DNA of 64,000 nucleotides from Escherichia phage E26. How positions within the stretch are numbered: the first letter of the stretch is position 1; every line of letters begins with the position of its first letter. The position numbers and the translations under genes were made by a program. The notes under the pieces were generated by a model, which saw only the letters and a program-made list of their open reading frames with translations, was not told the origin of the DNA and ran no database searches. Location of the stretch: the sequence record MN655998.1; one strand, given 5' to 3'. This document shows positions 1 to 64,000 of the stretch, one piece after another.

Positions 1-703
1 GCCCTTCGCGCTGCAAATACCAGTTATGTTTGATCGTCAATTCAGGCATACCGCTAGAATCGCCTACAATGTCCTCTGACACAACATAATTAAGTAAGAT
101 CTCATTACCTAGTGCCACGGTCTTTGATTCCACCACATCCTGTTCTACGTTCATTGTTGCCAGCATGATTTTAGTCGATGCGCTATTGGCTGAATCTTCC
201 GACTCACCCCACACTTTTACAGTATACACGCCGTTTTTATCTGCTGTAAATTTTTGGATTGTAATATCCTGTTTTGTGTCTATAACTTCTTCGCCCTTAC
301 TCCAACTATAATGTAGTTCATAGTTGTCTGATGGAGTCTTCCCACCAGAAAAATTTACTGTTGCATGTAATTCTACGTCTGTTTGTGATGATACGTAGAA
401 ATGCTGCGGTTCGGTGATATTTACGATTAATTCCGCTTCTTCCATGAGGAAAACTTCAGATTCTACTGATGTCGTCGTATCGGTATCTTGTACCGTTACT
501 TTATAGCTACCCGCATTTTCACTTGTTGCGCCTTCTACAGTTAGCGTAGCTGTGTTATTTTCATGCGGTTGGTCGTCTTTTGTCCATGTATATGTCAAAT
601 TGCTGGGTAATGGTTCGTCACCCTCTACAGTCGCCGTTAAGGTGAAACCATCGCCAGCAAGAAAACATCTTTTGTCAGATTTAATTGATACTGTGAAAGC
701 CAT
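1..703 (-). CDS. hoc: Hoc-like outer capsid decoration protein, N-terminal part (3' end lies beyond window start)
   Basis: Minus frame open from window edge to ATG near 703; product begins MAFTVSIK, Ig-like beta-rich repeats; position next to inh/uvsW as in T4. Confidence 0.5.
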   Translation of the reverse strand, partial: MAFTVSIKSDKRCFLAGDGFTLTATVEGDEPLPSNLTYTWTKDDQPHENNTATLTVEGATSENAGSYKVTVQDTDTTTSVESEVFLMEEAELIVNITEPQHFYVSSQTDVELHATVNFSGGKTPSDNYELHYSWSKGEEVIDTKQDITIQKFTADKNGVYTVKVWGESEDSANSASTKIMLATMNVEQDVVESKTVALGNEILLNYVVSEDIVGDSSGMPELTIKHNWYLQREG

Positions 704-872
704 ATAAAGCCACTCCCATCGAAAATCCGAATTTAATTAATTGAAATAGTTGATTGTCATCAACCAGATAACCATTGCGAGATTCCAATACATGAGTATT
801 AGAATAGTGATGCAACGAGGCCGAAATAGTATCGATCTCGTCTGGGTATTTGTTCTGTTTGATGTAATACAT
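681..872 (-). CDS. hypothetical small protein (63 aa) in hoc-inh spacer
   Basis: ORF track; overlaps hoc start in another frame; shares YYIK and KYP(D/E) motifs with C-terminus of the 969..1694 product. Confidence 0.2.
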   Translation of the reverse strand: MYYIKQNKYPDEIDTISASLHHYSNTHVLESRNGYLVDDNQLFQLIKFGFSMGVALYGFHSIN

Positions 873-968
873 TGATTTTGTTAGACATGTAGTATCCTCT
901 TTTTAATTGCATAACGGAACTACAATTAAAATTATAACAAATATTTCACAACTTTTATCACCCAAAAA

Positions 969-1694
969 TTACTTGAGTGTGTGGAATTGGCTATGTTTAG
1001 TCTCTCGCACCTTGACAGACCCATCGCGTTTGATATAATAGATCAGTGACTTGAGGGTGTCGTGTACATACGCGTGCGGGAAACGCTCTGGATACTTCTT
1101 CCAATCTGGAGTATTAACGATCCAGTCGAAAATCCACCACGGGCAGGAGTAGTAACCACGACCGCCACCGATCAAGCAAATGGTCGGACGGAAGCCAGTA
1201 AGATCGCAAAATGAATCAGTGTCATGTGATGGGGAACGATGTTCTGCTTCGTCAGAGAAAATGTTTGCTACCGGAGATTTCACTTTAACTTCCGGTGCTT
1301 CTTCAACATCTGACTTAACTTCTTCGACCACTGGTTCAACTGCTGGAGATTCTTCTTTTGTTTCTTCAATGACGATCTCAGTTTCTTTCATTGCTTCAAC
1401 CAGAGACGGGTCAACTTCGTCGAATACCACTTTATCATCTGCGGTGTCTGCTGCCAGAATAAGATCGTTAATACTGGTTCCTTCTGCCGGAGTTTCTTCT
1501 TCCATTTCGGAAGCCAGTTTAGTTAATTCGGTTTCTACGAACTCGATCATGTTCTCTAGTGATAAAGTCTTTTTGACCTTAATATCAAATTGTTTTGCGT
1601 AGTCAGCTAATTCTGTTTTAGCTGTTTTCTGTGCTTCTTTGTCGTCGGACGCCGCAATAGCGCGGAGTTCTTCGAAATATTCTTTATCAAACAT
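969..1694 (-). CDS. inh: Inh-like protein (position of T4 inhibitor of prohead protease); acidic central region
   Basis: 241 aa, between hoc and uvsW on opposite strand as in T4; assignment by synteny and size only. Confidence 0.35.
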   Translation of the reverse strand: MFDKEYFEELRAIAASDDKEAQKTAKTELADYAKQFDIKVKKTLSLENMIEFVETELTKLASEMEEETPAEGTSINDLILAADTADDKVVFDEVDPSLVEAMKETEIVIEETKEESPAVEPVVEEVKSDVEEAPEVKVKSPVANIFSDEAEHRSPSHDTDSFCDLTGFRPTICLIGGGRGYYSCPWWIFDWIVNTPDWKKYPERFPHAYVHDTLKSLIYYIKRDGSVKVRETKHSQFHTLK

Positions 1695-1720
1695 GTTATT
1701 CTCCTGATTGGGGGTGTTTG

Positions 1721-1728
1721 TATAAATA
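1721..1728 (+). promoter_or_regulatory. T4-type late promoter box TATAAATA upstream of uvsW
   Basis: Exact TATAAATA about 20 nt upstream of uvsW RBS/ATG. Confidence 0.5.
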
Positions 1729-1749
1729 TTTGTATACTGTATTTATTGA

Positions 1750-3267
1750 GTGAGGCTATTCGCTATGCAAGATATTAAAATTCACTTTCTGAACTACTCC
1801 CATGTTCAAATTGAATGTAGCGATTCAATTTTATTAGAAATGCGAGATTATTTTAGTTTTGAAGTCGAGGGAGCGCGGTTCCAAAAAAGATTTAAGTATG
1901 GTGGATGGGATGGGCGTATTCGTCTTTTAGATTACAACGGAAAGCTGCCAATCGGCCTAACTAAAACCGTGGGAATCTTCGCTAAAAATATGGGCTATAG
2001 CGTATGGGTAGATCCTCGCTTATTCGAAAAAGAACAAGTTACAGAAGAAGAAATTACAAAATGGTGTAATGACTTAGAATTATATTCCGGTGCTAACAGG
2101 ATCACCCCGCACTGGTATCAATCAAAGGCTGTCTTTGAAGGTATTCATCATAAACGCCGTATGTTAGTTTTGCCTACGTCCGCTGGTAAATCTGCGATTG
2201 CTTGTATGTTGTCTCGTTGGTACTTAGAGAACTACGAAGGGAAAGTGCTGATCATCGTTCCTACCACGTCGCTAGTGCTGCAAATGCGTGATGATTTTGT
2301 TGATTATCGCCAGTTTCCTTATGAAGCAATTCATACTATCATGAGCGGTACTAGTAAACACGTAGGTGATCGCCTGATCGTTGTTAGTACGTGGCAATCA
2401 GCATGTAAACAGCCTCGTGAGTGGTTCCAACAATTCGGGATGGTTATTGTTGACGAATGTCACAAGGCTACTGCTAAAAACCTGCTAAACATCGTTACTG
2501 ATATGGATCATTGCCAGTTTAAGATCGGCATGACTGGTTCCCCTCGTGACGGGAAAGCTAACATGATGCAGTATGTCGGGCTTTTCGGTGATATTTCTAA
2601 GATCGTGAGTATTGACCGCCTGATGGAAGAAGGGCAGGTGACAAAACTGAAAATTAACTGTCTTTTCCTTCGTTATACCGATGAGGAATGTAGCGCGGTT
2701 AAGGGTAGAGAATATGCGGAAGAGATCAAGTATATTACGTCTAACCCACGACGAAATAAGTTTGCTTGTAATTTGGCGCTAAAACTCGCTAAGAAGGGCG
2801 AAAACGTATTCCTGATGTTCCGCAATACTAAGCACGGAAAACTTATGTATGATGCGTTACAGAAGGTACACGACAAGGTTTATTATATTGACGGTGGAGT
2901 TAAGACAGAAGAACGTGATGAATTTAAGAAAATGGCGGAGGGTGACACCGGGATCATTTGTGTTGCGTCTTATGGTGTGTTCTCTACTGGTGTTTCAATT
3001 AAGAATTTGCACCATGTTATTTTCGGTCATCCAGTGAAGGAATCAACTATCGTTCGTCAGAGTATCGGTCGTGCATTGCGTAAACATGGTTCTAAGGATA
3101 TTGCAACGGTCTGGGATCTTATCGATCATCTGGCGGTGAAGACAAAGAGCAAGAATGCTAAGAAACAGTTTAGTCACCTTAATTATGCTCTTAAACATGC
3201 CCTTGAAAGAATAAAAATTTACAACACCGATCGATTCGAATATGTCACGAAAACCATCGAGATTTAA
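1750..3267 (+). CDS. uvsW: UvsW DNA/RNA-DNA helicase (SF2)
   Basis: 505 aa; Walker A LPTSAGKS, DECH box VIVDECH, N-terminal MxDIKIHF...FSFEV typical of T4 UvsW. Confidence 0.9.
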   Translation: MRLFAMQDIKIHFLNYSHVQIECSDSILLEMRDYFSFEVEGARFQKRFKYGGWDGRIRLLDYNGKLPIGLTKTVGIFAKNMGYSVWVDPRLFEKEQVTEEEITKWCNDLELYSGANRITPHWYQSKAVFEGIHHKRRMLVLPTSAGKSAIACMLSRWYLENYEGKVLIIVPTTSLVLQMRDDFVDYRQFPYEAIHTIMSGTSKHVGDRLIVVSTWQSACKQPREWFQQFGMVIVDECHKATAKNLLNIVTDMDHCQFKIGMTGSPRDGKANMMQYVGLFGDISKIVSIDRLMEEGQVTKLKINCLFLRYTDEECSAVKGREYAEEIKYITSNPRRNKFACNLALKLAKKGENVFLMFRNTKHGKLMYDALQKVHDKVYYIDGGVKTEERDEFKKMAEGDTGIICVASYGVFSTGVSIKNLHHVIFGHPVKESTIVRQSIGRALRKHGSKDIATVWDLIDHLAVKTKSKNAKKQFSHLNYALKHALERIKIYNTDRFEYVTKTIEI

Positions 3268-3310
3268 TAAATAGGGACTTTAATGTCCCTTTATTCTACG
3301 GAGATTAAAA

Positions 3311-3547
3311 ATGATTAGCTTTAAACGTTTTTTGGTTGAGGCCGCTATTGACGGTTTCATGAGTAAGATTTATTCTTGTAATACTATCGAGGGATTAAAT
3401 GAACTTGAGGCATATTATGAGAAGCGCAAGAAAGAAACAGAATTGAAACCTGCTGATGATATTTCGATCCGTGATGCCATCGCTGGACGCCGTAAGCAAT
3501 TGGAAGCGGACAACGAGCCAGAAGAGGAGCCGGAAGAGGATTTTTAA
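3311..3547 (+). CDS. uvsW.1: UvsW.1-like small acidic protein
   Basis: 78 aa ORF directly after uvsW, acidic C-terminus; synteny. Confidence 0.5.
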   Translation: MISFKRFLVEAAIDGFMSKIYSCNTIEGLNELEAYYEKRKKETELKPADDISIRDAIAGRRKQLEADNEPEEEPEEDF

Positions 3548-3552
3548 GATAT

Positions 3553-3583
3553 AAAAAAGCCCCATCATTGATGGGGCAAAATA
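3553..3583. terminator. GC hairpin GCCCCATCA/TGATGGGGC flanked by A-run and T-run (bidirectional terminator candidate)
   Basis: Perfect 9-bp palindrome; T-run on minus strand after stem, A-run before on plus. Confidence 0.45.
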
Positions 3584-3610
3584 AACCAATTAAAATCGGT
3601 TATCAACAAA

Positions 3611-3787
3611 TTACATTAACAGCATTGTTTGCTCTACGAGTTGTTCTTGTTCTTCGCCGTTCGCATCTTCACTAATCGAACGTTCTGTTACTAGCTGTAA
3701 GCAGTAGCCAGTGTGAACAACGCCGTTTTCTGTCTGGACGGCTAACGCATCCTCGACAGGTTGTTTACAACAAATACAGATTTTCAT
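3611..3787 (-). CDS. UvsY.-2-like small Cys-rich protein (58 aa)
   Basis: Hand-translated MKICICCKQPVEDALAVQTENGVVHTGYCLQLV...; CxCC...C pattern; position between uvsW.1 and uvsY. Confidence 0.4.
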   Translation of the reverse strand: MKICICCKQPVEDALAVQTENGVVHTGYCLQLVTERSISEDANGEEQEQLVEQTMLLM

Positions 3788-3807
3788 AAAATTCCTCCTG
3801 TATGTAT

Positions 3808-4215
3808 TTAGCGACCAGATTCCAGCATACGCAATTCTATAGCATTCTTGATCGCAAATCCACGAGATTTAACGATATCAAGTGCGCGACCAGCGAAATC
3901 CATTACCATCTGGTAATATGCAATTTTCGTATCAAGTGGTAAGATCTCGTCGTCTGCTGCCATGACAACTTTCAATTCTGATTTCTCATACTCAGCGCGA
4001 CACCAGTCATCACTACGATTAGTGTAAAAGTCAAGACGATTTTTCATAGCCTTTTTCTTTTTAGCCTCAAGAGCAATCGTCTCTCTTTTCGCCTCGCTGT
4101 AAATCCTTAACCACTTTGAGTATACTACCGGATTATTCAGCGCCTCCCATTGCAACTTAGTCGCATCGATCTTCATGTCAGCTTCTAATTGTTCTTTCAA
4201 ATCGTTTAGGTCCAT
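3808..4215 (-). CDS. uvsY: UvsY recombination mediator
   Basis: 135 aa; MDLNDLKEQLEADMKIDATKLQWEA...KSRGFAIKNAIELR resembles T4 UvsY throughout. Confidence 0.85.
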   Translation of the reverse strand: MDLNDLKEQLEADMKIDATKLQWEALNNPVVYSKWLRIYSEAKRETIALEAKKKKAMKNRLDFYTNRSDDWCRAEYEKSELKVVMAADDEILPLDTKIAYYQMVMDFAGRALDIVKSRGFAIKNAIELRMLESGR

Positions 4216-4262
4216 AATATCCCCTTATTCACACTAAGACCTATATCATATCACACACAAAA

Positions 4263-4649
4263 TCACTTTGCAAGTCTTATGCGTAGTTGTTCAAGATCAT
4301 CTGGGTTATCTATTACTGAAAAGTAGATTGATACTATGATTGAGTTATCGTCGTACTGCGGAGTTACTTCTACTGTCAGGTTTCGGACCCGTGGTTCATA
4401 GTTTCGGATCGCCTCATTGATGTTTTTTGATAAGGTATCCACTGTCAGTGGGTTCATGTTCTCAAACAGTGATTTATTGAGATCGCATCCAAACAGTGGA
4501 TCAAATGGACGAGATCCCTTGCGAGTAGTAACGATCAGTAGAATAGAATCCTTAACCGCTTTAATCCCTATGTTCTTTTTAACGTCGTTATTCCACGATC
4601 TGGATATATTGAGATCCAAATCAGTATACATCTGATTAATAGTTGCCAT
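4263..4649 (-). CDS. 25: baseplate wedge subunit gp25 (start adjusted to MATINQMY)
   Basis: TTRKGSRPFDPLFGCDL and RNYEPR motifs as in T4 gp25; ~128 aa. Confidence 0.85.
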   Translation of the reverse strand: MATINQMYTDLDLNISRSWNNDVKKNIGIKAVKDSILLIVTTRKGSRPFDPLFGCDLNKSLFENMNPLTVDTLSKNINEAIRNYEPRVRNLTVEVTPQYDDNSIIVSIYFSVIDNPDDLEQLRIRLAK

Positions 4650-4657
4650 GTTATACC

Positions 4658-5287
4658 TCAAAGAATTTTAAGGAAACTGGATAGACCTGATAATGAATAT
4701 ACACCAGATTCCCCGCATTCGCACTTGATCGGTACTGCCAGCGTGATTTGATTTCTTGTTAGCTCGTCGATCACTTCTTCCACTTTATCCGTGGTAAGCA
4801 TATCCAGCACGCGGTCAAAGTCCTGTGCGTTCAGGTCGTCTATATTGAATTGCTGATCGCCGATCACGATATATTCGATACATGCAATTACCATCTGCAT
4901 AATATCAACATCTTCTGTAAACTTAGGTTGACGAAACTTGATTTTTACTTGTCCTAAGTCCAGAATATACGGTTCAACTTCTGGTATCTGTGTGCGTGAA
5001 ACATCAAGAGAATATACTTTCTCTTTATTGCATACACCGCATACCCAAGTAGCATCAATTTTCATCTTATTGAGGCTGTGACACCATAAGAGAAGAAAAA
5101 TATATTCTGCTTCGCATTTCTCTAGCTCTAATGCATTGATCCCCGTACATTCATGTATGATCTCTATAACAACCTCTGACAGCTTGCCAGTCTCTTTTGC
5201 TGCTACCAGTTTTTGAAATTCGCCGAAGGTGAAAGCACGGGCGTGTATCAACTTTTCGCCTAATTGGATCTTGAAAAAGTATTGCAT
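4658..5287 (-). CDS. 26: baseplate hub subunit gp26
   Basis: 209 aa, synteny 25-26-51, size match. Confidence 0.75.
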   Translation of the reverse strand: MQYFFKIQLGEKLIHARAFTFGEFQKLVAAKETGKLSEVVIEIIHECTGINALELEKCEAEYIFLLLWCHSLNKMKIDATWVCGVCNKEKVYSLDVSRTQIPEVEPYILDLGQVKIKFRQPKFTEDVDIMQMVIACIEYIVIGDQQFNIDDLNAQDFDRVLDMLTTDKVEEVIDELTRNQITLAVPIKCECGESGVYSLSGLSSFLKIL

Positions 5288-5329
5288 AATAAAACACCCT
5301 TTATAAACACATAGAATTATTTAGTATTT

Positions 5330-5337
5330 TATAAATA
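5330..5337 (+). promoter_or_regulatory. late promoter TATAAATA upstream of gene 51
   Basis: TATAAATA ~20 nt upstream of gp51 ATG in the divergent 26/51 spacer. Confidence 0.5.
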
Positions 5338-5357
5338 CCCGAAAGGGGGATTATACC

Positions 5358-6128
5358 ATGAATATTATCCGAATAAAACTACCGGAAGGTGTGCAGAGAT
5401 TTAAACCATTCACGGTAAAAGATTATAGAGATTTCCTTCTGGTGTCAACTGAAATTAAGATGAATCCAGAAGAAGAACAAACGATTCTTGATGAGCTATT
5501 AGAAGAAATATATCCAGAAGTAGATCCTGCATTTCGTGAATATATTTTCCTGAATGTCTTTACTAGTTCAATTGGTAAAACTAAGATACCGCTTTGTTTT
5601 ACTTGCCCGACTTGCAACAAAGAAAGAAAAATGTTGCTTAACTTACAGATTGAAGCACTAAAACCAATCGTTCTGGAGGCCGCAGGGCTTAAAATAACTT
5701 TCCGGTATGTGAAACCATCAACCGACTATGCAAAAACGTTTCTAGATGCGATAGAGCGTGTATCTGATGGTATTAATGATTATCTATGGACTGAATTACC
5801 GGAAGAAGTTAGAGAACAGGTTATCGATTCAATCTCATTTGCTGAATTTGAAGAAGTTGTTAAGCAGATGCACACGATCAAGATCGAACAAAAGATATCT
5901 TGTTGTGAAAGTCATGATCTAAAATACATAGGTCTTCTTCCATTATTCAAATTGTTGTTGAATCCAGATGAGTTATTCATCTTTTATCGAATAAACCATC
6001 TATTGGCAAAATCAAATTATTCTATCAGTGATCTTATGGATATGTTACCGATTGAGAGAAACATTGCATTGACACTGGTCGAGAAAGACGTAAAAGAGGC
6101 AAACAATGCAAAGAACGGGGTTTCCTAA
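5358..6128 (+). CDS. 51: baseplate hub assembly protein gp51
   Basis: 256 aa, synteny and size. Confidence 0.75.
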   Translation: MNIIRIKLPEGVQRFKPFTVKDYRDFLLVSTEIKMNPEEEQTILDELLEEIYPEVDPAFREYIFLNVFTSSIGKTKIPLCFTCPTCNKERKMLLNLQIEALKPIVLEAAGLKITFRYVKPSTDYAKTFLDAIERVSDGINDYLWTELPEEVREQVIDSISFAEFEEVVKQMHTIKIEQKISCCESHDLKYIGLLPLFKLLLNPDELFIFYRINHLLAKSNYSISDLMDMLPIERNIALTLVEKDVKEANNAKNGVS

Positions 6129-7215
6129 TGTCTCAATAAAACTTTATCAGGATTATGAGGCGTTTCTAAATCATCGCTTTATAGAGTTGGGTGCTACCTT
6201 TGTTACAATGACTCTGCGTGATTCGATCCGTGGGGTCAATGAAGGATTGTTGCAATTCTATGATAATAAAGCGATGCATACAAAATTAAACGGACGAGAG
6301 ATTATTCAGATTTCGCTATCCACTGCCAACACAGATGAAGTGTTCAACCGAATCTATGGGATCTCTCATAGTAATGTAACTATTGACCAAAAATCTGACA
6401 ACATTTTAACATTCCAGTTAAAGAGCTATCACGAAACACTAAACCTTAAATTTTCTCGCGCATTGACAAATAACGCTGTTAATAACGTAACCAGTATGAT
6501 TGATGCCATCTATAAGGAAGTTCCTTTATGGAAACCTACTATAAAGGGCGATAACGTTGTTATTCCTCGTTGCCCGTGGGTTAGTACCATAAATGACTAT
6601 ATGGATTTTGTTAGGGCATACGGGCAAAGCGTAGAAACCGAGTCTTTCGTGTATTGCTGGGAAGATTTTGATGGTATAACGATCGCTGGACACGATACAA
6701 TATTAAAAAATGAGCCAATACCAGCTATAATCTGTGAGCCTAGACTCATGGGGCAATTTATTGATATGTCGCCTAATCTGATGGTTTTTAATTTCGAGTG
6801 GCAGACTAAGAGCAATGCTAAAGTTAAAAATTCATTTAGCAATGTGACATACACAACTATTGATTTTGTTACTAAGCAGTATAATAAAATTGTTGTTGGT
6901 AATGGGGATAATATTGCACACTTTGCTCATGGTGGCGCTTATGGTAATTTAACTTATAAGAATGCGTTTTTGGAAGGTTCTAAACTTGCCATAATAGAAC
7001 AATATGATTCATATGCTACCGCCGTGTGTCACGGTAATTTTTCGTTGCGCCCCGGTATGGTTATTCGATTCTTTGATGAGAAACAACAAGCACGCAATGA
7101 TTTTATTGTTGACGAAGTTGTGCATGAAATTAGCCGAGAGCAATCATTAACTCACCTGTATATGATCGGTAACAGCGAAGAATTACAGGAAGTAAAATTT
7201 GAAGGTAAGATATAA
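6106..7215 (+). CDS. 27: baseplate hub subunit gp27
   Basis: 369 aa, overlaps gp51 end and gp28 start as in T4. Confidence 0.8.
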   Translation: MQRTGFPNVSIKLYQDYEAFLNHRFIELGATFVTMTLRDSIRGVNEGLLQFYDNKAMHTKLNGREIIQISLSTANTDEVFNRIYGISHSNVTIDQKSDNILTFQLKSYHETLNLKFSRALTNNAVNNVTSMIDAIYKEVPLWKPTIKGDNVVIPRCPWVSTINDYMDFVRAYGQSVETESFVYCWEDFDGITIAGHDTILKNEPIPAIICEPRLMGQFIDMSPNLMVFNFEWQTKSNAKVKNSFSNVTYTTIDFVTKQYNKIVVGNGDNIAHFAHGGAYGNLTYKNAFLEGSKLAIIEQYDSYATAVCHGNFSLRPGMVIRFFDEKQQARNDFIVDEVVHEISREQSLTHLYMIGNSEELQEVKFEGKI

Positions 7216-7733
7216 TGACAGAAACTAAACCTATGTTAAAATTTGTTGTTCCTGTAAAAAAATTAGAGATAAACGGGAAACATATTAAGATCCCAAAAAT
7301 GGGGATTAAGCAACATCGATTATTAAAAGATGTTCGTAGCTGTGATGAAACATTAAAGATTCTTCTTGATTCAATCTGTCCTGGGTTAAACGCTGCCGAG
7401 TCTGAATTGGTTATGCTTAACCTTTGTGCGTTTAATGGTAAGTGTCTGGAAGAAAAAGATGGTCTTAAGCTGTCTGATGTGTATATTTGTACAGAGACCG
7501 AATTTACTTTAAATGGTAAAGTCTTTAAATTTAAAAATCCAATGTATACTTCTGACCCCATTATCGATGACGCTGATTTCTTGAGTCATCATTATCACGA
7601 TCCTAGCGTAGACTTCCATGATTTCCCAGCTTTTATTATGGATTGGGCTACAGGATTAAGAAAAACTATTGCACTGGATACACCGGAAGGTACTATCTAT
7701 GGTGGAATTAACATATTGGATCGCCTATCATGA
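7215..7733 (+). CDS. 28: baseplate hub distal subunit gp28
   Basis: 172 aa, ATGA overlap coupling, synteny. Confidence 0.75.
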   Translation: MTETKPMLKFVVPVKKLEINGKHIKIPKMGIKQHRLLKDVRSCDETLKILLDSICPGLNAAESELVMLNLCAFNGKCLEEKDGLKLSDVYICTETEFTLNGKVFKFKNPMYTSDPIIDDADFLSHHYHDPSVDFHDFPAFIMDWATGLRKTIALDTPEGTIYGGINILDRLS

Positions 7734-9463
7734 ATGACGCATTAACATCATTTCGCGGGATGCGCAAGGAAGCGGAAGAAAACCCGATTGATAAACTTAA
7801 CAAATTAGATAAACTTGATTCTATTGATAATTTGCAAGCCGCTACCGAATTGGTGGCAGAGACAGTAGAACAAAAATCTAATGAAGTTGTTGGTGCGGTA
7901 GAGGATAACACCGCAGCCAATGAATTGACGGCAGAGAATACCCAATCTACCGCTGGCAATACCCAAAAAACTTATGAAGAATTGCAAAAACTCAATAATT
8001 TCTCTTCTCAGATGAATGAGAAATTACGTGGTTTTGGTGTTATGATGGAACGTAGATTTGGTGTTGTCAGTAAAATGGCTAGCGGTATTGGTGCGATTGA
8101 AGAAGCACTGAAAAAACCGGAACAACCGCAAACAATGCCATCACCTCAGCCAGTTTTGCCTACTGTACCGGAACAGCCTAATAATGACAACTATCAAGGT
8201 CTTCCAAAGAAAAAACCAGATGTTGAGGAACGGAAGAAAAAGAACGCCGCAGATAAGCGTAATGCGGATTCTATGGAAAATCTTCTTAAAGTTGTTCGTG
8301 GAGGATTTAAAGAAACCATAGGCATCTCTAATAAGGTCTTAGGGATGTTATTTAAGATCACCTTGACCGCTATGGCAGAAGCCGCAAAATGGGGCGCTAT
8401 TTTGATGGGTATTGTTTTTGCCATCGATACCCTTATGATTCATTTCAGATATTGGAGTGATTTATTCGAAACACAATTCGATGAATTTATGGATAAGGCC
8501 GGAGAATGGGCTGGACCAATTAGTGATATTCTAACAACTATTCGTCAAGTTCGAGATTATTGGTCTAAAGGTGAATATGGAGAATTAATTAAATCGCTGG
8601 TTATGGGTATTGGTGATGCATTCTATAAAACCTTTATCCAACTTGATCGAATTATCACTACTGGTATTGCTAAAATTCTTCGCATGATCCCTGGTATGGG
8701 TGATTATGCCGATAAGTTAGAATATGGTGCTTTAAAATCTGCTGTCGCTCAAGGCTATACGCCAAATGAAAGAGAACTCGAATTAATGGATAAGGTCGAG
8801 TCTGAACACGAAGAGGACAAATACGGGGAGCGCACAGGGTGGACCGGAAAAGCCCGTGATATTGGCGAAGCTATTGGGGATTCTATTAAGGATAAAGTTA
8901 ACGAAGGTCTTGTTAGTCTGGGTTGGAGAGATCAAAAGGATGTTGACGCAGAGAAACGACAAGAAGAGTTAAAGCGCGGGGAATACAAGTCTGTTTCTGC
9001 TGAACAACGATCTGCTAGTCGTAAACTTAAAATTAAAAGCGAGGGAGCGATCAATAATATTAATGAAGTTATGGAGAATTTGAGCGGTGACTATGACAAA
9101 GAAAGAATGGGAGAGTTGAAAAAGGATATTGATGTTTACCGTGAGAAAGTTCAAGATCCTACATTAGTTGAAAGTGATCGTTCTCAGTTAGAGCGTCTTA
9201 TTGAAAAATTTGATGAGATGTATGCTGATAAAACTAAGGGTGTTGTGCAAACACAGCCAGTTCCGGCAACTGAAACGGAAACAGCAAAACAAGCGGAGCG
9301 TACTGAACAAATGCAGAAACAAGCTGCAATCCAGCAACAAACGACAAATCAGACCTCAAACGTAAATAATACACAAATTGTAACAAACAATAGAACTATT
9401 AAACAGGGTGCACCAACAACTAGAATTGATGCCCCCGGTACAATTAATATGGGGAACTTTTAA
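7730..9463 (+). CDS. 29: baseplate hub subunit / tail length determinator gp29
   Basis: 577 aa, coiled-coil-rich, Q/T-rich C-terminus, synteny. Confidence 0.8.
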   Translation: MNDALTSFRGMRKEAEENPIDKLNKLDKLDSIDNLQAATELVAETVEQKSNEVVGAVEDNTAANELTAENTQSTAGNTQKTYEELQKLNNFSSQMNEKLRGFGVMMERRFGVVSKMASGIGAIEEALKKPEQPQTMPSPQPVLPTVPEQPNNDNYQGLPKKKPDVEERKKKNAADKRNADSMENLLKVVRGGFKETIGISNKVLGMLFKITLTAMAEAAKWGAILMGIVFAIDTLMIHFRYWSDLFETQFDEFMDKAGEWAGPISDILTTIRQVRDYWSKGEYGELIKSLVMGIGDAFYKTFIQLDRIITTGIAKILRMIPGMGDYADKLEYGALKSAVAQGYTPNERELELMDKVESEHEEDKYGERTGWTGKARDIGEAIGDSIKDKVNEGLVSLGWRDQKDVDAEKRQEELKRGEYKSVSAEQRSASRKLKIKSEGAINNINEVMENLSGDYDKERMGELKKDIDVYREKVQDPTLVESDRSQLERLIEKFDEMYADKTKGVVQTQPVPATETETAKQAERTEQMQKQAAIQQQTTNQTSNVNNTQIVTNNRTIKQGAPTTRIDAPGTINMGNF

Positions 9464-10521
9464 TGAAAATTAGTGTTATCAATGATGCCGTTGATAGCTT
9501 TAAAGCGGGGGTTAAAACCTCCGCTGGTTTTACCTCAAAAAATAAAGGGAAAACATTAACCGCTCAATTCCCCGCTGAACGTGCTAGCGGTAATGATGCT
9601 AGCGGTTATTATATCAACGACTTATATAATAATGGTCTGTTATTCACTGCATACGATTATACATCTCGTACTACTGGATCGTTGCGTGATTTCAGGAAAA
9701 AGAAAAATGTTGCTAGCGGTTTTGGCGGTAGCGTTAATATCGCTGGTTTTGATTTAAATTTGGGTGGGAGAAATGCTGCATTTGACCGAGAGGCAATTGC
9801 TAATATTCTTCTTCCTCGTAGTCAATCTGACGTTGACGCTGCTAGCCATAAGTTTAATGATGTTGGTGAATCTGTCATTTCTCGCGGCGGTGGTACTTTA
9901 GGCGGTGCTCTTTCTAATATGGCATCTACTGCCGTTTTTGGTGGTATCGAAAGTATTACTGGTGGATACCTTGCCGATCACGGTGAACAGATTTATAATA
10001 CTGCGCGAAGCATGTATGCGGGTGCTGACGCACGAACTAAAAACTACGTATGGCATCTAACCCCACGTAGTATTGAAGACCTTCGCAATATTCTGATCAT
10101 ATACGAAACGTTTTTAGAATTGTCTTATGGTTCTAGTGGTATTTCCAGCACCGCAAAAGAATTAAAAGCGGAAGTTGATGCGTGGTATAAAAATACACTA
10201 TTGAGAAAATCCACCCCAGAGGAAGCGAAGAGAAATGATACTCTGTTTGAAGGGATCACCGATTTTCTATCAAACGCAATTACTGTATCTAACCCGACAA
10301 TATGGATGATCTCTAACTTCGGTAAGCGTACATCGTTTGAAGGGCGTAGCGATGTATTTGGTCCCGCTCAGATCTCAAGTGTACGTCTGGACAAGTCGCC
10401 TGATGGTAAGTTTAATGGCCTTGCTATTTCTCCTAACTTGCCGAGTACCTTTGTTCTGGAAGTATCATTTAGAGAGATCTTGACACTTTCCCGTGGTACT
10501 ATATTTGGGAGTGCGGCATAA
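9463..10521 (+). CDS. 48: baseplate tail-tube junction protein gp48
   Basis: 352 aa, synteny 29-48-54. Confidence 0.8.
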   Translation: MKISVINDAVDSFKAGVKTSAGFTSKNKGKTLTAQFPAERASGNDASGYYINDLYNNGLLFTAYDYTSRTTGSLRDFRKKKNVASGFGGSVNIAGFDLNLGGRNAAFDREAIANILLPRSQSDVDAASHKFNDVGESVISRGGGTLGGALSNMASTAVFGGIESITGGYLADHGEQIYNTARSMYAGADARTKNYVWHLTPRSIEDLRNILIIYETFLELSYGSSGISSTAKELKAEVDAWYKNTLLRKSTPEEAKRNDTLFEGITDFLSNAITVSNPTIWMISNFGKRTSFEGRSDVFGPAQISSVRLDKSPDGKFNGLAISPNLPSTFVLEVSFREILTLSRGTIFGSAA

Positions 10522-11453
10522 TGTTTGATTTAAATGACTTTAACGAACAAGCCGCTAACCTTGACTTTCAGCGATCTAACTTATTCAGCGTGGCATTTGC
10601 CACCACTCCAAGTAATAAGACACAAGCGATCCTAGAAAGTATGGGCGGTGCGGTATATGATATTATACCAAATGCATTAAATGACTATTTCGGGATTACT
10701 CGTGGTGATTATACTGACGCATTAACAAATCTTGCTGTACAGGGTGTTAGGCGTGCTGTTGATTCATCTGGTGTCAAAAAGTATCTTTTAGGTGCAATGT
10801 CATCCCGCGTAGTTCAATCTCTTCTGGGGCAATTTGATGTTGGTACATATGCGCTTGACTGGTTCAATATGGCATATAAGACAAGCGGTCTTCTGGTGTA
10901 TGCTGTTAAGGTTCCAGAAAACAGATTGAATTATGAAATGGACCGTAACCACAATGCGCCAAACATTCGAATTACCGGACGTGATTTCGATCCGCTTGTA
11001 TTGAGCTTTAGAATGGACTCTAGCGCATCAAACTATCGAGCAATGCAGGATTGGGTTAACTCAGTAGAAGACCCCGTTACAGGGCTTCGTGCGCTTCCTG
11101 TTGACGTTGAAGCAGATATTCAGGTCAACTTACATAACCGAATGGGAGTTCCTCACACGATCATGATGTTTAATGGTTGTGTTCCTGTTGGTGTGAGTGC
11201 ACCGGAATTAAACTATGAAAACAACAACGAAATCACAACATTCGATGTTACTTTCGCATATCGTTCTATGCAAACTGGTGCTGTAGGAGAGCAAGCCGCG
11301 CGAGAATGGATTGAGGATAAGGCAATAAACGCAATAACAAACACGTTCGGCAATAATTTACTTGATAGTGGGTTATCTGCTGCTGGTAATGCTTTATCGC
11401 GTCTAAATGGCGTTGGTGGGCGTGTGGTGAATACTGTCACTAACTGGTTCTGA
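10521..11453 (+). CDS. 54: baseplate tail-tube initiator gp54
   Basis: 310 aa, synteny. Confidence 0.8.
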   Translation: MFDLNDFNEQAANLDFQRSNLFSVAFATTPSNKTQAILESMGGAVYDIIPNALNDYFGITRGDYTDALTNLAVQGVRRAVDSSGVKKYLLGAMSSRVVQSLLGQFDVGTYALDWFNMAYKTSGLLVYAVKVPENRLNYEMDRNHNAPNIRITGRDFDPLVLSFRMDSSASNYRAMQDWVNSVEDPVTGLRALPVDVEADIQVNLHNRMGVPHTIMMFNGCVPVGVSAPELNYENNNEITTFDVTFAYRSMQTGAVGEQAAREWIEDKAINAITNTFGNNLLDSGLSAAGNALSRLNGVGGRVVNTVTNWF

Positions 11454-11459
11454 TAAGCG

Positions 11460-11489
11460 AAAGGCGGGGATAATCCCCGCCTTTTTATT
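11460..11489. terminator. rho-independent terminator GGCGGGGA-taa-TCCCCGCC + TTTTTATTT
   Basis: 8-bp GC stem followed by T-run on plus strand; sits between convergent gp54 and lipoprotein gene. Confidence 0.6.
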
Positions 11490-11997
11490 TGATTAAATCA
11501 TCACATTGTTTGCGTAGTTTATAGCGATACTGTTTTGATTGTAGCAATTGAAGTTTTTCATAATCCCCTTCCTCATATGCAGCCGAAAGATCATCTTGAT
11601 ATGCTGCTTCCGTCCCGATTACACATACTCCAAATTTTCTACGACGGTCGGCATCTTCCATTGCTTTGCGATTCATTTCTTCAATTGAATTTTCATGACC
11701 ATAATAATATTCGTAAATGCGTTTCTTCTCTGCTTCTTTATCTGCCTTAATCTTTGCGATCTGTTCTGCTGATTCCGGTTGACGACCTAAACGCTGTAAT
11801 GAGGCGTCTTTCTTTTCAAGGTAGTCAATCACGCAATCTTCAACGCTATTAAATGGAAAACGTGACTCTTTCTGCCATCGTTCACATGACCGTACAAACT
11901 CGTGTGTATTCTTAGATGCAAGTGCCAGATCATGCACAGCGCACCCATTAAGCATAGCCACTAAAGCCGCAAGACCAATCAGTTTAATCATTTTCAT
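11485..11997 (-). CDS. putative lipoprotein (signal peptide with LNGC lipobox)
   Basis: MKMIKLIGLAALVAMLNGC...; charged helical mature part; ATGA overlap with upstream ART gene. Confidence 0.5.
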   Translation of the reverse strand: MKMIKLIGLAALVAMLNGCAVHDLALASKNTHEFVRSCERWQKESRFPFNSVEDCVIDYLEKKDASLQRLGRQPESAEQIAKIKADKEAEKKRIYEYYYGHENSIEEMNRKAMEDADRRRKFGVCVIGTEAAYQDDLSAAYEEGDYEKLQLLQSKQYRYKLRKQCDDLIK

Positions 11998-12818
11998 TTA
12001 GTCACCTCACCGAAAATTGTAAATTGTCTACGATTCTCATCACCGAAAGATTCTACTACGTCGTTTACCTTGACGCAAGTCCCGCGCGGTAAAATTACTT
12101 CACATTCGCAAGGATTCCATGCAATTGACCCAACAACAAAACCTTTATGATCTTTTACGTCAATTACCCACGATACATTACAAGAATGTTGCATCTTTCC
12201 GGTCATGGATTCATATCGATTCTCACAATAAAGGCTAGTGCTGTTTGATAGCCAGCCTCCAAAGATGATCGGTGTCATGCTGGTTGACACAAAGTTTTTA
12301 AAGGTAAATTCCTTATCTTCAATAATACGCTCTATTGTCTGAATGTCAAGATGTTGACCGCGATAAAGAGTACCGTTTAACTTTTCGGTTTTATCCATGA
12401 CGCAATCCATCAAATCAACAATCTCTGATATCTCATCGGTCATGTCTTCTTCCCCTAAGAGAGCACCATTTACCCATTCGTATTGTTCAGACACATAATC
12501 ACAGATTGCATTATATTCTGCTGGGGTTATGTTGTTATGTTTGTAATGTTTGAATACATTATCTCCAAAGTCTTCGGAGTGTACTTCATACATCACATTA
12601 ATGATTTTCTTGACAAATCCATAATCTTGTGTCTCACGCTCAAGGAAGCGGATAACCTTCACATAATCATCAAAGTTAATCTGATCGCTGATCATCTCAG
12701 TGATCATGTAACCATTAATCCCCTCAATGTCATATGTTTCGATGTAATTATCCATACGTTCCATCATTGATTCGCGTGATTCTTCTGAAAGACGAAAATC
12801 CTGTAATTTCTTGAACAT
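11994..12818 (-). CDS. short Alt-like mono-ADP-ribosyltransferase (R-S-E class)
   Basis: 274 aa; LYRGQ, STS and ECEVILPRG motifs; same motif set as C-terminus of Alt but lacks the long N-terminal region. Confidence 0.7.
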   Translation of the reverse strand: MFKKLQDFRLSEESRESMMERMDNYIETYDIEGINGYMITEMISDQINFDDYVKVIRFLERETQDYGFVKKIINVMYEVHSEDFGDNVFKHYKHNNITPAEYNAICDYVSEQYEWVNGALLGEEDMTDEISEIVDLMDCVMDKTEKLNGTLYRGQHLDIQTIERIIEDKEFTFKNFVSTSMTPIIFGGWLSNSTSLYCENRYESMTGKMQHSCNVSWVIDVKDHKGFVVGSIAWNPCECEVILPRGTCVKVNDVVESFGDENRRQFTIFGEVTK

Positions 12819-12842
12819 TTTAAGCCTCCCATATAACAGAAA

Positions 12843-12879
12843 ACGGGGCTAGTATAAAACTAGTCCCCGTTTGAGTCAA
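12843..12879 (-). promoter_or_regulatory. PeSL-type early promoter: -35 TTGACT, stem-loop spacer, -10 TATACT
   Basis: Minus strand TTGACT-17 nt-TATACT with ACGGGGCTAGT/ACTAGCCCCGT palindrome in spacer; upstream of short ART. Confidence 0.55.
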
Positions 12880-12896
12880 CCATTATTTCTTAAAAA

Positions 12897-14948
12897 TTAC
12901 ATTTTAAATTTATCTGGCATTGCGTCTACAGATACCAGATCAGCGATAAGCTGACGTAGAGTTGCCTTATCTGCTTTCTTACGTTCGGTTTTAGCTTCGC
13001 TAATGAAGCTGGAGAAAGACAGGTCAGAAGCAGGTTTAACAACACCTTCACGGATGAATGCATCACCGTCCGCGATCATCTCGCCAGATTCTTGTAATGC
13101 TGCCAGTTCATTTTTGTTCATAATATGTGCCTCAATGTAATAAGTTTCTTGTGAATCCGTCGATGCCGTAGCACGAGTTACCGTATCAAAGGATAACACA
13201 ACACCGCGAGGAAGTAAAATCTCGCATTCTTTGTAAGCAAATGCTTTGTTACCTACTGGCAAGACAGGGATGTTTTCCGCGCCAGCAATGGAGAAAGCAA
13301 CATTAGCGCCACCTTCACCGCGAGAGCCAGCCATAGAATCAACACCAGCAACGGCACTAGCCACGTTTGCATTCCAGCCGCCAAAAATGTTAGGTGCAAG
13401 GGAAGTGCTCACATAGTTTTTAAAGTAAAACGCTTTTTGCTTACGTGCAGTTTCCCACATTTGCGACCGGAAGTCCATACCACGATACAGAATAGTACCC
13501 GGATCAAGTTTAACTCCATAGTTGGAGAAGGCATTATCCAGTGCATCGCACATCTTGACCAATTCTTCTGGATCTGCGATGCCTTCAAACTCTTCCAGCT
13601 TACGATCAGTTAGGAAGTTGTTCATATTGATGTATGCTGCATCGGCATATTCGCTCAATACAAAACCTTCCGCGCCAGGCAGATCAAGATCAATATCTGC
13701 CATCATTTCACCCATGTTGCTAGCAATTGCTTCAAACATACCGGAAGCAACATTACGTAGGGCATCGGTTTTAATCTGTGTGATGTGACTACGCAGCATT
13801 TCAGCTTTTACATCTGCTGGCATAGACTGGTCTACTCGATCCATTGCCAGGGCGGTGATCTTGTTTTCGAATACTTCCTCGCTCATGATTTCTTTTAAGC
13901 GTTTGATTGATGCTGCGATAACTTCCGCAGACAACGGATCATATTGATCCTGAACTTTTACCAGTTCGCTTACTGCGTATTTTGCATCGGCTTCGCTTTC
14001 AAAAATAGTACGCATGAAACCATAGCGAGTGATAATATCACTTGTCCAGTCATTCAGAGAACGGGCGGTTGAACGTTCTAAGGCTTGACGATCAATCAGA
14101 GTATTAAACTGTTTCTTAGGTTCGGCTTCGGTGATATCTTCTTCTGGTTTAAGATTAATTTTTTCTGGATGATTCACGTAGTCGCTGTTATATGTCGCTT
14201 GAGTTTTCAGCATTTCTTCTTTAGTCAAACGAGATTTAGCCGCTACGCGTTGTTCTGCTTCCGCGTTTCGTTCTTCTTCTGACACAAGACTAGCCGCATA
14301 TGCCTCATCTTTAGTCAGAGATTCACCAGTAGCCTTAGATACCCAGCGATCACCTAAATCACTTTCTACTTTAGTGAACAAGGATTCATCAAGTTTAATC
14401 CCTTTAATCTTATCAATCGCCATCCCGCGACGCTTGACAACAACTAAAGCGATCTTTTTGCTGGTCATTACTTCCTGCTGGAATACTTCAAACTTCGGTG
14501 TACGACGCACCAAACGCTCTATAACGCGCTTAACCAGTTCGGTCTTACCTTTCATGCGGGATACGTTAAAACGGAACATAACAGCGTCTAATTGCGCTTT
14601 ACGGGCTGTTTCCATAACCACATCAAAAGCACTTGCCATAACTGCAATCGGGTTATCGCCTAGACCATTTTTAAGCTGTACAATACGACCGCTTTTGTTC
14701 ATTTCGCACAGTACAACATGTGCGGTTTTGTCACCCATACGAATGATTTTAGGTGTTTTGTTGGTGAAGTTACAAAGACGGACAATCACATCTTTATCGC
14801 GTGTCTGTACTGCAAAAAGCTGTTTAGGATTCTGCTTAGGCTTTAAGCACTGTACCGGAGCAATACTGCCAAAGTTTTCTTCCTCTTCCGTCAACAGCCA
14901 TTTCTCGAAAGATTCAATCATTAGATCGTCGATTTCTAAGTTAAACAT
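12897..14948 (-). CDS. alt: Alt ADP-ribosyltransferase (head-packaged, T4 Alt-like)
   Basis: 683 aa; C-terminal LYRGMDF, STS, ECEILLPRG ART motifs; size matches T4 Alt. Confidence 0.8.
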   Translation of the reverse strand: MFNLEIDDLMIESFEKWLLTEEEENFGSIAPVQCLKPKQNPKQLFAVQTRDKDVIVRLCNFTNKTPKIIRMGDKTAHVVLCEMNKSGRIVQLKNGLGDNPIAVMASAFDVVMETARKAQLDAVMFRFNVSRMKGKTELVKRVIERLVRRTPKFEVFQQEVMTSKKIALVVVKRRGMAIDKIKGIKLDESLFTKVESDLGDRWVSKATGESLTKDEAYAASLVSEEERNAEAEQRVAAKSRLTKEEMLKTQATYNSDYVNHPEKINLKPEEDITEAEPKKQFNTLIDRQALERSTARSLNDWTSDIITRYGFMRTIFESEADAKYAVSELVKVQDQYDPLSAEVIAASIKRLKEIMSEEVFENKITALAMDRVDQSMPADVKAEMLRSHITQIKTDALRNVASGMFEAIASNMGEMMADIDLDLPGAEGFVLSEYADAAYINMNNFLTDRKLEEFEGIADPEELVKMCDALDNAFSNYGVKLDPGTILYRGMDFRSQMWETARKQKAFYFKNYVSTSLAPNIFGGWNANVASAVAGVDSMAGSRGEGGANVAFSIAGAENIPVLPVGNKAFAYKECEILLPRGVVLSFDTVTRATASTDSQETYYIEAHIMNKNELAALQESGEMIADGDAFIREGVVKPASDLSFSSFISEAKTERKKADKATLRQLIADLVSVDAMPDKFKM

Positions 14949-14981
14949 TTTATATCCTCTAGTTGATAACCTATAAACCTA

Positions 14982-14989
14982 TATTTATG
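14982..14989 (-). promoter_or_regulatory. late-promoter-like box CATAAATA upstream of alt
   Basis: Minus-strand CATAAATA ~35 nt upstream of alt ATG; one mismatch to TATAAATA. Confidence 0.3.
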
Positions 14990-14993
14990 AAAA

Positions 14994-15010
14994 GGGGGCT
15001 TAACGCCCCC
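14994..15010 (-). terminator. hairpin GGGGGC-ttaa-CGCCCCC followed by T-run on minus strand
   Basis: Same hairpin recurs at 18777..18796. Confidence 0.45.
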
Positions 15011-15015
15011 ATTTA

Positions 15016-15228
15016 TTATAATGCACCATCGAGCAATTGCTCTAATGTGTATCCTGAATAGTCTTTTTCAATCAGGATATATTTTCCTACTCGTTTAATA
15101 CAACCGCGCATTTCAACGTATTCTGCGTAGTTGATGGTGCGAGTTGTTCCATCTTCTAGCAAAGCAGTACCGATTTCGTTAATGCGGTCATAAGTTACGT
15201 CGGTAATGATGATTTCGATGTTAGCCAT
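15016..15228 (-). CDS. hypothetical early protein (70 aa)
   Basis: ORF track; RBS AAGGAG; preceded by PeSL promoter. Confidence 0.5.
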   Translation of the reverse strand: MANIEIIITDVTYDRINEIGTALLEDGTTRTINYAEYVEMRGCIKRVGKYILIEKDYSGYTLEQLLDGAL

Positions 15229-15264
15229 TTGATACTCCTTAGTAGTTCGTTTCGGTATGGGTGT

Positions 15265-15293
15265 ATTATGATATACACCCTCTGTTATGTCAA
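15265..15293 (-). promoter_or_regulatory. PeSL early promoter (-35 TTGACA, -10 CATAAT, palindrome GGGTGTAT/ATACACCC)
   Basis: sigma70 hexamers with 17-nt spacing read on minus strand. Confidence 0.6.
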
Positions 15294-15299
15294 CAACTT

Positions 15300-15479
15300 T
15301 TAGAACATTTTTGAAATTAATTCTGCTTTGATTTCGCAGAGAACATCTAAAGATTTCTCGTCACCCGCTTTTGCTGCTTCTGATTGCATTTTTGAAATGG
15401 CTTCAACGTAAGTGCAATTATAAGCCGCTTGAACTTTAGCGATTGCGATGATTGCCGATTCGATGGTTAAGTGTTTCAT
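15300..15479 (-). CDS. hypothetical small protein (59 aa)
   Basis: Hand-translated MKHLTIESAIIAIAKVQAAYN...; RBS AAGGAGAAT; below ORF-track cutoff. Confidence 0.4.
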   Translation of the reverse strand: MKHLTIESAIIAIAKVQAAYNCTYVEAISKMQSEAAKAGDEKSLDVLCEIKAELISKMF

Positions 15480-15511
15480 GTTTGATTCTCCTTTCGTTTC
15501 GGTATGTGTGC

Positions 15512-15540
15512 ATTATAGGGGATCACCGATCCCCTGTCAA
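15512..15540 (-). promoter_or_regulatory. PeSL early promoter (TTGACA - GGGGATCGGTGATCCCC - TATAAT)
   Basis: Perfect sigma70 consensus hexamers, 17-nt palindromic spacer. Confidence 0.65.
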
Positions 15541-16068
15541 CAACTTTTTTGAATTATTTTTTAATTGCTCATCTTGTAATAGAGCAATAACATGCTGGCG
15601 ATGTTCTTCCGATTGAGGCACACCGAAAAAGTTTGTTTTGTAGAAATATTCTAATCGATCTTCTCGTGTGCTCTCTTCCATCATGATCGCGGGTAGTCCG
15701 AGATTTCGGAAACGTCGCTTTTCTGCTGGCGTAAAATCACTGTAATACAACATAGAATCATCATTACCAGCAATGCTAAACTCATCTTTCATAAAGGAGA
15801 ATATTGCGTTTAAACGCTGTTTACCGTCCACGATTTCGATCTCATAGCGAGAGCCATCATCAATCTTAGCCATTGCGATAGCACCAACCGGAAAATCATT
15901 AATCAGGTTTTCGATAAACATACGTTTGTTTTCGGTGTCCCATACCAAAGGACGCTGATAATCTGGGTTCATGTTGATATAGCCATCTTCTAACCACGCC
16001 TCATAAACAGAGATGACAAAGTTTTTAGTATTGGTATAGTAACGGCGTTTAGGCGTTAAACGGTTCAT
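15523..16068 (-). CDS. DUF262 (ParB/GmrSD N-terminal-like) domain protein
   Basis: YQRPLVWD ... FPVG ... IVDGKQRLNAI match the DUF262 signature (DGQQR box); start set at MNRLTPK with AGGAGA RBS. Confidence 0.55.
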   Translation of the reverse strand: MNRLTPKRRYYTNTKNFVISVYEAWLEDGYINMNPDYQRPLVWDTENKRMFIENLINDFPVGAIAMAKIDDGSRYEIEIVDGKQRLNAIFSFMKDEFSIAGNDDSMLYYSDFTPAEKRRFRNLGLPAIMMEESTREDRLEYFYKTNFFGVPQSEEHRQHVIALLQDEQLKNNSKKLLTGDR

Positions 16069-16069
16069 G

Positions 16070-16399
16070 TTATAGTCTCCTGAATGGATCATCACGTAAA
16101 TCAATATCTTTTAAGAACTCATCCCATGAATGGCGGATATTGTTCTTAATTCTCCAGATAAGCGCAGGGATTGAACGCTCTCCCATCTGGAAGTAAGGAT
16201 CATATGATCCATATGCCCAATATGCTACTACAATTCCACAATCAGCGCAATAATATTCTATTTCACTTGCTGGCGACCAAAGTCCATCAATATGATCGGT
16301 GATCCTGCTTTCGATGTTATGGCTATGGCAATCAGGGCAACGGATGCAATGACCTTGTTTATCGTAATTTGACGTTAGCGAATACTTAAACAATCTCAT
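16070..16399 (-). CDS. Cys-rich putative zinc-finger protein
   Basis: 109 aa; CIRCPDC ... CADCG pairs; translationally coupled to flanking genes. Confidence 0.5.
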   Translation of the reverse strand: MRLFKYSLTSNYDKQGHCIRCPDCHSHNIESRITDHIDGLWSPASEIEYYCADCGIVVAYWAYGSYDPYFQMGERSIPALIWRIKNNIRHSWDEFLKDIDLRDDPFRRL

Positions 16400-17115
16400 T
16401 ATAGATCCTTATTTGCTTCAAATACTGCCTTTGCGAATCCTCGCGGGGTAAGTGACCTTATAGTCTTTGTTTTCGTTCCTTTCCCGCCTAGCTTAGAATG
16501 CTGTTTACTGTACCCTTTATTAATCTGCAACGGTTTCTTTTCTGGCATTATAAAGCCTTGTCCGGTCCATAAGCAAGTCCTTTTCGGGTACATATCACGG
16601 GCGGCAATATACTCAGGAAAAGTAGGATGTTTATCATCTTCCGGCAAATAACCGCCATATTCCCACGGATGGAACATATAATCAGGCTTACGCCACATGC
16701 TAGAGATAACGCTTACAGGATTCTCTATCATGTAGGGAACTCCTAGCCATTCACCCAAATAAGCGGTTATTTTAGCTGCCCGTACATCATGAACTTGAAT
16801 CAATGGTCCTTGCTCTCGTTTCTTTCGTTCAAAGTGTGCAGCGCCACTAACAGCTAAATTGGTGCACGGTGGGAATGCAAATATAATATCCGGTTTCCCC
16901 CATTCAAGGTCCATTGCTCTTTCTAGCCAGTTCAAATCAATCCATGTGTTTACATATGTAATGTTTGGATGTTCAAATCGGGTATTATATTTTTTGTATG
17001 TACCGTGGTCGCCATCGTCAGCATTAAAGCAGATCACCTTATGACCTGCTTTAGCCCATTCTAACCCCATTATCCCCGATCCGTCAAAGTTGCAGAATAT
17101 TAATTTTTGTTTCAC
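16399..17115 (-). CDS. compact C5-cytosine-methyltransferase-like protein (motifs I, IV, VI)
   Basis: FDGSGIMG (FxGxG), FPPCTNLAVSG (PC motif), ENPV (ENV motif) in canonical order; only 238 aa, no obvious TRD. Confidence 0.4.
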   Translation of the reverse strand: MKQKLIFCNFDGSGIMGLEWAKAGHKVICFNADDGDHGTYKKYNTRFEHPNITYVNTWIDLNWLERAMDLEWGKPDIIFAFPPCTNLAVSGAAHFERKKREQGPLIQVHDVRAAKITAYLGEWLGVPYMIENPVSVISSMWRKPDYMFHPWEYGGYLPEDDKHPTFPEYIAARDMYPKRTCLWTGQGFIMPEKKPLQINKGYSKQHSKLGGKGTKTKTIRSLTPRGFAKAVFEANKDL

Positions 17116-17363
17116 GCTGCCCCCATTGGTTTGATAGTAACAGAATCTAAAAGACCTTTGTTAGCCAGTTCGCGGCAAGTTTTCAGATCCGCAACTTCCC
17201 AGCCAGCCGCAATCAGGTTATCAATCAGGCTGTTAGCAATTTCTTCGCTCATGAAAGAGCACTGTTTGCCGATGGTGTAGCGTACACGCTGTAATTTCAG
17301 TTTACGGAAGCCTTTAACGTTCAGGTCTTTAGCGATTTTCTTTGCGGTTTCGATGTTAGCCAT
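17112..17363 (-). CDS. hypothetical early protein (83 aa), first gene of four-gene operon
   Basis: ORF track; ATGA overlap with downstream gene; PeSL promoter upstream. Confidence 0.5.
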   Translation of the reverse strand: MANIETAKKIAKDLNVKGFRKLKLQRVRYTIGKQCSFMSEEIANSLIDNLIAAGWEVADLKTCRELANKGLLDSVTIKPMGAA

Positions 17364-17403
17364 TGTTTGATTCTCCTAAGTGGTATCTCGTCTTGATGGT
17401 TGT

Positions 17404-17432
17404 ATTGTAGGGGAGTTATCCTCCCCTGTCAA
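17404..17432 (-). promoter_or_regulatory. PeSL early promoter (TTGACA - GGGGAGGATAACTCCCC - TACAAT)
   Basis: Hexamers with 17-nt palindromic spacer. Confidence 0.6.
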
Positions 17433-17446
17433 CACTTTTTATAAAA

Positions 17447-17614
17447 TTATTTGTTAATTTCCGGTGCGTTGCTTGGATAGTAACCTTCTTTAACTCCGAG
17501 GTATTTCGCAACCATCCCTACAATCTTCTGTGCTACTACAATGTCAAATTTCAGATAATCTTCACCGTAGGTTTCAATGATATATGCTTCACATGCTGCT
17601 TTAGTCTCGAACAT
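17447..17614 (-). CDS. hypothetical 55-aa protein, paralog copy 1 (MFETKAACEAY...YYPSNAPEINK)
   Basis: Hand-translated; near-identical paralog at 20716..20883. Confidence 0.45.
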   Translation of the reverse strand: MFETKAACEAYIIETYGEDYLKFDIVVAQKIVGMVAKYLGVKEGYYPSNAPEINK

Positions 17615-17647
17615 TTTGATTCTCCTATTTCGTTTCGGTATGTGTGT

Positions 17648-17676
17648 ATTATAGGGGATCTCCCGATCCCCGTCAA
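17648..17676 (-). promoter_or_regulatory. PeSL early promoter (TTGACG - GGGATCGGGAGATCCCC - TATAAT)
   Basis: Near-identical to element at 20918..20947. Confidence 0.6.
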
Positions 17677-17691
17677 CAACTTTTTTTAAAA

Positions 17692-17973
17692 TTATTCGTG
17701 ATTAGTTTCGATGTTGTGCATTTTGCACCAGTTCAGCCAATCGCCCAGTTCTTGATAGTTGATGCTTTTATCTGCTGCCATCGTTTTTGTCTTGATACCC
17801 ATATGTGCGTTATGAGTAAGCATTTTTACAGTGAACTCGATTTTATCGCCTTTAGCTTTAACATCAACCAGTTTGGTCCACTGGCTACCAGCACCGCGAA
17901 TGTTCATGCCAACGATGTTTCCGATGTATGCTTCTTTGTTTTTCAGGATTTCGGTTGCTTTGATGAATTTCAT
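17692..17973 (-). CDS. hypothetical early protein (93 aa)
   Basis: ORF track; RBS; own promoter. Confidence 0.5.
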   Translation of the reverse strand: MKFIKATEILKNKEAYIGNIVGMNIRGAGSQWTKLVDVKAKGDKIEFTVKMLTHNAHMGIKTKTMAADKSINYQELGDWLNWCKMHNIETNHE

Positions 17974-18006
17974 TTTTGATTCTCCAGTTCGTTTCGGTAT
18001 GGGTGT

Positions 18007-18035
18007 ATTATGCTATGTTCTTACTTTGGTGTCAA
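18007..18035 (-). promoter_or_regulatory. early promoter (TTGACA-17-CATAAT), no strong palindrome
   Basis: Hexamer match and spacing. Confidence 0.5.
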
Positions 18036-18043
18036 CAACTTTT

Positions 18044-18313
18044 TTAGATATTTTCAGAAATAAATTTTAAAACTTGACGTAAATGTTTCTCATCTTTGAT
18101 AGTCGCCGGAAGTTCTTCTTTTACTTCCTGTGCAAGATAGATATTTCCGTTCCAAGTGAAAGATCCGTCTTCGTTTACGCGATAGCTGAACATCCACTCG
18201 CAATCATTTTCGATTTCATATACACACAGAAGAGTGTAATCTTCAAAGCTATTGAGTTCAAGGTCGAAGCCGTGACGTTTTGCAAAGTTGGTAGTGGTTT
18301 TAGTCAGTGCCAT
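18044..18313 (-). CDS. hypothetical early protein (89 aa)
   Basis: ORF track; RBS. Confidence 0.5.
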   Translation of the reverse strand: MALTKTTTNFAKRHGFDLELNSFEDYTLLCVYEIENDCEWMFSYRVNEDGSFTWNGNIYLAQEVKEELPATIKDEKHLRQVLKFISENI

Positions 18314-18353
18314 TGTTTGATTCTCCTAAGTGGTATCTCGTTTCGATGTGTGT

Positions 18354-18382
18354 ATTATGCTATAGGCGTGTTCTGGTGTCAA
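18354..18382 (-). promoter_or_regulatory. early promoter (TTGACA-17-CATAAT)
   Basis: Hexamer match and spacing. Confidence 0.5.
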
Positions 18383-18412
18383 TTCTTTTTTTAAAATTTT
18401 ATGCAATAAAAA

Positions 18413-18432
18413 AGCCGACGCTAAGGTCGGCT
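18413..18432 (-). terminator. intrinsic terminator AGCCGACG-ctaa-GGTCGGCT + T-run (minus)
   Basis: Stem plus TTTTTT on minus strand downstream of 18440 gene. Confidence 0.55.
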
Positions 18433-18439
18433 AATAAAA

Positions 18440-18748
18440 TCATTTAGACAAATAATCATTCTGTGCAATCCGGTCAGCATGTTCCGGCGTTACGTCAATT
18501 GCAATCACTTTAACGCGTGCTTTCTTGCGACCTGGGTTTTCTCGTAGCCAGTGCGTGTGACCGTACAAATTTTTATACTTTGATGCTTCTTCGAAGGTAC
18601 GGATCGGACCTGGGTAATCAGCGTAAAGGATCTCTAGATCTTCGGTGATGTAAAAATATACATCGTAATTGCTGTTCTCTAGCTTAAGCAGAGACTTTCG
18701 GAACATTGGGAGATTTTCGCGGGTAAATTCAAAGATATTATCTTTCAT
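18440..18748 (-). CDS. HxHW-family paralog 1 (start adjusted to MKDNIFEF)
   Basis: YFYITEDL ... GHTHWL ... VIAIDVTPEHAD; RBS GAGGAT. Confidence 0.55.
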   Translation of the reverse strand: MKDNIFEFTRENLPMFRKSLLKLENSNYDVYFYITEDLEILYADYPGPIRTFEEASKYKNLYGHTHWLRENPGRKKARVKVIAIDVTPEHADRIAQNDYLSK

Positions 18749-18776
18749 AGTATTATCCTCAATAGTTGGATGAAAA

Positions 18777-18796
18777 GGGGGGCTTAACGCCCCCAT
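18777..18796 (-). terminator. hairpin GGGGGGC-ttaa-CGCCCCC + T-run (minus)
   Basis: Duplicate of hairpin at 14994..15010. Confidence 0.45.
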
Positions 18797-18799
18797 ATA

Positions 18800-19087
18800 T
18801 TAAAACAGTCCTTCCTGTACACCGTAATAGAGTTCGTCGCTGATAATTTCATTAATGCGACGGTGTGCATATTCCTGATTTGCGAAGTTGTCAGCAAGTT
18901 CTACTTTAGTTTCTCCGTCATGAGTCCATTTAGTGATAACTTTACCATCTGCAAATTTGAAGTTGAACTCTTTAGCTACCGCATCGCGTACCAGACGTGC
19001 AAACTTATTGTTGCGGATTGCATTGTCGGTTTCGTGTGCAGCGTGAGCGAATTTGTTAACTTTCAGAGTGATAGTAATGTATGCCAT
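18800..19087 (-). CDS. hypothetical protein (95 aa), KEFN-motif paralog a
   Basis: RDAVAKEFNFKFADG shared with 22100..22411 product (RKALAKEFNTKIHSVTG). Confidence 0.5.
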   Translation of the reverse strand: MAYITITLKVNKFAHAAHETDNAIRNNKFARLVRDAVAKEFNFKFADGKVITKWTHDGETKVELADNFANQEYAHRRINEIISDELYYGVQEGLF

Positions 19088-19133
19088 AATTTGATTCTCC
19101 TAGTTAGAAAGTGTATCTCGTTTCGATGGGTGT

Positions 19134-19162
19134 ATTATGCTATACACCCGACCTTATGTCAA
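19134..19162 (-). promoter_or_regulatory. PeSL early promoter (TTGACA ... CATAAT, palindrome GGGTGTAT/ATACACCC)
   Basis: Same palindrome as 15265 element. Confidence 0.6.
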
Positions 19163-19168
19163 CACTTT

Positions 19169-19447
19169 TTATAAAATAATTTTTTGATATTTTTCTATGA
19201 TGTTCGTGTAAGTCACATCAACCGCTAGCACCGTTGCTTCGAATCCACCGTTTAGCCAATGGCTATGGTCATGATCGTGAAAGAAACCAAGACCAGTACG
19301 AAGACCTTCTTTATATTCTGCGCGTACATTTAGATCATCATCGATAAACAGATAAAACCATGAATTTTTACTAGGATTGATGATACAACCTTTCAGATTA
19401 GGGAGAATATCACGACTAAGAATAAACTTATCACCTACTTTGAACAT
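19169..19447 (-). CDS. HxHW-family paralog 2 (start at MFKVGDKF)
   Basis: FYLFIDDDL ... HDHSHWL ... VLAVDV. Confidence 0.55.
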   Translation of the reverse strand: MFKVGDKFILSRDILPNLKGCIINPSKNSWFYLFIDDDLNVRAEYKEGLRTGLGFFHDHDHSHWLNGGFEATVLAVDVTYTNIIEKYQKIIL

Positions 19448-19461
19448 AATATTTTCCTCAC

Positions 19462-19770
19462 TTATAAAGTTTGACCGTTGTTTTTCGCGTAATGCTGAAT
19501 GCGTGCTTGATCTGCTTCCGCTGGTGATAGATTCCATGCAACCACTACAACTTCTGACGCATCGTCATCCGTTTTTGATACCCAATGATTATGATTCATA
19601 CAATTGTTTGCTATCGCGTGAGCAAATGATTTCATCACTGGAGATGTATAATCATAGTAACGGATTTTCAGATTTTCATCAACATACAAGTAGATCGTAT
19701 AAGGTTTATATTCAGTAACCAGTAACAGACAGTTACGCAATTCTGGGAAAATCTTTTTAGTTAATTTCAT
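19462..19770 (-). CDS. HxHW-family paralog 3 (start at MKLTKKIF)
   Basis: IYLYVDENL ... NHNHWV ... VVVAWNLSPAEAD. Confidence 0.5.
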   Translation of the reverse strand: MKLTKKIFPELRNCLLLVTEYKPYTIYLYVDENLKIRYYDYTSPVMKSFAHAIANNCMNHNHWVSKTDDDASEVVVVAWNLSPAEADQARIQHYAKNNGQTL

Positions 19771-19771
19771 T

Positions 19772-19981
19772 TTATAATCCTCGGTCGCGGCTATAGTACA
19801 CGGTACGCCATACAATTTCATGTTTCGTGTCGCTCCAGCACACGATCTCATTTACTCTTAAATCTTTGTTATCAACAAAAGATGAACATTGTGACGTTTC
19901 TTTCATCATTTTATCTGCTGTTTTCTCATCAAATACAGCACAGATTTCTTTATACACTCGATAATCTTTAAACTTGCTCAT
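19772..19981 (-). CDS. hypothetical protein, MSKFKDY tandem paralog a
   Basis: MSKFKDYRVYKE...FDEKTADKMMKETSQCSSF; paralog immediately upstream. Confidence 0.5.
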   Translation of the reverse strand: MSKFKDYRVYKEICAVFDEKTADKMMKETSQCSSFVDNKDLRVNEIVCWSDTKHEIVWRTVYYSRDRGL

Positions 19982-19983
19982 AA

Positions 19984-20193
19984 TTAACACCAATCAAGAG
20001 TTTTTGAAAACACATCTATCCATTGTTGAGTATATGCGGTTTCTTTCCATGATACAATACCGGTAGAATAATGGTTTTTGTTTCCAGAAAAGGACGGGCA
20101 TTTTGATGCATCTTCCATCATCTTTTCGGCGAACTCTGGTTCGTATACTCGCAAGATCTGTTGATATGCTTTGTAGTCTTTAAATTTGCTCAT
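19984..20193 (-). CDS. hypothetical protein, MSKFKDY tandem paralog b
   Basis: MSKFKDYKAYQQ...FAEKMMEDASKCPSF. Confidence 0.5.
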   Translation of the reverse strand: MSKFKDYKAYQQILRVYEPEFAEKMMEDASKCPSFSGNKNHYSTGIVSWKETAYTQQWIDVFSKTLDWC

Positions 20194-20458
20194 AATCGTT
20201 AACTACCTTATCAGCTTCTTTTATTGTTTTTACATCAACTGCGATAACCCGTAAAGGTTCGTCGTGGTTCCACCAATGATCGTGAATATCAGCTTGTGAT
20301 TTATCACCAAAGGAATCACGAATATCATTTTTACATTTATAGCTAATGTGACCGTCATAGTCAACATAAAGGTAATTATCGAAAATCGGCGTTTTTAAGA
20401 TCATACCGAAAAATCTTTCTTTGTGTGTCTTATCCAGCGTTGCAGTAATTCGCATCAT
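20180..20458 (-). CDS. HxHW-family paralog 4
   Basis: NYLYVDYDGHISY ... IHDHWW ... VIAVDVKTIKEAD. Confidence 0.55.
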   Translation of the reverse strand: MMRITATLDKTHKERFFGMILKTPIFDNYLYVDYDGHISYKCKNDIRDSFGDKSQADIHDHWWNHDEPLRVIAVDVKTIKEADKVVNDYEQI

Positions 20459-20471
20459 AATATATTCCTCT

Positions 20472-20651
20472 TAGAAAGGGATGGTCATTTCTTGAGCTTG
20501 TACATTCTCGTTAGGATTAAACTTCATCCAACCGATATTGTCTACCAGCATATGTACATTTTTATCATACCCTACGTGAGTAGTCAACACTAAATGTGCT
20601 TTACCTTCAACGATGATTTCCATGTACTTCTGAACTTCGATAGCTTTCATT
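20472..20651 (-). CDS. hypothetical small protein (59 aa)
   Basis: Hand-translated MKAIEVQKYMEIIVEGKAHLV...; RBS GGAGAAT. Confidence 0.4.
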
Positions 20652-20678
20652 TTGATTCTCCGTTTGTTGTCTTGATGG

Positions 20679-20712
20679 GAGTATCTTACTACTCCCTTTA
20701 ATCATTGTCAAC
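20679..20712 (-). promoter_or_regulatory. PeSL early promoter (TTGACA, stem GGGAGTA/TACTCCC with -10 TAAGAT in loop)
   Basis: Same stem variant recurs at 31271, 58091, 58856. Confidence 0.5.
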
Positions 20713-20715
20713 TAT

Positions 20716-20883
20716 TATTTGTTAATTTCCGGTGCGTTGCTTGGATAGTAACCTTCTTTAACACCCAGATATTTTGCAACCATTCCGGTGATCTTCTGTG
20801 CTACTACGATATCGAATTTCAGGTAGTCTTCACCGTGGGTTGCTACAATGTATGCTTCGCATTCTGCTTTAGTCTGGAACATT
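20716..20883 (-). CDS. hypothetical 55-aa protein, paralog copy 2 (MFQTKAECEAY...YYPSNAPEINK)
   Basis: Hand-translated; ~85% aa identity to 17447..17614 product. Confidence 0.45.
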
Positions 20884-20917
20884 TTTGATTCTCCTATATC
20901 TCGTTGGTATGTGTGTA

Positions 20918-20947
20918 TTATAGGGGATCTCCCGATCCCCTGTCAAC
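20918..20947 (-). promoter_or_regulatory. PeSL early promoter (TTGACA - GGGGATCGGGAGATCCCC - TATAAT)
   Basis: Duplicate of 17648 element. Confidence 0.6.
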
Positions 20948-20954
20948 AACTTTT

Positions 20955-21263
20955 TTATTCTTCATCTTCATTTTTATCTTTATATGCGTACTTCATAAAT
21001 TTGTCTGCTACTTTGTCCGCGTTTTCAGGTTCTACGTCTGACGCTAGGACAACAGCTAGTTCGGTTTTGTCGTTTCCATCATACCAATGATTATGAGTGT
21101 CGTTTTCTTTGATATAAAACGAATCATTTGGAGTTGTGCGACAATATACGTCTAAATTCCCATCGATATAAAAGATCCAATCCGAATACAAAATGATTGT
21201 TTTAGCCAGATTTTTATTGTCTCTTACAAAAGGTTCCGCGACAAATAGCTTAGTTTGTTCCAT
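20955..21263 (-). CDS. HxHW-family paralog 5 (start at MEQTKLF)
   Basis: IFYIDGNLDVY ... THNHWY ... LAVVLASDVEPENAD. Confidence 0.55.
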   Translation of the reverse strand: MEQTKLFVAEPFVRDNKNLAKTIILYSDWIFYIDGNLDVYCRTTPNDSFYIKENDTHNHWYDGNDKTELAVVLASDVEPENADKVADKFMKYAYKDKNEDEE

Positions 21264-21279
21264 AGTAATTTCCTCAAAA

Positions 21280-21471
21280 TTATACAGCTTCGTAAACTTC
21301 CCAATGTCCAACACCAGCACGCTTAACGAAAAGGTTTTCTTTGATGTTATTCATAAACGTCTGGATGGATTTAATGCGGTTGGAAGGTTTCCAGTCTTCG
21401 TTAGCATTGCGGCGATACATTATAACATTACCAGATCGCTTATATTCAGCAACCATTTTAAGACCACACAT
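21280..21471 (-). CDS. hypothetical protein (63 aa)
   Basis: ORF track; RBS GAGGAT 8 nt upstream. Confidence 0.4.
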   Translation of the reverse strand: MCGLKMVAEYKRSGNVIMYRRNANEDWKPSNRIKSIQTFMNNIKENLFVKRAGVGHWEVYEAV

Positions 21472-21527
21472 AATAATATCCTCAATTTGTGGGAGAGTAT
21501 TACCCTCCCAATTATTGTTATACTACA

Positions 21528-21830
21528 TTACGCAAAATGGCGTGTCAATGCTTCTTTTGCTGTTCCGCTAAGATTCTCGATCTCTCCTGGCATAACATCA
21601 ACCGCCAGAACTTCTACAACATCCTCTGATCCTAACCAGTGAGTATGACCTTTGTAGAACTTGATATCCCATTTAACGCTATCGCTAGCCCACCACACAT
21701 CACCGTCGATAAAGTTGATGTAAAGCACACTACGACACATTGAATTAATTACTTTCAATACTGCGCCTTTCATCTCTTCCACGGTATGGTCTTCCATTTT
21801 GAAGACCTCACCTACCTGAACTTTTGCCAT
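21528..21830 (-). CDS. HxHW-family paralog 6
   Basis: LYINFIDGDVWW ... GHTHWL ... VLAVDVMPGE. Confidence 0.55.
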   Translation of the reverse strand: MAKVQVGEVFKMEDHTVEEMKGAVLKVINSMCRSVLYINFIDGDVWWASDSVKWDIKFYKGHTHWLGSEDVVEVLAVDVMPGEIENLSGTAKEALTRHFA

Positions 21831-21847
21831 TTAGTCACCTCTCTTTA

Positions 21848-22027
21848 TTACATAACAATCACGCCAGCCGTTGAAAGTTGATGTTTCAACTGAGCATTTT
21901 CTGCTACCGTCAAATCAATGATTTCTTGTGACGCTGCAATCATATAGCCATTGGTGATATTGTTTTGCATCAGTTCAATGGTTTCTTCGTTGTAGCGGAT
22001 TTTAGCGATGATTTCGTTGAAGTTCAT
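21848..22027 (-). CDS. hypothetical small protein (59 aa)
   Basis: Hand-translated MNFNEIIAKIRYNEETIELMQ...; RBS AGGAGAAT. Confidence 0.4.
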   Translation of the reverse strand: MNFNEIIAKIRYNEETIELMQNNITNGYMIAASQEIIDLTVAENAQLKHQLSTAGVIVM

Positions 22028-22061
22028 AATTGATTCTCCTAGTTCGTTTCGGTATGTGTGT

Positions 22062-22091
22062 ATTATAGGGGAGTTTAGCCTCCCCTGTCAA
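22062..22091 (-). promoter_or_regulatory. PeSL early promoter (TTGACA - GGGGAGGCTAAACTCCCC - TATAAT)
   Basis: Hexamers plus palindromic spacer. Confidence 0.6.
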
Positions 22092-22099
22092 CAACTTTT

Positions 22100-22411
22100 T
22101 TAAAGTTTTTCCATGATAACGGTCATAATTACATCTTCTGCGCGAGCGGTCAGATTATCAGCGTCAGCATGTGGGCGGTTGGTTGTTACAGAGATAACAC
22201 CGTTGCGCACTGGTTTGATATTGATATCAAGATGATCCGCGAAACGTTCGCCAGTTACAGAATGAATTTTGGTGTTAAATTCTTTTGCCAGTGCCTTGCG
22301 AACTTCACGAATCAGGATAGCGTTTTTCAGTTGGTTCTCCGCGCTCATGGTCTTCTGGGTGTTCATGGTTCCGTCGAAGTCAATCATTGGCAGCGTTACG
22401 ATGTATTTCAT
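22100..22411 (-). CDS. hypothetical protein (103 aa), KEFN-motif paralog b
   Basis: Shares AKEFN block with 18800..19087 product. Confidence 0.5.
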   Translation of the reverse strand: MKYIVTLPMIDFDGTMNTQKTMSAENQLKNAILIREVRKALAKEFNTKIHSVTGERFADHLDINIKPVRNGVISVTTNRPHADADNLTARAEDVIMTVIMEKL

Positions 22412-22456
22412 TTTTGATTCTCCGTTTAAGAAAGTGTGTTTCGTTTTGATGTGTGT

Positions 22457-22485
22457 AGTATAGGGGATCGGTGATCCCCTGTCAA
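22457..22485 (-). promoter_or_regulatory. PeSL early promoter (TTGACA - GGGGATCACCGATCCCC - TATACT)
   Basis: Hexamers plus palindromic spacer. Confidence 0.6.
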
Positions 22486-22498
22486 CAACTTTTTTGAA

Positions 22499-22843
22499 TT
22501 ATTTTTTCATGAGCTTAATTGCTTCTTCCATAGCCAACACATTTCGATAGTTAGGGTATCGTGTTAGATCGTCATACATTCGCTTAAGGGTGGAAACTTC
22601 CTCAAACTCTGGGTTTTCTAGATACAGTTGAACAAATTGTTTCTCTATCATCTCTGCTTTTAGCTTGTCTGCTTGTTCCTGTTCATATGATTTAGTTGGA
22701 CCCAACACCAACAAAATGATAAAGGTGATCAACGGGCTAATGATCAACGATAGGATAACATAACCGATAACGCTACGGTTTAAACGGCTTGCATACATGC
22801 CTACCAGGAAAACAAAAAGGATATAGATAAACAGAAAGAACAT
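22499..22843 (-). CDS. small membrane protein (two predicted TM helices)
   Basis: Hydrophobic N-terminal 45 aa then charged helical tail. Confidence 0.5.
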   Translation of the reverse strand: MFFLFIYILFVFLVGMYASRLNRSVIGYVILSLIISPLITFIILLVLGPTKSYEQEQADKLKAEMIEKQFVQLYLENPEFEEVSTLKRMYDDLTRYPNYRNVLAMEEAIKLMKK

Positions 22844-22850
22844 ATAATGG

Positions 22851-23324
22851 TTACTCCTTATTTTCGCGCTCGTACTTTTCGAAATAAAATTCTACTGGCT
22901 GGTCATTAATTGACAGCAAGCCAAAGCGTTTAGCCGCTCGCAATCCCATATTGCGCTGAATGTACTTCTGGAAGTTCTCGCGTATACACTTACGCCAGTA
23001 TTCTAAGCCCATACAGCTTTTATAAAGATTGCATTGCACACACGCCGGATTCATGTTATCAAGTATATCATGTTCCGGTTTATGCATTCCTACAACCTTA
23101 TACTTCCACGATCCATCATCATTACGGGCAATTCGTCCATTTTCATCATAGACTACCTTTGAGCGTCGCAATACTGGTTTGATGTGGTCTGCGTGCCAGC
23201 GATCCCCTAGTTCCTCGCCACAATAGGCACAACGTCCACCATATTTCATTTTCAGGATCTGGCGTTGCTCTTTCTTTGACAATTTTTTAGGTTTAGGGGC
23301 TTTTGCCCCTTCATTATCACACAT
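22851..23324 (-). CDS. HNH endonuclease
   Basis: CAYCGEEL ... WHADHIKP ... N ... CVQCN: HNH motif with two CxxC pairs; directly downstream of ligase gene. Confidence 0.6.
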   Translation of the reverse strand: MCDNEGAKAPKPKKLSKKEQRQILKMKYGGRCAYCGEELGDRWHADHIKPVLRRSKVVYDENGRIARNDDGSWKYKVVGMHKPEHDILDNMNPACVQCNLYKSCMGLEYWRKCIRENFQKYIQRNMGLRAAKRFGLLSINDQPVEFYFEKYERENKE

Positions 23325-24819
23325 CGAATACCTCTTTTACTGTATTTGCAGTGGTCTTGTCGTAGCGAATACGTTTGATGATTGGGAGAAATAAAGAGAA
23401 CTCCGGTTCATCTTCTTTACGTGATTTGCTGCGGATATACCCGTTGCATGTCATCTCAATGACTTTTCCAATCAGGTTATGACGATCAGCCCATAACATT
23501 TCTCGGTCGAGTTCATTTCTACGATCGAACGGAATTACACGTTCAATACCATCATCACCTTTTTCGGTTGTAGTGTCGGTTAATCCAGATCCGGTGTTAG
23601 TCATCATTCGTCCGCACGCACTACGGACAGTAAAACCGCCTACCTTATTGGGGTCTTTACTATGCGGATATACATCAACAATTTCCGCGTCGAAGTCAAT
23701 CACTTCTTTAAATTTAACCTGATCTTTACTACGGCGATCTTCAAATACACCATGTAAATTTTTAAGGATAATACCTTCTAAGCCCATGTTTACATAGCGA
23801 TGATATACTTCGCGAGCTTCGTCTATATTGTTAACTACAGTGTTTTCGATTATCTGAACACGAGGATCGTTAAGTTCTTCAACAATCTGTTTTAGTTCTT
23901 CGAATCGATCTTTATATTGCTTCGTTGCTTTCTCGTTTCCGTAATACACATCACGGTCGATAACATCCCAGACAGTGTAAACAATACATTGGGCTTCTTC
24001 TTTTGGAATAGTTCCTTTCAGTGATTTGTTGAGGATACCATTTCCGGTCTGACGATCTGCAACAACGGATTCTTTTACTGCTTCCGCTACTGGAGTTAAT
24101 GGCATTTCCTCTTCTTCAAATATCCATGACAGAGTACCATCATAAACGCTCTCAACGAAGTTCTGCGCTGGTGTTTGTGAAAGGGTAGGCATATATACCA
24201 ATTCGCCATCTAGAACAATTCCACGGCCTCGTAGACGCTCTAAAACCGCAAACAAATCATCAAGCCCTTGATAGGTATTACCTGAGCGGGTATAGATTGC
24301 TAATGTTTCCCCGTCAATATCAGCCATACCACGAGCGCCATCGCTTTTAAGTTGTGCATACGCCGGATATTTGATATTGGCAATAGTCTTATCAGAACAT
24401 GACGATGCAAGGTGGCACGGTTGCTGAGGAATCAGTTTCTTCCATACCTTGTTTGCAGTGGTAGCGGAACAGCCGCATTCCAGATCACGATTCAGGACCA
24501 TCATCGCAACTTTAGCATCATCCTCTGACAAGCAAGTCAGAGTATCGGTAACTAGCTGTAATGCTGCATTACCAGTTACTTGACGCGTGGCAAGTTTATT
24601 TTTAAAGACCTGTAATGCACCGGATAAAGACAATACAGACGAATAGCGAGATGGTTTATCGTATTTCTTTACGCCAAACGTAACCTGTTTGCAATATGCC
24701 AGATAAAAGCATTCTTTCAGCGTTTCATTGCTCGCGGATTCTTTCAGGATCTTTTCTTTCAGCGATGTTTTGTCGGTTGCTGCAAGCTGATTAATGATAT
24801 TAAGAATTGACATTTTCAC
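23317..24819 (-). CDS. 30: ATP-dependent DNA ligase gp30
   Basis: 500 aa; adenylation KxDG motif AQLKSDGAR; size and synteny with T4 gp30. Confidence 0.85.
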   Translation of the reverse strand: MKMSILNIINQLAATDKTSLKEKILKESASNETLKECFYLAYCKQVTFGVKKYDKPSRYSSVLSLSGALQVFKNKLATRQVTGNAALQLVTDTLTCLSEDDAKVAMMVLNRDLECGCSATTANKVWKKLIPQQPCHLASSCSDKTIANIKYPAYAQLKSDGARGMADIDGETLAIYTRSGNTYQGLDDLFAVLERLRGRGIVLDGELVYMPTLSQTPAQNFVESVYDGTLSWIFEEEEMPLTPVAEAVKESVVADRQTGNGILNKSLKGTIPKEEAQCIVYTVWDVIDRDVYYGNEKATKQYKDRFEELKQIVEELNDPRVQIIENTVVNNIDEAREVYHRYVNMGLEGIILKNLHGVFEDRRSKDQVKFKEVIDFDAEIVDVYPHSKDPNKVGGFTVRSACGRMMTNTGSGLTDTTTEKGDDGIERVIPFDRRNELDREMLWADRHNLIGKVIEMTCNGYIRSKSRKEDEPEFSLFLPIIKRIRYDKTTANTVKEVFDV

Positions 24820-25279
24820 CTCGTTTTGTTAAACGTTCACGAATATCATTGAGGATACTACAAAATTCCGATTCAGTCAATATAGTCTTTAACGGATCAG
24901 TTCCACCTATACTATGACGTAATTTCTTATTTCCGGTCGAGAGTAATGCTTTACAAAATTCTGGGTTATTCCGTGCCATCGTAACAAATGCCAGATGTAC
25001 CAGTCTGTAATAATGCTCACTCATTCGATGAATCGGGCGACCCTGAAAATATAACATGTGATTCTCAATCTTTTCAGTTCTTCCGGTTCTTTTTGCTTTG
25101 CCACCATGCATCAAAAAGATTTCTCTTTGTCTCTGAGGGTTCTTAAATCTTAGCCCCTGTAAAAATCCTTCTGTGCTGTTAATATCGCAACCAAATAGAC
25201 GGAATGGTCTTTTATTGAAATTACTCAATTCACCAGATGGATAAGGTCCACCCGCATAGATATCAATTTCAGAAGTCAT
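24800..25279 (-). CDS. hypothetical protein (159 aa)
   Basis: ORF track; upstream of ligase in same operon. Confidence 0.45.
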   Translation of the reverse strand: MTSEIDIYAGGPYPSGELSNFNKRPFRLFGCDINSTEGFLQGLRFKNPQRQREIFLMHGGKAKRTGRTEKIENHMLYFQGRPIHRMSEHYYRLVHLAFVTMARNNPEFCKALLSTGNKKLRHSIGGTDPLKTILTESEFCSILNDIRERLTKRGENVNS

Positions 25280-25433
25280 TGAAACTAATCTCGCTAATCA
25301 GAGAGAACGGATCATAATCGTCATGAGGAATATCGACAGTAATCGAATGAGGATTTACCCATACACCAAACTGGTCTTCTTCGGTGAATACTTCGGTATG
25401 GATTTCGTGGATGTTTACATTCATAGTTTTCAT
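25269..25433 (-). CDS. hypothetical small acidic protein (54 aa)
   Basis: Hand-translated MKTMNVNIHEIHTEVFTEEDQ... Confidence 0.3.
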   Translation of the reverse strand: MKTMNVNIHEIHTEVFTEEDQFGVWVNPHSITVDIPHDDYDPFSLISEISFNDF

Positions 25434-25485
25434 AATAAAATTCCTTAATAATCAATAACTTACAAAATCATATAGCCAAAATATA

Positions 25486-25506
25486 GGCGGGATTATTTCC
25501 CGCCGT
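25486..25506 (-). terminator. hairpin GGCGGGA-ttat-TTCCCGCC + T-rich tract (minus)
   Basis: GC stem downstream of gene 31. Confidence 0.4.
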
Positions 25507-25515
25507 TTAAAATCA

Positions 25516-25839
25516 TTAACCGTAAACTACCACAATATTCTGTTTGTGCGTTACAGTCCATTTCAGGTCGATCTCTTCTTCCTTCTTAACGCCGTTAATA
25601 ACGTCTGGATGAGGAACTTTATTAAGTTTCCCATGAGGAAGCAATACAGTCTTGCCCAGCAATTCTTTATCAACGTTATCACCGATATCAATAATCTTAC
25701 CGACTAAAGGAATCTCTCCCATAGTTCGTTTTTGCTCGATGATAATACCAAAATCGCTCTTTACTTCGGTCCCTGCGCTTTCCGCTTTAGCTTCAATGAT
25801 CACATAGTCACCAAGTGCTTTAGGAGTTTTAACGGTCAT
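25516..25839 (-). CDS. 31: co-chaperonin gp31 (GroES-like)
   Basis: 107 aa; GDYVIIEA ... mobile loop ... LPHGKL pattern like T4 gp31/GroES; late-promoter-like TATAAATA upstream. Confidence 0.7.
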   Translation of the reverse strand: MTVKTPKALGDYVIIEAKAESAGTEVKSDFGIIIEQKRTMGEIPLVGKIIDIGDNVDKELLGKTVLLPHGKLNKVPHPDVINGVKKEEEIDLKWTVTHKQNIVVVYG

Positions 25840-25875
25840 AATTTTCTTACCTCTTCAATTCATCTCAATAGTAAA

Positions 25876-26493
25876 TTATTTATATTTCGCGACCTTTGGA
25901 TTTCTCCGCAGACCGGAATGTATTTGCGCTATACAACAATAAGAAACATTAAACATATCAGCTATAATTTGCTTCTTAACTTTTCCTTTAAGCCGCATTA
26001 TTTCTTCGACTTGCGCATTTGTCAGTTTTGCCCGTGAGTGGTTTTCACCGACATTGTTATTGAGTCCAGTTCTAAATGAATGTCTCATATTTTCTAGTAA
26101 GGTTACTATTTCTAGATTCCACACATAATTGCAGGTTTTTACACCATTGATGTGATTAACCTCAAGTCCGGTAACGTCTCCTAGAAATGCATTTGCTACA
26201 AGTCGATGTATCTTTTCGGCTTTAACTGAGATTTTACCATTGTCTTTTTGTTTTGACAATGTTGAATAATAATATCCATATCGGTCTAAAATTGGTTTTA
26301 TTATTTTACCAGCACGTTTTTGTTTTACGAGCTTAATATTACCGGGAGAAACTTCTCTATAAAATTCGATACTTCGGTCAATAGATCTCAATCTACCATA
26401 ATTAGAGATTTCATACCACGGATAACCTACAGCTTGTCTCCATTCTTCCGGCGCTGGTAATACGATATTATCATCTTTTGTTTCCATTGTCAA
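25876..26493 (-). CDS. HNH homing endonuclease (NUMOD-like N-terminus)
   Basis: WYEISNYGRLRS motif; HNH core EVNHINGVKTCNYVWNLEIVTLLEN; inserted between gene 31 and cd region. Confidence 0.65.
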   Translation of the reverse strand: MTMETKDDNIVLPAPEEWRQAVGYPWYEISNYGRLRSIDRSIEFYREVSPGNIKLVKQKRAGKIIKPILDRYGYYYSTLSKQKDNGKISVKAEKIHRLVANAFLGDVTGLEVNHINGVKTCNYVWNLEIVTLLENMRHSFRTGLNNNVGENHSRAKLTNAQVEEIMRLKGKVKKQIIADMFNVSYCCIAQIHSGLRRNPKVAKYK

Positions 26494-26816
26494 CTGCCAC
26501 CGTAAATTTCGACGATCTGCGCTGGAGTCAGCCCGTCTACATTAATCAGACTATCAAGCCCAAAACTACGGAAACCTTCAACTGCAATTTCATATACTGG
26601 CAAAGATGTTTCTGAGTCTTTACGCGGTTTTTCAACATTCGGAACTAACCACTTTTCGTATGTTTCGAAAGGCATCAGTGCCGGATCTCGCGTGGCGATC
26701 ATCTCACGGACAGTACCATCTTTCTTAGTAAACTGCAAAGAGTGAGTACCGACCGAAAACATTTTCTTTAGTGCTTCACGAAGTGCGATATTATCAACTT
26801 GTTCAGTCATTATCAA
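26490..26816 (-). CDS. hypothetical protein (108 aa)
   Basis: ORF track; overlaps cd stop. Confidence 0.45.
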   Translation of the reverse strand: MIMTEQVDNIALREALKKMFSVGTHSLQFTKKDGTVREMIATRDPALMPFETYEKWLVPNVEKPRKDSETSLPVYEIAVEGFRSFGLDSLINVDGLTPAQIVEIYGGS

Positions 26817-27309
26817 TACCCTTCAAATCAGTCAATAATGCTTTTGGAATACGCGTGATCGTAATATCTGCATTATTCAGAATATCAGCCCAATCACGCC
26901 CACCATTTCGATCATATGTGTCGCAATAGTATAGATGTTTAATTCCACTGTTTGCAATTGCTTTAGCGCAATCTGGACACGGTGAAGCAGTACACCACAT
27001 ACTAGCGCCTTCAATCGATACACCGCTACGGGCAGCAAACAAAATAGCATTTAATTCAGCGTGGATCTCGTTTTTCTGTGACCATGCACTATGCTCTGGT
27101 CGTTTTTCTGGGATCATTTTGCCGTCATCATCCAGCCAACCGTTTTTATGTGCATGACAGCTACAATTTACTTGCCCTGCTGGAGTTCCGTTAAATCCAG
27201 TAGAAATGATTCGCCCGTCTTTTTCGATCAGTGCGCCTACCTTCCACGAAACACATTTAGAGTTCTTTGCGATCAGATAGGCGATCTGCATGTAAGTTTG
27301 TGACAACAT
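26803..27309 (-). CDS. cd: dCMP deaminase
   Basis: HAELNAI and PCPDCAKAI zinc-binding motifs. Confidence 0.85.
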   Translation of the reverse strand: MLSQTYMQIAYLIAKNSKCVSWKVGALIEKDGRIISTGFNGTPAGQVNCSCHAHKNGWLDDDGKMIPEKRPEHSAWSQKNEIHAELNAILFAARSGVSIEGASMWCTASPCPDCAKAIANSGIKHLYYCDTYDRNGGRDWADILNNADITITRIPKALLTDLKGIDND

Positions 27310-27330
27310 AATATAATCCTCACATATTAA

Positions 27331-27534
27331 TTAACCGTATACGCGAAAGTATTCTACTGACCCGTCGCTATACTGTTTTACATTGAATGTATTCACACCA
27401 TGATTATTTCTCATGATGACATATACACTACGACGTTCATCGCTAAACGGCATAACTGGTGCGGGTTCAATATCAACATTAAAACCACGTTTAGCAAGTG
27501 CTTCGCCCAATTTCTTGATTTTATCGGTAAACAT
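27331..27534 (-). CDS. hypothetical protein (67 aa)
   Basis: ORF track; ATG overlaps pseT stop. Confidence 0.45.
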   Translation of the reverse strand: MFTDKIKKLGEALAKRGFNVDIEPAPVMPFSDERRSVYVIMRNNHGVNTFNVKQYSDGSVEYFRVYG

Positions 27535-28433
27535 TAAAAGTCTCCGTAGTTAACCTGAAAACATTCTACACCAATTGAGCGGTACATGTCAACCACTTGA
27601 TCACGATCATCTACTGCCAACACAACATGATAACGTGGTGCAATTTCAGAGAAGAAAATCTCTTTCTTCACTTCATGATCAGGACGACGATCATTAGTTT
27701 CACGTTGAAAGTGATCACTCGGTTCAATACCCTGTTCACGCAACCATTGCAGAGTATCTTCTTCGCAAACATCCTCACGCCCTGAGCATGTAATGATACG
27801 ATAACCATTATCACGATACAGTTTAAGCATTTCGATAACTTGCGGACGCGGTTTATCTTCTTTGACCTTTGTCCAGTCAAACGGATGACGACCGCCCTTA
27901 TCCGCTAATGTTCCATCAATATCAAAGATCACTGCCTTCGGCAGCATGGTATTCGGTTTGTATACTTCTTGACCCATATATTCCTGCATCAGATAAAATT
28001 GGTTACGCAAATGAGAAAGTGGAATTGCTTTCTCGCCTCGATAGAAATTACGTTTCTTTAGTGTCTCAAATGATTCATTGAACACTTGTTCAGTATACAC
28101 CGCGTTAAATTCTTTTGCAAGTTCTTTGTAGAATACACGATGTTTTTCTTTCAGGTTGGTATCGGAGATAATGATACTCAATCCGCGTGATAGAGTCTCG
28201 CGAGCAATCATTCTCTGAATAGACTCTACCAGCTTTTCCTTTTCCTTAGTATATTTGTATTTCAAAGGTGAGTCAACACCAAACAACATAAGACGAAGAT
28301 CATCACGATTCACATTACGATAATTACTAAACCGTTTACATGTTTCCATAGCCCATGTAGTTTTACCGGACCCAGAACAACCAACGGTTAAAATCACTTC
28401 ACATTTCGGCATTATTTCTCCTTCGGTTTGCAC
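27534..28433 (-). CDS. pseT: polynucleotide 5'-kinase/3'-phosphatase
   Basis: P-loop GCSGSGKTTW; phosphatase DxDGT motif VIFDIDGTLA; C-terminal IGVECFQVNYGDF as in T4 Pnk. Confidence 0.85.
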   Translation of the reverse strand: MQTEGEIMPKCEVILTVGCSGSGKTTWAMETCKRFSNYRNVNRDDLRLMLFGVDSPLKYKYTKEKEKLVESIQRMIARETLSRGLSIIISDTNLKEKHRVFYKELAKEFNAVYTEQVFNESFETLKKRNFYRGEKAIPLSHLRNQFYLMQEYMGQEVYKPNTMLPKAVIFDIDGTLADKGGRHPFDWTKVKEDKPRPQVIEMLKLYRDNGYRIITCSGREDVCEEDTLQWLREQGIEPSDHFQRETNDRRPDHEVKKEIFFSEIAPRYHVVLAVDDRDQVVDMYRSIGVECFQVNYGDF

Positions 28434-28864
28434 CGTTCCTCATTAAGTTCTTTGCGATAATAACACAGGATCAACTTACTTTCAAGTGTATATCTCTTAA
28501 TATCAGCCAACCAGACTCTAAATTTTTGGGAGTCCTCCCACGACATAGAAACTCTAGGTTTACCGTCTATTGTATCCACTTTCAGGTCAATGTCAACTTT
28601 TTCTATTGGTGCTGGTAGTGGAGGATGTAATTTCGGTTCCTGTGAATAATGGTCCATTGTACACGAAGAAAGAGCAAATACAATAGGCACAGCGAAGACA
28701 TGGATTATGGCGGTCTGAAAATTCTTATGTGCTTTCTTAAACATCCAGTGTATCACGAAAATTGAAAACACCATCAGGATAATAATGCTTGCACCTATCC
28801 ACAGATAATCAACCAGATTAAAATTGCTTATCTGCTCTTGTGTAGGCAATATTTCTATGCTCAT
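28412..28864 (-). CDS. putative o-spanin-like lipoprotein (internal signal peptide with LSSC lipobox)
   Basis: MFKKAHKNFQTAIIHVFAVPIVFALSSC lipoprotein signal; Pro-rich mature part; adjacent to pseT as T4 pseT.2/pseT.3 spanins; true start uncertain. Confidence 0.35.
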   Translation of the reverse strand: MSIEILPTQEQISNFNLVDYLWIGASIIILMVFSIFVIHWMFKKAHKNFQTAIIHVFAVPIVFALSSCTMDHYSQEPKLHPPLPAPIEKVDIDLKVDTIDGKPRVSMSWEDSQKFRVWLADIKRYTLESKLILCYYRKELNEERCKPKEK

Positions 28865-29184
28865 TTAGTAGCCTCCTTTAATTCTTCGGTAAACTCCTTA
28901 AATGAGTCATTAAGCTGTTTCTCTACCAACCTGGGTTTTTGTGCTACTACATAGCCTCGTGTAGCGTCTTTCATTGCTTTGTTTTGTTCTTCTGCAAACT
29001 TAGTTCTTATTCCGTACATCTCTTTTTGCAGCGAGTCTACGACCTTCATCTTTTCATCTGTCTTTTTCTTATACTCTGTAAATTCCTGATTCAGTCGATC
29101 TACCTCCTTTTTATTTTCCCACCACATATTGCCACCGACCCCCAGCAATACAGAGATGATAACAATGTATATCAGCTTTGACAT
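28861..29184 (-). CDS. putative i-spanin-like protein (N-terminal TM + coiled coil; start at MSKLIYIV)
   Basis: TM helix IYIVIISVLLGVGG then charged helical domain. Confidence 0.35.
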   Translation of the reverse strand: MSKLIYIVIISVLLGVGGNMWWENKKEVDRLNQEFTEYKKKTDEKMKVVDSLQKEMYGIRTKFAEEQNKAMKDATRGYVVAQKPRLVEKQLNDSFKEFTEELKEATK

Positions 29185-29228
29185 ATTACCCCCAACGACA
29201 AAAGGCGGGGAACTAGCCCCGCTTATTA

Positions 29229-30398
29229 TTACCAATCAATCTTATCAGCCGGAATCAGTTTCTTATAATTCCGTAGATAGTAAGTTTTCATTGAATCCAG
29301 AATACGGTCATAATCAAGACCATCAAATGCAATCATCAGACACATGAAAATATATGCTTGTGCATCACCATGTTTACGCGATTCGATAGTCGCATTGGAT
29401 GCATATGTCTTTCTATCTTCTCCCGCGTGTGCGTTATAAAACTCTGTTGCTGTCGTAAAGGCATTGCGAAGAATAGACCTGAATGCTTCCTCGAATAGCT
29501 CGATTCGTTCCAGTGCTTCCGGTTCGCCTTCATATGCAGCACGCAAATCATCGGTTTCGCTTTCTACGACATAGTAGATCAGGTTATTAGGAAACATCGA
29601 TGTGTTTTTAATGTTATGCACACCAATATACCATTCACTCTTCACTTTGAACATTTGACCGTCTTTAGTGCGTGCAACAATTCCTTCGATGCCTTCTGCG
29701 ATCCGAACTTCATCAAGAATATTGCTAAAACGCGCTGAATCAACCTGTAACGCATTTACCAGATGAGGACGTAGGATTGCGTCCGCAAATAGCATTTGAT
29801 GCGGTACGTACTCTCCTGTGACGTTATGGCGTACATTCAGAAGTGTTAGCGACGGTTCAGAATATTCTACAACAATTCGGTTGCTGGGCGCTGTATATTC
29901 AAAGTTGAAAGTATAATCAGACCCAATATCAGCAATCTTAGCGCGTAGATCCGCATACTTCTCTGAATACAGAAGACCGTTTGCTCTCTCTGCCTGGCTT
30001 GAGTACAAGGCCGCTTTAGACTTCAACTGAACATAGCCGTTATCAATGTATGTGCTTACTAGACTACCGTCCATTTTGTCCATGACCATTTCCACATCTT
30101 CCGGCTTAAAGCGAGCGCGATCATTCTCACCCAAATTAAAAAACTTCTCCATAGGACGAGATGCGATGCGGACCGGACGACCTTTATCGTCAATTTCAAA
30201 CATGATCCCGCGACACTCTAACGCATCTGGTTTATTCCACATTTCAGGTTTGCTCAAGTACATATAGCTAAAAATGCGCATACGGGTTTGCATCGCCGTA
30301 ATTTCATCTTTGTAATAGAACGTATCAGATCCGTCACACAGTGCCATAAGATTTTTGAACAATGCTAAAACTTTTTTGTTGTTTTCTTTTGTTGACAT
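29229..30398 (-). CDS. rnlA: RNA ligase 1
   Basis: 389 aa; YxIFSY, ECRGIMFE, VRIASRPMEKFFNL, KEDGSLVSTY (ligase KxDG) and EGIV motifs as in T4 Rnl1. Confidence 0.8.
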   Translation of the reverse strand: MSTKENNKKVLALFKNLMALCDGSDTFYYKDEITAMQTRMRIFSYMYLSKPEMWNKPDALECRGIMFEIDDKGRPVRIASRPMEKFFNLGENDRARFKPEDVEMVMDKMDGSLVSTYIDNGYVQLKSKAALYSSQAERANGLLYSEKYADLRAKIADIGSDYTFNFEYTAPSNRIVVEYSEPSLTLLNVRHNVTGEYVPHQMLFADAILRPHLVNALQVDSARFSNILDEVRIAEGIEGIVARTKDGQMFKVKSEWYIGVHNIKNTSMFPNNLIYYVVESETDDLRAAYEGEPEALERIELFEEAFRSILRNAFTTATEFYNAHAGEDRKTYASNATIESRKHGDAQAYIFMCLMIAFDGLDYDRILDSMKTYYLRNYKKLIPADKIDW

Positions 30399-30795
30399 AA
30401 TTTGTGTTCCATTCTGGTTTAAATTTGGTGATCAAAACAGGTTCTTCGATATCGGCAGTGCTTATAATATCCTTACCCGTTGGATTCTCGATGTACAACT
30501 CAAAGCACTGGCGGTAATAGAATGTTACTGTCTTACCTTCCTCTAGCGCCTTATGAATATTCTTACTCTTGCGAGTATCCGCTGTTGGTGTTTGTCTGTT
30601 AATGCTAGTCCGGTAATAATTGATCCGCTTTCTGAGATTGACAGTCTGACCAATATATACCAGTTCATCATCAACCGCAATAGCGTAAAGAACATTTAAA
30701 CGGTTCTTCTGAGGCGGCAGAATCACATCACCATCTTTACACTCTAAACATGAATATTTAACGAATCCATAGTTTTCTATTAGCTCATTAATCAT
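30334..30795 (-). CDS. denA: endonuclease II (GIY-YIG)
   Basis: VLYAIAVDDELVYIGQTVNLRKRINYYRT near-identical to T4 EndoII core. Confidence 0.8.
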   Translation of the reverse strand: MINELIENYGFVKYSCLECKDGDVILPPQKNRLNVLYAIAVDDELVYIGQTVNLRKRINYYRTSINRQTPTADTRKSKNIHKALEEGKTVTFYYRQCFELYIENPTGKDIISTADIEEPVLITKFKPEWNTNYVNKRKQQKSFSIVQKSYGTV

Positions 30796-30845
30796 TATCC
30801 TTTCCTCACGTCACAACAAAGGCGGGATTTCTCCCGCCCACCTTA

Positions 30846-31244
30846 TTAACTTTCCAGAATATCGCGAGCTTCGTTACGCTCCTTGATGATTTTCAGGACA
30901 AATTCCAGTTTTTCTTTGTTCAGCGTTCCATTTTCCATTGCTTCTTTGACGGTAAACACTCCGCCACCTTGCCCGTATACAGTGACAGTGATTTCACCTA
31001 ACATCGTGGTATGAAAACCGCCAATTTTCGGTGATTCGAAAGAAACAATTACCTCGCGGACAGTATTACCGTCGTTGATTTCTGAGAGGGTAATGTCGTT
31101 TTTGTAGGCGGTTGCTTTAACCATACGGATCAGCATAGTCTGATCTGGGGAGATGGTCATTTTGTCCATTGCATGTTGCAATGCAGCGTAACCGAAAACT
31201 TTAACGAAGTCCAGAACGTCTTTGCGAGTTTGAAATTTAATCAT
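30846..31244 (-). CDS. hypothetical protein (132 aa)
   Basis: ORF track; RBS AAGGAG. Confidence 0.45.
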   Translation of the reverse strand: MIKFQTRKDVLDFVKVFGYAALQHAMDKMTISPDQTMLIRMVKATAYKNDITLSEINDGNTVREVIVSFESPKIGGFHTTMLGEITVTVYGQGGGVFTVKEAMENGTLNKEKLEFVLKIIKERNEARDILES

Positions 31245-31270
31245 CTTGATACTCCTTAGTTGTTTTGGTA

Positions 31271-31306
31271 TGGGAGTATCTTACTACTCCCGTGATATGC
31301 TGTCAA
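31271..31306 (-). promoter_or_regulatory. PeSL early promoter (TTGACA, stem GGGAGTA/TACTCCC)
   Basis: As 20679 element. Confidence 0.5.
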
Positions 31307-31314
31307 CTGCTTTT

Positions 31315-31464
31315 TTATGCAACCGCAAACATCAACATTTGAACATTCTTGGCTGTCTGGCTTTCAAAGTTCTGACATTCTTTGATAATGTCCTCTACTT
31401 TCTCGCCGGAGATCTCCGCGTAAGTTTCGATTGCCATTTTCAGTACCGCGTCAAAGTTGTTCAT
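31315..31464 (-). CDS. hypothetical small protein (49 aa)
   Basis: Hand-translated MNNFDAVLKMAIETYAEISGEK...; RBS AAGGAGAAT. Confidence 0.35.
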   Translation of the reverse strand: MNNFDAVLKMAIETYAEISGEKVEDIIKECQNFESQTAKNVQMLMFAVA

Positions 31465-31500
31465 TTGATTCTCCTTAAAGTGTATTTCGTTTCGATGGGG

Positions 31501-31531
31501 GTATATTACTACCCCCGTTATTCAGTGTCAA
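31501..31531 (-). promoter_or_regulatory. PeSL early promoter (TTGACA, stem GGGGGTA/TACCCCC)
   Basis: Hexamer plus palindrome. Confidence 0.5.
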
Positions 31532-31750
31532 CTACTTTTTAATGACAAGTTCGAATTTTGCTACCTTGCGTCCTCGTTTATTGAAAGCAACCCACGGACG
31601 GTTTTCAATGTAGAACAATTCTTCGCCAATAATGAATACTGGCTGATTGTAAAGGCGACCCATCAGGTCACGCTGGCGAATGGTAGTAGATTCGTATACT
31701 TCTCCTACTACAAAGTGCTTGCTGATAGAGTCGGTGCAAGTAAATTTCAT
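31532..31750 (-). CDS. hypothetical protein (72 aa; start at MKFTCTD)
   Basis: ORF-track entry starts at TTG that is the -35 TTGACA of the upstream promoter; ATG with RBS AAGGAGAAT is the likely start. Confidence 0.45.
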   Translation of the reverse strand: MKFTCTDSISKHFVVGEVYESTTIRQRDLMGRLYNQPVFIIGEELFYIENRPWVAFNKRGRKVAKFELVIKK

Positions 31751-31780
31751 TTTGATTCTCCTTTGTTTTCTTGATGGGAG

Positions 31781-31810
31781 TATTATGCAATACCCCCTAA
31801 TGTGTGTCAA
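31781..31810 (-). promoter_or_regulatory. PeSL early promoter (TTGACA ... CATAAT)
   Basis: Hexamers with partial palindrome. Confidence 0.5.
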
Positions 31811-31974
31811 CTGCCTTTTTGAAAGTTTTCTGCTTTTCTTAGGTGAAATTTCGAGGAATAAAATTTAAAGTCTTCCTCTTTCACGATACTAATTGACGTT
31901 GCAAGGTTTTCGTCCCAATGGTTGATGATATAGAGATTTCCTTCCGCTCTAAAATACCAACGTTGTGCTTTCAT
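31807..31974 (-). CDS. hypothetical small protein (55 aa)
   Basis: Hand-translated MKAQRWYFRAEGNLYIINHWDE...; RBS AAGAGGTGA. Confidence 0.4.
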   Translation of the reverse strand: MKAQRWYFRAEGNLYIINHWDENLATSISIVKEEDFKFYSSKFHLRKAENFQKGS

Positions 31975-31983
31975 GTTCACCTC

Positions 31984-32151
31984 TTAGCTAAACCAGATTT
32001 TACCATCGTTAGATACTTCGCAGATCAGGCGATTGCGCCATGTGCAGAAGTAAACACGTCCGAATTTACCTTCACCTGCATCGTGCTCGAAAGTAACGCC
32101 TTTGTTTTTCTTAGCCATGTTGCAAGCCTGACGATAAGTTAAAGTTTTCAT
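31984..32151 (-). CDS. hypothetical small protein (55 aa)
   Basis: Hand-translated MKTLTYRQACNMAKKNKGVTFEHD...; RBS AAGGAGAAT. Confidence 0.4.
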   Translation of the reverse strand: MKTLTYRQACNMAKKNKGVTFEHDAGEGKFGRVYFCTWRNRLICEVSNDGKIWFS

Positions 32152-32180
32152 TTGATTCTCCTTAAAGTGTGTTTCGATGG

Positions 32181-32213
32181 GTGCATTATGCTATACCCCG
32201 ATCCGATTGTCAA
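32181..32213 (-). promoter_or_regulatory. PeSL early promoter (TTGACA ... CATAAT)
   Basis: Hexamers ~17 nt apart. Confidence 0.5.
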
Positions 32214-32260
32214 CACCCAATAACAAAAAAGTCGCCACTATGGGCGACTTTGAACAAACA

Positions 32261-32737
32261 TTAATCATGACCGTGATTTGCAATATCCGCGCGTGTCTTA
32301 TCTTTGTGGTTCCCTACATCAAAGACACGATAGCCGTTTTCTCTGAGAACTTTAATCACTTCTGGGTTATCCTCAAAGACTCCCACTACTTCATCTTTAT
32401 CAAAGGATTTAATTACCTCTAATTTGATGTGATAGTCTTTACGGGAATCGGTACGGCCTCTCATAAAGATTTTATCAAAACACACCCCGTTAGAAATTAA
32501 CCAATCAATTGTTTCCATGTAAGCATGTGAACTTCGTCCGGTGAGGATGTAAATCAAATGCCCGTTGTCGGAAAGAGCATTAATAACACGAATTACATCG
32601 TAAATGGGGGAATCTCCCCCACATGCCTTGTTATATTCGATCCATGACTCTACTTTATCAAGATTTTCGGTTGGCATCTTTGCTAGTCGATGTGTTGGAT
32701 CTGTGATCGTAAAATCTAAATCAACAAAATATATCAT
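32261..32737 (-). CDS. HAD-superfamily phosphatase / nucleotidase-like protein
   Basis: N-terminal DLDFTIT (HAD motif I DxDxT), 158 aa; sits next to nrdB. Confidence 0.5.
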   Translation of the reverse strand: MIYFVDLDFTITDPTHRLAKMPTENLDKVESWIEYNKACGGDSPIYDVIRVINALSDNGHLIYILTGRSSHAYMETIDWLISNGVCFDKIFMRGRTDSRKDYHIKLEVIKSFDKDEVVGVFEDNPEVIKVLRENGYRVFDVGNHKDKTRADIANHGHD

Positions 32738-33894
32738 AGATATTTCCCGAATCGGTTGTAGTCATCGTCTGTTAAATCGGTATTAACCTGAGATACCAGA
32801 TACATGATCTCTACTTCTTGCGCCGCGTTTTGAACTTCGTCAGAGTTCAACCATTTACGCATCCACGGTAAAGGATGACGACGAACACTAAACGGGCTTT
32901 TCAGTCCGGCAGCACGCATACGGGAATCTGCCAGGTATTCTACATAGGTTTTCAGAATTTCCGGTGACAGGTTAGGAATTGCCCCCATTGCGAATAGGTG
33001 GTCTACCCATTCTTTTTCTTGCTCGACAACATCCAGAAAGATTTTCGTTGCTTCGCCTTCAAGTTCTTCCGCAATCTGTTTCCACTCATCACCATCAACC
33101 CCCGTTTGCCATTGACGAATAATGTATTGTGTGCCTTTTAAGTGAAGTTGTTCATCACGCGCAATAAATTTCATGATCTTCGCGTTACCTTCCAGTAAAC
33201 CACGTTCGGCAAAGCTGAAAGTACATGCAAAGGACACATAAAAACGAATTGCTTCCAAAGCATTAACGCAGTGTGCACACAGATAAATCGAAGCCATCAG
33301 ATCTCGTTTTGTATCTTCAAAAAATCTTCTTGCATCATCTAATGCTGCCTGGTCGTCTCGTTCTTCCCAATAGCGGAGATCTTCTTTTGCATTCTCATAC
33401 TTACGAATCCAATAAAGAACATCATCATAATATTTCCCGATAGATTCCGCTCGCTTCATGATAGCAGGGTTATCGATGATCTGGTCGAACTCACTAGCCG
33501 GATCAATAAAACAGTTACGCATAATGTGAGTATAACTGCGGCTATGAATCGTTTCGCTGAATGTCCATGTTTGTAACCATGTATCGAGAGTTGGATCAGA
33601 TACAATTGGACCAAATGCTGCGGACGGTGCGCGACCTTGAATAGAATCAAGTAATGTCTGATACTTCAAGTTTTCGGTAAAGAAACGCTTTTCAACGTCA
33701 CCCATATTAAGATATTGAATGCGGTCGGTTGCAAGTGAAATCTCTTCTGGACGCCAGAAAAATGACAATTGCTTTTCGATTAGTTCTTCAAATACTTGAT
33801 GACGCTGAATATCATAGCGAGCGATACCCAACCCACTACCCAGAAACATCGGTTCGTTCATAATATCAACATGTTCGCGGTTAAATACGCTCAT
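32734..33894 (-). CDS. nrdB: ribonucleotide reductase small (beta) subunit
   Basis: 386 aa; ferritin-like di-iron motifs (ExxH), C-terminal acidic tail. Confidence 0.9.
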   Translation of the reverse strand: MSVFNREHVDIMNEPMFLGSGLGIARYDIQRHQVFEELIEKQLSFFWRPEEISLATDRIQYLNMGDVEKRFFTENLKYQTLLDSIQGRAPSAAFGPIVSDPTLDTWLQTWTFSETIHSRSYTHIMRNCFIDPASEFDQIIDNPAIMKRAESIGKYYDDVLYWIRKYENAKEDLRYWEERDDQAALDDARRFFEDTKRDLMASIYLCAHCVNALEAIRFYVSFACTFSFAERGLLEGNAKIMKFIARDEQLHLKGTQYIIRQWQTGVDGDEWKQIAEELEGEATKIFLDVVEQEKEWVDHLFAMGAIPNLSPEILKTYVEYLADSRMRAAGLKSPFSVRRHPLPWMRKWLNSDEVQNAAQEVEIMYLVSQVNTDLTDDDYNRFGKYL

Positions 33895-33909
33895 TAATTC
33901 ACCTCACTA

Positions 33910-34077
33910 TCACTTTTTAACACAAAAGAACTTAGTATTTCTGTTTATTTCGCTATCCTGTTGTAGTTCCCGCAAAGCCTCAAAACAACTTTGATGAGAT
34001 GTAAACTCTACACCAGTGACCGTGCCTTTATTATACACACCAACACTAACGGAAAGCAATAACCATATTGTAGCCAT
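33910..34077 (-). CDS. small hydrophobic-N-terminus peptide, tandem paralog a (55 aa)
   Basis: MATIWLLLSVSVGVYNKG...FFCVKK; TAATG overlap with paralog b. Confidence 0.4.
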   Translation of the reverse strand: MATIWLLLSVSVGVYNKGTVTGVEFTSHQSCFEALRELQQDSEINRNTKFFCVKK

Positions 34078-34250
34078 TAGTTCACCTTCTGCTTTTCAAC
34101 ACAGTACAGATTCATAAAGCGTTTATTGTCTTCGCGGATAATCTCGCGAGCTTTAACGCAATCCTGCTTTGTGGAAAATTCAATGCTTGACATATTTCCG
34201 TAATTATACATTGAATTGCTTATTGCAATCAATAACCATACAGTAGCCAT
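34077..34250 (-). CDS. small hydrophobic-N-terminus peptide, tandem paralog b (57 aa)
   Basis: MATVWLLIAISNSMYNYG...LYCVEK; paralog of previous. Confidence 0.4.
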   Translation of the reverse strand: MATVWLLIAISNSMYNYGNMSSIEFSTKQDCVKAREIIREDNKRFMNLYCVEKQKVN

Positions 34251-34417
34251 TATCCGACAACCTCAAAACATTTATCATCAGGAAGAATAGCCCATTCTAC
34301 GCCGTATTCATCCTTAACGTAGTAGCAAGTCCCATCATGTCGAGCATCATATTCATCACCGACAACAAAGCTATCAGCTAGCTCAAAATCTACCGCAACA
34401 CATTTTAATTTTGCCAT
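34250..34417 (-). CDS. hypothetical protein (55 aa; start at MAKLKCV)
   Basis: ORF-track N-terminus reads through the promoter; internal ATG is the likely start. Confidence 0.4.
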   Translation of the reverse strand: MAKLKCVAVDFELADSFVVGDEYDARHDGTCYYVKDEYGVEWAILPDDKCFEVVG

Positions 34418-34448
34418 AATAAAATCCTCATTTGTTTTTGATGGTTGA

Positions 34449-34477
34449 ATTATAGCGGGGATTTCTCCCCGCGTCAA
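34449..34477 (-). promoter_or_regulatory. PeSL early promoter (TTGACG - CGGGGAGAAATCCCCGC - TATAAT)
   Basis: Hexamers plus palindrome, immediately downstream of nrdA. Confidence 0.55.
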
Positions 34478-34485
34478 CACTTATT

Positions 34486-36729
34486 TTACAGCTTGCAAGA
34501 TGAGCACTCGCTAGCGTCTTCCGTACCATCTGCACCATCACGCACGTTAGCGTAATACAGTGTCTTGAGGCCGTAATATTGAGCAAACAACATATCATCT
34601 AATACATCAGCAATATCGACTTTACCAGTCTTATAAGTGCTTGGATCGTAGGATGTGTTGGAACTAATCGCCTGATCTACAAACTTCTGCATGATCGCTG
34701 CCAGTGTCAGATAAGGCTTGTTACCTTTCTTGATCAGTGTCCAAAGCAGGTCAATAACATCAGCATTATTCTCTACGTTCGGAATAACCTGATTAAATTG
34801 CCCTTCTTTCGATCCTTTAACCGATACAATCCCGCGAGGCGGTTCAATACCGTTTGTGCTGTTAGACACCTGAGAAGACGACTCACAAGGCATCAGAGCC
34901 GAAAGCGTACTGTTACGAATGCCATATTTTTTCAGGTCTTCGCGCAGTTCTTCCCAATCCATCTCATACACCGGATCAACCAGTTCATCTACTGTCTTTT
35001 TGTACCAGTCAATAGGAAGTTCACCGCGACCATAACGTGTTTCGTGCATCAGTTCGCAAGCGCCCTTCTCTTTAGCCAGTTGCACACTAGCTTTAATCAG
35101 AGCATATTGCAAGCGTTCAAACGTTTTATGCGTAAACTCGTTAGCGTCTTCATATGTGAAGAAATTATCCGCAAGATATGATGCAAAGTTAGTCACGCCA
35201 ACACCCAGAGAGCGACGTTTTTTGGCTGTCAGAGCTTGTTCTACTGGATAATCCTGGTAATCTAACAAGTTGTCAAGCGCACGCACCATAACCATAGCAA
35301 TGCGTTCTACTTCTTCCATGTTTTCGATATCGAAATTACCTAAAACATATGCTGCCAAAGTGCATAGACTGATCTCTGAATCATCACGACCCATCGGTTT
35401 TGTCGGCAGAGCAATTTCACAACACAGGTTAGATTGTTTAATCGGTGCTACATTACGAATAAACGCCCCGTGATTGTTCATGTTGTCTGTGAACGCTGGA
35501 TAGATTCGACCAGTGTTAAAACGTTCAATTGCCACCGCTAAAAACAGGTCTTCGGCTTTAACACGAGTTTTACGAACACTCGGATCTTTTTCCAGTTTTT
35601 CGTAAAGCTGACGGAATCCTTCCTCATCTCGGAAGTACAGATCCCACAACAAGCCACCCGCAACATCTGGACTAAACAGAGTAATGTAATCCCGTTTAAG
35701 GAATCGCTCTACCATCAGGTTATTAATCTGTACGCCGTAATCAAGATGACGAATGCGGTTATCTTCTACCCCTTTGTTGTTCTTCAACACAATAAGACTT
35801 TCAAACTCTAAATGCCACATTGGGTAATAGAGAGTCGCCGCTCCGCCACGAATACCGCCTTGCGAGCATGACTTAACAGCAGTCTGAAAATGTTTCCAGA
35901 ATGGGATAACGCCAGTATGACGAACTTCACCATGTCCGATCTTAGATCCTTCCGCGCGAATCATACCAGCATTGATACCGATACCAGCACGCTTACTAAT
36001 ATACTTGATGATTGCATTTGCTGTTTCATTGATGCCCTGCAATGAGTCATCACTTTCAATCACCACACACGAACTAAATTGTCGTGTTGGAGTACGCACA
36101 CCCGCCATAATCGGAGTAGGCAGAGAAATTTGCTTATTCGCAACAGCATTATAAAAATCAATCACATGTTCAAGTCGATTTTCTGTCTCTTCTTGATGTA
36201 AGCACATACCGATCAGCATATAAGCAAATTGCGGTGTTTCAATGATTTTCTTAGTGCTGCGATCCTGAACAAGATATTTCTCTTTTAACTGCATCGCACC
36301 AGCGTAGGTCATTTTAAAATCAAGTTTATGATCGATGAATTTCTCCAGATATTCCACTTCTTCACGGGAATACTTTTGCAGAATTTCGCGATCATATTTT
36401 CCGGTTGCAATATTACGCTCAATATGGCTATAAAAATCAATCGGTTGGAATTGACCGTATACTGATTTACGAAGCGCGAACATTGCAAGGTTACTTGCTA
36501 CATATTGATAATCAGGTGTTTCTACAGTAATGTTATCTGCGGCGACCTTAATCAATACTTTCTGGATATCATTGGTAGACATACCTTCTGTCAGAAGTGG
36601 TTCAACCATATCAAACAATTCATATGGATCAACGTTATGACCTTCGGCTGCCGCTTCCAGAATTTTCATTACTTTTTCTTTTTCAAACGGAACAGTCAGA
36701 CCGGAAGACTTAACAACATTTTTAATCAT
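34486..36729 (-). CDS. nrdA: ribonucleotide reductase large (alpha) subunit
   Basis: 747 aa; N-terminal ATP-cone, catalytic Cys motifs, C-terminal CxxC tail. Confidence 0.9.
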   Translation of the reverse strand: MIKNVVKSSGLTVPFEKEKVMKILEAAAEGHNVDPYELFDMVEPLLTEGMSTNDIQKVLIKVAADNITVETPDYQYVASNLAMFALRKSVYGQFQPIDFYSHIERNIATGKYDREILQKYSREEVEYLEKFIDHKLDFKMTYAGAMQLKEKYLVQDRSTKKIIETPQFAYMLIGMCLHQEETENRLEHVIDFYNAVANKQISLPTPIMAGVRTPTRQFSSCVVIESDDSLQGINETANAIIKYISKRAGIGINAGMIRAEGSKIGHGEVRHTGVIPFWKHFQTAVKSCSQGGIRGGAATLYYPMWHLEFESLIVLKNNKGVEDNRIRHLDYGVQINNLMVERFLKRDYITLFSPDVAGGLLWDLYFRDEEGFRQLYEKLEKDPSVRKTRVKAEDLFLAVAIERFNTGRIYPAFTDNMNNHGAFIRNVAPIKQSNLCCEIALPTKPMGRDDSEISLCTLAAYVLGNFDIENMEEVERIAMVMVRALDNLLDYQDYPVEQALTAKKRRSLGVGVTNFASYLADNFFTYEDANEFTHKTFERLQYALIKASVQLAKEKGACELMHETRYGRGELPIDWYKKTVDELVDPVYEMDWEELREDLKKYGIRNSTLSALMPCESSSQVSNSTNGIEPPRGIVSVKGSKEGQFNQVIPNVENNADVIDLLWTLIKKGNKPYLTLAAIMQKFVDQAISSNTSYDPSTYKTGKVDIADVLDDMLFAQYYGLKTLYYANVRDGADGTEDASECSSCKL

Positions 36730-36740
36730 ATTACCTCACT

Positions 36741-37043
36741 TCATATATCAAGCGTATTTTCTGGAGTATCGCCGAAAACTCTATTAACGAGATCCGCCAA
36801 TACTTCACCGTGGCATTTCTTAGGGTAGCAAGTACAACCTAAGCGCATATGTCTTAATACTTCTAAATGCGCTCGTGTTATCTCACCATTTCGAATCTTA
36901 TTATACAACCACTCTTTGTATAATGCAATAGCTTTCTCGCGTCCGTATTCTTTGGCGGTGTATGGATTTCCCCACATAGTACCACGCTGAATATTAACAT
37001 CAAAATCGCTATTGTACTTGTTTACAACGCGGCATATTTTCAT
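36741..37043 (-). CDS. DUF4326-like protein with C-terminal ...ENTLDI tail
   Basis: WGNPYT ... LGCTCYPKKCHGEVL pattern; C-terminal motif shared with gp33-like protein. Confidence 0.4.
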   Translation of the reverse strand: MKICRVVNKYNSDFDVNIQRGTMWGNPYTAKEYGREKAIALYKEWLYNKIRNGEITRAHLEVLRHMRLGCTCYPKKCHGEVLADLVNRVFGDTPENTLDI

Positions 37044-37078
37044 TTGATACTCCTGGCGGGGATTTCTCCCCGCCTTTG

Positions 37079-38299
37079 TTAGACTGCCATTTGAGCGGTG
37101 ATCGCTGGATGGCTTTGATAGTTGTGAATTTTAAAGTCTTTCGGAGTTTTTGTCAATACCTCCTCTAAAGATTTAAATTCCGGCAACTCAATTGTTGGTT
37201 TATCAAACGGAACACGGTTTAATTGCTCCATAACTTGATCAAAATGGTTTTTGTAAATGTGAGTATCTCCACCAGAGAAAATCAGTTCTCCTACCTCAAG
37301 ATCACACATTTTCGCTATGATGTGAGTTAACAGCGCATAGCTGGCGACGTTAAAGGGCAAGCCCAAAAAGCTGTCTACGCTTCGCTGAAACCACATACAA
37401 GACAGTTTACCTTCATTGACGTAGAATTGCACGAAAGGATGACATACACCTAATACAGCATTATGTGTTCCTTGTACGTTCCATGAGTCAATAATGATCC
37501 GGCGATCCGTTGGATTGTTTTTAATTTGTTCAATCACGTTTTGTAACTGGTCTTCCCAAATCTTCGGGCGATAGACATATTCTTCATCGTCTTTAGTGCT
37601 TGATGTGTCTACGTCCATACTAACAAACATCGTGGTATCCGGTGCTAAAATGTCGCCACCCAGATAATCACTATCAAGCAGATAATCGAAATAACCACTA
37701 TCTACCCATTCCTGGAATCCCCACAAGCAATATGCATCATTAACAAAATTAGATTGAGTCTTCCAGTGGTCTGCTACCAGAATACAATCAAACTCTTCAT
37801 AAATCATACCACGCCAGATAGCACATAAACGGTCTTCTGTTTCATTGGTTGGCGTAAAGTCTTCTACCCACGGGTGTTTAAATGTATGTGTATATTTGCT
37901 CTTAACACGCTTAATTTTGATCTCACCGTGTGGATGAATCGGTTTGCGTCGCCATGCCATGCCATACATATTCCCAACATTATAACCATTGAATCGCAAA
38001 GGATTCTTTTCTTTCATATCAAGACAGTTGCCGCGCCAAATGTCGAAGGCTTCTTCGTCAAACTTACCGCGTGTAATTTCCTGTAAGCGACGGCGGTCAA
38101 GTGATCCCTCCATAAACCATAGCAATTCGCCAATTACAGAGGCTGTAGCCATCTTTTTAGTGGTAAGTAAGGGGAAACCCTTGCTTAAGTCAATTCGCAT
38201 TTCTGTACCGAATTTAGAGAGCGTACCTACCCCAGTTCGGTCGTCACGAGGCCAACCATTATCAAGAACATCACGCAATAGTTTCAAATATTCTTTCAT
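37079..38299 (-). CDS. td: thymidylate synthase with ~110-aa internal insertion
   Basis: ThyA motifs DDRTGVGT, ELLWF, PTDRRIIIDSWN, CHPFVQFYV, DSFLGLPFNVASYALL; uninterrupted 406-aa ORF. Confidence 0.8.
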   Translation of the reverse strand: MKEYLKLLRDVLDNGWPRDDRTGVGTLSKFGTEMRIDLSKGFPLLTTKKMATASVIGELLWFMEGSLDRRRLQEITRGKFDEEAFDIWRGNCLDMKEKNPLRFNGYNVGNMYGMAWRRKPIHPHGEIKIKRVKSKYTHTFKHPWVEDFTPTNETEDRLCAIWRGMIYEEFDCILVADHWKTQSNFVNDAYCLWGFQEWVDSGYFDYLLDSDYLGGDILAPDTTMFVSMDVDTSSTKDDEEYVYRPKIWEDQLQNVIEQIKNNPTDRRIIIDSWNVQGTHNAVLGVCHPFVQFYVNEGKLSCMWFQRSVDSFLGLPFNVASYALLTHIIAKMCDLEVGELIFSGGDTHIYKNHFDQVMEQLNRVPFDKPTIELPEFKSLEEVLTKTPKDFKIHNYQSHPAITAQMAV

Positions 38300-38633
38300 C
38301 CCACATCACCTTTTTCTTGTTGATTGCTTTCTTACGCAGTTTTGCTACTGTCTCGTCAATATCGATAAAGACAACGCCACGGTCGAATACAGTTGCAGGT
38401 CTTGAGATATCGCTATTTTCTTGCACAGGAAGCCATGATGCGCTCGCTTCATCATAGAGATATTGTAAACCGTAATAATCTACGGCTACTGCGTAGTTTT
38501 CACTGGTAGCTGACCATAATTGAATAATACCGACTTTCATTATTGTTCCCGTCCGCAATGTAAGCACCGGACTACCAGCAAACATCAAAGATTCACCACA
38601 ATGTTTGCACTCATAATCTGTCAGAATTTTCAT
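38271..38633 (-). CDS. hypothetical protein (120 aa)
   Basis: ORF track. Confidence 0.4.
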   Translation of the reverse strand: MKILTDYECKHCGESLMFAGSPVLTLRTGTIMKVGIIQLWSATSENYAVAVDYYGLQYLYDEASASWLPVQENSDISRPATVFDRGVVFIDIDETVAKLRKKAINKKKVMWDERIFETIA

Positions 38634-38634
38634 G

Positions 38635-39216
38635 TTACGCCTTCTTACGTTCTAAAATTTGTTCGCTGATCAGGTAATCATCAAGGAAGTAATTATGTTC
38701 TTCTTTTGTTGCAAAGTCAAAATATAATTCCTGAATCATTTCCTTAGAGATACCAACATCATATTCAAATGGATCGTTGATCCCTGAACGTTGAACATAC
38801 GTTAACACAATACGGTCCGCAAAGTCAACTGCTTTTTCAATCAGGGAAGGTCCACCGATAACGCTTACCATACCTTGCAATTTCTCTATGACTTCCAATA
38901 AATCCTTCAAACCACCATCATTAGTAATCGCGGTATACACATCAGGATGTTCGCCGTTTTTTGCTTTCGGTGCTGGCTTACTGGTATCGGTGCTAACAAC
39001 CACATTCACACGACCTTCCAGTGCTTTAGGGAGACTTTCAAAGGTATTACGTCCCATTACAACCGCCGCAAGATCAACATCTCCCATAGTGCGCATTTTA
39101 AAGTTTTCCATGTCCTTTTTGATTGGACGTCCCCACGGTAAGCCGCCTTTAAAACCAAACGCCCAATTTTCATCCGACATTTTAGTGTCACCAATCGCAA
39201 ATACACATTGAATCAT
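38635..39216 (-). CDS. frd: dihydrofolate reductase (start at MIQCVFAIG)
   Basis: FGFKGGLPW, GRNTFESLP, VIGGPSL DHFR motifs. Confidence 0.8.
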   Translation of the reverse strand: MIQCVFAIGDTKMSDENWAFGFKGGLPWGRPIKKDMENFKMRTMGDVDLAAVVMGRNTFESLPKALEGRVNVVVSTDTSKPAPKAKNGEHPDVYTAITNDGGLKDLLEVIEKLQGMVSVIGGPSLIEKAVDFADRIVLTYVQRSGINDPFEYDVGISKEMIQELYFDFATKEEHNYFLDDYLISEQILERKKA

Positions 39217-39230
39217 AATATAATCTCCTG

Positions 39231-39560
39231 TCAAATCAGTTTAAAGAAGTTTTCGTTTACATTTTCTTCGGTGATTGCTGTCTTAAATTCTTGACCGTTA
39301 TCCGGTGTGATGAAATAACGGTCAGAATAATCACGAAAACGTTTTAAGTGAGATAACCCAACATTAACACCATTTTCCCAAAAACGAAAGGTAATCATTT
39401 TTGGTTCATATCGATAGTCGCTGGTTAACACAGTACCATCACCGCGACGGGCTTCATAAACCGTAATACATTCACGATTAGCGGCTTTAAGGCATTCTTC
39501 AATAGTGCCACACGAGATAATACTTACTTTTTCATCTACGATTTGCTCTACAGTCCACAT
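39231..39560 (-). CDS. hypothetical protein (109 aa)
   Basis: ORF track. Confidence 0.45.
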   Translation of the reverse strand: MWTVEQIVDEKVSIISCGTIEECLKAANRECITVYEARRGDGTVLTSDYRYEPKMITFRFWENGVNVGLSHLKRFRDYSDRYFITPDNGQEFKTAITEENVNENFFKLI

Positions 39561-39615
39561 AATATAATCCTCTCTTCGTTTCGATGTTTGTATTATACAT
39601 CATCTGTGTTCGGCG

Positions 39616-39945
39616 TCAACCTTTTTGTTCCATGAAAAGCGGTGCTGTTTCTTCTTTCAGTTTAATAACTAGCGCGGAAACTTCATCAAGAAAATCTTTT
39701 TCCATATGAGCAAGCATTGATTTAGAATCTTTGATGACTTTCAAAGAATATTCACTTAGATTTCCGTTTCCTAACAATAATGCAGGATACACACTATGTG
39801 GGATCTCGATTTCATGATATTCGCTCATAGTATAATATTTGTGAATTTTTAAATCTATATTTCTTCGTTGTACGTCCACATCAGCAATGACATACAGAAG
39901 TTCGATTTTATCGCTTTTCTGGGAAAGGGTAGCATTCAAAAACAT
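39616..39945 (-). CDS. hypothetical protein (109 aa)
   Basis: ORF track; RBS GGAGGAT. Confidence 0.45.
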   Translation of the reverse strand: MFLNATLSQKSDKIELLYVIADVDVQRRNIDLKIHKYYTMSEYHEIEIPHSVYPALLLGNGNLSEYSLKVIKDSKSMLAHMEKDFLDEVSALVIKLKEETAPLFMEQKG

Positions 39946-39974
39946 TGTTAATCCTCCATTGTTTCGATGTGTGC

Positions 39975-40002
39975 ATTATACATTACCACATAAGCATGTC
40001 AA
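39975..40002 (-). promoter_or_regulatory. early promoter (TTGACA-16-TATAAT)
   Basis: Consensus hexamers upstream of 39616 gene. Confidence 0.5.
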
Positions 40003-40025
40003 CATCTTTTCATAAATTTTTAGGC

Positions 40026-40056
40026 AATAAAAAAGCCTCCCCGAAGGAAGGCTTTA
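40026..40056 (-). terminator. intrinsic terminator downstream of gene 32 (stem AGCCTTCC/GGAGGCT, T-run)
   Basis: Hairpin followed by TTTTTTATT on minus strand. Confidence 0.55.
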
Positions 40057-40063
40057 AAATTCA

Positions 40064-41038
40064 TTACATCCCTAACAGAGCGTCAAGATCATCCAGATCA
40101 GAAGCGGAGGAAGTACCGCCACCCAGGTCCAGAGATGCCATCAGGTCATCAGCGGAAGAATCTAACGCCGTGCTAGCTGCGTTAATACCAACTACAGTGC
40201 TAGCTGCGGTCATACCAGAATCGAATGCATTCATCTGTGCGTCAAAATCGTCAAGCTGGCTGTTAATCGCTGCCGCAGCACTGGAAGCCGCAGCACCAGC
40301 TACCATAGAAACGCCCATAGTTTTCTTAAATTTGGTTTCCAGTTCATCGAACGGTTTAAACTGGCTAGGCGCTACAATCTCACTCAGATCAACCATGTTT
40401 TCCATCAGATATTTCTGATATGCTTCGTCTTCAATTTTCGGAAGCTGTGATTGCTGCATGAAACGAGAATCATCATAGTTCTGGTGTTTATCAACCTTCT
40501 TAGCTTTCAGGAGGAAGTTAGCACCGGAGAACACACAAGTTACATCTACCGGAACTTCGCCCATATCGGTATTCACGTTCACCATCGCAACGATCTTATC
40601 ATAAATTTTCTGACCGAAGCGGAATTTGAATACCTTACCTTCGTTTTCTGGTGCTTGAGGATCTTTCAGTACCAGAATATTTGCGTAGTAAGACGCTTTA
40701 CGTTTAATCAGTTGCCATTCGGTTTTATCGGTATTGTACAGATCTTTTTCGTTAATATATTTGCACACCGGGCAAGAATCAAAATCACCGTGGGTGCTGG
40801 AGCAGTTTTCCCAATACCATTTTCCATTAACTTTGAAGGAATGGTTTACCAGTTTCACAATCGGCAGACCGTCTTCTGTCTTAGACGGCAGGAAGCGAAT
40901 CAGGGCTTCACCGTTACCCGCTGCATCAGTCTTAATCTTCCACTCTTTCGGATCTTCTTTGGAGAAACCGTTGCCACCTTTCAGTGCGGCCAGTTGAGCT
41001 TGCAGTTTGGAGCTATCTTGACGTTTAAACATATTCAC
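40064..41038 (-). CDS. 32: single-stranded DNA-binding protein gp32
   Basis: 324 aa; IRFLPSK, NGKWY...CSSTHGD, CPVCKYI zinc motif, acidic C-terminal tail. Confidence 0.9.
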
Positions 41039-41085
41039 TATTCCTTCTTTTGATTAATTTACTAGACTATTATACAGATTTAAAT

Positions 41086-41679
41086 TTACTTGTCAAATAC
41101 TTTATTAATTATATCTAACAACTTTGGTTTTCTATTTTCAAATTCTAACATTTCTTCGGGAGAAATGTCAACTACTTCTGTTTTATGAAAGAAATCAGGA
41201 TCTATTGCATCGGCAACAAAGTTTCTAGCTAACGCAGCGGCCTTTTCGTAATCATAAAGACCTAGATACAAAAGTTTCCCTCTATCAACCTGAATACATG
41301 CTTTATATTTACCATCTCGTTTATAAAAACTTACTCCGATATACTCAGACGTCTTACCTTTTTGCTTTCCAACATTTCTTGAGTTTTGTTGGTCGGTCGC
41401 ATCTCTCAAGTTTTCAATCCGATTATCGGTTATAACTCTGTTTACATGGTCAACACATTTTGGCATATATCCATGATGCATGAAGAAAATTATTCTATGC
41501 TCTTTGTGCAATCGACCATCAAACTTAACTACTCTATATCCAGTTCTTGGATTTACATAGCCCGCTCTAGATCCGACTTTATGCTTTCGGTTTGTCGATA
41601 TCTTGCGAATCAGCTTACCGTTATCATATTTAAAGAGTTCATGACAACGAGCATACAATTCAGGGTCATATGTTTTCAC
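41086..41679 (-). CDS. HNH homing endonuclease with AP2-like DNA-binding domain
   Basis: HNH core DHVNRVITDNRIENL; YIGVSFYKRDGKYKA AP2-like; occupies the 32/59 junction where T4 carries segG. Confidence 0.65.
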   Translation of the reverse strand: MKTYDPELYARCHELFKYDNGKLIRKISTNRKHKVGSRAGYVNPRTGYRVVKFDGRLHKEHRIIFFMHHGYMPKCVDHVNRVITDNRIENLRDATDQQNSRNVGKQKGKTSEYIGVSFYKRDGKYKACIQVDRGKLLYLGLYDYEKAAALARNFVADAIDPDFFHKTEVVDISPEEMLEFENRKPKLLDIINKVFDK

Positions 41680-42343
41680 CTTTTAACCTCGATATTTCTT
41701 TACACTCTTTAACTACTTTAACAAATAATGCTCTTGCTTTTGCGGCGTCAATAACAAGTAGTTTCTTGTACGCCTTCATTTTAACACTATAAGTTTGCCA
41801 AATCAAGTCTTTGGCTACCTTGTCGTGTTCGTCGATTATATTTAGAAAGCTATCTAACAACATAAACGACTCAAACGATATAATCCGATTTTGCAGTAGT
41901 TTAAAGATACCGCTTGTTTCGGTTGCGGGATTGTATGTAATTAGCTCTTTAAGAGTAACCCCGCGTTTCTCGGAGAAGTATACCAGACTTTTAATGTCAT
42001 CGTCAAATCGTGTTGCTGCATCGGTTATCTTTCCTATGTATTCCATATAAAAGCCGTATGCGTCAACATCAGTGATTTCACCTACCCATGCATCGGTATT
42101 GGCTACCAGATTGCTTAGGAATAGGAAGTATAATTCTCTTAGATTGTACTTTTCCGCTAATTTTGCGAAATAATACTTATCTCTGCGTTTATTGAATGCG
42201 GCATCAGACAACCGCATCCTCCAATTGTATTTTACGCAATCATAACGCCCGTTCATATGAGCTTTCATCATGCAATATAACATATACACAGATTTAGCAT
42301 TAATTCGCATATCTGGATCTGGAGGAAGACGGTTTCTGATCAT
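41666..42343 (-). CDS. 59: helicase loader gp59
   Basis: 225 aa; KSVYMLYCMMKAHMNGRYD, YNWRMRLSDAAFNKRRDKYYF, IFKLLQNRIISFESFMLLDSFLNIID match T4 gp59. Confidence 0.85.
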   Translation of the reverse strand: MIRNRLPPDPDMRINAKSVYMLYCMMKAHMNGRYDCVKYNWRMRLSDAAFNKRRDKYYFAKLAEKYNLRELYFLFLSNLVANTDAWVGEITDVDAYGFYMEYIGKITDAATRFDDDIKSLVYFSEKRGVTLKELITYNPATETSGIFKLLQNRIISFESFMLLDSFLNIIDEHDKVAKDLIWQTYSVKMKAYKKLLVIDAAKARALFVKVVKECKEISRLKGENI

Positions 42344-42352
42344 ACATACCCC

Positions 42353-42622
42353 TTAAATATCGAGAGTGTTGGTCGGTTCGTCGATCACTCCCTTCCTGAG
42401 CGTTCTATTTACTATACATTCTTGTGTGATCTTGTCAATAATGGACACCGGAATATACTTCTGATAGTGACCATATTCTATAGAGTTTTCCTCTACAAAC
42501 TGAGTGGTCGCTTCAAGATAAGTCAATCCCTCTTCAACAACCAGTTTTTCGATTGCAAGACCGTTTGCTGTTTTGTTCGCGGCTTTTACCGCATGTTCAT
42601 TAAGCATTGAACACCCGATCAT
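42353..42622 (-). CDS. 33: gp33-like late transcription co-activator (position-based), C-terminal ...PTNTLDI tail
   Basis: Position 59-33-dsbA-rnh as in T4; C-terminal hydrophobic tail resembling clamp-binding motifs. Confidence 0.35.
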   Translation of the reverse strand: MIGCSMLNEHAVKAANKTANGLAIEKLVVEEGLTYLEATTQFVEENSIEYGHYQKYIPVSIIDKITQECIVNRTLRKGVIDEPTNTLDI

Positions 42623-42875
42623 AGAGTTCTACTGCTTCATCGCGTTCTGCTTCGAAGGTTTCGCGCTGTTGCTGGTGATACAGTTTAAACAGAATGCCCC
42701 ACATTTTACCATCTACGCCTAATTCTTCTTTAGCACGCTGTTTGATCTCTTTGATCTTATCGCCATATGCTTCTTGAATGGTTTTCTGATCGCTGGCTTC
42801 TTTAATCAGTTGTGCCAGGGTATTTCCGTGCACTGCTTCGTCAAATACTACTTTTTCTTTTTTCTGTTCAGTCAT
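42600..42875 (-). CDS. dsbA: DsbA-like dsDNA-binding protein (position-based)
   Basis: 91 aa, synteny only. Confidence 0.3.
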   Translation of the reverse strand: MTEQKKEKVVFDEAVHGNTLAQLIKEASDQKTIQEAYGDKIKEIKQRAKEELGVDGKMWGILFKLYHQQQRETFEAERDEAVELYDRVFNA

Positions 42876-42879
42876 AATA

Positions 42880-43476
42880 TTAACCCTCTTTAGTCATTAA
42901 TTGAAAACCACGTTCAGCTTTTGAAATTTCGCTAGGACTTAAATCGTCACCAACATATTCTAGCATCATTTCTCGGATAATGTCAAGTGCTTTTTCATCA
43001 CCTGATTTTAACTCGAACTCAAGTTCATAGTGAGCCTCTCCCATTCTTTCGCCGACTTTACAATAATAGAAAGTGTCTTTGCACATTTCCACTATAGCAC
43101 ACTCAAAGTCAAGTGTCAATGACTTGCGGTATGTCATTACTTGCAATAAAGGAACGATAAGGTCGGAGTTTACGCCTAGACTATCAACATAGTGATAGAA
43201 ATCATCCGTTGTTGAAAAAGTAATTTCTTCTCGGTTGAATAGTCCAGATTCACTATCACCTATTTTGACCATGATCAATGATCTGTTAACGTCAAGTCGA
43301 GCATAAATTCCTTTTCGACGCAGTGCATGATCTTCGGTATCATAATAAAATTCGTGTTTTAATATGTTATATCGATCGACGAGATTGTACCCGTCATACA
43401 TTGCTACCCACAAATCACAGATGGTTTCGACGCCAATTGGTGATTGTGCATAGTATTTTAATTCAAGTTCTTTCAT
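42880..43476 (-). CDS. CYTH / triphosphate-tunnel-metalloenzyme-like protein
   Basis: N-terminal ELELK (ExExK) box, central RRKGIYAR, C-terminal YELEFELK (ExExE); 198 aa; no counterpart at this locus in T4. Confidence 0.5.
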   Translation of the reverse strand: MKELELKYYAQSPIGVETICDLWVAMYDGYNLVDRYNILKHEFYYDTEDHALRRKGIYARLDVNRSLIMVKIGDSESGLFNREEITFSTTDDFYHYVDSLGVNSDLIVPLLQVMTYRKSLTLDFECAIVEMCKDTFYYCKVGERMGEAHYELEFELKSGDEKALDIIREMMLEYVGDDLSPSEISKAERGFQLMTKEG

Positions 43477-43486
43477 ATGTCAACCC

Positions 43487-44434
43487 TTAGAACTCACCAA
43501 TTTTCTGCAACATTTTAACTAACGCATTTGTTACAAAATAGTTATAAATTTTACCGCGTGGTGCTGGTTTAGATTTTTCCCATGCTAACAAAATTTCATA
43601 TTCGATGTTATCAGGAATAAATTCAAAATCAATAAGTTCGCGGTTTTCGTCAAAGCGTCGTGCTTCTTCCTCTGTCATCAAAGACTTTGGATCTTCGGCA
43701 TCGAAAATTTGCTCTAACCATTTGGTTGCAATTGGTTTAGCTCGTTCACCTTCCAGCCGTGAGATAATGAAATCACTACGGCACTTGATAGAAGCTACAC
43801 CGTCTTTTGCGTCACCCTTAACACATTTTACCATAAGGTCTTTGTAAGGACTACCATATTTGCATTTCTTCCATGCTTTCTGTACTGGTGCCCACTGTTT
43901 CACATTTTTGTATTTGTGCAACTGTGTGTAGTCACCATCGCCGGAGTTGATTAGCACCTGGCGACCTTCTACAGAAAACTTTTTAGTTAATACAGCGATT
44001 ATATCATCTGCTTCAACTTTGTCAACCTTAATAACGTGATAAGGCATGTTCTCTTTAAACTCTTCGGTGATCTTATTGATCGCAGCAAAGATCATCTCCC
44101 AATCACGCGGATCTGCGTCTCGTTTTTCCTTACGGTTGCGTTTATAGTAAGATGCGATATCACGTCGCCAGTAACCTTTGCTTGAATCAAAGGCAAGTAC
44201 CGTAATTGGGTATTGCTCTTTGAATTTTGTCATATTATAACGCATGGTGTCAAGGATAAGATGACGGATCATGCCTTCATTAATAGGATCTTCCGGTTTA
44301 AAGGTATGCGAGATAGTAGCAATCATAAGCTGCGACATATCAATCAAATGCACACCGTCCGGTAGTTTATCTTCTGGATCATCGAAGAAATCATTAAGTG
44401 TAGCGGTAGTTTTTGTAAACGGGTTATAAGTCAT
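43487..44434 (-). CDS. rnh: RNase H / FEN-like 5'-3' exonuclease
   Basis: 315 aa; IDMSQLMIATI, VLAFDSS, INSGDGDYTQL acidic-cluster motifs as in T4 RNase H. Confidence 0.85.
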   Translation of the reverse strand: MTYNPFTKTTATLNDFFDDPEDKLPDGVHLIDMSQLMIATISHTFKPEDPINEGMIRHLILDTMRYNMTKFKEQYPITVLAFDSSKGYWRRDIASYYKRNRKEKRDADPRDWEMIFAAINKITEEFKENMPYHVIKVDKVEADDIIAVLTKKFSVEGRQVLINSGDGDYTQLHKYKNVKQWAPVQKAWKKCKYGSPYKDLMVKCVKGDAKDGVASIKCRSDFIISRLEGERAKPIATKWLEQIFDAEDPKSLMTEEEARRFDENRELIDFEFIPDNIEYEILLAWEKSKPAPRGKIYNYFVTNALVKMLQKIGEF

Positions 44435-44436
44435 AA

Positions 44437-44622
44437 TTAAGTTCTCTCCACTCTCACAACAACATATTCACCAAACGAGTTAGATACTTCACGGTCATAC
44501 CCGTACTTCTCCATAACTCGCAGAATTGCATTGTTTAATTCGGCACGGAAATAATTATAATCCTTATCAGGGATTCTGTCAACTACCCATTTTGCACCGT
44601 CTGACAAATCAAATTTAACCAT
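44437..44622 (-). CDS. hypothetical protein (61 aa)
   Basis: ORF track. Confidence 0.4.
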   Translation of the reverse strand: MVKFDLSDGAKWVVDRIPDKDYNYFRAELNNAILRVMEKYGYDREVSNSFGEYVVVRVERT

Positions 44623-44660
44623 AATATATCATCCTCTTTTGTTTCTATCAAGCCTTATTT

Positions 44661-44668
44661 TATAAATA
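44661..44668 (+). promoter_or_regulatory. late promoter TATAAATA upstream of gene 34
   Basis: Exact TATAAATA ~28 nt upstream of ATG, RBS AAGGAGA. Confidence 0.55.
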
Positions 44669-44696
44669 TGAACATACTATAAAAGGAGACCCAATA

Positions 44697-47600
44697 ATGG
44701 CAGATTTTTCTCAACATTTCAAGGCCACGTTTGGCTTTGACGCTGGTAATGAAAAGGTCGTCAATGTAGCATTGGCTGATAAGAATGTCAACACCGATGC
44801 GGTCAACGTTGAATTTTTCAATTACCATAATGGTATTACTCAGTATGACACAACTCGCGGTTATGATCAATACGGAACTACAATCTATCAAAACCGTCCG
44901 TATTATGCAAAAGAAGATATCACAAAACCGGCAGGTGATTTTGACCCGACTAAATGGCAAGCACTGCGCACGGACCCACGTTGGGATTATATTGCAGCAA
45001 CTTCCGGTGATACTCCTTTAAAGTCTGGTGATTATATCGCAGCAGATGGTCAATTTGCAAACTTGACTTTCTCTATGCCAACTAAACCAGCAGAGGGAGA
45101 CACTATAACAGTAAAAGATATCGGTGGCAAGTGTGGTGTTAACGAATTATCGTTCTTGAGTTCAGGACATGAGTTTTACCATAACGGTAATGTGTATAAC
45201 CGAAAATGGTATTGCACTACCCCGTATGCAATGAACTATTTCATCTTTGTTCGTAATCGTTGGCATGTTTATCAGACAGGAACAGAGCCACGCGGTGTGT
45301 ACGCACAGCCAGCGATTGATGCTATTCAAATGCAGAATGGTGACCAGGTATTTCGTCGTAGTTCGTTGGGTAATATTACCTTAGTGCTTCCTAAGTTTGC
45401 CAACAATGGCGACATGATCCAGACTACAGACCTTGACGGATTAACCGCAACCAACCACGTTACGGTTAAAGTTCATGAGCACGCAGAAGAACAATCAATT
45501 GGCACGTCCGGTCTAAAAGAGATTATCGGTAAGCGTAGCGGTCATGGTGTATTCATCTTTGACAAGACGGAAAACTTATGGCGTTTGTGGGATGGTGATC
45601 AGTCTGTTCGTCTTAAACCGATCATCGATGACACTCGCTTGCAACCTAATAGCTATGTTGCTGTATTTGGTGATCGTGATGTTACTCTGACGCTGCCGAC
45701 CAATGTCGAGCCGGGTGATCGTATTCAAGTTTCTATGCAGTATATGCACGGAAACCAGAATTGCCGTATTATCACCGCCACAGAGGATACAAAAATCCTT
45801 ATGTCGAAAAACATGGTTCAGTTTCCGAAGCGTAGCGAGTACCCATTCAACGGGACCGACACATGGAAGGAAGTGTCTGAATTGTCGTTCAATGCGGCTA
45901 GTGATTATGTACCTTATCTGGAGTTCTCTTATTCAGAAGGTGATGATGGTAAGAAACATTGGCTGGTAGCACACTCTCATCCGATCGTCGAACGAGTAGA
46001 CCCTACTCGTAAAGAGCGTGTTGGTGTAATTGCACTGGCTACCCAAACTGAAACGAATAAAAACCATGAAGAGAATCCTAGCGACGAAGTTGCAGTAACA
46101 CCAAAAATGCTGGCTAATAAAACCGCCAACGAAACTCGACGCGGTATTGCTCGCATTGCGACTCAAGCGGAAACGCATCAAGATACTGGTTCTAACTTCC
46201 TGGATGATGTTATCGTTACGCCTAAAAAGTTAAATGACTGTGTTGCTACCGAAGCCCGTCGTGGTGTGATGGAAATTGCAACTCAACATGAAACCAATGA
46301 AGGTTTAGACGATACCCGCGCTATTACTCCTAAGAAATTAGAAGAACGTCGCGCTTCCGAAGATCTCGCTGGCATTGCTGAAATTGTTCAGGCTGGCGGT
46401 AGTGCTGCCGCTCGACGTGGCGAAGCTGGTACAGGGATCTATAACATCAACGACCATGCTAAAATTGTTACGCCACAAAACATCAACGAAGTCAAGGCGA
46501 CCGAAACTTCCCGTGGTGTTGGCTATCTGGCAACTGACGCGGAAGTGCAAGGGGCTACAGAATCAACCCCGCAAGATGCTTTACTAATCACGACTCGCAC
46601 GCTAACGAAACGTACTGCTACCGAATCGCGCACTGGTATCGCTGAAATTGCAACTCAGGAAGAAACAAACTTAGGTCAAAGTGATAACCATATCATCACG
46701 CCTAAAAAGCTGCATGGCAAAAAAGCCACCGAAGGTAAAGAAGGTATTATCCGAGTTGGTACTCAAGCCGAAACCGTGGCTGGTACACTGGCTAATGTAG
46801 CAATTTCTCCGAAGAACTTCAAATATGTTGTTCAGACAGAGGATACATGGAAAGCAACAGAAGCGCGTCGTGGATTCTTGAAAGTTGCTACTCAGGAAAA
46901 CTGTTTTGTTGGTGATAATCTGCAAGGTTCTACTCAAGAACTAGGAAACTACCAGCATGACGGAATTGCTGTTACCCCTAAAGGATTAAACTACGCACTT
47001 GCTAATTTCTTACCTAAGATGGCAACCGCTCAGAATAGTTTGAAATTGGGTAACGTAGAGGCCGCTAAATGGGCGCGTAGAGACATTGACCAGACCATAG
47101 AGAGCAATTACACGTTTAATAAAAAAGTTAACGTGAAGGGCGATTTAGAGTGCTTAAAATCAGGTTCCTTTGAAACTCTGTATGTGACTAAGAACTCTAC
47201 TGATGATCCGAGTAATGGTCATCTGGTGTTGGGTGAGCGTGGAGTTGACGGTCACACCGGAATTACTCTGCATGGCACAACCGCATCGGAAGGCATGAAA
47301 AACTCCTGGTCTATTATCGTTGGTGGTACTGGAACGGCGCAAGCAGTTAATAGTGGCGCTATCGCTTTCGGTCAAATCAATGATGGTGGAGTCGTCGAGC
47401 ATTACGCCTTTGCTATGGAACACACTGGCGACGCGACAGCATATAGAAACTTAATGGCAGGTCGTAACCTGTATGCAAAACAAGGCGGTTTATACATTGT
47501 TGACCTGTCTAATCCGGCAATGACTCGTTCCTCAGATGGTATGCTGAATATCGGTCACGGTGGAAGTGTTAACATCAAGGCAGGTTATCAGAATCTGACT

Positions 47601-48131
47601 ACAGAGATCGCCGGACAGAAATATCAGATCGTACACACAGGAAACGCTGACGAAGTTCTTAACCGTCAGTTTGTTAAGAATGCTGGCGATACAATGGTCG
47701 GTAAGCTGACTATGGATAATGCGCCTATTGTTTCTGTTAAGCATGAAGCTAGCGCGGCAACCGCCCCAGCAATCGGTAACATCGGTTTCTGGAATATGCG
47801 AGTTACTACCCAGAACATCAAAGAAACTTATCCAGAGAAGAAAAACGGTACTCTGATGCAATGGGGTACTGACGCGGACGGGCTTACCCAGCTTTGGTCC
47901 CCTGATGGTACTCATAAACATTATATCCGTTCCGGTACTGGTGGTCAATGGACCGCATGGGGTGAAATTTACACCAAACAGAATAAGCCTACCGCTCAGG
48001 AAATCGGGGCAGTAGTTGCAGAAGGTGGTTTAATGAACTCTATGACGGTTCGTGATTGGATCAAAGTTGGTAATGTTAAAATCATCGCCAATAATCTGAC
48101 TCGTACCGTAGACTTTATCTGGGAAGACTAA
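44697..48131 (+). CDS. 34: long tail fibre proximal subunit gp34
   Basis: 1144 aa; repeated ATQxETxxG blocks; synteny 34-35-36-37. Confidence 0.85.
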   Translation: MADFSQHFKATFGFDAGNEKVVNVALADKNVNTDAVNVEFFNYHNGITQYDTTRGYDQYGTTIYQNRPYYAKEDITKPAGDFDPTKWQALRTDPRWDYIAATSGDTPLKSGDYIAADGQFANLTFSMPTKPAEGDTITVKDIGGKCGVNELSFLSSGHEFYHNGNVYNRKWYCTTPYAMNYFIFVRNRWHVYQTGTEPRGVYAQPAIDAIQMQNGDQVFRRSSLGNITLVLPKFANNGDMIQTTDLDGLTATNHVTVKVHEHAEEQSIGTSGLKEIIGKRSGHGVFIFDKTENLWRLWDGDQSVRLKPIIDDTRLQPNSYVAVFGDRDVTLTLPTNVEPGDRIQVSMQYMHGNQNCRIITATEDTKILMSKNMVQFPKRSEYPFNGTDTWKEVSELSFNAASDYVPYLEFSYSEGDDGKKHWLVAHSHPIVERVDPTRKERVGVIALATQTETNKNHEENPSDEVAVTPKMLANKTANETRRGIARIATQAETHQDTGSNFLDDVIVTPKKLNDCVATEARRGVMEIATQHETNEGLDDTRAITPKKLEERRASEDLAGIAEIVQAGGSAAARRGEAGTGIYNINDHAKIVTPQNINEVKATETSRGVGYLATDAEVQGATESTPQDALLITTRTLTKRTATESRTGIAEIATQEETNLGQSDNHIITPKKLHGKKATEGKEGIIRVGTQAETVAGTLANVAISPKNFKYVVQTEDTWKATEARRGFLKVATQENCFVGDNLQGSTQELGNYQHDGIAVTPKGLNYALANFLPKMATAQNSLKLGNVEAAKWARRDIDQTIESNYTFNKKVNVKGDLECLKSGSFETLYVTKNSTDDPSNGHLVLGERGVDGHTGITLHGTTASEGMKNSWSIIVGGTGTAQAVNSGAIAFGQINDGGVVEHYAFAMEHTGDATAYRNLMAGRNLYAKQGGLYIVDLSNPAMTRSSDGMLNIGHGGSVNIKAGYQNLTTEIAGQKYQIVHTGNADEVLNRQFVKNAGDTMVGKLTMDNAPIVSVKHEASAATAPAIGNIGFWNMRVTTQNIKETYPEKKNGTLMQWGTDADGLTQLWSPDGTHKHYIRSGTGGQWTAWGEIYTKQNKPTAQEIGAVVAEGGLMNSMTVRDWIKVGNVKIIANNLTRTVDFIWED

Positions 48132-48164
48132 TTAAAGGGGGCGAAAGCCCCCTATGGGGTTATT

Positions 48165-49304
48165 ATGACACAAGAGATAGAATTACGCAACACTGGAATT
48201 AGGTTTGCGCATTTCGACGAAGACTCTGCGACATTTACCAGCATTTCAGAAAATAACTCTGTGATGTATAAGCTGGAAGTGCGCGGATCTAATGCGGATT
48301 CTACCAAACCAGCAAGGATTAGATTTAATGGAGTGGAGATCGTTGGCACTGGCTATGAAAATGGCCTAAATTTTAAAGTTCTTACTCCAACTGGACAATT
48401 ACACGAAGAAAAGGTATTCTATGGTCGCGGTGCTGTTTTGGCAATGCGTGATTATCTTTCTTTGCTGAAAGGTGACTATATCATTGCGATGGCAACGCAT
48501 GGAGAATTGTTTGCAGATCCGGTAAGTGATGTTGTATTTTCTAAGCTGGGATCTGTATCATTCCCGAATCACATTTTGTTACAGCAAATGCCTCGTGTAT
48601 CATATGCAGCAATTTATTCTACTAAAATGGGTAAAATTGTGTGCGAAGGGATGCAAGCAACTCACGGGGAAGGACAAGATTCATCTATACAAATTGAGAA
48701 AGTCTATGATACTATAGATGATCTTGCTATAACAGGAACACCACAACGATTTTTAGATTATCCGGTTGAGTATGTTAGCGAAGATGCCGAACATTTCGAG
48801 CTAATACAATGGCCTCACGATGAGATCAGCGCCCCACTTGAGGATTTTAACATAAAGGCAGGTGACAAACTATCAATATCCTTTGAATTGTTCCGTGATA
48901 GTGCCGCAGCCGCAGCCAACGTAACCGCGCGTTTCTATCACAACTACTTCACCGATGGACAATATCAAACTGGTGTTCGATACAATGCCAGCAAAAAAGA
49001 TCAATGGGAAAAGTTTGAAGCAGTCTATACCGTACCGGAAGGTGTCGATAGTGTAGTAACTGGTTGTATCAGATATCCAACCAACTCAAATGAAGGTATT
49101 GTTAAAATTAGAAACATACTAATAACGCCGATCAGTGGAGTCGTCAAAACTACTGGTCCTACTTCATTTGGTGTTAATGGTGTTAGAACAACTCATATTC
49201 AGGATAACGGTGATTTTACTAACCCTGTAATGAGTCTTCTTAAACTGCCTAGAGATAATAAACACATCACATCCAACAACTTTAAAGAGTTCGATGTTGA
49301 TTAA
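48165..49304 (+). CDS. 35: long tail fibre hinge connector gp35
   Basis: 379 aa, synteny. Confidence 0.7.
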   Translation: MTQEIELRNTGIRFAHFDEDSATFTSISENNSVMYKLEVRGSNADSTKPARIRFNGVEIVGTGYENGLNFKVLTPTGQLHEEKVFYGRGAVLAMRDYLSLLKGDYIIAMATHGELFADPVSDVVFSKLGSVSFPNHILLQQMPRVSYAAIYSTKMGKIVCEGMQATHGEGQDSSIQIEKVYDTIDDLAITGTPQRFLDYPVEYVSEDAEHFELIQWPHDEISAPLEDFNIKAGDKLSISFELFRDSAAAAANVTARFYHNYFTDGQYQTGVRYNASKKDQWEKFEAVYTVPEGVDSVVTGCIRYPTNSNEGIVKIRNILITPISGVVKTTGPTSFGVNGVRTTHIQDNGDFTNPVMSLLKLPRDNKHITSNNFKEFDVD

Positions 49305-49315
49305 CATTTTTAACA

Positions 49316-49337
49316 AGCCGATCCATGTGGTCGGCTT
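49316..49337 (+). terminator. intrinsic terminator AGCCGATCC-atg-TGGTCGGCT + T-run
   Basis: Hairpin then TTTATTTTTAT; same hairpin in opposite orientation at 59756..59777. Confidence 0.5.
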
Positions 49338-49465
49338 TATTTTTATACAGTTGGTTAAATTGTAACCAAAACGAAGAAAGATCTTTAGAATAATAGAAAA
49401 TTTGTTTCGGTTAAAAATTAGTCAGTGCCTACGGCACGTCGCGAAGCGATATTTTGTTAACATTC

Positions 49466-49473
49466 TATAAATA
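49466..49473 (+). promoter_or_regulatory. late promoter TATAAATA upstream of gene 36
   Basis: Exact TATAAATA ~34 nt upstream of ATG. Confidence 0.55.
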
Positions 49474-49506
49474 CTCGGAACTATAACTAATTTTTGAGGT
49501 TACTTT

Positions 49507-50997
49507 ATGGCAGATTTGAAATATGGATCTACTGTAGGCGGATCTCCCATTTGGACGCAAGGAAACTTGACGATCCAGCCAGCGGGGGATCAGCTTTTCT
49601 ACAAAGGTCATAAAATCTATACCGCTTTTGATAGACCTTCGGCTACCGATTTTGATGCTGTTAGTGCATCCGAAGGTGGCACATTTCAAAAGCAAGTTCA
49701 TTTCGAGGAAGGTTTAAGCGTAGGTAGCGCATCGGCTGGAGAAACCAAAAAGAATGGTATCTTTAAAGGCCAGAGTGATGCCGCTAATTTTGACGGCGTA
49801 AGCTGGGGTTTGCATTCATGGAAGTCAATCGGCTTTGTTAATGCCCGTGATGGCGTTATTATGGCGTATATTGACACCACAACGGGCGAATTTAAGTCTA
49901 AAGGGACTATCGAAGGGACAACCATTAAAGACACAGGTCAACGCGTCTATAGCCCTGTTAATAAACCAACGAATAATGATTTAGATTTGGTATCTCGTCG
50001 CGGTGATACTCTCACAGGAACATATAATTTAAACACTGTCACTGTTAAACTATCGGTTGATTCGAAATTAATTGCAAGGGAACGTGATTTAATTAATTTT
50101 GATGCGACTAAGATCTATTATGGTAACGTTCTTGATACGTTGGTATTCCGAAGTAAAGATGAGCCTACCATTTTTGTTAATGGCAGAGAAGGTCGTTTTT
50201 ATCACACCAACAATAAACCAACTAAAGCCGATGTTGGGCTAGGCAATGTCACCAATGATGCACAGGTTAAACGTGCTGGTGATATTATGGAAGGTAACTT
50301 GCAAGCGCCTAGAATGTTGGCGACAAACGATCCTGCTGGTCCTAATGAATTGGTTCGTTTGAGCTACTTTGAGAGAAAATCAATGGTAGCAAATCCAACC
50401 ATCATTGGAAACGTTGATTGGAACACTCTTATTAATCGCGGTATCTATCGTGTGGAAAATGCTGGGTCGGGTACTAATAAACCGTCTGATAGTTATTATA
50501 ACGGCGTTTTAATGGTATATCGCCCAGAAGATGCGGTCGGTACTCGTCGAATTGTTCAGGTGTATTATCCTGAATCTATTGACCATCCGATGTGCTGGCG
50601 TTCGTGTTCTAATGAATCATGGACTGCATGGAACTATGTAGATCACCGTAAATTGGCTGATATTCGCTATGTTAACGTCACCGGCGATACCATGACAGGA
50701 CCGTTAACTGTTCCGGCTGCAAACGGTGTTAGAACGGCTAGAGGTGCATATAATGGTGATAACTACTATGCCGGGTTAAATAGTGCTGATGGTACTGCTA
50801 TGATTCACCGCATTAGTGATATTAAAGGGACCGAAAAGCTGGGGATCACCCACGACTCAAAGGTCGTGTTTTTCCGTTCTAGAAACAATACTCAAACCCT
50901 GGACCGCTATCAGCTTTATCATGAAGGTAATAAACCTACTCCGGCTGATGTTGGAGCGGTTCCACTTAATGCGGTGATTGATTTTGGTACTTTCTAA
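49507..50997 (+). CDS. 36: long tail fibre proximal-distal connector gp36 (extended form)
   Basis: N-terminus MADLKYGSTVGGSPIWTQGN resembles T4 gp36 start; 496 aa. Confidence 0.7.
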   Translation: MADLKYGSTVGGSPIWTQGNLTIQPAGDQLFYKGHKIYTAFDRPSATDFDAVSASEGGTFQKQVHFEEGLSVGSASAGETKKNGIFKGQSDAANFDGVSWGLHSWKSIGFVNARDGVIMAYIDTTTGEFKSKGTIEGTTIKDTGQRVYSPVNKPTNNDLDLVSRRGDTLTGTYNLNTVTVKLSVDSKLIARERDLINFDATKIYYGNVLDTLVFRSKDEPTIFVNGREGRFYHTNNKPTKADVGLGNVTNDAQVKRAGDIMEGNLQAPRMLATNDPAGPNELVRLSYFERKSMVANPTIIGNVDWNTLINRGIYRVENAGSGTNKPSDSYYNGVLMVYRPEDAVGTRRIVQVYYPESIDHPMCWRSCSNESWTAWNYVDHRKLADIRYVNVTGDTMTGPLTVPAANGVRTARGAYNGDNYYAGLNSADGTAMIHRISDIKGTEKLGITHDSKVVFFRSRNNTQTLDRYQLYHEGNKPTPADVGAVPLNAVIDFGTF

Positions 50998-51002
50998 TTT
51001 TA

Positions 51003-51027
51003 GCGGGGAGACAATCCCCGCTTTTCT
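51003..51027 (+). terminator. hairpin GCGGGGAG-acaa-TCCCCGC + TTTTCT (partial terminator/attenuator)
   Basis: GC stem between genes 36 and 37. Confidence 0.4.
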
Positions 51028-51067
51028 AAATAATGTTATTCTAATAACCGTTTAAGGATTTTATAAA

Positions 51068-54013
51068 ATGGCAGATTTAAGCAGAATCCAATTTAAACGC
51101 ACTAGCACTAAAGGTCGTCGACCGGATGCTAGTACGATGAATCCGGGGGAATTGGCAATCAACCTTGCGGATCAATATCTTCTTACTAAAAATGATTCCG
51201 GTGCTATTATCAATTTAAGTTGTCCTCCGGTTTATGACCGTGACGTTACAATGGCGGGTAAAGTTAAAGGTAATAATTATATCTTAAGTAAAACCGCTAA
51301 CTATCTGGAAGATCAGACAGCGCGAGATCTTAACTACTTTGGCGCTTTCCGTACCAATGGTCTTGATGGTTTTCTAGAACTAACGCTAAACGTTCCTCAT
51401 CCTACTGGTGTTCAGCATGGTCGAGGATTTACTTTCCAGTATGGACACACTGGATCGCGTGTAGAAACTTATGGCTATAATAAAGAAGGTCAAAAAGCAT
51501 TTAGCTATAAAATGTATCATGAAGGTGATAAACCAACTCCAGGAGAATTGAACGTTTATAGCAAACAAGAAGTAGATAGAATGTTTGTTAAGAACGTTAA
51601 ACTTGCTACATCTCCTAGTGATATCGTTGAAGGCTATTTTAAATTAGCAACTGCAATGATTCCACAAAACGGTCTTAGCGTATTTTTCCGTATTCATGGT
51701 GGTAACGGATATAACGTTACTGCATACGATCAAGTTGATATTGTAGAAATTGTTATTCGCAGTGGAAATGGTCGCCCTAAAGGTGTTAACGTTATTGCAT
51801 ATCGCCGAAATACAAACAAATCATTTGATGTTTTGGCTGTTAATACTTCTGGTGATAACTATGATATCTATGTGAAATATCAGCGTTACACTGATAACGT
51901 TATTGTTGAATTTGGTAAAAGTGTTGGTGTTAATCTGGTAGTTCATGACGTTCCAGACTTTGTTGTTGATCGTCCTGTTGGTGATAATGTTATTGGCGGT
52001 CGCGCGGTAACTCTTTTTAACACCGAAAACAAACGAGGTGTGTTGAGTTTTGACGATAACACACAAAATAGTTATGATATTGTTCACTTGAGTAATGATA
52101 AAGGTACTGGAAGGAAATATATTCGTAAATTCCGTAGTAACTATAATGAAATGATCTGGCATGAGACTGTTCAAGGTTCTACTTATCGACTCGCCACGGG
52201 TAGTACAGATGCTCAGGAGATTCTATCCGTTGAATCTAGTAGCTCTATTGCTGGGACTCATAAAGGTAATATTCTTTCTGGTCGAATGATGTTAGGTGGC
52301 GGTAGTAATGTTATTACCTTGCGGCGTCCTGCTGGTCAATCCAACCATATTGCGTTTCAAGATAATCGGACTGGAGCTATTACCCGTCAAGGGTGGATCG
52401 GTTATGGTAATGCTGATACTAACGTTTTTGAATGGTATAGTGATGTAGGTGGTAGTTCTATTCGTCACCACATCGACGGACAGATCGAACTTGCAACCGG
52501 TAACACAAAACGCGTTTATACTAACGCTCAATTCATCTCAATGAATAGCGACGCCTACCGCATGCTCTACGGTAATTATGGTGCATTCTGGCGTAATGAC
52601 GGCGTTAAAGTTTATCTTCTTTCTACTGCCGAAAATGATACAATGGGCGGATGGAATGCCTATCGTCCATTCATTTATGATTTAACTTCCGGTAACGTTC
52701 AATTAGGCGGTGATGGTAACGAAGAAGCATTAACGTTAGAACGTGCTTCTCGTGCCGCTCGCTTTAGTAATGACGTTTACATTAAGAAAGGGCTTTTGAC
52801 TTTCGACGCTGGTCGCTCTGGATCTCGCGATTATATTCGATTTAATCATTGGGGTGATAGTAATAATGCCCGTGATAACGTTTTGTACATAGAAGATAGT
52901 CAAGGCCGACATTTTAGCACAGAACGTGCGATGGGTACTGGTGCTCTTAAAGCATACTTCTTAGGCGATCTTGAAGTCGGTGGTAAGTTTACTTGGGGTA
53001 AAAATACAGCTACATCTAGCTTTAATATTCGTGCATGGGGTAATGATTCCCGTAAACAAGTATTAGAATGCGCGGATGAAAGTGGTTGGCATTGGTATAC
53101 CCAACGTCCAGGCGGTCCGGGAACAAATGAGATTATATTCAATGTTAACGGGAAAGTTCAATCTCAGGGTTTTGAGACTTCTGGTAATATTAAGATAACT
53201 GGACCAGACATTGAGTTTCGTCGCACTGGCAATAAGCACATCTGGTTTAGAGATCCTGACGGCTTAGAATTGGGTTTGATTTATTGTGACGACAACGGCG
53301 TTATTCGTTTCCGTGGTCAAAAACAAACTCAAGATTGGATATTTGGCAATAAGACGATCCAATTAGGAACTAGTGCTACTGTTAGTGGATCTGGTAACGG
53401 TTTGATTCGCGGACAAGTTCAAGGTGGTGCTTGGACACAATGGAGAGATCGTGCTGCTGGCTTATTGGTTGATTGTCAGAATACCGAAAACTCTGCACAT
53501 AACGTGTGGAAAGCGACACATTGGGGCAAATTCCACATTGCAGCTATGGGTATTCACGTTTCAGGTGGAAATATAGCAAACGCATTGGCGCGTCTACATG
53601 TTAATGATGCAACTTTTGACCATAGTGCGAGCGGTGACTTCCAGGCAAGCCGTAATGGTAGCTTTAACGATGTTTATATTCGTTCTGATGCTCGCCTTAA
53701 AATCAATAAGGAAGAGTATAAAGAGAATGCCACAGATAAAGTTAATCGCTTGACGGTATACACCTATGACAAGGTTAAATCTTTAACCGACCGTACTGTC
53801 ATTGCTCATGAAGTTGGTATTATTGCACAGGATCTTGAAAAAGAATTGCCGGAAGCAGTAACAACTTCTAAGGTCGGCGATCCTGATAAGCCAGAAGAGA
53901 TCTTAACAATTTCTAACTCTGCTGTCAACGCTCTTTTAATTAAGGCGTTTCAGGAAATGAGCGAAGAATTGAAAGCCGTTAAAGCTGAACTAGCGGAACT
54001 TAAAAAGAATTAA
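51068..54013 (+). CDS. 37: long tail fibre distal subunit gp37 with C-terminal intramolecular-chaperone-like domain
   Basis: MADLSRIQFKRTSTKGRRPDA...GELAINL resembles T4 gp37 start; C-terminal SDARLK (Ser-x4-Lys) box as in S74-type autocleaving chaperone domains. Confidence 0.8.
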   Translation: MADLSRIQFKRTSTKGRRPDASTMNPGELAINLADQYLLTKNDSGAIINLSCPPVYDRDVTMAGKVKGNNYILSKTANYLEDQTARDLNYFGAFRTNGLDGFLELTLNVPHPTGVQHGRGFTFQYGHTGSRVETYGYNKEGQKAFSYKMYHEGDKPTPGELNVYSKQEVDRMFVKNVKLATSPSDIVEGYFKLATAMIPQNGLSVFFRIHGGNGYNVTAYDQVDIVEIVIRSGNGRPKGVNVIAYRRNTNKSFDVLAVNTSGDNYDIYVKYQRYTDNVIVEFGKSVGVNLVVHDVPDFVVDRPVGDNVIGGRAVTLFNTENKRGVLSFDDNTQNSYDIVHLSNDKGTGRKYIRKFRSNYNEMIWHETVQGSTYRLATGSTDAQEILSVESSSSIAGTHKGNILSGRMMLGGGSNVITLRRPAGQSNHIAFQDNRTGAITRQGWIGYGNADTNVFEWYSDVGGSSIRHHIDGQIELATGNTKRVYTNAQFISMNSDAYRMLYGNYGAFWRNDGVKVYLLSTAENDTMGGWNAYRPFIYDLTSGNVQLGGDGNEEALTLERASRAARFSNDVYIKKGLLTFDAGRSGSRDYIRFNHWGDSNNARDNVLYIEDSQGRHFSTERAMGTGALKAYFLGDLEVGGKFTWGKNTATSSFNIRAWGNDSRKQVLECADESGWHWYTQRPGGPGTNEIIFNVNGKVQSQGFETSGNIKITGPDIEFRRTGNKHIWFRDPDGLELGLIYCDDNGVIRFRGQKQTQDWIFGNKTIQLGTSATVSGSGNGLIRGQVQGGAWTQWRDRAAGLLVDCQNTENSAHNVWKATHWGKFHIAAMGIHVSGGNIANALARLHVNDATFDHSASGDFQASRNGSFNDVYIRSDARLKINKEEYKENATDKVNRLTVYTYDKVKSLTDRTVIAHEVGIIAQDLEKELPEAVTTSKVGDPDKPEEILTISNSAVNALLIKAFQEMSEELKAVKAELAELKKN

Positions 54014-54053
54014 GGAAACTCCCAGGGAAGGGAACTACTAAGGAGAAACGGCT

Positions 54054-54293
54054 ATGGTCTATAATATCGTCATTGGTGCTTTGTCTAATTTCGGAATGAA
54101 ATTATTGTCAAAGTTAATTAGTGAAAAGATGCTCACTAAAATTTTCTTCTATTGCGCTCGTCGTCTTGCGGCTTATACCAATACGCCAATTGATGACCGT
54201 TTCGTGGAAGAACTTTATAAGGAGTTTAATAAAGATCAGTCAGAAGATAGTAACGAGCAAGATAAACCTAGTGATAGTCAACTACCTAAATAA
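54054..54293 (+). CDS. hypothetical protein (79 aa) at the position of gene 38
   Basis: Hydrophobic N-terminus, acidic C-terminus; no similarity to gp38 adhesin recognised. Confidence 0.4.
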   Translation: MVYNIVIGALSNFGMKLLSKLISEKMLTKIFFYCARRLAAYTNTPIDDRFVEELYKEFNKDQSEDSNEQDKPSDSQLPK

Positions 54294-54326
54294 GAGTACA
54301 CTGTCATAGTTATCTTAGGGCATTAT

Positions 54327-54983
54327 ATGCAAGTTTCTGAAAAAGGGAAAGACTTTGCTATCTCAAATGTCCTGCGCGCTATTTTCACAACTAAAAGCAC
54401 GGAGTTGCTCGTACTTCGTGTTTTTGCTGCCGTCGTGTTGTCCATATTGGCATTTGTCGTTTATAGTAAAAACGAGTTATTTGCGCTTTATAAAGAGACT
54501 CGTTATGAGACTTATGCTCACATTCTCCAGGTAGAGAAAGACCGCAATTTTGATAATGCAGCACAGGAGCAGTTACAGATAGTTCATGTGTCGGCTGATG
54601 CCGATTTTTCTGCTGTTTTTAGTTTTCGTCCGAAAAACCTAAACTATTTTGTTGATTTGGTGGCATATGAAGGAAAGCTACCGCACACAATCGATGAAAA
54701 AAATTTAGGCGGATTCCCTATCAATAAAACGAGTGAAGAATATCGTAGGCATCTTTTAGGTAAATCATATTTTACCGATAAAGATTTCCAGTATATTCCA
54801 TCAAGAGAAAAGAAATTAGAGAATATCGATATAGGTTTCATGTATTCTTGTCCTATATTCAATCTCGATAATGTCTATTCTGGTAGTATCGCCATTTCAT
54901 GGAAGAATAAACCGGATATTGACATTGAGAATTTAGATACTCTTTGCAATCAATCTGCCAGAATCCTCGGAAGGATTAGATAA
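54327..54983 (+). CDS. t: holin T
   Basis: 218 aa; single N-terminal TM; QLQIVHVSADADFSAVFSFRPKNLNYFVDLVAYEGKLP and C-terminal ARILGRIR as in T4 T. Confidence 0.8.
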   Translation: MQVSEKGKDFAISNVLRAIFTTKSTELLVLRVFAAVVLSILAFVVYSKNELFALYKETRYETYAHILQVEKDRNFDNAAQEQLQIVHVSADADFSAVFSFRPKNLNYFVDLVAYEGKLPHTIDEKNLGGFPINKTSEEYRRHLLGKSYFTDKDFQYIPSREKKLENIDIGFMYSCPIFNLDNVYSGSIAISWKNKPDIDIENLDTLCNQSARILGRIR

Positions 54984-54990
54984 CTTAAAG

Positions 54991-55018
54991 GGGAAGCCTT
55001 TCGGCCTCCCCTTCTTTT
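54991..55018. terminator. hairpin GGGGAAGCC-tttc-GGCCTCCCC + T-run
   Basis: Between convergent t and minus-strand gene. Confidence 0.45.
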
Positions 55019-55266
55019 TATTGACGCATAGACGCGCCTGAATCACATTTTGACGCTGTATGATGAAAACATGTAGCGTACCAGTCATCGGCTTGTTTGT
55101 CTTCGTCAGAAAACGCGTAATTTCGTTGTATGCCGTTTTCTACTTTGACCAGTGCAATAGCTGTTTCTGGAAGATCAATCAATCGGACAAAATCACCATC
55201 TTCCCACTCTACACGAGCAATATCATAGCCCATCTCAAAGTATACAATCGCTTGTTCTAATTTCAT
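55018..55266 (-). CDS. DUF2829-like (Tad2-family-like) small protein
   Basis: 82 aa; N-terminal EQAIxx...GYDIARVEW and C-terminal QADDW resemble the DUF2829 pattern; weak. Confidence 0.3.
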   Translation of the reverse strand: MKLEQAIVYFEMGYDIARVEWEDGDFVRLIDLPETAIALVKVENGIQRNYAFSDEDKQADDWYATCFHHTASKCDSGASMRQ

Positions 55267-55586
55267 TCTGGAAACTTCCCGTAAACATTCTCTGCCAGCT
55301 TACGTGCATCTTTTACAATATCTTTCATGTAATGACTATAATTTTTAGCTAGATCAATGATGCAATCAACAAAGAAGTAATAGCGTCGCAGTGCTACCAG
55401 CTCAACATCTTCAAGATGACCATTTTCTCCAATCGCTGAAATATGTTTAAATTCCTTTCGGATCGCGTCCATCGCTACATTAACTTCTTTTATAATATCT
55501 TTCGTATTATATGCACCTCGACTAATCAAAATTTTGGTTAGGTCTTCTGCTTTTTCGTGAAAGTTGTCAATTTCAAACTCGATCAT
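55263..55586 (-). CDS. hypothetical protein, EVN...GKF paralog a (start at MIEFEID)
   Basis: ORF track starts at GTG; ATG with RBS AGAGGTGA preferred; C-terminus ENVYGKFPE. Confidence 0.45.
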   Translation of the reverse strand: MIEFEIDNFHEKAEDLTKILISRGAYNTKDIIKEVNVAMDAIRKEFKHISAIGENGHLEDVELVALRRYYFFVDCIIDLAKNYSHYMKDIVKDARKLAENVYGKFPE

Positions 55587-55700
55587 AATCACCTCTCATA
55601 ATTTCACGCTGTTGTTTCAACATTTTTTCGTGGTTTGCTAATTCTATACCTTGTAATAGCATAACCAGTGCAATTTTCAATGATTCATCATCTTTCATAA

Positions 55701-56033
55701 TCAAAATTTACCGAAAATATTCTCTGTCATAATTCTTGCTTCGTCGATTATTTTCGTCATGTTCATGGTGTAGTTATGATCATTTAGTGCTTTAATGACA
55801 ACGAGCAAGGAATCTAAAAACACTCGATAACGGGTATATTCTACACTATTTGTGAATACCGATGTTTTCTCTACTTTATCGATCAGATAGCCTAAAACCG
55901 ATAGCGCCTCGTTTACTTCCCTTGTTACTTTATCGGCGCTAAACAGTACCGGATAAAGACGCGGTGTGATTAACCGCGCTGCCTCTTTCAATTCTGTCGC
56001 TTTCCATGATTCATATTTGTCATAGTTAAACAT
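55701..56033 (-). CDS. hypothetical protein, EVN...GKF paralog b
   Basis: Shares KEVNxA and ENIFGKF blocks with paralog a. Confidence 0.45.
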   Translation of the reverse strand: MFNYDKYESWKATELKEAARLITPRLYPVLFSADKVTREVNEALSVLGYLIDKVEKTSVFTNSVEYTRYRVFLDSLLVVIKALNDHNYTMNMTKIIDEARIMTENIFGKF

Positions 56034-56045
56034 TGTATAATCACC

Positions 56046-56377
56046 TTACAGATGAAAACCTGTTACGATCACCGCATCGATCATACCGCTAGGAATAAAC
56101 GGTTCGCCCTCTTTTATTTCAACTTTGAATTGATGCCATTTCGCTAATACTTCTTCCGGTACACCCAGCGATTCGGCGTCTGCTTTAGTTTCATCCATAA
56201 TCCAACTAGGCTGCATGAGAGCATAGTTTACATAGTCCATTTCTGGGGTCATGTCATCAATGTTAATATATTTGCAGTTGACACGTTTCAGAATTTCAAA
56301 TTCTTTATCGTCAACTTGTACCATATACAATTCGGTAGTTTCTGGTATCAGTTCCCACACAATCAGTACATTTTTCA
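56046..56377 (-). CDS. hypothetical protein (~110 aa; start at MKNVLIV)
   Basis: ORF track (GTG start) with internal ATG preferred. Confidence 0.4.
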
Positions 56378-56386
56378 TAGTTAACC

Positions 56387-56755
56387 TCACTTAACAAAGA
56401 TTTTCTTTAATGCTTTCAGGATCGTTGCTTCCGGCGCTTCTTCCGGTGGAGGAAGCAATTCTACAACTTCCTCTTCCAACTCGATATAGTCTACCAGATA
56501 TTCTACATAGAATGCAAGTGCTTCCATGAAATTAGATGCTACATCCGATTCGCCACACGCGCCCACATGCATTGTATAAACATCACTGCGATCAAGTTTG
56601 TGGATGCTTCCCAGATAGTTTCGGTTATACCAAACTTCCCACACTTTCAGTTTTCCGGTTTTGGTTGCGGTTTTATAGTCTGTTTCGTAGTGATGCAATT
56701 GACGTTGCAAATCATTGATAATAACACATTTTTCGTAATTGTTTTGAATTTCCAT
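56387..56755 (-). CDS. hypothetical protein (122 aa)
   Basis: ORF track. Confidence 0.45.
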   Translation of the reverse strand: MEIQNNYEKCVIINDLQRQLHHYETDYKTATKTGKLKVWEVWYNRNYLGSIHKLDRSDVYTMHVGACGESDVASNFMEALAFYVEYLVDYIELEEEVVELLPPPEEAPEATILKALKKIFVK

Positions 56756-56765
56756 GATTTAATCC

Positions 56766-56957
56766 TCACTTATCGTTAAGAAGTTCTAAAACTTTCTGTC
56801 GTACTTTGTCAATATCGGTTGATTCAAAAACTGTACGGTATCCCCAGCTTTGACCGTATGAGCGGTTGCAATCTCCATATCCCCATTGTTCAACCTGGTA
56901 GTATTCAAGGAATTGGTGCTGCCGAACTATGATACCATCGCGATTAAAAATTACCAT
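56766..56957 (-). CDS. hypothetical protein (63 aa)
   Basis: ORF track; RBS GAGGAT. Confidence 0.4.
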   Translation of the reverse strand: MVIFNRDGIIVRQHQFLEYYQVEQWGYGDCNRSYGQSWGYRTVFESTDIDKVRQKVLELLNDK

Positions 56958-56979
56958 GATATAATCCTCACGTCAAAAC

Positions 56980-57258
56980 TTATCTTCGGTTGTACTTCTG
57001 CCACTTTCGGTAATACTGCTTGTAATGTTGTTTAATGTTTGTTGGTTCGTCACTATACATGTTATCAACCATCATGTCAATAAGACCTTCCGGTGTTTGA
57101 TAGTTACCCGCTCGAATGAGTTCCTTAATCAAAAGATCTTGTGTCGCTTTATACTTGACAATAACAATTGTCTTTTCTGCCTTTCCAATTCCGATCCGGT
57201 CGTTAGCTCTCATAGCATCCCACCAATCTTTTTTAAACTTCATGTTGTTAAATTTCAT
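56980..57258 (-). CDS. hypothetical basic protein (92 aa)
   Basis: ORF track. Confidence 0.45.
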   Translation of the reverse strand: MKFNNMKFKKDWWDAMRANDRIGIGKAEKTIVIVKYKATQDLLIKELIRAGNYQTPEGLIDMMVDNMYSDEPTNIKQHYKQYYRKWQKYNRR

Positions 57259-57261
57259 AAT

Positions 57262-58062
57262 TTAACCCTTCTTATATTCGCAAACATATTGAGTACCATA
57301 ATCATAGCTAATGCGACCTTTCTCGATGACTTCAAAGCGGATTTCATCGTTTTCCCCTACCCACATTTTGTACTCGTTGAAGTATCCTGCTACATCCGGT
57401 TTGCTCATACCAACAACCATATTTTTATATTGTTTGCTGCGTGTCAGATTTGATTTAAACACTTCGCGCTCATCAACATATACGAAAGAAGACAATTCAC
57501 CTTCGGTCATGGTCATTTTCAGCTTGCCGCCCTTGTTGCCATAAGTAGAGTTGCCATACAATGGATCTTTGCGGCTGTCTGTTTCAATACCATCAATGAT
57601 TTTCCATGTAAATTTTGCAATGCACTGATAAGTGATAGATCCAGAGATTTTCTCTTCTTTCTTCTGTTCTTCCACCACTTTTTCTTCCTGTTTCGGTTGT
57701 TCTTCGTCAACCTTCACAGAAGTCTCTGAATCGCTTTCTGATGCGGTTTCTTCTTTAGGTAATACATTCATCAAGTTTTGGATTTGAGCGTTATATACAG
57801 CCTCCAGTGGCTGGATCTGCCCGATATTGATCATTGTATCACGAACAGTTTTATTCCAGTTGCGTTGCTCTTGTTTAAGAGACGGATCAATCTTAACAGC
57901 CTTAACATACACTTCATGAAGTTTAGAATCCAGTGCGGAGATTGACTCATTAGCACAAATAAACTTCTCTGATTTGGTAGTAGCTTTAGCGCAATCGAAG
58001 GAAGCAGCATTAGCACCGAAAGCAGTAGCAGAAAGAACGATAGCAGCGATAATGTTTTTCAT
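57262..58062 (-). CDS. secreted protein with DUF1311 (LprI lysozyme-inhibitor-like) N-terminal domain
   Basis: Signal peptide MKNIIAAIVLSATAFGANA; CAKATTKSEKFICANESISALDSKLHEVY...QRNWNKTVRD matches the DUF1311 Cys/QRxW pattern. Confidence 0.5.
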   Translation of the reverse strand: MKNIIAAIVLSATAFGANAASFDCAKATTKSEKFICANESISALDSKLHEVYVKAVKIDPSLKQEQRNWNKTVRDTMINIGQIQPLEAVYNAQIQNLMNVLPKEETASESDSETSVKVDEEQPKQEEKVVEEQKKEEKISGSITYQCIAKFTWKIIDGIETDSRKDPLYGNSTYGNKGGKLKMTMTEGELSSFVYVDEREVFKSNLTRSKQYKNMVVGMSKPDVAGYFNEYKMWVGENDEIRFEVIEKGRISYDYGTQYVCEYKKG

Positions 58063-58090
58063 AATATATTCCTCAATGTTTTTCTTGATG

Positions 58091-58124
58091 GGAGTATCTT
58101 ACTACTCCCTTAATCCGGTGTCAA
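58091..58124 (-). promoter_or_regulatory. PeSL early promoter (TTGACA, stem GGGAGTA/TACTCCC)
   Basis: As 20679 element. Confidence 0.5.
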
Positions 58125-58131
58125 CTACTTT

Positions 58132-58287
58132 TTAAATTTCTTCTACAGTAAAGTCTTCAATGTTGTTGTGCTCGGAGAACGTTGCTAGACCAGCATCCCA
58201 TGCATCATCCTCAGAGAAGAATACACCGTAACGTTCATATCCTTTAGCGCCTTCAAATTTAACCATTAATTTGTGAGTATGTTTCAT
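58132..58287 (-). CDS. hypothetical small protein (51 aa; start at MKHTHKL)
   Basis: ORF-track entry begins at the TTG of the -35 box; internal ATG with RBS AAGGAGAAT. Confidence 0.35.
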   Translation of the reverse strand: MKHTHKLMVKFEGAKGYERYGVFFSEDDAWDAGLATFSEHNNIEDFTVEEI

Positions 58288-58322
58288 TTTGATTCTCCTT
58301 CGTTGTCTTGATGAGTTTAGTA

Positions 58323-58347
58323 TAGGGGATCGCCGATCCCCTGTCAA
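58323..58347 (-). promoter_or_regulatory. PeSL early promoter (TTGACA - GGGGATCGGCGATCCCC - TATACT)
   Basis: Hexamers plus palindrome. Confidence 0.5.
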
Positions 58348-58359
58348 CTATTTTTTAAA

Positions 58360-58620
58360 TTATTTTCGCCATTCACCGGAAACAATGAAGTTTGTAAAGT
58401 GATTGTGGTCCGTGATAATGTCATTAAGTACCATATGCGGATATGCTTTAGTGTAATCACGTTTACGATCAGTCATCCAGCCAACGAAAGTCGGTGCAAA
58501 GTACGGCACACCGTCAGACGATGCCATATTAAACCCTTTATCAACCATAAATGCAGCCGCCCGAAGATTTTTAATTGAAGTAGTGCGACTAATTTCAAAA
58601 ACTTTATCGGTAAAATTCAT
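58360..58620 (-). CDS. hypothetical protein (86 aa)
   Basis: ORF track. Confidence 0.45.
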   Translation of the reverse strand: MNFTDKVFEISRTTSIKNLRAAAFMVDKGFNMASSDGVPYFAPTFVGWMTDRKRDYTKAYPHMVLNDIITDHNHFTNFIVSGEWRK

Positions 58621-58832
58621 TTTAAGCCCCCCGCTCGTGCATTAATACGCATTTTCTGCATAGCCATAATCTGGCGTACTGCTTCTTCTTTGCGTTCTTG
58701 TGTGATAACGTGACCAGATTCCGCAAACTCTCCAGCGACCTCTTCCACGATCTCGCGAACTTGAGAACGTCCAAAGATGCGGTTTCCTTCGTAGCTCATA
58801 AATTCAGTCACTACTTGCTCAATAGATTTCAT
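58617..58832 (-). CDS. hypothetical protein (71 aa)
   Basis: ORF track; RBS AAGGAGAAT. Confidence 0.45.
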   Translation of the reverse strand: MKSIEQVVTEFMSYEGNRIFGRSQVREIVEEVAGEFAESGHVITQERKEEAVRQIMAMQKMRINARAGGLK

Positions 58833-58855
58833 GTGATTCTCCTTTCGTCTGGTAT

Positions 58856-58890
58856 GGGAGTATATTACTACTCCCGTTTCTTTACGTCAA
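58856..58890 (-). promoter_or_regulatory. PeSL early promoter (TTGACG, stem GGGAGTA/TACTCCC)
   Basis: As 20679 element. Confidence 0.5.
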
Positions 58891-58897
58891 CTGGTTT

Positions 58898-59140
58898 TTA
58901 GAAATTTTTCGCTTCTTCTTCGGTCATCATAACCGCGCATTCGTGCATAACTTTGAAAACCGGATCAATCATGTCGAATGCTTCGCGAGACAGTTTACGA
59001 GAAGCGATTTTGATTGCTTCAACGTCTTCTACTACAGGAACAAAAACAGTTTTCAGTTCATCGAGCACGGCAGCTTCTTTTTCATTCAGGAAGATTCCAG
59101 CGTCGTACAGTGCAACTTCGATAACATTAACTTTAACCAT
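58898..59140 (-). CDS. hypothetical acidic protein (80 aa; start at MVKVNVIE)
   Basis: ORF track with internal ATG, RBS GGAGGAAAT. Confidence 0.45.
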   Translation of the reverse strand: MVKVNVIEVALYDAGIFLNEKEAAVLDELKTVFVPVVEDVEAIKIASRKLSREAFDMIDPVFKVMHECAVMMTEEEAKNF

Positions 59141-59173
59141 TTTTATTTCCTCCAGTTCGCTTCGGTATGTTAG

Positions 59174-59203
59174 TATAATACTACCGATGACCTTTGGTGT
59201 CAA
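59174..59203 (-). promoter_or_regulatory. early promoter candidate (TTGACA ... TATACT/ATTATA)
   Basis: -35 exact, -10 less certain. Confidence 0.4.
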
Positions 59204-59398
59204 CTAGTTTTTGTTATTTTCGTGAAAATTTTTCGTCTCCTCTAGGTTCTTTTCGACCTTCATCCATTCCGCGTATTCTTGCGCGGCTACTTTCGGATTT
59301 AGTCCGTCTTCGTACATTGCTTCAAGTAATTCTTCGTCGGTGGGCTTATACCCTAGATAAGCCTCCACCTGATTTTTCCAAATTTTATACCAGTTCAT
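59204..59398 (-). CDS. hypothetical protein (64 aa; start at MNWYKIW)
   Basis: Internal ATG chosen to avoid 65-nt overlap with upstream gene. Confidence 0.35.
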   Translation of the reverse strand: MNWYKIWKNQVEAYLGYKPTDEELLEAMYEDGLNPKVAAQEYAEWMKVEKNLEETKNFHENNKN

Positions 59399-59402
59399 AT
59401 TA

Positions 59403-59675
59403 TCACCAATCAAGAGCGCGTGTCTCTGCGTCTTCCCATGCTTGATCCATAACAGCCTTGAAAACATATTCTAAAGTATCATCTTTAGAGAATCCGAAGA
59501 CTTTAGACGGAATATCTTCAATTGCTACTCCCGCAACTTCTGCATTACGCGCTTGGCAATAATGCAACTCTAAGTTATCGAGATAGCGACCGCCTAATTT
59601 CTCCATATCATCCCAGCATTTCCAGTAACCTACTTTATCTGCAATTGCTAACACTTTGCTGTTTTTGTTGCTCAT
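59403..59675 (-). CDS. hypothetical protein (90 aa; start at MSNKNSKV)
   Basis: RBS AAAGGAGAAT before internal ATG. Confidence 0.45.
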   Translation of the reverse strand: MSNKNSKVLAIADKVGYWKCWDDMEKLGGRYLDNLELHYCQARNAEVAGVAIEDIPSKVFGFSKDDTLEYVFKAVMDQAWEDAETRALDW

Positions 59676-59706
59676 CTTTGATTCTCCTTTTGTTTGGTAT
59701 GGGTGT

Positions 59707-59735
59707 ATTATGCAATGATGGATTTGTGAAGTCAA
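59707..59735 (-). promoter_or_regulatory. early promoter (TTGACT-17-CATAAT)
   Basis: Hexamer match and spacing. Confidence 0.5.
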
Positions 59736-59755
59736 CAACTTTTTAAAATAAAAAA

Positions 59756-59777
59756 AGCCGACCACAAGGATCGGCTT
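59756..59777 (-). terminator. intrinsic terminator AGCCGATCC-ttg-TGGTCGGCT + T7 run (minus)
   Basis: Same hairpin as 49316..49337 in inverted orientation. Confidence 0.55.
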
Positions 59778-59786
59778 AATAATCAG

Positions 59787-60182
59787 TTACTTACTAAATT
59801 TCTTTTTGGCTTCGTCTACTGCATGAGATGCCAGTACCGCTGCCGCATGTGCACTTTTATCTGTGTTGCAGAGAACACCCAGATAAACATCACGCCAAAG
59901 TTTAATCATCTCGTAGATCATATCAATATCATTTTCTTGTTTGTTGGCGATGCTATTCGTTGTTATCTGGTAAGGTAACGGCTTAATCTGTACTGGTTCC
60001 GCCATCGGGCTAATCGGTTTCGGATCAGTCATAATAGGTGCTGTTGTGGGTGGTGTTTTCCATACGCCATTATTCCACGGTTTAATCGTTGTATCGTAAA
60101 GTTTATAAGGATTTTTGTCTGGGTCAACCATCCATGCATGATGAGTACCCAAACCATTTGAAGTGATGCGTCGTTCAGTCAT
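59787..60182 (-). CDS. hypothetical Pro-rich protein (131 aa)
   Basis: ORF track. Confidence 0.45.
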   Translation of the reverse strand: MTERRITSNGLGTHHAWMVDPDKNPYKLYDTTIKPWNNGVWKTPPTTAPIMTDPKPISPMAEPVQIKPLPYQITTNSIANKQENDIDMIYEMIKLWRDVYLGVLCNTDKSAHAAAVLASHAVDEAKKKFSK

Positions 60183-60185
60183 AAT

Positions 60186-60383
60186 TTATTTCCTCTCTGA
60201 TAATTCTTTCATCAAGCTGTCGATCTTTGCTCTGTGTTCTGGCGTGTTTGTCATCTCTGCTAATTTGCTCAGAGATTCACTGGTGATCCGGTTGGATTCT
60301 TCCAGTGTTTCAACGACAATTGGCACAATCTTTTTATTGTTGTACAGAAATGCAATATAACCGCCTTCTGGATATTCTTTCAT
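60186..60383 (-). CDS. hypothetical protein (65 aa; start at MKEYPEG)
   Basis: ORF track begins at TTG; ATG two codons in. Confidence 0.4.
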   Translation of the reverse strand: MKEYPEGGYIAFLYNNKKIVPIVVETLEESNRITSESLSKLAEMTNTPEHRAKIDSLMKELSERK

Positions 60384-60385
60384 AA

Positions 60386-61750
60386 TCAACCCTTCTTAAG
60401 TTCTTTAAGATCTTTCTTATATTCCTTCATTGCGGTCGTCTTTGTCCAATACTCATATTCACTATGATGTTTCTCGGCATCTTTGACCAGTCGATCATAC
60501 TCTTCTTGAGTAACGCTATACAATGGCATAGAAACTAGCTTATCGGCGTATGGACGCAGTTTTTCATGTCCATTGATGGATTGCATTACCTCGGCCTTTT
60601 TCTTTCCCTGTAGCTCGATTTCGCCCTTAATTACAAGGTCGATAAATTCTGCTTTAGCCATTGCATAATTGTATGCTTCCAGCGTTTCCGCTTGCATCAA
60701 TTCAATGCGTTTATCGACATACCCTAATCGGATTTCGACGAATCGACGGATCAGATCGCTCGCTTTCTCGAATACTTCAACTAAGCCACGTTCATTAACT
60801 ACCACGATATTCTGGGCTACTAACTGCGTTAGTTTAAAATCCTTCATGATCTGCTCATGTCGAGCGGATTCATCTTCGCTTTTGAAATAATCGCGTTTCA
60901 GTGTTACTTCAAATCTGAATCCGTCCTTAGAGCAACGGTCATTATATGAGACAATCAGATCTTTTTCTTCCAGTGCATCCAGTACCGCCACATATTCTTC
61001 ACGGTCGAACTTATAAGGAACTTCTGATATTGTCAGTTTAGTCTTGCCGTTTAGTTCATATGTACCCTCAAGGATCACACCATCTCGATCATCTCGCGGG
61101 ATAACTTTACCCGTGAATTTCGGGAATTGAACACGAGGTTCTTTATCCAGTTTTCCGGTAAGTGCTAGCTCTGTGCATTCAATGAGGCTTTCCAGTGAAT
61201 GCGGTAAAATGTCAGTTTTATACCCTGTAGCAATACCACTAATACCATTAGCTAGTACCATTGGCACAACTGGCAAGTAGAATGCTGGCGGGATGTGTTC
61301 CAGATCTTCGTGCTTAGGTGCGCAATTCATATCTTTATAGATTTTAAAGAAGTTTTCATGCACACGAGCAAAAATATAACGTGCTGCACCTGCTTTCTGG
61401 ACTAAACGCGATCCAAAGTTACCTTGACCGTCAAGCAGCGGAGTATTATTGCTCCATGTATTCGCCATGAGTGATCCAGCTTCTACAGCATTAGTTTCCC
61501 CGTGGTGATACCCCAACTCAGCGACACCAGATCCAATATCTGCCATCTTACGGAATTTCTTACGGTCGCCTTTACTCTTTTGAAGTGCGCACTCCATAAC
61601 AAAGCGTTGCACTGGTTTAAGCCCATCCACTAATTGAGGAATCCCGCGTTCCTCGGCAGAATAGATCGCATATTCCTTAGCTTCATTATGTACAATGCTT
61701 TCAAGGCTGCGGTAAGTAAATGTGTTTACAATTTGACTAATTTTATCCAT
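60386..61750 (-). CDS. 52: type II DNA topoisomerase medium subunit gp52 (GyrA-like)
   Basis: RGIPQLVDGLKPVQR GyrA-type motif; ~454 aa from ATG with RBS GAGGTGA. Confidence 0.8.
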   Translation of the reverse strand: MDKISQIVNTFTYRSLESIVHNEAKEYAIYSAEERGIPQLVDGLKPVQRFVMECALQKSKGDRKKFRKMADIGSGVAELGYHHGETNAVEAGSLMANTWSNNTPLLDGQGNFGSRLVQKAGAARYIFARVHENFFKIYKDMNCAPKHEDLEHIPPAFYLPVVPMVLANGISGIATGYKTDILPHSLESLIECTELALTGKLDKEPRVQFPKFTGKVIPRDDRDGVILEGTYELNGKTKLTISEVPYKFDREEYVAVLDALEEKDLIVSYNDRCSKDGFRFEVTLKRDYFKSEDESARHEQIMKDFKLTQLVAQNIVVVNERGLVEVFEKASDLIRRFVEIRLGYVDKRIELMQAETLEAYNYAMAKAEFIDLVIKGEIELQGKKKAEVMQSINGHEKLRPYADKLVSMPLYSVTQEEYDRLVKDAEKHHSEYEYWTKTTAMKEYKKDLKELKKG

Positions 61751-61757
61751 CTTCACC

Positions 61758-62120
61758 TCATACACGCTTACAAATCACATTCTTTACTTTATCAGATTTA
61801 TCAGCCCAATCCAATAGCCATTTTAACGGAAGGATTGAAACAATAAACGGGGCAGCAATCAAAGCAAACATGATACACCTGATAATCAGGAAAACGCAAG
61901 TGACAAAACTAGCGATAGTGATCCCGACAAAACAAAATACCATAGAAAACAGAGTAATGATATAGAAAGGCCAGAATACCCACTCCCGCATCTTAACGCC
62001 TTTGTATTCTCTGAATTGCTTAAAATCTACAAACAACTCTCGGATAGACGCGTACAGGACCGAAAAATCATCTTTCATTGCTCTGAATGAGCAATCTTCT
62101 ATTTTAGAATGACCTAGCAT
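61758..62120 (-). CDS. hypothetical membrane protein (3 predicted TM helices)
   Basis: 120 aa, hydrophobic segments. Confidence 0.45.
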   Translation of the reverse strand: MLGHSKIEDCSFRAMKDDFSVLYASIRELFVDFKQFREYKGVKMREWVFWPFYIITLFSMVFCFVGITIASFVTCVFLIIRCIMFALIAAPFIVSILPLKWLLDWADKSDKVKNVICKRV

Positions 62121-62122
62121 TA

Positions 62123-62416
62123 TTAACCGCCTTTAACCATTGATACAGGAATTGTTTTCTGATTTGTGTATAAGTGGCCTACTTCAATTTTTTCTTGAAT
62201 CACCACGACGTTACAATATCCACTGTCTTTAAGTTTTCTGATAATGACTCGCTTTTGTTCGTCGGTGATAGGATTGACTGTTCTCACCAATTCACCGCAA
62301 ATAATAGCACCATCTTTACAATTGCCAGTAACTTTCATGCTACGACCGTGAACAACAACCACATCACCGTAAATCACATTTTCGTCGTCGTATTTGGTAA
62401 TAACCGTGACTGTCAT
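62123..62416 (-). CDS. hypothetical protein (97 aa)
   Basis: ORF track. Confidence 0.45.
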   Translation of the reverse strand: MTVTVITKYDDENVIYGDVVVVHGRSMKVTGNCKDGAIICGELVRTVNPITDEQKRVIIRKLKDSGYCNVVVIQEKIEVGHLYTNQKTIPVSMVKGG

Positions 62417-62461
62417 AATGTATTCCCTCTAAGAAAGGCCGCGCAAAGCGGCCTATGTTGA

Positions 62462-62788
62462 TTATTGTTCTACAGTATAACCGTTGTTTTCAAGCCATGC
62501 AATAACAATCTTTTCGCCAATTTCATCGAGCATTTCATCAGCGCCGTATTCTTTGATGAAAATCGATGGATCGTTATTGCTTACTACGTGCTGGATCACA
62601 ACATGTTCAGGAATTGCGTCTAGCAGTTCGCTATGATCATACTCATTAACGATATCTTCAACACTAACATTATTAACCAAATCAACATCATCCATAGTCA
62701 CAGTAACGCGACCGGACGGACGAAGTGAATATTGGCTACTTTCAACTTCAACATGTGCACTTTCGCAAGTAACTTTCATATCAACCAT
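62462..62788 (-). CDS. hypothetical acidic protein (108 aa)
   Basis: ORF track; RBS AGAGGAAT. Confidence 0.45.
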   Translation of the reverse strand: MVDMKVTCESAHVEVESSQYSLRPSGRVTVTMDDVDLVNNVSVEDIVNEYDHSELLDAIPEHVVIQHVVSNNDPSIFIKEYGADEMLDEIGEKIVIAWLENNGYTVEQ

Positions 62789-62802
62789 AATTAATTCCTC
62801 TG

Positions 62803-63795
62803 TTAGTAATGGCTAAAACCTTCGGTCACATCTTCAACCACATAGTAACGATGACAGCGCATTTTGGCATTCGCATAATCTTTCGGGATACTTACAACGT
62901 GACGCGGATCAACTTTACATTTAATGATTCGGCCTCGTCCACCGCCATAGTGCGGAATATAGTGTTTCGCTGCAACGTGGAGGCCATTAGAGCAAGTGCG
63001 ATCATCATCTGGGTCCACGTCTTTACGCTTCATTTTAACCGTGCGACCTGGGCTATTATCAAACGTATGCGTAAAGAAATCTTTATAATCAACATCAACA
63101 CGTTTCCATGCATAGAAACAACCATCTTCCACGATCTCAATGTCGTTGTGCTCTAAGAAGTCAAACAGACGATCTACGGCCTTACGGCTAGGGTTTTTCT
63201 TGCACTTCTCAAAGAAGTTCAGATAGTGCGTATATGGCTTATTCTCTTTAATCGACTCCACAACTCGACGAGTCAGATTATTATCAAGAACAATATTATG
63301 ATAATACACAATACCATTTTCGATCCGGAAAGCGCCGTGATAATATACTTCAACCGCTTTCTTAATGTCAATCAGCGTAATAGCTTTGATGAAATCATTA
63401 TGTTTAATCGCTTCCAGTGCTTCATTAAAGTTAACATGCGACGGATCAGCAGTATAAACAATGTCACCACATGTAATAGTAATAAACTTAGTTGAGGCTA
63501 TTGCTACGATTTTTGAGGAAGTAGTCACGGGCTTTTTTGCGCGTTCACCGCCTTTTCCTTTACTGGTTTTACGGCGTGCTTTACGTTTTTCTAGTGCCTT
63601 GCGACCTTCCGCTACCGCGTCTTTCTGAATCAGTAATACACGGGAGGCAGTACGACGAGATACCCCAAATGCTGCCGCAAGTGCTTCGCGGGTAGTAAAC
63701 TTACCTTCGCCCCACTGTTTAGCCAGTTTGATTTGTTTTGCAGAGTCCAAGCATTGAACGTTACGGTCAGAGACGGTGATTTTTGCTTTAGTCAT
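62803..63795 (-). CDS. rIIB: rIIB-like protein (size and map position only)
   Basis: ~330 aa at the genome-end position after gene 52 in T4 order; N-terminal HTH-like REALAAAFGVSRRTASRVL. Confidence 0.3.
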   Translation of the reverse strand: MTKAKITVSDRNVQCLDSAKQIKLAKQWGEGKFTTREALAAAFGVSRRTASRVLLIQKDAVAEGRKALEKRKARRKTSKGKGGERAKKPVTTSSKIVAIASTKFITITCGDIVYTADPSHVNFNEALEAIKHNDFIKAITLIDIKKAVEVYYHGAFRIENGIVYYHNIVLDNNLTRRVVESIKENKPYTHYLNFFEKCKKNPSRKAVDRLFDFLEHNDIEIVEDGCFYAWKRVDVDYKDFFTHTFDNSPGRTVKMKRKDVDPDDDRTCSNGLHVAAKHYIPHYGGGRGRIIKCKVDPRHVVSIPKDYANAKMRCHRYYVVEDVTEGFSHY

Positions 63796-63857
63796 AGTAT
63801 TCATTCCTCTATTAGTTGGGCGACTATCGCCGCCCGATTCACATCATTATACCAGAA

Positions 63858-64000
63858 TTATTTTGCTTCTACAACCTTGCGGATTGTGCGGTCTGATACA
63901 TTATAGATTCGTGCCAGTTCGCCTTTAGTCAAGCCGCGAGCGTATTGTTTACGGATGGTTTCTTTCTGGATAGCGGTCAGTTTAGTCATAATATCACCTC
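63858..64000 (-). CDS. 3' end of upstream gene (frame open to window edge) or 43-aa HTH ORF
   Basis: Frame open to window end; internal ATG with RBS GAGGTGA gives MTKLTAIQKETIRKQYARGLTKGELARIYNVSDRTIRKVVEAK. Confidence 0.3.
   Translation of the reverse strand, partial: GDIMTKLTAIQKETIRKQYARGLTKGELARIYNVSDRTIRKVVEAK

Follow-up and report, generated by a model that had tools for sequence, protein, structure and literature searches.

A probable decayed homing-endonuclease-like cassette within the thymidylate synthase of Escherichia phage E26 and other Krischvirus phages

The td gene of Escherichia phage E26 encodes a thymidylate synthase (Td, a member of the ThyA enzymes) with a 131-aa insert in a surface loop of the globular enzyme, which the YGxxWR segment precedes and the DQLxxxIxxIKxxPxxRR helix follows. 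The reading that we consider probable is that a working Krischvirus Td permanently carries this insert as a folded passenger, and that the passenger is a decayed homing-endonuclease-like cassette. Whilst it is already known that the gene is td (it has been annotated so in RB49, Phi1 and JSE, under a name that dates from the RB49 record), and whilst homing elements in td are classical, the origin and the state of the domain are new. A ThyA domain derived from an endonuclease without either an intron or an intein, and a series of such domains running from intact to relic, were not found in the searchable literature, and no paper describing an extra domain in Td/ThyA was recovered by the literature search. 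To our knowledge, homing endonucleases have been thought to persist in essential genes only when they are housed in introns or inteins or lie between genes. In the ThyAs described here a whole endonuclease-like domain appears to be tolerated within a textbook enzyme, and a single alignment holds the series from the intact cassette to the relic. The collection can also be viewed as a natural experiment on how much foreign protein one ThyA loop is able to bear.

The td gene and its insert

The features of td that are referred to below are located in the window, that is, the whole stretch of 64,000 nucleotides of E26 DNA that was analysed (record MN655998.1). In the order of the encoded protein they are:

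37079..38299, minus strand: td/thyA open reading frame, 406 aa plus a TAA stop codon (37079-37081), predicted product 47.4 kDa
37946..38299, minus strand: N-terminal ThyA core, aa 1-118, with DRTGVGT (R21), E58, W88 and YGMAWRR (Y112, W116, R117)
37553..37945, minus strand: in-frame insert, aa 119-249, 131 aa and 15.6 kDa, an autonomous α/β domain
37910..37924, minus strand: N-terminal strand EIKIK of the insert, aa 126-130, assigned as a strand by DSSP and present as xIxIKR in all insert-bearing ThyAs (alignment A3)
37619..37843, minus strand: retained endonuclease-like core, aa 153-227, with helices at 153-171, 177-189 and 195-200 and strands at 206-209 and 224-227
37700-37726, minus strand: motif LWGFQEWVD, aa 192-200, specific to ThyA inserts and inside the retained core
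37667..37678, minus strand: degenerate signature LDSD, aa 208-211, with S for the K of the invariant family motif L-D-K-D
37553..37579, minus strand: C-terminal strand and linker YVYRPKIWE, aa 241-249, conserved in insert-bearing ThyAs
37082..37552, minus strand: C-terminal catalytic ThyA core, aa 250-406, matching E. coli residues 110-264 and containing invariant columns

The reading frame runs through its 406 codons without interruption, and its product belongs to the ThyA family: the Pfam model PF00303 (Thymidylat_synt) spans residues 2-406 (E 2.3e-84, 283.1 bits against a cut-off of 24.3) and the NCBIfam model TIGR03284 scores 283.7 bits against a cut-off of 108.35. In a search of the PDB, aa 1-82 of Td were paired with residues 1-82 of E. 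coli ThyA, and aa 250-406 with residues 110-264 of the same enzyme and residues 120-286 of T4 Td (1tis). The preliminary description had claimed that all of the ThyA core motifs are present, and this is borne out both by the family matches and by the catalytic residues. R21, E58 and Y112, together with the C-terminal core residues R266 and R267 (in the motif DRR), C286-H287, R306-S307-D309, N317, H347 and Y349, all lie in invariant or nearly invariant columns. Among these, C286, H287, R21, R266, R267, R306 and N317 are the counterparts of E. coli C146, H147, R21, R126', R127', R166 and N177; C286-H287 is the catalytic Cys-His pair, the arginines bind the dUMP phosphate and N317 is the asparagine that selects uracil. 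E26 Td is therefore predicted to be an active thymidylate synthase with an intact active site.

Krischvirus comprises the RB49/Phi1-like T4-type phages. The td region of E26 is 93-97% identical in DNA to Krischvirus genomes (RB49, Phi1, JSE, GEC-3S and relatives), in which the genes stand in the order frd, a small ORF, td and nrdA. The same arrangement is found in a 169-kb T4-like metagenomic contig (P0006), as frd, td, DUF4326, nrdA and nrdB. The insert is present in every one of the 58 matched Krischvirus records (protein identity 88-100%), and it is therefore no assembly accident but real and fixed in the genus, within which it is inherited vertically. It also accounts for the RB49-like td being about 120 aa longer than T4 Td. 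One idea concerning the function of Td, that it acts as a dCMP hydroxymethylase and is the source of the unexplained cytosine modification of the krischvirus SAP, was set aside, as Asn317 is as it is in the dUMP enzymes; the equal identity of the insert to the query in SAP and in the unmodified phage TB34 also counts against it.

The surplus over the short enzymes had been described as a single in-frame insertion of about 110-120 residues. Alignment to E. coli ThyA and T4 Td confirms one block, with no scattering of the extra residues, standing in place of the 5-8-residue loop of those two enzymes; it lies between YGMAWRR (aa 112-118) and DQLQNVIEQIKNNPTDRR / DQLQNV (aa 250-255). One large insert was the correct reading, and it is the length that needs a slight upward correction, to 131 aa. 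Upstream, at aa 79-118, Td is also longer than the E. coli enzyme by about 14 aa, and since this extension is present too in insert-less relatives (alignments A1/A2) it is not part of the insert. Structure prediction agrees with the earlier suggestion of an inserted domain. AlphaFold2 modelled the whole protein (54-sequence alignment) with a mean pLDDT of 93.6 and a pTM of 0.91, the blocks of the insert scoring 81-98, and modelled the insert alone (18-sequence alignment) with a pLDDT of 90.8 and a pTM of 0.84; because the models are confident both alone and within the enzyme, the insert is taken to be an autonomous fold. In the predicted fold, helices (three to four, aa 153-200) and short strands lie between terminal strands at aa 126-130 and 241-245, of which the first, EIKIK, probably pairs with YVYRP to form a stalk.

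Longer inserts and the parent family

A full-length search recovered, besides ordinary ThyAs of 276-300 aa, ThyAs of 400-414 aa (P0001-P0006), of 441 aa (P0014) and of 517-613 aa (P0007-P0013, P0015-P0017 and P0091). By alignment, the extra sequence of P0001-P0017 and P0091 lies exactly at the E26 insertion point. The flanks KPxxPHG..I.R and YVYRPKIW are common to the main insert-bearing clade (P0001-P0016), are recognisable but divergent in P0017 and P0091 (ELVKKR and FVWRQRVYI), and are absent from insert-less ThyAs. A word-indexed homologue search with the insert alone gave no match, which reflects a limit of the index, since the full-length and profile searches worked. An exhaustive profile search of 1.84 billion cluster representatives gave 12,248 clusters at E <= 1e-3, of which 4,309 reach E <= 1e-10, and the best 150 of the 12,248 clusters were classified as follows:

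Complete ThyAs in which the module separates the N- and C-terminal cores: 61 clusters
Truncated ThyAs: 7 clusters
Free-standing proteins of <=320 aa: 52 clusters
Longer proteins, mostly with two tandem copies of the module: 30 clusters

Among these best 150 clusters the gap between the ThyA cores is 132-378 aa with a median of 280 aa, and the Krischvirus type is the shortest found.

The family to which the module belongs has the signature W..M..RCY ... W..F.NF..D ... LDKD ... YS..TC.F.....N. In PHROGs, the long ThyA inserts have their matches in families that bear the label ‘HNH endonuclease’ (phrog_2081, E 1.7e-33; phrog_953, E 1.5e-25; phrog_374, E 1.8e-20), and when used in tblastn they matched 1,472 phage records, most of the hits being free-standing genes with an HNH endonuclease or DNA-binding protein annotation. 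One free-standing example, XHG74552 of Klebsiella phage ZX22, is located between the two halves of terL (large terminase), which is a typical homing context; a second is YP_007674036 of Vibrio phage pYD21-A. Variable C-terminal tails are frequent in free-standing members and, as read from the alignment, resemble the helix-turn-helix or AP2 modules with which homing endonucleases bind DNA. On its own the E26 insert matches phrog_2081 weakly (E 0.044). Comparison of profiles by hhalign, using the 7 short inserts against 38 free-standing proteins, gave a probability of 98.2% and an E of 3.2e-14 over 97 columns, and the homology to the free-standing family is therefore direct and not only by way of the long ThyA inserts. 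For the free-standing proteins of PHROG 2081, 953 and 374, the homology to the E26 insert extends over the helical core and the two strands that follow it, and the long ThyA inserts share their whole architecture and all of their signature residues. The E26 copy, in contrast, is embedded in an enzyme, is acidic rather than basic, and is without the signature residues, the RCY loop and both terminal modules (N-terminal β and C-terminal DNA-binding). At the position where free-standing members read L.GY..W, the ThyA inserts have the common motif LWGFQE[WFY]VDSGY.

The parent family owes its ‘HNH’ label to annotation alone, and the label is weakly founded. Pfam detected nothing on the short insert, on four long inserts or on eight free-standing or tandem members; NCBIfam detected nothing on five free-standing members, and P0010 matched its thymidylate synthase models only. 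A PDB sequence search with the profile of the free-standing family returned only spurious WD-repeat designs, and Foldseek found nothing significant in the PDB. Against viral models, Foldseek matched long-insert ThyAs, uncharacterized phage proteins, an I-HmuI-like NUMOD protein and a ‘homing endonuclease’ of a Bacillus phage. There is no conserved histidine in the columns of the family. Because there is neither a Pfam, NCBIfam or structural match nor a conserved histidine, the family is referred to here as homing-endonuclease-like, and its superfamily is left unassigned. For annotation, this means that a very large family (the 12,248 clusters at E <= 1e-3) stands outside Pfam and NCBIfam.

Decay and selection in the Krischvirus copy

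In alignment A3 the Krischvirus insert corresponds to the insert of about 250 aa minus three segments: an N-terminal β-rich segment of about 70 aa that ends in GVGYLG, the loop RVYNPRxNHxSY, and a C-terminal segment of about 45 aa (NKxLNGGG...FYS..LQ..RGLSRKA). The first of these removes the N-terminal β module of the family (F..TG ... GVGY.G) from the E26 insert. When modules of all three kinds (52 free-standing, 61 from long ThyA inserts and 7 from short ones) were compared on one profile, the signature residues were distributed as follows:

R of RCY: free-standing 100%, long inserts 95%, deleted in E26
C of RCY: free-standing 88%, long inserts 92%, deleted in E26
Y of RCY: free-standing 92%, long inserts 90%, deleted in E26
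D-K-D: free-standing 100%, long inserts 95-100%, D-S-D in E26
Signature Y: free-standing 98%, long inserts 98%, L in E26
Signature S: free-standing 90%, long inserts 75%, A in E26
Signature C: free-standing 98%, long inserts 90%, T in E26
Signature N: free-standing 94%, long inserts 93%, D in E26

The short inserts keep only the hydrophobic core positions (W, W, F, D, L, G, W, L, T, F). Charge has changed too: the free-standing modules and the long inserts are basic (median pI 8.8-9.0, net charge +5 to +7), the short inserts have a pI of 4.3-5.9, and the E26 insert has a net charge of -14 and a pI of about 4.3-4.7. As the signature residues, both flanking modules and the positive charge have been lost, DNA binding or cutting by the Krischvirus insert is very unlikely, and both activities have probably disappeared.

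A plausible course of events can be proposed for this decay. An endonuclease cassette, bringing two linker strands of its own, would have entered the loop after YGxxWR in frame. This loop is variable across ThyAs, and eukaryotic enzymes carry a short extra sequence there. Such a loop would be permissive, leaving the enzyme active with a whole domain on its surface, and because it tolerates a whole extra domain neither an intron nor an intein would be needed. In many other phages the cassette, at about 250-280 aa and with all signature residues of the family, is apparently still intact. In the lineage ancestral to Krischvirus and its relatives, once every genome contained the cassette, endonuclease activity would have brought no further gain, and deletions and substitutions could then have reduced the cassette to a minimum still able to fold and to pack against Td. 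Homing elements usually cycle through invasion, fixation and degeneration. That usual cycle involves precise loss, whereas the Krischvirus cassette would instead have shrunk.

The stub is old and has been kept folded. In GC content and GC3 the insert does not differ from the remainder of the td gene, from which it follows that the insertion is old. Pooled over nine Krischvirus td genes, dN/dS came to 0.24 in the insert against 0.13 in the core, and in the most divergent pairs the nonsynonymous changes in the insert fall significantly below the neutral expectation (binomial P 4e-4 to 1e-3). Codon columns with amino-acid changes number 19/135 in the insert and 8/276 in the core, the core being counted without JSE and LF73P4. 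The insert is under purifying selection, weaker than that on the catalytic core. A four-codon indel (SEYN) segregates within Krischvirus at the site of the former RCY loop. In the more distant short-insert ThyAs (P0003-P0006, with 55-62% overall identity) the identity of the insert is 37-55%, with about 28 invariant positions. The selection is most likely explained by the damage that a misfolded stub would do to an essential enzyme, and the stub would accordingly be a structural passenger.

Three other explanations have been considered; in falling order of likelihood they are exaptation, residual endonuclease activity and removal by splicing. The first shares the origin proposed above but gives the domain a new role in Td, such as docking to partner enzymes in the phage's dNTP-synthesis complex, regulation of Td or service as an acidic decoy. 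It could draw on the purifying selection and on the LWGFQE[WFY]VDSGY motif shared by ThyA inserts, both of which would fit a role of this kind equally well, on the roughly 28 positions that are invariant among short inserts whose identity has fallen to 39%, on the pTM of 0.91, which suggests a fixed packing on the core, and on the shift to strong acidity, which looks directional. However, these same features are expected of any domain that is obliged to stay folded on an essential enzyme, the constraint is several times weaker than that on the core, the four-codon indel is still segregating in the genus, and there is no known partner or activity; a new role is on balance unlikely.

A far smaller probability attaches to the insert being a still active homing endonuclease, or a sequence-specific DNA binder, that spreads its td allele. 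Its homology to a homing-endonuclease-like family would fit, as would the td genes of JSE and LF73P4, which are mosaic directly downstream of the insert in a manner that resembles a co-conversion tract. Against this stand the deletion of the R-C-Y loop, of the N-terminal β module and of the C-terminal helix-turn-helix-like module, the substitutions DKD to DSD, Y to L, S to A, C to T and N to D, and the net charge of -14; moreover, all known krischviruses already carry the insert, so that the genus offers no empty target.

The passenger reading further requires that the insert stay in the protein. At the gathering threshold Rfam gave 0 matches in the whole window, and there is therefore no group I intron; this agrees with the initial judgement, made from the continuous frame, that the gene has no T4-style intron. 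Pfam found no Hint or intein domain on Td, and likewise none on the long inserts. The junctions RR|KPIH and KIWE|DQL, with K119 at the start and E249/D250 at the end, are without the Cys/Ser start and the His-Asn plus Cys/Ser/Thr end that protein splicing requires. Selection on the insert acts at the level of codons, and the insert is therefore translated. Its predicted fate is to remain in a Td of 47 kDa (47.4 kDa with the insert, against 31.8 kDa for the core alone). Excision as a group I intron, as an intein or by translational bypass, to give a mature Td of about 32 kDa, has the precedents of the group I intron of T4 td and of phage thymidylate synthases as known intein hosts (the latter from a preprint), but is the least credible explanation of all in view of the continuous frame, the lack of any Rfam family in the window, the codon-level purifying selection, the lack of a Pfam Hint/intein domain, the unsuitable residues K119 and E249/D250, and the two strands by which the AlphaFold2 model joins the domain to the core.

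Mobility of the cassette and comparison with known systems

Neighbour-joining trees of the ThyA N-terminal core, the upstream flank and the C-terminal core place E26 and P0001-P0016 in one insert-bearing clade, and nest P0017 and P0091 among insert-less ThyAs. As the insert-less sample is biased towards relatives of E26, independent gains were judged from the pair P0017 and P0065 alone. P0017, with a 283-aa insert, and P0065, which is insert-less and has a native loop of 27 aa at the exact site, have 80% core identity; DNA identity between their syntenic loci (L013 and L014; DUF2201, small ORFs, DHFR, ThyA, epimerase) is 68-80%. The pair shows a presence/absence polymorphism at one precise site in related phages, as expected of a homing element. 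This pattern is found for the long form only and not within Krischvirus, where the insert is fixed. The ancestral cassette would on this evidence have spread by homing, and the long forms are candidate site-specific nucleases, whose target would be conserved thyA sequence. We tentatively raise the possibility, which we rate below even chances, that the ThyA inserts represent an undescribed mobile element, an in-frame endonuclease cassette without intron or intein that spreads by cleaving the empty loop-coding site. If this were true, the forms of 250-280 aa, which keep the signature in 61 diverse clusters, would be active, and the 131-aa stub of Krischvirus would stand at the end of the element's life cycle, perhaps put to a new use by the enzyme.

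Several known systems resemble the decayed cassette in part. The closest in gene is the T4 td intron with I-TevI, since there too a phage td, a conserved and essential gene of nucleotide metabolism, has been invaded by a homing-endonuclease element. The T4 element, a self-splicing RNA that comes with a GIY-YIG enzyme, is never part of the protein, whereas the E26 element is translated within Td; the T4 intron also occupies a different site in td from that of the E26 insert. Phage inteins with HNH domains likewise place an endonuclease domain, in frame, inside a conserved enzyme of the phage (from a preprint). Those inteins are excised, whereas the E26 domain has neither a Hint splicing domain nor the junction residues and is not. 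In fungal mitochondrial rps3, a LAGLIDADG endonuclease is inserted in frame near the end of the gene, with neither intron nor intein, and a fusion protein is made. E26 differs from rps3 in the endonuclease family, the host gene and the domain of life, and in having its domain inside a loop of a globular enzyme. Finally, the 50-aa insert of Lactobacillus casei ThyA and the short inserts of eukaryotic ThyAs occupy the same variable surface region with catalysis kept; they are short extensions of the small domain and lie before YGxxWR. The E26 insert differs from them in being a complete foreign domain with mobile-element ancestry, and in lying after YGxxWR.

Mosaicism and length variation within td

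The td genes of phages JSE and LF73P4 are 93-100% identical to that of the window outside one patch of ~350 bp, within which identity falls to 61-84%. This patch begins exactly where the insert, probably the shrunken relic of a homing-endonuclease-like module, ends on its 3' side, and it spans the region of the catalytic Cys. Because the protein sequence that it encodes (LSCLFFMRSNDLFLGNPFN) is similar to that of P0003-P0005, which are homologous ThyA proteins with short inserts, sequence comparison suggests that JSE and LF73P4 acquired the patch through recombination with td from another insert-bearing phage lineage. The insert is itself variable: a 4-codon indel (SEYN) distinguishes Krischvirus td genes encoding 406 aa from those encoding 410 aa, and its position coincides exactly with the site at which the RCY loop of the family has been lost.

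Variable segments of td (window coordinates)
37220-37565, minus strand: divergent patch, td codons ~245-360 (comparison with JSE, L011, and LF73P4, L006)
~37784-37789, minus strand: SEYN indel, insert aa ~171-172 (window compared with loci L004, L005, L008 and L010)

Td and cytosine modification

Modified cytosines have been reported in the DNA of the Krischvirus SAP and none in that of TB34, which is 99.96% identical, and the genus is described as having no homologues of hydroxymethyl-dCMP synthase and glucosyltransferase (PMC13390438). Td was considered as the source of the SAP modification and is unlikely to explain it, since Asn317 of the window enzyme is of the uracil type, even though Td belongs to the thymidylate synthase superfamily, and since td of SAP and td of TB34 match the query insert with equal identity.

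Variation in the regions flanking td

36741-37043, minus strand: DUF4326 ORF ('NrdA.1'), 100 aa, between nrdA and td (Pfam E 6.5e-23)
37055-37078: GC-rich hairpin GGCGGGGA-TTTC-TCCCCGCC, followed by TTTG on the plus strand

Comparison of the loci shows that the window shares the DUF4326 ORF with SSG23, LF73P4 and the Makalu phages, as well as with the distant T4-like contig L012, and that Phi1, RB49, JSE and G2248 lack it; there is therefore an indel of ~280 bp inside the genus. The hairpin sits between the td stop codon and the ribosome-binding site of this ORF. In the Makalu records it carries a terminator annotation, placed on the other strand from td.

Within the ORF at 38271-38633 (minus strand), the window has one additional C at ~38569-38570 relative to Makalu001, SSG23, Phi1 and RB49. 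In these four phages a 30-aa ORF, MKILTDYECKHCGESLMFAGSRCLHCGREQ (CxxC...CxxC), ends in TAATG and overlaps there with the beginning of an 89-aa ORF. The window's frameshift removes the second CxxC and joins both ORFs into a single one of 120 aa. The additional C may be a real mutation or a sequencing error.

The module outside ThyA

Among the best 150 of the 12,248 clusters matching the module profile, some proteins, 330-720 aa long, contain the endonuclease-like module in tandem duplicate (P0125-P0139 and others). One tblastn match, in Bacillus phage Bastille (H149), falls under a gene whose annotation reads 'dUTPase family protein'. Given these two observations, copies of the module may lie in frame within, or adjacent to, other enzymes of nucleotide metabolism.

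Follow-up and report, generated by a model that had tools for sequence, protein, structure and literature searches.

The window analysed is a 64,000-nucleotide stretch of Escherichia phage E26 (sequence record MN655998.1), a Krischvirus of the RB49/JSE/phi1 group showing, in this region, 96-98% identity to 58 phage records by megablast. Its replication gene block carries a gene for a CYTH (triphosphate-tunnel, TTM) protein between rnh and dsbA, with the following layout:

42880..43476, minus strand: CYTH/TTM gene, orthologue of RB49p245 / RB49ORF244c (open reading frame list, PF01928, PHROG 14893 over the full length)
43487..44434, minus strand: rnh, a T4-type RNase H / 5'-3' exonuclease, upstream and in the same orientation (Pfam PF09293, PF02739)
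42600..42875, minus strand: dsbA, downstream, its start 4 nt past the CYTH stop (Pfam PF11126)
43477..43486, minus strand: 10-nt rnh-CYTH junction, TAA GGGTTGACAT ATG, with a Shine-Dalgarno-like AAGGG

The CYTH gene comprises 198 codons and a stop, and its product starts with MKELELKYY and ends with SKAERGFQLMTKEG. The upstream sequence of a metagenome locus (L015) carries the same rnh-CYTH junction as E26. On the other side, the dsbA ribosome-binding site (AAAGAGGG) lies inside the final CYTH codons. Indeed, the last codons, AAA GAG GGT TAA (42880-42890), double as the ribosome-binding site for the dsbA start at 42873-42875, and this dual role may help to conserve the low-confidence C-terminal tail K196-E197-G198. 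The close packing of the genes and the Shine-Dalgarno sequence present at each junction fit an operon-like arrangement. Beyond dsbA come gene 33, gene 59, an HNH-AP2 endonuclease gene and gene 32, as identified by Pfam or PHROGs.

Two further genes lie close by. The HNH-AP2 homing-endonuclease gene (41086-41679, minus strand), between gene 59 and gene 32, is also found in phage Skers and is absent from RB49, phi1, GEC-3S, Brandy, JK32 and GoldenSnicker, where gene 59 is directly followed by gene 32. A 61-aa open reading frame of PHROG 3594 (unknown function) occupies 44437-44622 (minus strand) between gene 34 and rnh; every Krischvirus locus examined has it, and T4 has no annotated gene there.

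The insertion of a CYTH-like gene between dsbA and rnh, put forward in a preliminary description of this DNA, is confirmed by the open reading frame list and the Pfam assignments of the neighbours. The same description had stated that T4 lacks the gene, and in T4 rnh is indeed followed by dsbA with 8 bp between them. The gene stands at the same position in all 58 Krischvirus records. Whereas dsbA is found in 1,400 phage records, the CYTH gene is restricted to these 58, and a repeated search of the phage records with a 37%-identical relative as query still recovered Krischvirus only. A scan of viral contigs gave two loci only, and NCBIfam and PADLOC returned no matches.

Relatives sharing 58%, 57%, 45%, 37% and 30% identity with the E26 protein, encoded by phage Skers and metagenome contigs, all lie between rnh and dsbA, a placement indicating that the gene is old and has been held vertically in the lineage. 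Among bacteria, the closest matches are stand-alone CYTH proteins of about 193-205 aa with about 30% identity. The phage gene is an accessory one, vertically inherited in the Krischvirus lineage.

The family assignment rests on sequence, profile and model together. PF01928 (CYTH) is the sole Pfam match in the protein, with 27.6 bits against a gathering cut-off of 23.2. The best PDB sequence match is E. coli YgiF, with an E-value of 0.038 in a pairwise phmmer comparison that falls to 3e-54 when a profile of phage and bacterial relatives is used. Profile-profile alignment by hhalign of a phage-only profile with a YgiF-plus-bacteria profile gave 99.85% probability, an E-value of 6e-31 and 187 aligned columns. 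The AlphaFold2 model, built from a 32-sequence alignment (pLDDT 94.5, pTM 0.87), has eight long strands and four main helices and displays the eight-stranded antiparallel beta-tunnel that defines the CYTH/TTM superfamily. In a Foldseek search of the PDB, YgiF ranks first (E 4e-13, query TM 0.80), and the other 47 significant matches are nearly all TTM/CYTH enzymes, with a few Mediator Med18/20 subunits that share the fold. These structural neighbours include the RNA triphosphatases of Cet1, mimivirus and vaccinia type as well as the cyclase YpAC-IV. The single CYTH domain first proposed from the letters of the gene is therefore upheld by the Pfam score, the eight-strand model and the rank of YgiF, and the tunnel fold, for which a structure or profile check had been suggested, is present. 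Judged by sequence and predicted structure, the gene product is a genuine, intact triphosphate-tunnel protein whose nearest characterized relative is E. coli YgiF, and by homology a hydrolase.

The catalytic apparatus of YgiF has been described by Martinez et al. 2015 (PMC4641920). In that enzyme, Glu-160 holds metal 1, whereas metal 2, which activates the attacking water, is held by Glu-4, Glu-6 and Glu-162. Arg-56 is the invariant catalytic arginine, and Lys-69 aids substrate binding and orients the first glutamate. The metal-1 glutamate on strand 8 is invariant in all TTMs (PMC4641920, PMC8233210). The equivalent elements of the phage gene are as follows:

43456..43470, minus strand: N-terminal ExExK box E3, E5, K7, equivalent to YgiF E4/E6/K8 (invariant; hhalign)
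43291..43305, minus strand: Y58-A-R60-L-D62 on strand 3 (hhalign register, MAFFT alignments)
43264..43266, minus strand: K71, equivalent to YgiF Lys-69 (invariant, aligned)
43225..43233, minus strand: R82-E83-E84 on strand 5, R82 and E84 being invariant tunnel residues
43075..43128, minus strand: R117 (strand 6) and E130/C132/D134/F136/Y138 (strand 7), from alignments
43006..43026, minus strand: E151-L-E153-F-E155-L-K157 on strand 8 (profile and pairwise alignment to YgiF)
42907..42924, minus strand: C-terminal plug helix S185-K-A-E-R-G190, with K186 and R189 invariant

Both acidic boxes that had been read from the sequence hold up: ELELK corresponds to E3-L-E5-L-K7, invariant in all relatives, and within YELEFELK the residues E153 and E155 align in the profile-profile register to YgiF Glu-160 (metal 1) and Glu-162 (metal 2). 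R60 takes the place of the catalytic Arg-56, and D62 stands where YgiF has the second arginine of its RxR pair, in the hhalign and MAFFT alignments alike. Among phage and bacterial relatives, E3, E5, R60, K71, E153 and E155 are invariant, as are K7, Y44, D46, R82, E84, R117, D134, E151, K186 and R189. R117, E130 and D134 are shared with the bacterial relatives, whereas only the phage clade has C132, F136 and Y138. Along each strand, conservation follows residue parity (entropy of 0.09 at even versus 0.78 at odd positions in strand 57-62, and of 0.39 versus 1.25 in strand 127-140), which is the signature of a conserved inward-facing lining. The Glu boxes would accordingly be clustered in space, as deduced from superposition statistics and strand parity rather than from measured distances.

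A different register, in which Tyr58 falls at the Arg-56 position and the protein becomes a crippled hydrolase or 'sponge', was suggested by pairwise phmmer alignment. It was rejected, as R60 aligns with Arg-56 in hhalign and in two MAFFT alignments; the spacing from the YYDT anchor also contradicts it, with a two-residue deletion in the hairpin turn.

The phage clade departs from its bacterial relatives inside the tunnel. Position 62 is Asp in 93% of the phage clade, whereas it is Arg in 93% of the bacteria; K40, C132, F136 and A59 replace Leu, Ala, Gly and Leu, respectively, and there are extra aromatic residues at Y8, Y9, Y58 and Y138. Y58 is Tyr in Krischvirus and Ser, Val or Ile in deeper relatives of the phage clade. 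It is these altered tunnel residues, rather than the fold, that call for explanation.

Part of the gene is highly polymorphic among Krischviruses, as revealed by a sliding-window identity analysis against nine Krischvirus loci, with the island itself compared in loci L001, L004, L007 and L009 to L013:

43027..43460, minus strand: allelic divergence island, codons ~6-150 (sliding identity, codon comparison, dS)

The surrounding backbone, consisting of rnh, the last 48 CYTH codons, dsbA and gene 33, is 95-100% identical across the nine loci. In the island, identity drops to 36-63% for alleles of the Skers and P0042 type and to 71-96% for those of the phi1/Brandy/JK32 type, and at least four allele classes can be distinguished. 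Synonymous divergence is saturated in the island for the Skers and P0042-type alleles, whereas dS in the flanks is 0.08-0.2, which points to ancient alleles recombined into a conserved backbone. The junctions of the island fall at the two most conserved motifs, ExExK and ExExE. With dN/dS values of 0.19-0.45, against 0.04-0.13 for rnh and 0-0.13 for dsbA, the island is under purifying selection that is 3-5 times more relaxed than that on its neighbours. The variation sits on helices, loops and outward strand faces, away from the tunnel.

Extreme purifying selection on the last ~50 residues, which are near-identical among 56%-identical homologues, was considered and rejected. The pattern is a recombination boundary, since silent changes are almost lacking there and identity at the DNA level is 96-99%, and in the truly diverged P0043 the same region has normal silent divergence. 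A second, small mosaic patch occurs at 43620-43680 in the 3' part of rnh, with ~70% identity to Skers, RB49, phi1 and GEC-3S and 96-100% to Brandy, JK32, GoldenSnicker, L004 and L007.

An apparent natural frameshift is carried by phage vB_EcoM_G2494 (MK327935.1, locus L021), a viable phage with a deposited genome, where a one-base deletion at codon 59 (locus nt 575, window ~43302) breaks the CYTH gene into two open reading frames of 66 and 130 aa. The longer product also has entries in protein databases (P0035; BFVD A0A482GBZ4). If the deletion is no sequencing error, the CYTH gene is dispensable for plaque formation.

As regards expression, consensus matches to sigma-70-like promoters are enriched on the gene strand between 42300 and 44800 (19 matches versus 7.8 +/- 2.9 expected), and the near-consensus matches on the minus strand of this interval include eight exact TTGACA hexamers. 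One candidate promoter (43483-43455) straddles the CYTH start codon and another (42986-42957) lies inside the conserved CYTH 3' end, ~80 nt upstream of dsbA; in loci L014 and L015, the rnh-CYTH junction likewise carries a TTGACA. The only nearby copy of the T4-type late motif TATAAATA lies ahead of gene 34, at 44661 on the plus strand. Together, the sigma-70-like enrichment and the placement of the late motif suggest early transcription with rnh and dsbA, and on these consensus matches the CYTH gene is probably transcribed early by the host RNA polymerase.

YgiF, the nearest relative, is a specific tripolyphosphatase, activated by Mg2+ and inhibited by Ca2+, which does not act on ATP, GTP, ITP, PPi or long polyP and hydrolyses thiamine triphosphate slowly. 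By analogy, the phage protein is probably an active TTM hydrolase acting on a small, tripolyphosphate-like substrate, activity and substrate both being taken from homology. A triphosphate substrate with Mg2+ or Mn2+ would thread into the eight-stranded beta-tunnel and be bound through its phosphates by K7, K71, R82, R117, K186 and R189. Metal 1 would be held by E153, and metal 2, held by E3, E5 and E155, would activate the water attacking the terminal phosphate while R60 polarises the beta-gamma bridging oxygen, to yield orthophosphate and diphosphate. Going by the nearest relative, the default substrate would be inorganic tripolyphosphate or another triphosphate of similarly small size. The literature searched yielded no experiments on phage CYTH proteins.

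A plain tripolyphosphatase seems redundant for a coliphage, since E. coli already has YgiF as well as a pyrophosphatase that is the source of most cellular tripolyphosphatase activity, with no decrease upon ygiF knockout. Moreover, the Asp in place of the second Arg and the differences at K40, F136, C132 and Y58 mean that the substrate may not be tripolyphosphate. Host redundancy and altered tunnel residues, read from alignments, thus make another triphosphate substrate a serious possibility. A hydrolase retuned to an organic triphosphate, serving nucleotide-pool editing or counter-defence, is nonetheless rather unlikely. Candidate substrates would be an NTP or dNTP, a triphosphorylated signalling or alarmone nucleotide, the linear precursor of a cyclic-oligonucleotide defence signal, or thiamine triphosphate. 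This reading draws on the clade-specific changes (R to D62, L to K40, G to F136, A to C132) and the added aromatics, on Y58 occupying the position of the thiazole-stacking Trp of thiamine triphosphatase, and on published speculation that phage CYTH triphosphatases degrade unmodified NTPs. It would also take the allele island, with deep alleles recombining into a conserved backbone and its raised dN/dS, as the mark of a conflict with the host. However, Y58 is not kept deeper in the phage clade, YgiF is inactive on the nucleoside triphosphates assayed, and dN/dS below 0.5 indicates no overall positive selection, with variation placed outside the tunnel. Krischviruses SAP and TB34 are 99.96% identical and only SAP has fully modified cytosines, TB34 being unmodified (PMC13390438), yet both carry the same CYTH allele, which also counts against this reading. 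The idea that the CYTH gene lies behind this modification difference was rejected for the same reason, as a shared allele does not account for it. The bolder proposal that the Krischvirus clade converted a YgiF-type tripolyphosphatase to a different organic triphosphate, be it a host stress or defence nucleotide or a dNTP, is more doubtful still. If it were true, the change from RxR to RxD and the new Lys40, Phe136 and Tyr58 would explain the substrate switch, and the sharply bounded island would record, in its ancient alleles, a continuing conflict with the host. In that case the protein would be the first triphosphate-tunnel enzyme to which a role in phage infection could be assigned, and it would give a handle on CYTH physiology.

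The two other readings concern further branches of the superfamily. The conserved adjacency to rnh within the replication block, together with the RNA triphosphatases among the structural neighbours, would suit an RNA 5'-triphosphatase that works with RNase H and trims the pppAC primers made by primase, or transcripts; such a role is improbable. The Cet1-like family (PF02940) is neither a profile match nor the closest structural class. That the protein is a class IV (CyaB-type) adenylate or nucleotidyl cyclase, supplying the infected cell with cAMP or some other cyclic nucleotide, is very improbable. This reading has in its favour the fold common to YpAC-IV and an automatic 'adenylate cyclase' label in four GenBank records. 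Class IV adenylate cyclases, however, carry HF four residues before ExExK (HFxxxxExExK), a small residue for the first Arg of RxR and Ala for the second Glu of ExE (Vogt et al. 2021, PMC8233210). The HF pair is impossible in the phage protein, since ExExK begins at residue 3 and no such residues exist, and both R60 and E155 are kept and invariant. All three cyclase motifs are thus absent. The initial interpretation is supported in part, with a TTM hydrolase predicted and the class IV cyclase and Cet1-type RNA triphosphatase labels set aside on motifs and structure.

The family identification is correct but not new. RB49ORF244c was listed as a CYTH domain protein with a Pfam E-value of 0.0026 by Nolan et al. 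2006, the RB49 RefSeq entry notes 'similar to ... ygiF', and the gene appears in several GenBank records as 'inorganic triphosphatase' or 'adenylate cyclase'; CYTH triphosphatases have also been mentioned in jumbo phages (Iyer et al. 2021). The present analysis adds a map at residue level, excludes the cyclase label, describes the allele island and the tunnel changes peculiar to the clade, and shows how deep the synteny reaches. As annotation the result is ordinary, and some GenBank records that read 'adenylate cyclase' are corrected by it. What CYTH/TTM enzymes do in the cell, and even whether free tripolyphosphate exists there, is unclear two decades on (PMC8233210). The phage copy offers a clean in vivo system, as it belongs to a tractable coliphage group, is probably expressed early, and comes with an apparent frameshift mutant and several natural alleles.

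Compared with known enzymes, the product matches neither a canonical YgiF nor a cyclase, a thiamine triphosphatase or a Cet1-type RNA triphosphatase. The N-terminal CYTH domain of YgiF (PDB 5a60/5a61, inorganic tripolyphosphatase) is the best match by sequence, profile and structure. Both proteins share the two metal sites, the catalytic Arg, Lys-69, the ELExELKSGD strand and the SKAxRG plug helix. Identity is 23-24%, the beta3-beta4 hairpin is two residues shorter in the phage protein, and the two differ at Asp62, K40, C132, F136 and Y58; the strand-3 pair typical of YgiF reads R60-x-D62. The CHAD domain of YgiF-type CYTH-CHAD proteins (cluster 1 of PMC8233210) and its linker are absent, as the phage protein ends at residue 198, just past the plug helix, against 433 aa for YgiF.

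The same single-domain architecture and length are found in bacterial YgiF-like CYTH proteins that stand alone (~190-205 aa; for example P0068 of Caulobacter sp. and the metagenomic P0064), which have ~30% identity and the same invariant residues. Unlike the phage protein, they keep RxR and the bacterial tunnel consensus. The genes for P0064 and P0068 (L018/L019 5001-5582; L020 5001-5582) lie directly upstream of that for S-adenosylhomocysteine hydrolase, with a radical-SAM/BATS gene nearby, and not in a replication block as does the phage gene. SAM synthetase generates tripolyphosphate, so that this adjacency is a weak hint of a functional link between bacterial stand-alone CYTH proteins and the SAM cycle.

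Class IV adenylate cyclases (CyaB, YpAC-IV) belong to the same superfamily and have the same tunnel fold, with much lower structural similarity to the phage protein. The tunnel fold is also common to mammalian thiamine triphosphatase. Thiamine triphosphatases have a W/YxRxR motif, in which the Trp stacks on the thiazole ring (PMC8233210); Y58 of the phage protein stands at the W/Y position, and the phage motif reads Y58-x-R60-x-D62, with the second Arg missing. Other phage CYTH proteins, from Aeromonas phages (Aeh1 ORF004c, 65.2, D3), Klebsiella phage Eowyn and jumbo phages, have a recognisable fold, share at most 16% identity and a TM of at most 0.54 with the Krischvirus protein, and were not recovered by tblastn. 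Such low identity suggests that they were probably acquired separately.

Follow-up and report, generated by a model that had tools for sequence, protein, structure and literature searches.

The gp37 protein encoded in the stretch of DNA analyzed here (64 kb, referred to as the window) very probably forms the standard T2/S16-type long-tail-fiber tip of a Krischvirus, in which gene 38 has been relocated. Three elements of this arrangement are already published for RB49-like phages (PMC3157838, PMC9569957, PMC12032242), namely the displaced gene 38, the self-cleaving gp37 chaperone, and a host range set by gp38; current understanding is unchanged by the organization of gp37 and gene 38 in the window. 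In annotation and host-range prediction, a T-even-type gp37 with an S74 domain should be read as the sign of a fiber capped by gp38 and not of a self-sufficient one, and the adhesin gene of a Krischvirus is to be sought far from the fiber locus. When "no gene 38 after gene 37" is taken to mean "no adhesin," receptor specificity is given to the wrong protein.

Genomic Setting

The window covers the right-hand ~64 kb of the genome of a Krischvirus (Straboviridae) resembling RB49, Phi1, ECD7, and vB_EcoM_011D4 (011D4), roughly 40% of a ~164-kb genome, and over 25 kb its identity to Krischvirus genomes is 96–97%. The window and these four phages share the gene order 34-35-36-37-small ORF-t, with 87–97% nucleotide identity across the gene 37-dc5-t locus; gene 37 itself is 90–97% identical to Krischvirus gene 37. 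Differences from the four phages are confined to mosaic substitutions in the mid and distal parts of the gp37 shaft, and no record in the phage collection was identical. The features of the locus, all on the + strand, are as follows.

49466..49473, +, T4-type late promoter motif TATAAATA upstream of gene 36 (motif scan)
51068..54013, +, gene 37, long tail fiber distal subunit (ORF, 981 aa, stop codon included)
51068..53683, +, predicted mature gp37, aa 1–872, ending ...NGSFNDVYIR (cut placed by alignment)
53684..54010, +, C-terminal intramolecular chaperone (Peptidase_S74 / CIMCD), aa 873–981, 109 aa
53684–53863, +, Pfam core of the gp37 chaperone (PF13884), aa 873–932
53684–53686, +, codon for Ser873, predicted nucleophile and P1' residue of the scissile Arg872-Ser873 bond (alignment)
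53699–53701, +, codon for Lys878, predicted general base of the Ser-Lys dyad (alignment)
54054..54293, +, 79-aa ORF in the usual gene 38 slot, "Dc5" in RB49 (RB49 annotation)
54327..54983, +, gene t, T-type holin, closing the 37-(38)-t block (Phage_holin_T, E 4.5e-61; PHROG 860)

A C-Terminal Intramolecular Chaperone

The long tail fiber distal subunit (gp37 matches PHROG 1699, "long tail fiber protein distal subunit," at E 2.6e-192) carries an S74 domain at its extreme C-terminus (aa 873–981 of 981). Peptidase_S74 (PF13884) matches aa 873–932 with an E value of 1.5e-11 and a score of 44.9 bits, above the curated cut-off of 22, and is present in all 27 database homologs. The segment YIRSDARLKINKEE begins at aa 870 (nt 53675) and contains the predicted dyad; an alignment of 28 homologs, reaching down to 39% identity, shows no variation at S873, D874, R876, L877, and K878. 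In T5, Arg1250 of a neighboring subunit is the "folding sensor" and Asp1239 forms the oxyanion hole; with regard to residues of this kind, R862 is not conserved in the alignment, and N867 and D868 are nearly invariant. Among eight Krischvirus gp37 proteins, the chaperone domain is 97–100% identical. A bare Ser-x4-Lys pattern is uninformative in this protein (two occurrences, with 3.4 expected from shuffled sequence); the longer motif SDxRxK is found once, against an expectation of 0.014.

In an AF2 monomer model the chaperone region has a pLDDT of about 82–93 over most of its length, and the predicted fold is mixed alpha/beta followed by a long C-terminal helix. The best PDB fold matches of this model in a Foldseek search were 7DC3 (E 4.9e-5, TM 0.69), 3GW6, and 3GUD, the only matches with E<0.1. 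An alignment profile of the domain matches gp37 of Salmonella phage S16 (6F45_A; E 4.7e-10) and MyRF ICA (7DC3); in 6F45, a crystal entry of gp37 with gp38, the matching segment is the chaperone part of S16 gp37. NCBIfam returned no match for gp37. The Pfam match, the invariant Ser/Lys dyad, and the predicted fold support the assignment of the C-terminal ~110 residues as an S74-type intramolecular chaperone. A first-pass annotation of this DNA had proposed such a domain, with a Ser-x4-Lys dyad signature; both proposals are borne out, the dyad lying within SDxRxK. The start coordinate given there, 53690, falls 6 nt inside the domain.

The domain shares several properties with the Peptidase_S74 (MEROPS/Pfam) domains of K1F endosialidase (3GW6), the GA-1 appendage (3GUD), T5 pb1 (4UW8), and MyRF ICA (7DC3): the Pfam family, the spacing of Ser and Lys, a predicted alpha/beta fold that ends in a long helix, and a location at the extreme C-terminus of a trimeric fiber. 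The processed proteins of K1F and T5 act themselves as the receptor-binding or enzymatic tip, whereas the end of gp37 in the window is proposed to be a dock for a separate adhesin. T4 gp37 occupies the same fiber position and has a homologous N-terminus and shaft modules; unlike T4 gp37, gp37 in the window gave no match in Pfam to the gp37_trimer and gp37_C needle domains (PF20744 and PF12604), both of which were detected in a Suspvirus fiber used as a positive control. S74 processing has not been reported for T4 gp37, and the gp38 of T4 serves as a chaperone, not an adhesin.

Predicted Cleavage and gp38 Docking

Cleavage of gp37 between Arg872 and Ser873 is predicted from the alignment and by analogy with processed homologs, and would leave 109 residues, about 12 kDa, beyond the cut. 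The motif NDVYIR^SDARLK is identical in the eight Krischvirus proteins and aligns with DLNVS^SDRRIKK of S16 gp37. The dyad of T5 pb1 (Ser1264/Lys1269) has the same five-residue spacing as Ser873/Lys878, Ser1264 being the counterpart of Ser873 (PMC4690869), and autoproteolytic release has been shown for homologs in T5, K1F, and S16.

In S16, autocleavage of the chaperone lays bare the docking surface for gp38, and in the fPS phages the cleavage site DVYIR^SDGRLKI is described as a gp38 docking strand (PMC7917993). The DVYIR^SD of the window agrees with the published fPS strand, and the last strand of mature gp37, DVYIR, is presumed on this basis to be the docking tip for gp38. When 222 C-terminal residues of gp37 were compared with the PDB using phmmer, the alignment with S16 did not extend upstream of the cleavage site; the case for docking homology to S16 rests on the DVYIR motif. 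S16 and T2-type fibers, in which a monomeric polyglycine gp38 adhesin caps the gp37 trimer, share with the window a ~110-residue C-terminal gp37 chaperone and an x^SDxRxK site; they differ in the sequence upstream of the cut, unalignable save for the last strand, and in the position of gene 38, which in Krischvirus is not adjacent to gene 37.

In the assembly pathway that we propose, three gp37 chains would fold into the distal fiber aided by their own C-terminal S74 chaperone (aa 873–981); once the correct trimer had formed, Ser873, activated by Lys878, would cut the Arg872-Ser873 bond, setting free the 109-residue chaperone trimer. The new C-terminus (...NDVYIR) would then present a small triangular platform on which one glycine-rich gp38 adhesin could dock, so that gp38, not gp37, would touch the receptor, which in relatives is OmpA, Tsx, or O-antigen.

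Location of Gene 38

The gp38 adhesin is recognized here by two domains, GP38 (PF05268) and Gp38_N (PF21721). A tblastn search with RB49 gp38 found no homolog anywhere in the 64-kb window (best E of 8), and the 79-aa ORF that follows gene 37 matches neither GP38 nor Gp38_N nor any other family in the local copy of Pfam, indicating that it is unrelated to gp38. Gene order in the window is 37-dc5-t instead of the canonical 37-38-t, a known Krischvirus deviation; in Tequatrovirus slur04, the gene for an S74-bearing gp37 stands directly before those for gp38 and t. The 37-38-t order is typical of the T2/S16-type system and not definitive of how that system works.

RB49 gene 38 lies at 45367–46143, about 106 kb from gene 37, and has been described in the literature as "displaced," a small ORF having taken its position. 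All 25 of the closest gp37 relatives encode a full gp38, in each case away from the position directly after gene 37, and that of the close relative ECD7 has full GP38 and Gp38_N domains. In RB49 and ECD7 the gene lies among early genes near rI/tk, with a product of ~258 aa; RB49 gp38 has three Trp residues toward its N-terminus (W7, W20, and W64). Gene 38 appears to have moved to the early-gene region in this phage group, with the slot between genes 37 and t being filled by the unrelated small gene dc5. Judging from these relatives, gene 38 of the phage studied here is almost certainly elsewhere in its genome, outside the window, because of this move to about 106 kb from gene 37. The first-pass annotation was right that the 79-aa product (phrog_402) is not gp38; its statement that gene 38 is absent holds for the locus and for the window as a whole and is not supported for the phage. 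In T2/S16-type fibers, a gp37 with an S74 domain normally goes together with a gp38 adhesin; the domain is no substitute for gp38.

The Receptor-Binding Tip

The phage might instead dispense with gp38, the processed gp37 tip binding the receptor itself as does the L-shaped fiber of T5, whose S74-processed pb1 binds its receptor directly. The first-pass annotation had drawn this conclusion, which would accommodate the lack of gp38 in the window, the unrelated ORF in the gene 38 slot, and the variation of the distal gp37 shaft among relatives. It is highly improbable: gp38 is encoded far from gene 37 in every close relative, the strand at the cleavage site is one described as a gp38 dock, and RB49 gp37, with its self-cleaving chaperone domain, is then capped by gp38 (Efimov 2022), as T2/S16-type fibers are. 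Host-range mutations of RB49 map to gp38 (E230K/Y231S; Efimov 2022), and receptor choice in Krischvirus follows the type of gp38. The lack of a separate tip adhesin, true of the window, is contradicted in every sequenced relative. It is even less probable that the S74-like domain is an uncleaved relic acting only as a permanent trimerization module. In its favor, the cleavage of gp37 in the window is a prediction; against it, Ser and Lys are retained throughout the 28 homologs, the homologous S16 and T5 domains are cleaved, T2 gp37 is reported to be proteolytically processed (Drexler 1986), and a retained domain would obstruct the gp38 dock.

A shared role, with gp38 capping the fiber and a lateral site (for O-antigen, for example) on the gp37 shaft at about aa 700–860, is unlikely, though the least so of the three. 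Residues 701–872 are 53–100% identical among the eight Krischvirus proteins (53–73% among most relatives; 100% identical to 011D4), compared with the near-uniform chaperone, and Efimov (2022) finds it counter-intuitive that the small gp38 alone should recognize several O-antigens and OmpA. No co-variation of gp37 distal type with gp38 type was seen among eight phages, an observation that speaks neither for nor against docking. Since aa 701–872 vary and do not track gp38 type, gp37 may possibly contribute to specificity; set against this, the distal differences take the form of substitutions dispersed over a conserved framework, with no hypervariable loops, and the published RB49 host-range mutants altered gp38 only.

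The dc5 Gene and Its Neighbors

The product of dc5 belongs to phrog_402 (E 5e-20), where its function is unassigned, and its precomputed family is PF26925; NCBIfam gave no match. For the 79-aa protein, AF2 predicts three helices with low confidence (pLDDT 60). A transmembrane holin was considered as a candidate identity and rejected: the maximum Kyte-Doolittle 19-mer score is 1.3, compared with 2.9 for holin T, and because this value is borderline the product is not clearly transmembrane.

The TATAAATA motif is the nearest late promoter upstream of genes 37, dc5, and t; only five matches to the late promoter motif occur in the window, none of them between gene 36 and t, and scans of the locus for sigma-70 promoters and terminators gave nothing above shuffled expectation. 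In Krischvirus, dc5 appears to be transcribed late together with gene 37 and the holin gene t, as judged from this promoter arrangement.

In other phages, homologs of dc5 adjoin holin or endolysin genes; in the Ounavirinae they are found between the distal tail-fiber gene and a gene annotated as a holin, and in Vibrio phages close behind the endolysin gene. We tentatively raise the possibility, as a minority view, that dc5 is not filler and encodes a small, so far undescribed factor in lysis timing, for example an antiholin or a partner of the holin, or with lower probability a factor for fiber assembly.

Tail-Fiber Locus

The long tail-fiber genes are encoded on one strand, ending with the holin gene t.

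44697–54983, +, tail-fiber block gp34-gp35-gp36-gp37-79-aa ORF-holin T
within 44697–54983, +, gp34, 1144 aa
within 44697–54983, +, gp35, 379 aa
49507–50997, +, gp36, 496 aa
within 44697–54983, +, gp37, 981 aa
54054–54293, +, 79-aa ORF, named Dc5 in the RB49 annotation (phrog_402; PF26925 in precomputed tables)

The stretch from gene 37 to t is 87–97% identical to Krischvirus genomes (ECD7, Sf20, Phi1, RB49, vB_EcoM_011D4, and others), and a further 25 kb upstream is 96–97% identical to 011D4, ELT4, and PHB13; by alignment, the window corresponds to approximately positions 100–164 kb of the Phi1 genome. At 496 aa, gp36 is roughly double the length given for T4-type gp36 (~220 aa), and over its first ~77 residues it matches distal-subunit (gp37-type) PHROG families at their N-termini. 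A copy of Gp34_trimer (PF21446, E = 8.7e-25) lies inside gp37 (aa 469–537; window 52472–52678). It matches C-terminal structures of T4 gp34 (4UXE and 5NXF), gives a weak match to the Mu-type fiber 5YVQ, and represents module sharing between proximal and distal fiber subunits. Only five TATAAATA late-promoter motifs occur in the window (1–64000), among them motifs immediately preceding gene 34 and gene 36. Because a motif scan found no T4-type late promoter between gene 36 and t, genes 36, 37, dc5, and t probably form a single late transcription unit.

The gp37 Chaperone and Its Predicted Cleavage Site

The first-pass annotation placed an S74-type domain at the C-terminus of gp37, and our analysis confirms both its location and its identity. 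Residue 870 begins the sequence YIRSDARLKINKEE, in which Ser873 and Lys878 form the S-x4-K pair; 109 residues follow the Arg872-Ser873 bond. The bare S-x4-K pattern is uninformative in gp37 (two found versus 3.4 expected from shuffled sequences); SDxRxK is found once versus 0.014 expected. Pfam Peptidase_S74 matches aa 873–932 (E = 1.5e-11, twice the gathering score), and V869, R872, S873, D874, R876, L877, and K878 are invariant when gp37 is aligned with 27 database homologs (lowest identity, 39%). A PDB search with the profile of this alignment recovered S16 gp37 (6F45_A, E = 4.7e-10) and the MyRF ICA domain (7DC3). An S74 fold is also predicted: in an AF2 model of aa 760–981, pLDDT is ~82–93 over most of the chaperone part, and no PDB entries other than 7DC3, 3GW6 (the endosialidase K1F chaperone), and 3GUD (GA-1) match its fold convincingly. 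These three are the S74 structures, and the domain call is therefore right.

In the fPS Tequatroviruses the equivalent gp37 site is DVYIR^SDGRLKI (PMC7917993). Strand and predicted cut in the window's gp37, NDVYIR^SDARLKI, match that site and are unchanged in all eight Krischvirus gp37 proteins compared. In T5 pb1 the Ser departs together with the chaperone (PMC4690869).

Gene 38 and Host Range

The first-pass annotation also held that the gene after 37 does not encode a gp38 adhesin/chaperone, and this is borne out: the 79-aa ORF has no GP38 or Gp38_N match. Its further proposal, that the phage lacks gene 38, is not supported. A tblastn search with RB49 gp38 found no homolog in the whole 64-kb window; the same query found full-length gp38 (81–100% identity) in all 25 records that best match the 37-to-t region, and in none of these does it occupy the position following gene 37. 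In the RB49 annotation, gene 38 is remote (45367–46143), in an early-gene region near rI and tk, ~106 kb from gene 37, and encodes a typical glycine-rich adhesin; ECD7 gp38 has both Pfam gp38 domains. Published work already describes RB49 g38 as displaced, a small ORF having taken its place. This very genome presumably carries g38 as well. The canonical layout is seen in Tequatrovirus slur04, where gp37 with S74 (aa 1175–1232) is followed by gp38 (GP38 and Gp38_N) and then t. The S74 domain and gp38 are partners, not the alternatives that had been assumed.

A receptor-binding role for the gp37 tip itself is not supported and conflicts with published data on this phage group: RB49 host-range mutants carry gp38 E230K/Y231S (Efimov et al.), and a 2025 study assigned Krischvirus receptors by gp38 type. 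Efimov et al. also describe RB49 gp37 as having a self-cleaving chaperone domain and as receiving a gp38 cap afterward. There is a small chance that the distal gp37 shaft adds to specificity. Among eight Krischvirus phages, aa 701–872 range from 53% to 100% identity (100% to 011D4); the differences are scattered over a conserved framework and do not track the two gp38 types, and published genetics favor gp38. In the reading centered on gp38, gp37 would trimerize under the guidance of its own C-terminal chaperone, Lys878 would activate Ser873 for a cut at Arg872-Ser873, and the DVYIR platform laid bare would dock one gp38, encoded outside the window, for receptor binding.

Conservation steps abruptly at the predicted gp37 cleavage site (window 53169–54010; aa 701–981), with 53–100% identity over the 170 residues before it and 97–100% in the chaperone among the eight proteins; this suggests that the chaperone is a conserved recombination anchor for fiber mosaicism.

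Dc5

The dc5 gene is kept in all Krischvirus genomes examined. Homologs in Ounavirinae (32–47% identity) are flanked by a tail-fiber gene and a "holin" that has a hydrophobic N-terminal segment and coiled-coil-like family matches; those in Vibrio phages lie downstream of a GH108 or M15 endolysin region. The predicted structure of Dc5 has three helices, at low confidence, and its hydrophobicity is only borderline. A role in lysis would be a fair guess, and Dc5 may be a small lysis-associated protein that has yet to be described. Its homologs adjoin lysis genes in unrelated phages.

Other Features

ARAGORN found no tRNA genes in the window (1–64000). Two minus-strand genes beyond t carry recognizable domains.

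55018–55266, −, 82-aa ORF convergent with holin t, Tad2-like (Thoeris anti-defense 2) domain PF11195
57262–58062, −, 266-aa protein, LprI (lysozyme inhibitor) domain PF07007 (E = 3.5e-5)

The PF11195 match (E = 3.4e-6) scores 27.9 bits, above its cut-off of 25, and the ORF may be an anti-defense gene. The 266-aa protein has an N-terminal signal-peptide-like segment and, after the LprI domain, a lysine/glutamate-rich linker. A 25.7-kb contig labeled E. coli encodes a 303-aa chimeric ORF (P0019) that joins Gp38_N and the first half of GP38, in one reading frame, to the gp37 tip with its S74 chaperone; recombination between g38 and g37 or an assembly artifact could account for it.

Follow-up and report, generated by a model that had tools for sequence, protein, structure and literature searches.

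In phage T4, the interval between the holin gene t and the topoisomerase gene 52 holds asiA, arn and motA, and that between 52 and rIIB holds ac, stp, ndd and denB. The question raised by the corresponding locus of Escherichia phage E26 is which genes occupy these two intervals and what they imply for middle-mode transcription and cytosine modification. A sequence-only reading of the window, the analysed stretch of 64,000 nucleotides (MN655998.1), had recognised only about 20 small ORFs there and concluded on a phage without T4-style middle mode and with unmodified cytosine; the T4 interval contents it referred to agree with the T4 gene map. The stretch from t to rIIB is interpreted here, with a probability of about 0.9, as a hyperplastic (variable) early-gene region of the RB49-like coliphages (genus Krischvirus) with PeSL-driven ORFans and without MotA/AsiA. 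The absence of the T4 middle-transcription and cytosine-modification genes is a long-published hallmark of this group, as documented in Nolan 2006 (PMC1524935, citing Desplats 2002), Arbiol 2010 on PeSLs and Yaung 2014 on unmodified RB49 DNA.

Krischvirus phages of the RB49/Phi1/JSE type align with the window at 93–98% identity, the genus label being derived from the fetched taxonomy of GEC-3S and Phi1. The counterpart in Phi1 spans positions 100,848–164,270, and judged on this alignment the window comprises about 39% of the genome. The region is matched by 58 phage records, all of the RB49/Phi1/JSE type, and in 50 of these the match extends over 80% or more of the region; the best record reaches 97.9% identity over the region and none in the collection 99%. 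RB49, Phi1, JSE and GEC-3S share with the window the gene order (37, small ORF, t / ORFans, 52, ORFans, rIIB), the ORF families and the PeSL promoters, and differ slightly in cassette content. In Phi1 and GEC-3S the ORF series is annotated alike and rIIB carries that name. The designation of the region as terminal stems only from the custom of starting T4-type database records at rIIA/rIIB; the window ends exactly where the Phi1 record ends.

Table 1. Features of the E26 window discussed in the text (aa, amino acids).
Feature	Position	Strand	Basis or remark
denA (endonuclease II, GIY-YIG) homologue	30334..30795	-	50% identical to T4 DenA, E 4e-42 (tblastn); Pfam GIY-YIG
td, thymidylate synthase	37079..38299	-	Pfam Thymidylat_synt 283 bits
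Gene 37, long tail fibre distal subunit	51068..54013	+	Pfam Gp34_trimer 88 bits, Peptidase_S74 45 bits
79-aa ORF at T4 gene 38 position	54054..54293	+	Phi1 ORF252
Holin gene t, last of late tail-fibre block	54327..54983	+	Pfam Phage_holin_T 207 bits
G+C-rich hairpin AAGGGGAAGCC-TTTC-GGCCTCCCCTT	54990..55012		Sequence reading
82-aa acidic Tad2/DUF2829-family protein	55018..55266	-	Above Pfam Tad2-like threshold (borderline)
Paralogous ORF pair	55263-55586, 55701-56033	-	phrog_9457; 29% identical to each other
41-aa ORF between the paralogues	55573-55698	-	
Four ORFans	56046-56378, 56387-56755, 56766-56957, 56980-57258	-	PHROGs 'unknown function'
266-aa secreted protein, N-terminal LprI/DUF1311 domain	57262..58062	-	Pfam LprI 24.6 bits, cut-off 22
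PeSL early promoter AAAAAGTAG-TTGACA-N17-TAAGAT	58096..58134	-	Stem GGGAGTA/TACTCCC around -10 element
51-aa ORFan	58132..58287	-	phrog_19699; Phi1 ORF263
PeSL early promoter TTGACA-GGGGATC-GGCG-GATCCCC-TATACT	58319..58357	-	Stem-loop in spacer
Two ORFans	58360-58620, 58617-58832	-	PHROG search
PeSL early promoter TTGACG-N17-TAATAT	58862..58900	-	
80-aa ORFan between two PeSLs	58898..59140	-	No PHROG match
PeSL-type early promoter TTGACA-N17-TATTAT	59175..59213	-	
Two ORFans	59403-59675, 59204-59398	-	phrog_7287, phrog_8655
Composite terminator-promoter cassette	59707..59777	-	Intrinsic terminator 59755-59777, then directly early promoter TTGACT-N17-CATAAT
Two ORFans	59787-60182, 60186-60383	-	PHROG search
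Gene 52, topoisomerase II medium subunit	60386..61765	-	51% identical to T4 gp52, E 3e-146 (tblastn)
120-aa membrane protein	61758-62120	-	Maximum hydropathy 2.66
97-aa ORFan	62123-62416	-	PHROG search
108-aa very acidic ORFan	62462..62788	-	pI 4.1, net charge -18
rIIB	62803..63804	-	44% identical to T4 rIIB, E 1e-75 (tblastn)

The framework of the region corresponds to that of T4. Genes 37, t, 52 and rIIB keep their T4 order and orientation, with protein identities of 44–51% (tblastn: 48% for the gp37 N-terminus, 49% for t; gene 52 also matches Pfam DNA_topoisoIV with 232 bits), and in both phages small early genes on the strand opposite to t fill the two intervals. In the window these are minus-strand ORFs, 17 in the interval from t to 52 and three in that from 52 to rIIB, as estimated earlier. 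The hairpin behind t, where late (+) and early (-) transcription meet, is likely a bidirectional terminator; the GEC-3S annotation places a terminator on each strand at the equivalent site. Unlike in T4, gp37 ends in a self-cleaving Peptidase_S74 chaperone domain (residues 873–932), an architecture shared with RB49 gp37 (PMC9569957), and is not followed by gene 38. The ORF at this position matches no Pfam or NCBIfam family and is unrelated to either gp38 type.

None of the 18 T4 interval genes tested, a set to which the six very small ORFs from ndd.2 to ndd.6 do not belong, has a homologue in the window. The 20 ORFs contain no MotA_activ, MotCF, AsiA or other T4 early-gene Pfam family at E ≤ 1, all their PHROG matches are labelled 'unknown function' and none a T4 early function, and hhalign and predicted folds revealed no likeness to T4 MotA, AsiA, Arn, Ndd, DenB, Ac, Stp or gp38. 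A tblastn search of the window with 33 T4 proteins, which recovered the positive controls, gave no match at E < 0.01 for asiA, motA, arn, ndd, denB, ac, stp, T4 gp38, alc, a-gt or b-gt. Custom profiles of about 85 MotA and 9 AsiA sequences scored the T4 proteins at 8e-96 and 2e-51, and the best Krischvirus ORF of the window and Phi1 only at E 0.026 and 0.37, respectively; the AsiA profile represents fairly close homologues (57–99% identical), and the broader Pfam AsiA model was applied to the 20 ORFs only. The reported lack of motA, asiA, ndd and denB in the flagged stretch is upheld by Pfam, PHROGs and tblastn, and for motA and asiA also by the profile searches.

The description of the ORFs as all small and novel fails for two of the 20, the Tad2-like and the LprI-domain proteins; the other 18 are without assigned function. 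The Tad2-like protein has a Tad2/AcrIIA7-like predicted fold, although the Pfam score is borderline and the structure model of moderate confidence; its predicted structure retrieved no Foldseek match, a single-sequence search of 1.8 billion representatives yielded 8 relatives at E ≤ 0.001, and the solved members (SPO1 Tad2, ModTad2 and AcrIIA7) are 14–25% identical. We consider it a candidate anti-Thoeris sponge for Thoeris signalling molecules. The LprI-domain protein (phrog_14799) carries a signal peptide with a hydrophobic N-terminus. For the paralogous pair helical bundles are predicted. The four adjacent ORFans have no Pfam match up to its cut-off, and the ORFan at 59204-59398 likely starts with MNWYK. 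The 120-aa membrane protein corresponds in position to 52.1/ac, likewise small membrane proteins of T4, without being homologous.

The window contains 32 sites of the pattern TTGACA-N16-18-TANNNT versus 3.5 ± 1.7 expected (about 9-fold), 31 of them on the minus (early) strand, which bears out the TTGACA-type early promoters reported before; five fall within positions 54984-64000, where 0.3 would be expected, and each of these is on the coding strand. As in the PeSLs of Arbiol et al. 2010 and Comeau et al. 2014, an A-rich upstream tract, TTGACA, a stem-loop and the -10 element are found, the stems are of the GGGG...CCCC or GGGAGTA...TACTCCC type and the elements lie between early-strand ORFans; PeSLs and hyperplastic regions are both described in PMC2839356. 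Nothing notable distinguishes them from the published elements. The earlier assignment of sigma70/PeSL promoters is justified with respect to layout, but the flagged region has only five of them plus the rIIB promoter, 5–6 for 20 ORFs rather than one for each. The terminator and promoter of the composite cassette are likewise annotated in GEC-3S. Segment 58892-59246, bounded by two PeSLs, is a gap in the Phi1 alignment and present in 31 of the 58 Krischvirus records.

A middle mode might nevertheless be run by MotA/AsiA-like proteins devoid of detectable sequence similarity and hidden among the ORFans, so many of which lack an assigned function; the small, helical paralogues near t are conspicuous in this respect because T4 asiA directly adjoins t. 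However, the pair was rejected as AsiA on an hhalign probability of 0.2%, and MotA-box patterns occur at chance level in the window (3 versus 2.4 expected) and Phi1 (5 versus 6.8), in contrast to the T4 control (13 versus 4.9; strict pattern 7 versus 0.8). While T4 promoters are of the T4 early or MotA-box types, those of the window are consensus TTGACA types, and their apparent need of a perfect -35 element would expose them to the very block exerted by an AsiA-like protein. RB49 has no motA and no middle promoters, and AsiA is reported only in RB69, 44RR, Aeh1 and KVP40 (PMC1524935); according to the same paper, Desplats 2002 searched RB49 in vain for a motA orthologue and for a consensus of middle promoters. 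A hidden middle mode is accordingly improbable.

Relocation of the absent genes to E26 sequence beyond the window appears extremely improbable, despite the limited share of the genome covered and the precedent of gene 38. In close relatives gene 38 has moved rather than disappeared: Phi1 encodes a true T2-type gp38 at 44,989-45,765 (Pfam GP38, 238 bits), distant from 37 and t in a different variable region, which lies beyond the part of Phi1 aligned with the window, and RB49 uses this type (PMC9569957), so that its reported absence applies to the window only. Yet tblastn on 163.2 of the 164.3 kb of Phi1 (the remaining 1 kb lies inside gene 36) detected none of motA, asiA, arn, ndd, denB, ac, stp, alc, a-gt and b-gt, the gene 42 query matched only td, and the profile searches and the Phi1 annotation were equally negative. 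The literature on the genomes of RB49 and further Krischvirus phages concurs (PMC1524935, PMC13390438). For the whole E26 genome, of which the window is a part, absence is judged from the 93–98% identical Phi1 and the literature. The conclusion of a phage type without MotA/AsiA middle mode holds.

T4 DenA and the gene 56 product (dCTPase/dUTPase) act on dC-DNA or dCTP. Both have homologues here: that of denA lies in the window, and Phi1 carries one of gene 56 with 49% identity to T4 gp56 (tblastn). The claim that dC-DNA-specific nucleases are missing therefore applies to denB, which is absent, but is only half true as a whole. The only thymidylate-synthase-superfamily gene of the window, td, is the sole match of T4 gp42 (tblastn, E 0.008) and retains the dUMP-specifying Asn in the alignment with E. 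coli ThyA (...LGLPFNVASY...); it is therefore no gene 42 equivalent. RB49 DNA is unmodified and cleaved by HpaII and NheI (PMC4041780), and Krischvirus genomes have neither a 5hmC synthase nor glucosyltransferases, TB34 containing canonical C by HPLC/MS (PMC13390438). The set of genes does not by itself decide the matter, since a 2026 report describes 5-hmdC and glucosyl/gentiobiosyl-hmdC in Krischvirus SAP, a phage 99.96% identical to the unmodified TB34, without any known synthase or transferase gene (PMC13390438). This finding and the gene 56 homologue would be compatible with cytosine modification through an unknown pathway. We regard such a pathway as highly improbable in view of the experimentally unmodified RB49 and TB34, the lack of a TS-family hydroxymethylase and of a glucosyltransferase gene (tblastn, window and Phi1), and the fact that seven Tequatrovirus phages from the same collection show the same modification profile as SAP, for which the authors offer no explanation (PMC13390438). 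Unmodified cytosine DNA thus holds for the phage type. Altogether, the original observation is partly confirmed and its interpretation partly supported, and both conclusions are valid for the phage type.

On these data, the region carries gene 52 and 20 small early-strand genes that form a few short operons transcribed from near-consensus sigma-70 PeSL promoters, in which an A-rich upstream element, TTGACA, a G+C-rich stem-loop and the -10 element follow each other, and early transcription stops at the hairpin, a likely terminator, facing the late tail-fibre/holin operon. The T4 genes of both intervals are replaced rather than diverged, as seen in Phi1 and published for RB49, because the lineage lacks the MotA/AsiA sigma-appropriation system; it is also without the hydroxymethyl-cytosine pathway (gene 42, glucosyltransferases) and the dC-DNA-directed Alc and DenB. 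According to the literature, the transcription programme of RB49 has two classes, early and then gp55/gp33-dependent late. Delayed-early genes would be reached via strong -35-dependent promoters and read-through. The small genes may serve accessory host-takeover or anti-defence functions and be exchanged among phages through recombination at PeSLs; one of them encodes a Tad2-family protein which probably sequesters Thoeris signalling nucleotides.

The region between the holin gene t and the rIIB-like gene (54984-62800) is matched in megablast by 58 phage records, all of them RB49/Phi1/JSE-type coliphages, with nucleotide identities of 95-99% in 50 and 90-95% in 8 of them, a top identity of 97.9% and coverage of at least 80% of the region by 50 of the 58. 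The taxonomy fetched for two of these records, GEC-3S and Phi1, places both in the genus Krischvirus. High identity is accompanied by synteny with RB49/Phi1-type genomes, the whole window being colinear with nucleotides 100,848-164,270 of Phi1 (NC_009821) at 93-98% identity. As the latter position is also the end of the Phi1 record, the description of the region as "terminal" reflects a mere record convention, T4-type records being opened between rIIA and rIIB. The G+C content is about 40% along the whole window, in which neither a tRNA gene (ARAGORN) nor an Rfam family at the gathering threshold was detected.

The anchor genes 37, t, 52 and rIIB were located by tblastn and Pfam at the places named in the sequence-only reading, and the small minus-strand ORFs amount to 17 in the t-to-52 and 3 in the 52-to-rIIB interval. 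They correspond to ORF255-272 as annotated in Phi1 and to the equivalent series of GEC-3S. In T4, the former interval carries instead asiA, asiA.1, arn, arn.1-4, motA and motA.1, and the latter 52.1, ac, stp, ndd, ndd.1-6, denB and denB.1.

Features of the flagged region, its neighbourhood and related loci (window coordinates unless Phi1 is stated)
Feature	Position	Strand	Remarks
Second ADP-ribosyltransferase	11994-12818	-	ADPrib_exo_Tox; adjoins alt
denA (EndoII)	30334-30795	-	50% identical to T4, E 4e-42
td	37079-38299	-	product of 406 aa
CYTH-domain protein	42880-43476	-	Phi1 ORF245; between rnh and dsbA
Gene 37	51068-54013	+	
79-aa ORF	54054-54293	+	between gene 37 and t
Holin t	54327-54983	+	Pfam Phage_holin_T, 207 bits
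Hairpin	54990-55012		
Tad2-family ORF	55018-55266		PF11195
Helical paralogue 1	55263-55586	-	phrog_9457
Helical paralogue 2	55701-56033	-	phrog_9457
LprI-domain ORF	57262-58062	-	266 aa
PeSL -35 starts	58124, 58347, 58890, 59203, 59735		
Variable segment	58892-59246		bounded by two PeSLs
ORFan of variable segment	58898-59140		
Terminator-like hairpins	59755-59777; 62436-62454		
Gene 52	60386-61765	-	51% identical to T4 gp52, E 3e-146
Membrane-protein ORF	61758-62120		position that of T4 52.1/ac
Acidic ORF	62462-62788	-	108 aa
rIIB	62803-63804	-	44% identical to T4 rIIB
Helix-turn-helix ORF	63858-63989	-	43 aa; Pfam CENP-B_N, 26 bits
T2-type gp38 gene of Phi1	Phi1 44,989-45,765	-	GP38 238 bits, Gp38_N 66 bits
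Gene 56 of Phi1	Phi1 L004:9668-10186	-	49% identical to T4 dCTPase/dUTPase, E 4e-50

None of the 20 ORFs resembles MotA, AsiA or the other T4 genes of these intervals, in agreement with the sequence-only reading. No Pfam match to MotA_activ, MotCF, AsiA or other T4 early-gene families was obtained among them at E<=1, the PHROG matches of the region all led to families of unknown function, and NCBIfam and PADLOC, each searched with ten region proteins, returned nothing. Tblastn with 33 T4 proteins as queries, run on the window plus 163.2 kb of Phi1, the close relative used as a stand-in for the whole genome, recovered all positive controls (gp52, rIIB, t, gp56, srd, modB, gp55, denA and cd) and yielded no match with E<0.01 to asiA, motA, arn, ndd, denB, ac and stp or to T4-type gp38, alc, a-gt, b-gt, modA and imm; the best E-values were 2.6 for MotA and 4.3 for AsiA. 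A tblastn match of T4 MotA at 55003-55326 (E 5.4) was discarded as noise. Custom HMMs built from about 85 MotA and 9 AsiA sequences recognised their T4 counterparts at 8e-96 and 2e-51, respectively; when applied to the 4,923 stop-to-stop ORFs of window plus Phi1, they gave best E-values of 0.026 for MotA (12 bits, in frd.2) and, T4 apart, 0.37 for AsiA. Thus, neither a MotA activator with its N-terminal MotA_activ and DNA-binding MotCF domains nor an AsiA anti-sigma/co-activator was found by these searches in the window and Phi1. Close to t lie two tandem paralogues, 29% identical and separated by a 41-aa ORF, each of which is predicted to fold into a four-helix bundle with long helices. Their interpretation as a diverged AsiA was rejected on the basis of an hhalign probability of 0.2% and a different predicted fold.

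The promoter inventory points in the same direction. MotA-box patterns (TGCTTNA-N11-13-TANNNT) are no commoner than expected by chance in the window (3 versus 2.4±1.4 expected) and in Phi1 (5 versus 6.8±2.7), neither showing an excess of Mot boxes (TGCTTtA) spaced 11-13 bp from a downstream -10 element, whereas a 60-kb T4 control is enriched (13 versus 4.9±1.8; 7 versus 0.8 in the strict form). A stock promoter scan at a lenient threshold was uninformative, its 29 sites against 28.7 in shuffled sequences representing no enrichment. Informative was only the stricter TTGACA-N16-18-TANNNT pattern in combination with the strand; it was found 32 times in the window, 31 times on the early strand, compared to 3.5±1.7 expected from Markov simulations, and 5 times in 54984-64000, compared to 0.3 expected. 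Five sites between the ORFans of the region display the published layout of the promoter-early stem-loop (PeSL) cassette, i.e. an A-rich stretch followed by (G)TTGAC(A), a stem-loop of the form GGGGATC...GATCCCC or GGGAGTA...TACTCCC, a -10 element and, further downstream, a conserved CAT, in the alignment of which AAAA, GTTGAC and the CAT are invariant; further copies of this composite motif occur elsewhere in the window. Promoter and terminator activities of PeSLs have been demonstrated for Phi1/RB49 (PMC2839356). Predicted promoters of the sigma70/PeSL type claimed for the small ORFs are present, but five PeSLs and the rIIB promoter serve all 20 ORFs as short operons and not each ORF individually. 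Two terminator-like hairpins lie within the region, and the hairpin directly behind t marks the meeting point of early and late transcription.

The lack of MotA and AsiA homologues, together with the MotA boxes at chance level, supports the conclusion that this type of phage operates without the T4-style, MotA/AsiA-dependent middle mode, which is already published: Nolan et al., in the part citing Desplats 2002, describe RB49 as devoid of motA and middle promoters, and name only RB69, 44RR, Aeh1 and KVP40 as carriers of AsiA orthologues (PMC1524935). Transcription without a middle mode would then initiate only at start sites of the sigma-70/PeSL type and the TATAAATA type.

The second conclusion, unmodified cytosine in the phage DNA, is likewise consistent with the gene content predicted for the window and Phi1. 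Neither a dCMP hydroxymethylase (gene 42) nor DNA glucosyltransferases were found in the window and Phi1; gp42 matched only td (E 0.008) and the best E-value for a-gt and b-gt was 0.8. The Phi1 sequence searched by tblastn thus contains none of gene 42, a-gt, b-gt and alc. The sole gene of the thymidylate synthase family in the window, td, keeps the asparagine of the LGLPFN(V/I)ASY motif. In E. coli thymidylate synthase this residue, Asn177, specifies dUMP, while T4 dCMP hydroxymethylase has an aspartate at the corresponding position. The td product contains about 140 extra residues (aa ~83-249) in place of residues 83-109 of E. coli ThyA; the catalytic cysteine and the dUMP-specifying asparagine are conserved.

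The accompanying claim of missing dC-specific nucleases is only partly tenable. DenB (best E 2.5) and Alc (best E 0.38) are indeed absent from the window and Phi1 according to tblastn, but a denA homologue resides in the window and a gene 56 homologue in Phi1, so that the set of functions directed against dC-DNA and dCTP appears to be split. Experimental data from related phages agree with unmodified cytosine: RB49 DNA is susceptible to HpaII and NheI and was described as lacking hydroxymethylcytosine (PMC4041780), canonical cytosine was found by HPLC/MS in the Krischvirus TB34, and genes for 5hmC synthases and glucosyltransferases are reportedly missing from Krischvirus genomes (PMC13390438). 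However, phage SAP, 99.96% identical to TB34, was reported to contain hydroxymethylcytosine and its glycosylated form with no identifiable pathway, a modification left unexplained by the authors of this 2026 paper (PMC13390438). Therefore, gene content is strong evidence for unmodified cytosine, not proof.

The reported absence of gene 38 holds for the window and not for the phage type. In the window no gene 38 of either type was found: no GP38 or Gp38_N domains of a T2-type adhesin adjoin gene 37, the ORF between 37 and t belongs to no Pfam family, and Phi1 gp38 as query detected nothing at E<0.1. The gp37 of the window ends in a self-cleaving Peptidase_S74 chaperone domain (aa 873-932). Phi1, however, carries a T2-type gp38 adhesin gene in another variable region beyond the span covered by the window; its location on the early strand, about 110 kb from gene 37, is odd for a late structural gene. 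In RB49-like phages gp38 is attached to the processed gp37 tip and acts as receptor-binding protein (PMC9569957), and the position of its gene varies within the genus: in FL04, FL15 and FL20 it is close to the holin gene, whereas FL37 and FL38 have it at another place (PMC12032242).

Most ORFs of the region have no assignable function, but two exceptions argue against calling all of them novel, as the sequence-only reading did. The ORF adjoining the holin gene scores above the curated cut-off of the Tad2/DUF2829 family (27.9 versus 25 bits, 71 of 73 profile positions; Pfam). A word-indexed homologue search provided two relatives and an exhaustive representative search eight, and the structure alignment is shallow because no more than these eight were found. 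The other exception, served by its own PeSL promoter, encodes a secreted protein that combines a signal peptide with an N-terminal LprI (lysozyme-inhibitor-like, DUF1311) domain. A function in the periplasm, for instance in superinfection exclusion, is conceivable; in Phi1, no significant match was obtained to T4 spackle (best E 0.068) or T4 imm (best E 0.12). The acidic ORF of the 52-to-rIIB interval comprises 21% Asp+Glu and has a pI of 4.1 and a net charge of -18, a composition typical of DNA-mimic anti-restriction proteins. Phmmer against PDB sequences produced nothing for the Tad2-like, LprI-like or acidic ORF.

We tentatively consider, as a possible but rather doubtful reading, that the t-to-52 interval of Krischvirus phages constitutes an anti-defence island, which opens with a working Tad2 sponge of the TIR-derived ADPR signals of Thoeris and whose other ORFans counter immunity or envelope functions of the host; the secreted LprI-domain protein would be one of these ORFans. 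In the neighbouring interval, the acidic protein might be a DNA mimic serving a phage with unmodified DNA. We found no paper describing an anti-defence island in the t-to-52 interval of this phage group.

Gene turnover in the region is illustrated by the variable segment, which has no counterpart in Phi1, is carried by 31 of the 58 matching Krischvirus records and contains an ORFan without PHROG family. It is likely an example of PeSL-mediated cassette shuffling and fits the published model. Just upstream of rIIB, the helix-turn-helix ORF weakly resembles the N-terminal module of rIIB, as if duplicated or split off, the similarity to the first 40 residues of T4 rIIB (42% identity over 38 aa, E 5.9) not being significant. 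Further away, the window encodes a CYTH-domain protein and a second ADP-ribosyltransferase; a modA homologue was not found in Phi1.

Altogether, the sequence-only observation was largely right and, as far as this phage type is concerned, both conclusions based on it are correct. The absence of a MotA/AsiA middle mode and of hydroxymethylcytosine genes and the ORFan-rich variable regions under consensus sigma-70/PeSL promoters have been in the literature on RB49-type phages since 2002-2010; for RB49 and Phi1, the PeSLs as well as the hyperplastic regions rich in ORFans were described by Arbiol et al. 2010 (PMC2839356). Their confirmation adds nothing new, as both conclusions have been textbook traits of RB49-like phages for two decades; its practical value lies in a correctly identified window, which also provides a clean negative control where annotation is centred on T4. 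Modest new leads are the candidate anti-Thoeris gene of the Tad2 family adjoining the holin gene, the secreted LprI-domain protein with its own PeSL promoter and possible other anti-defence functions of the t-to-52 interval. A further lead is that a phage type with unmodified cytosine has kept denA and gene 56 homologues for no evident reason, which bears on the 2026 report of a cytosine-modified Krischvirus.
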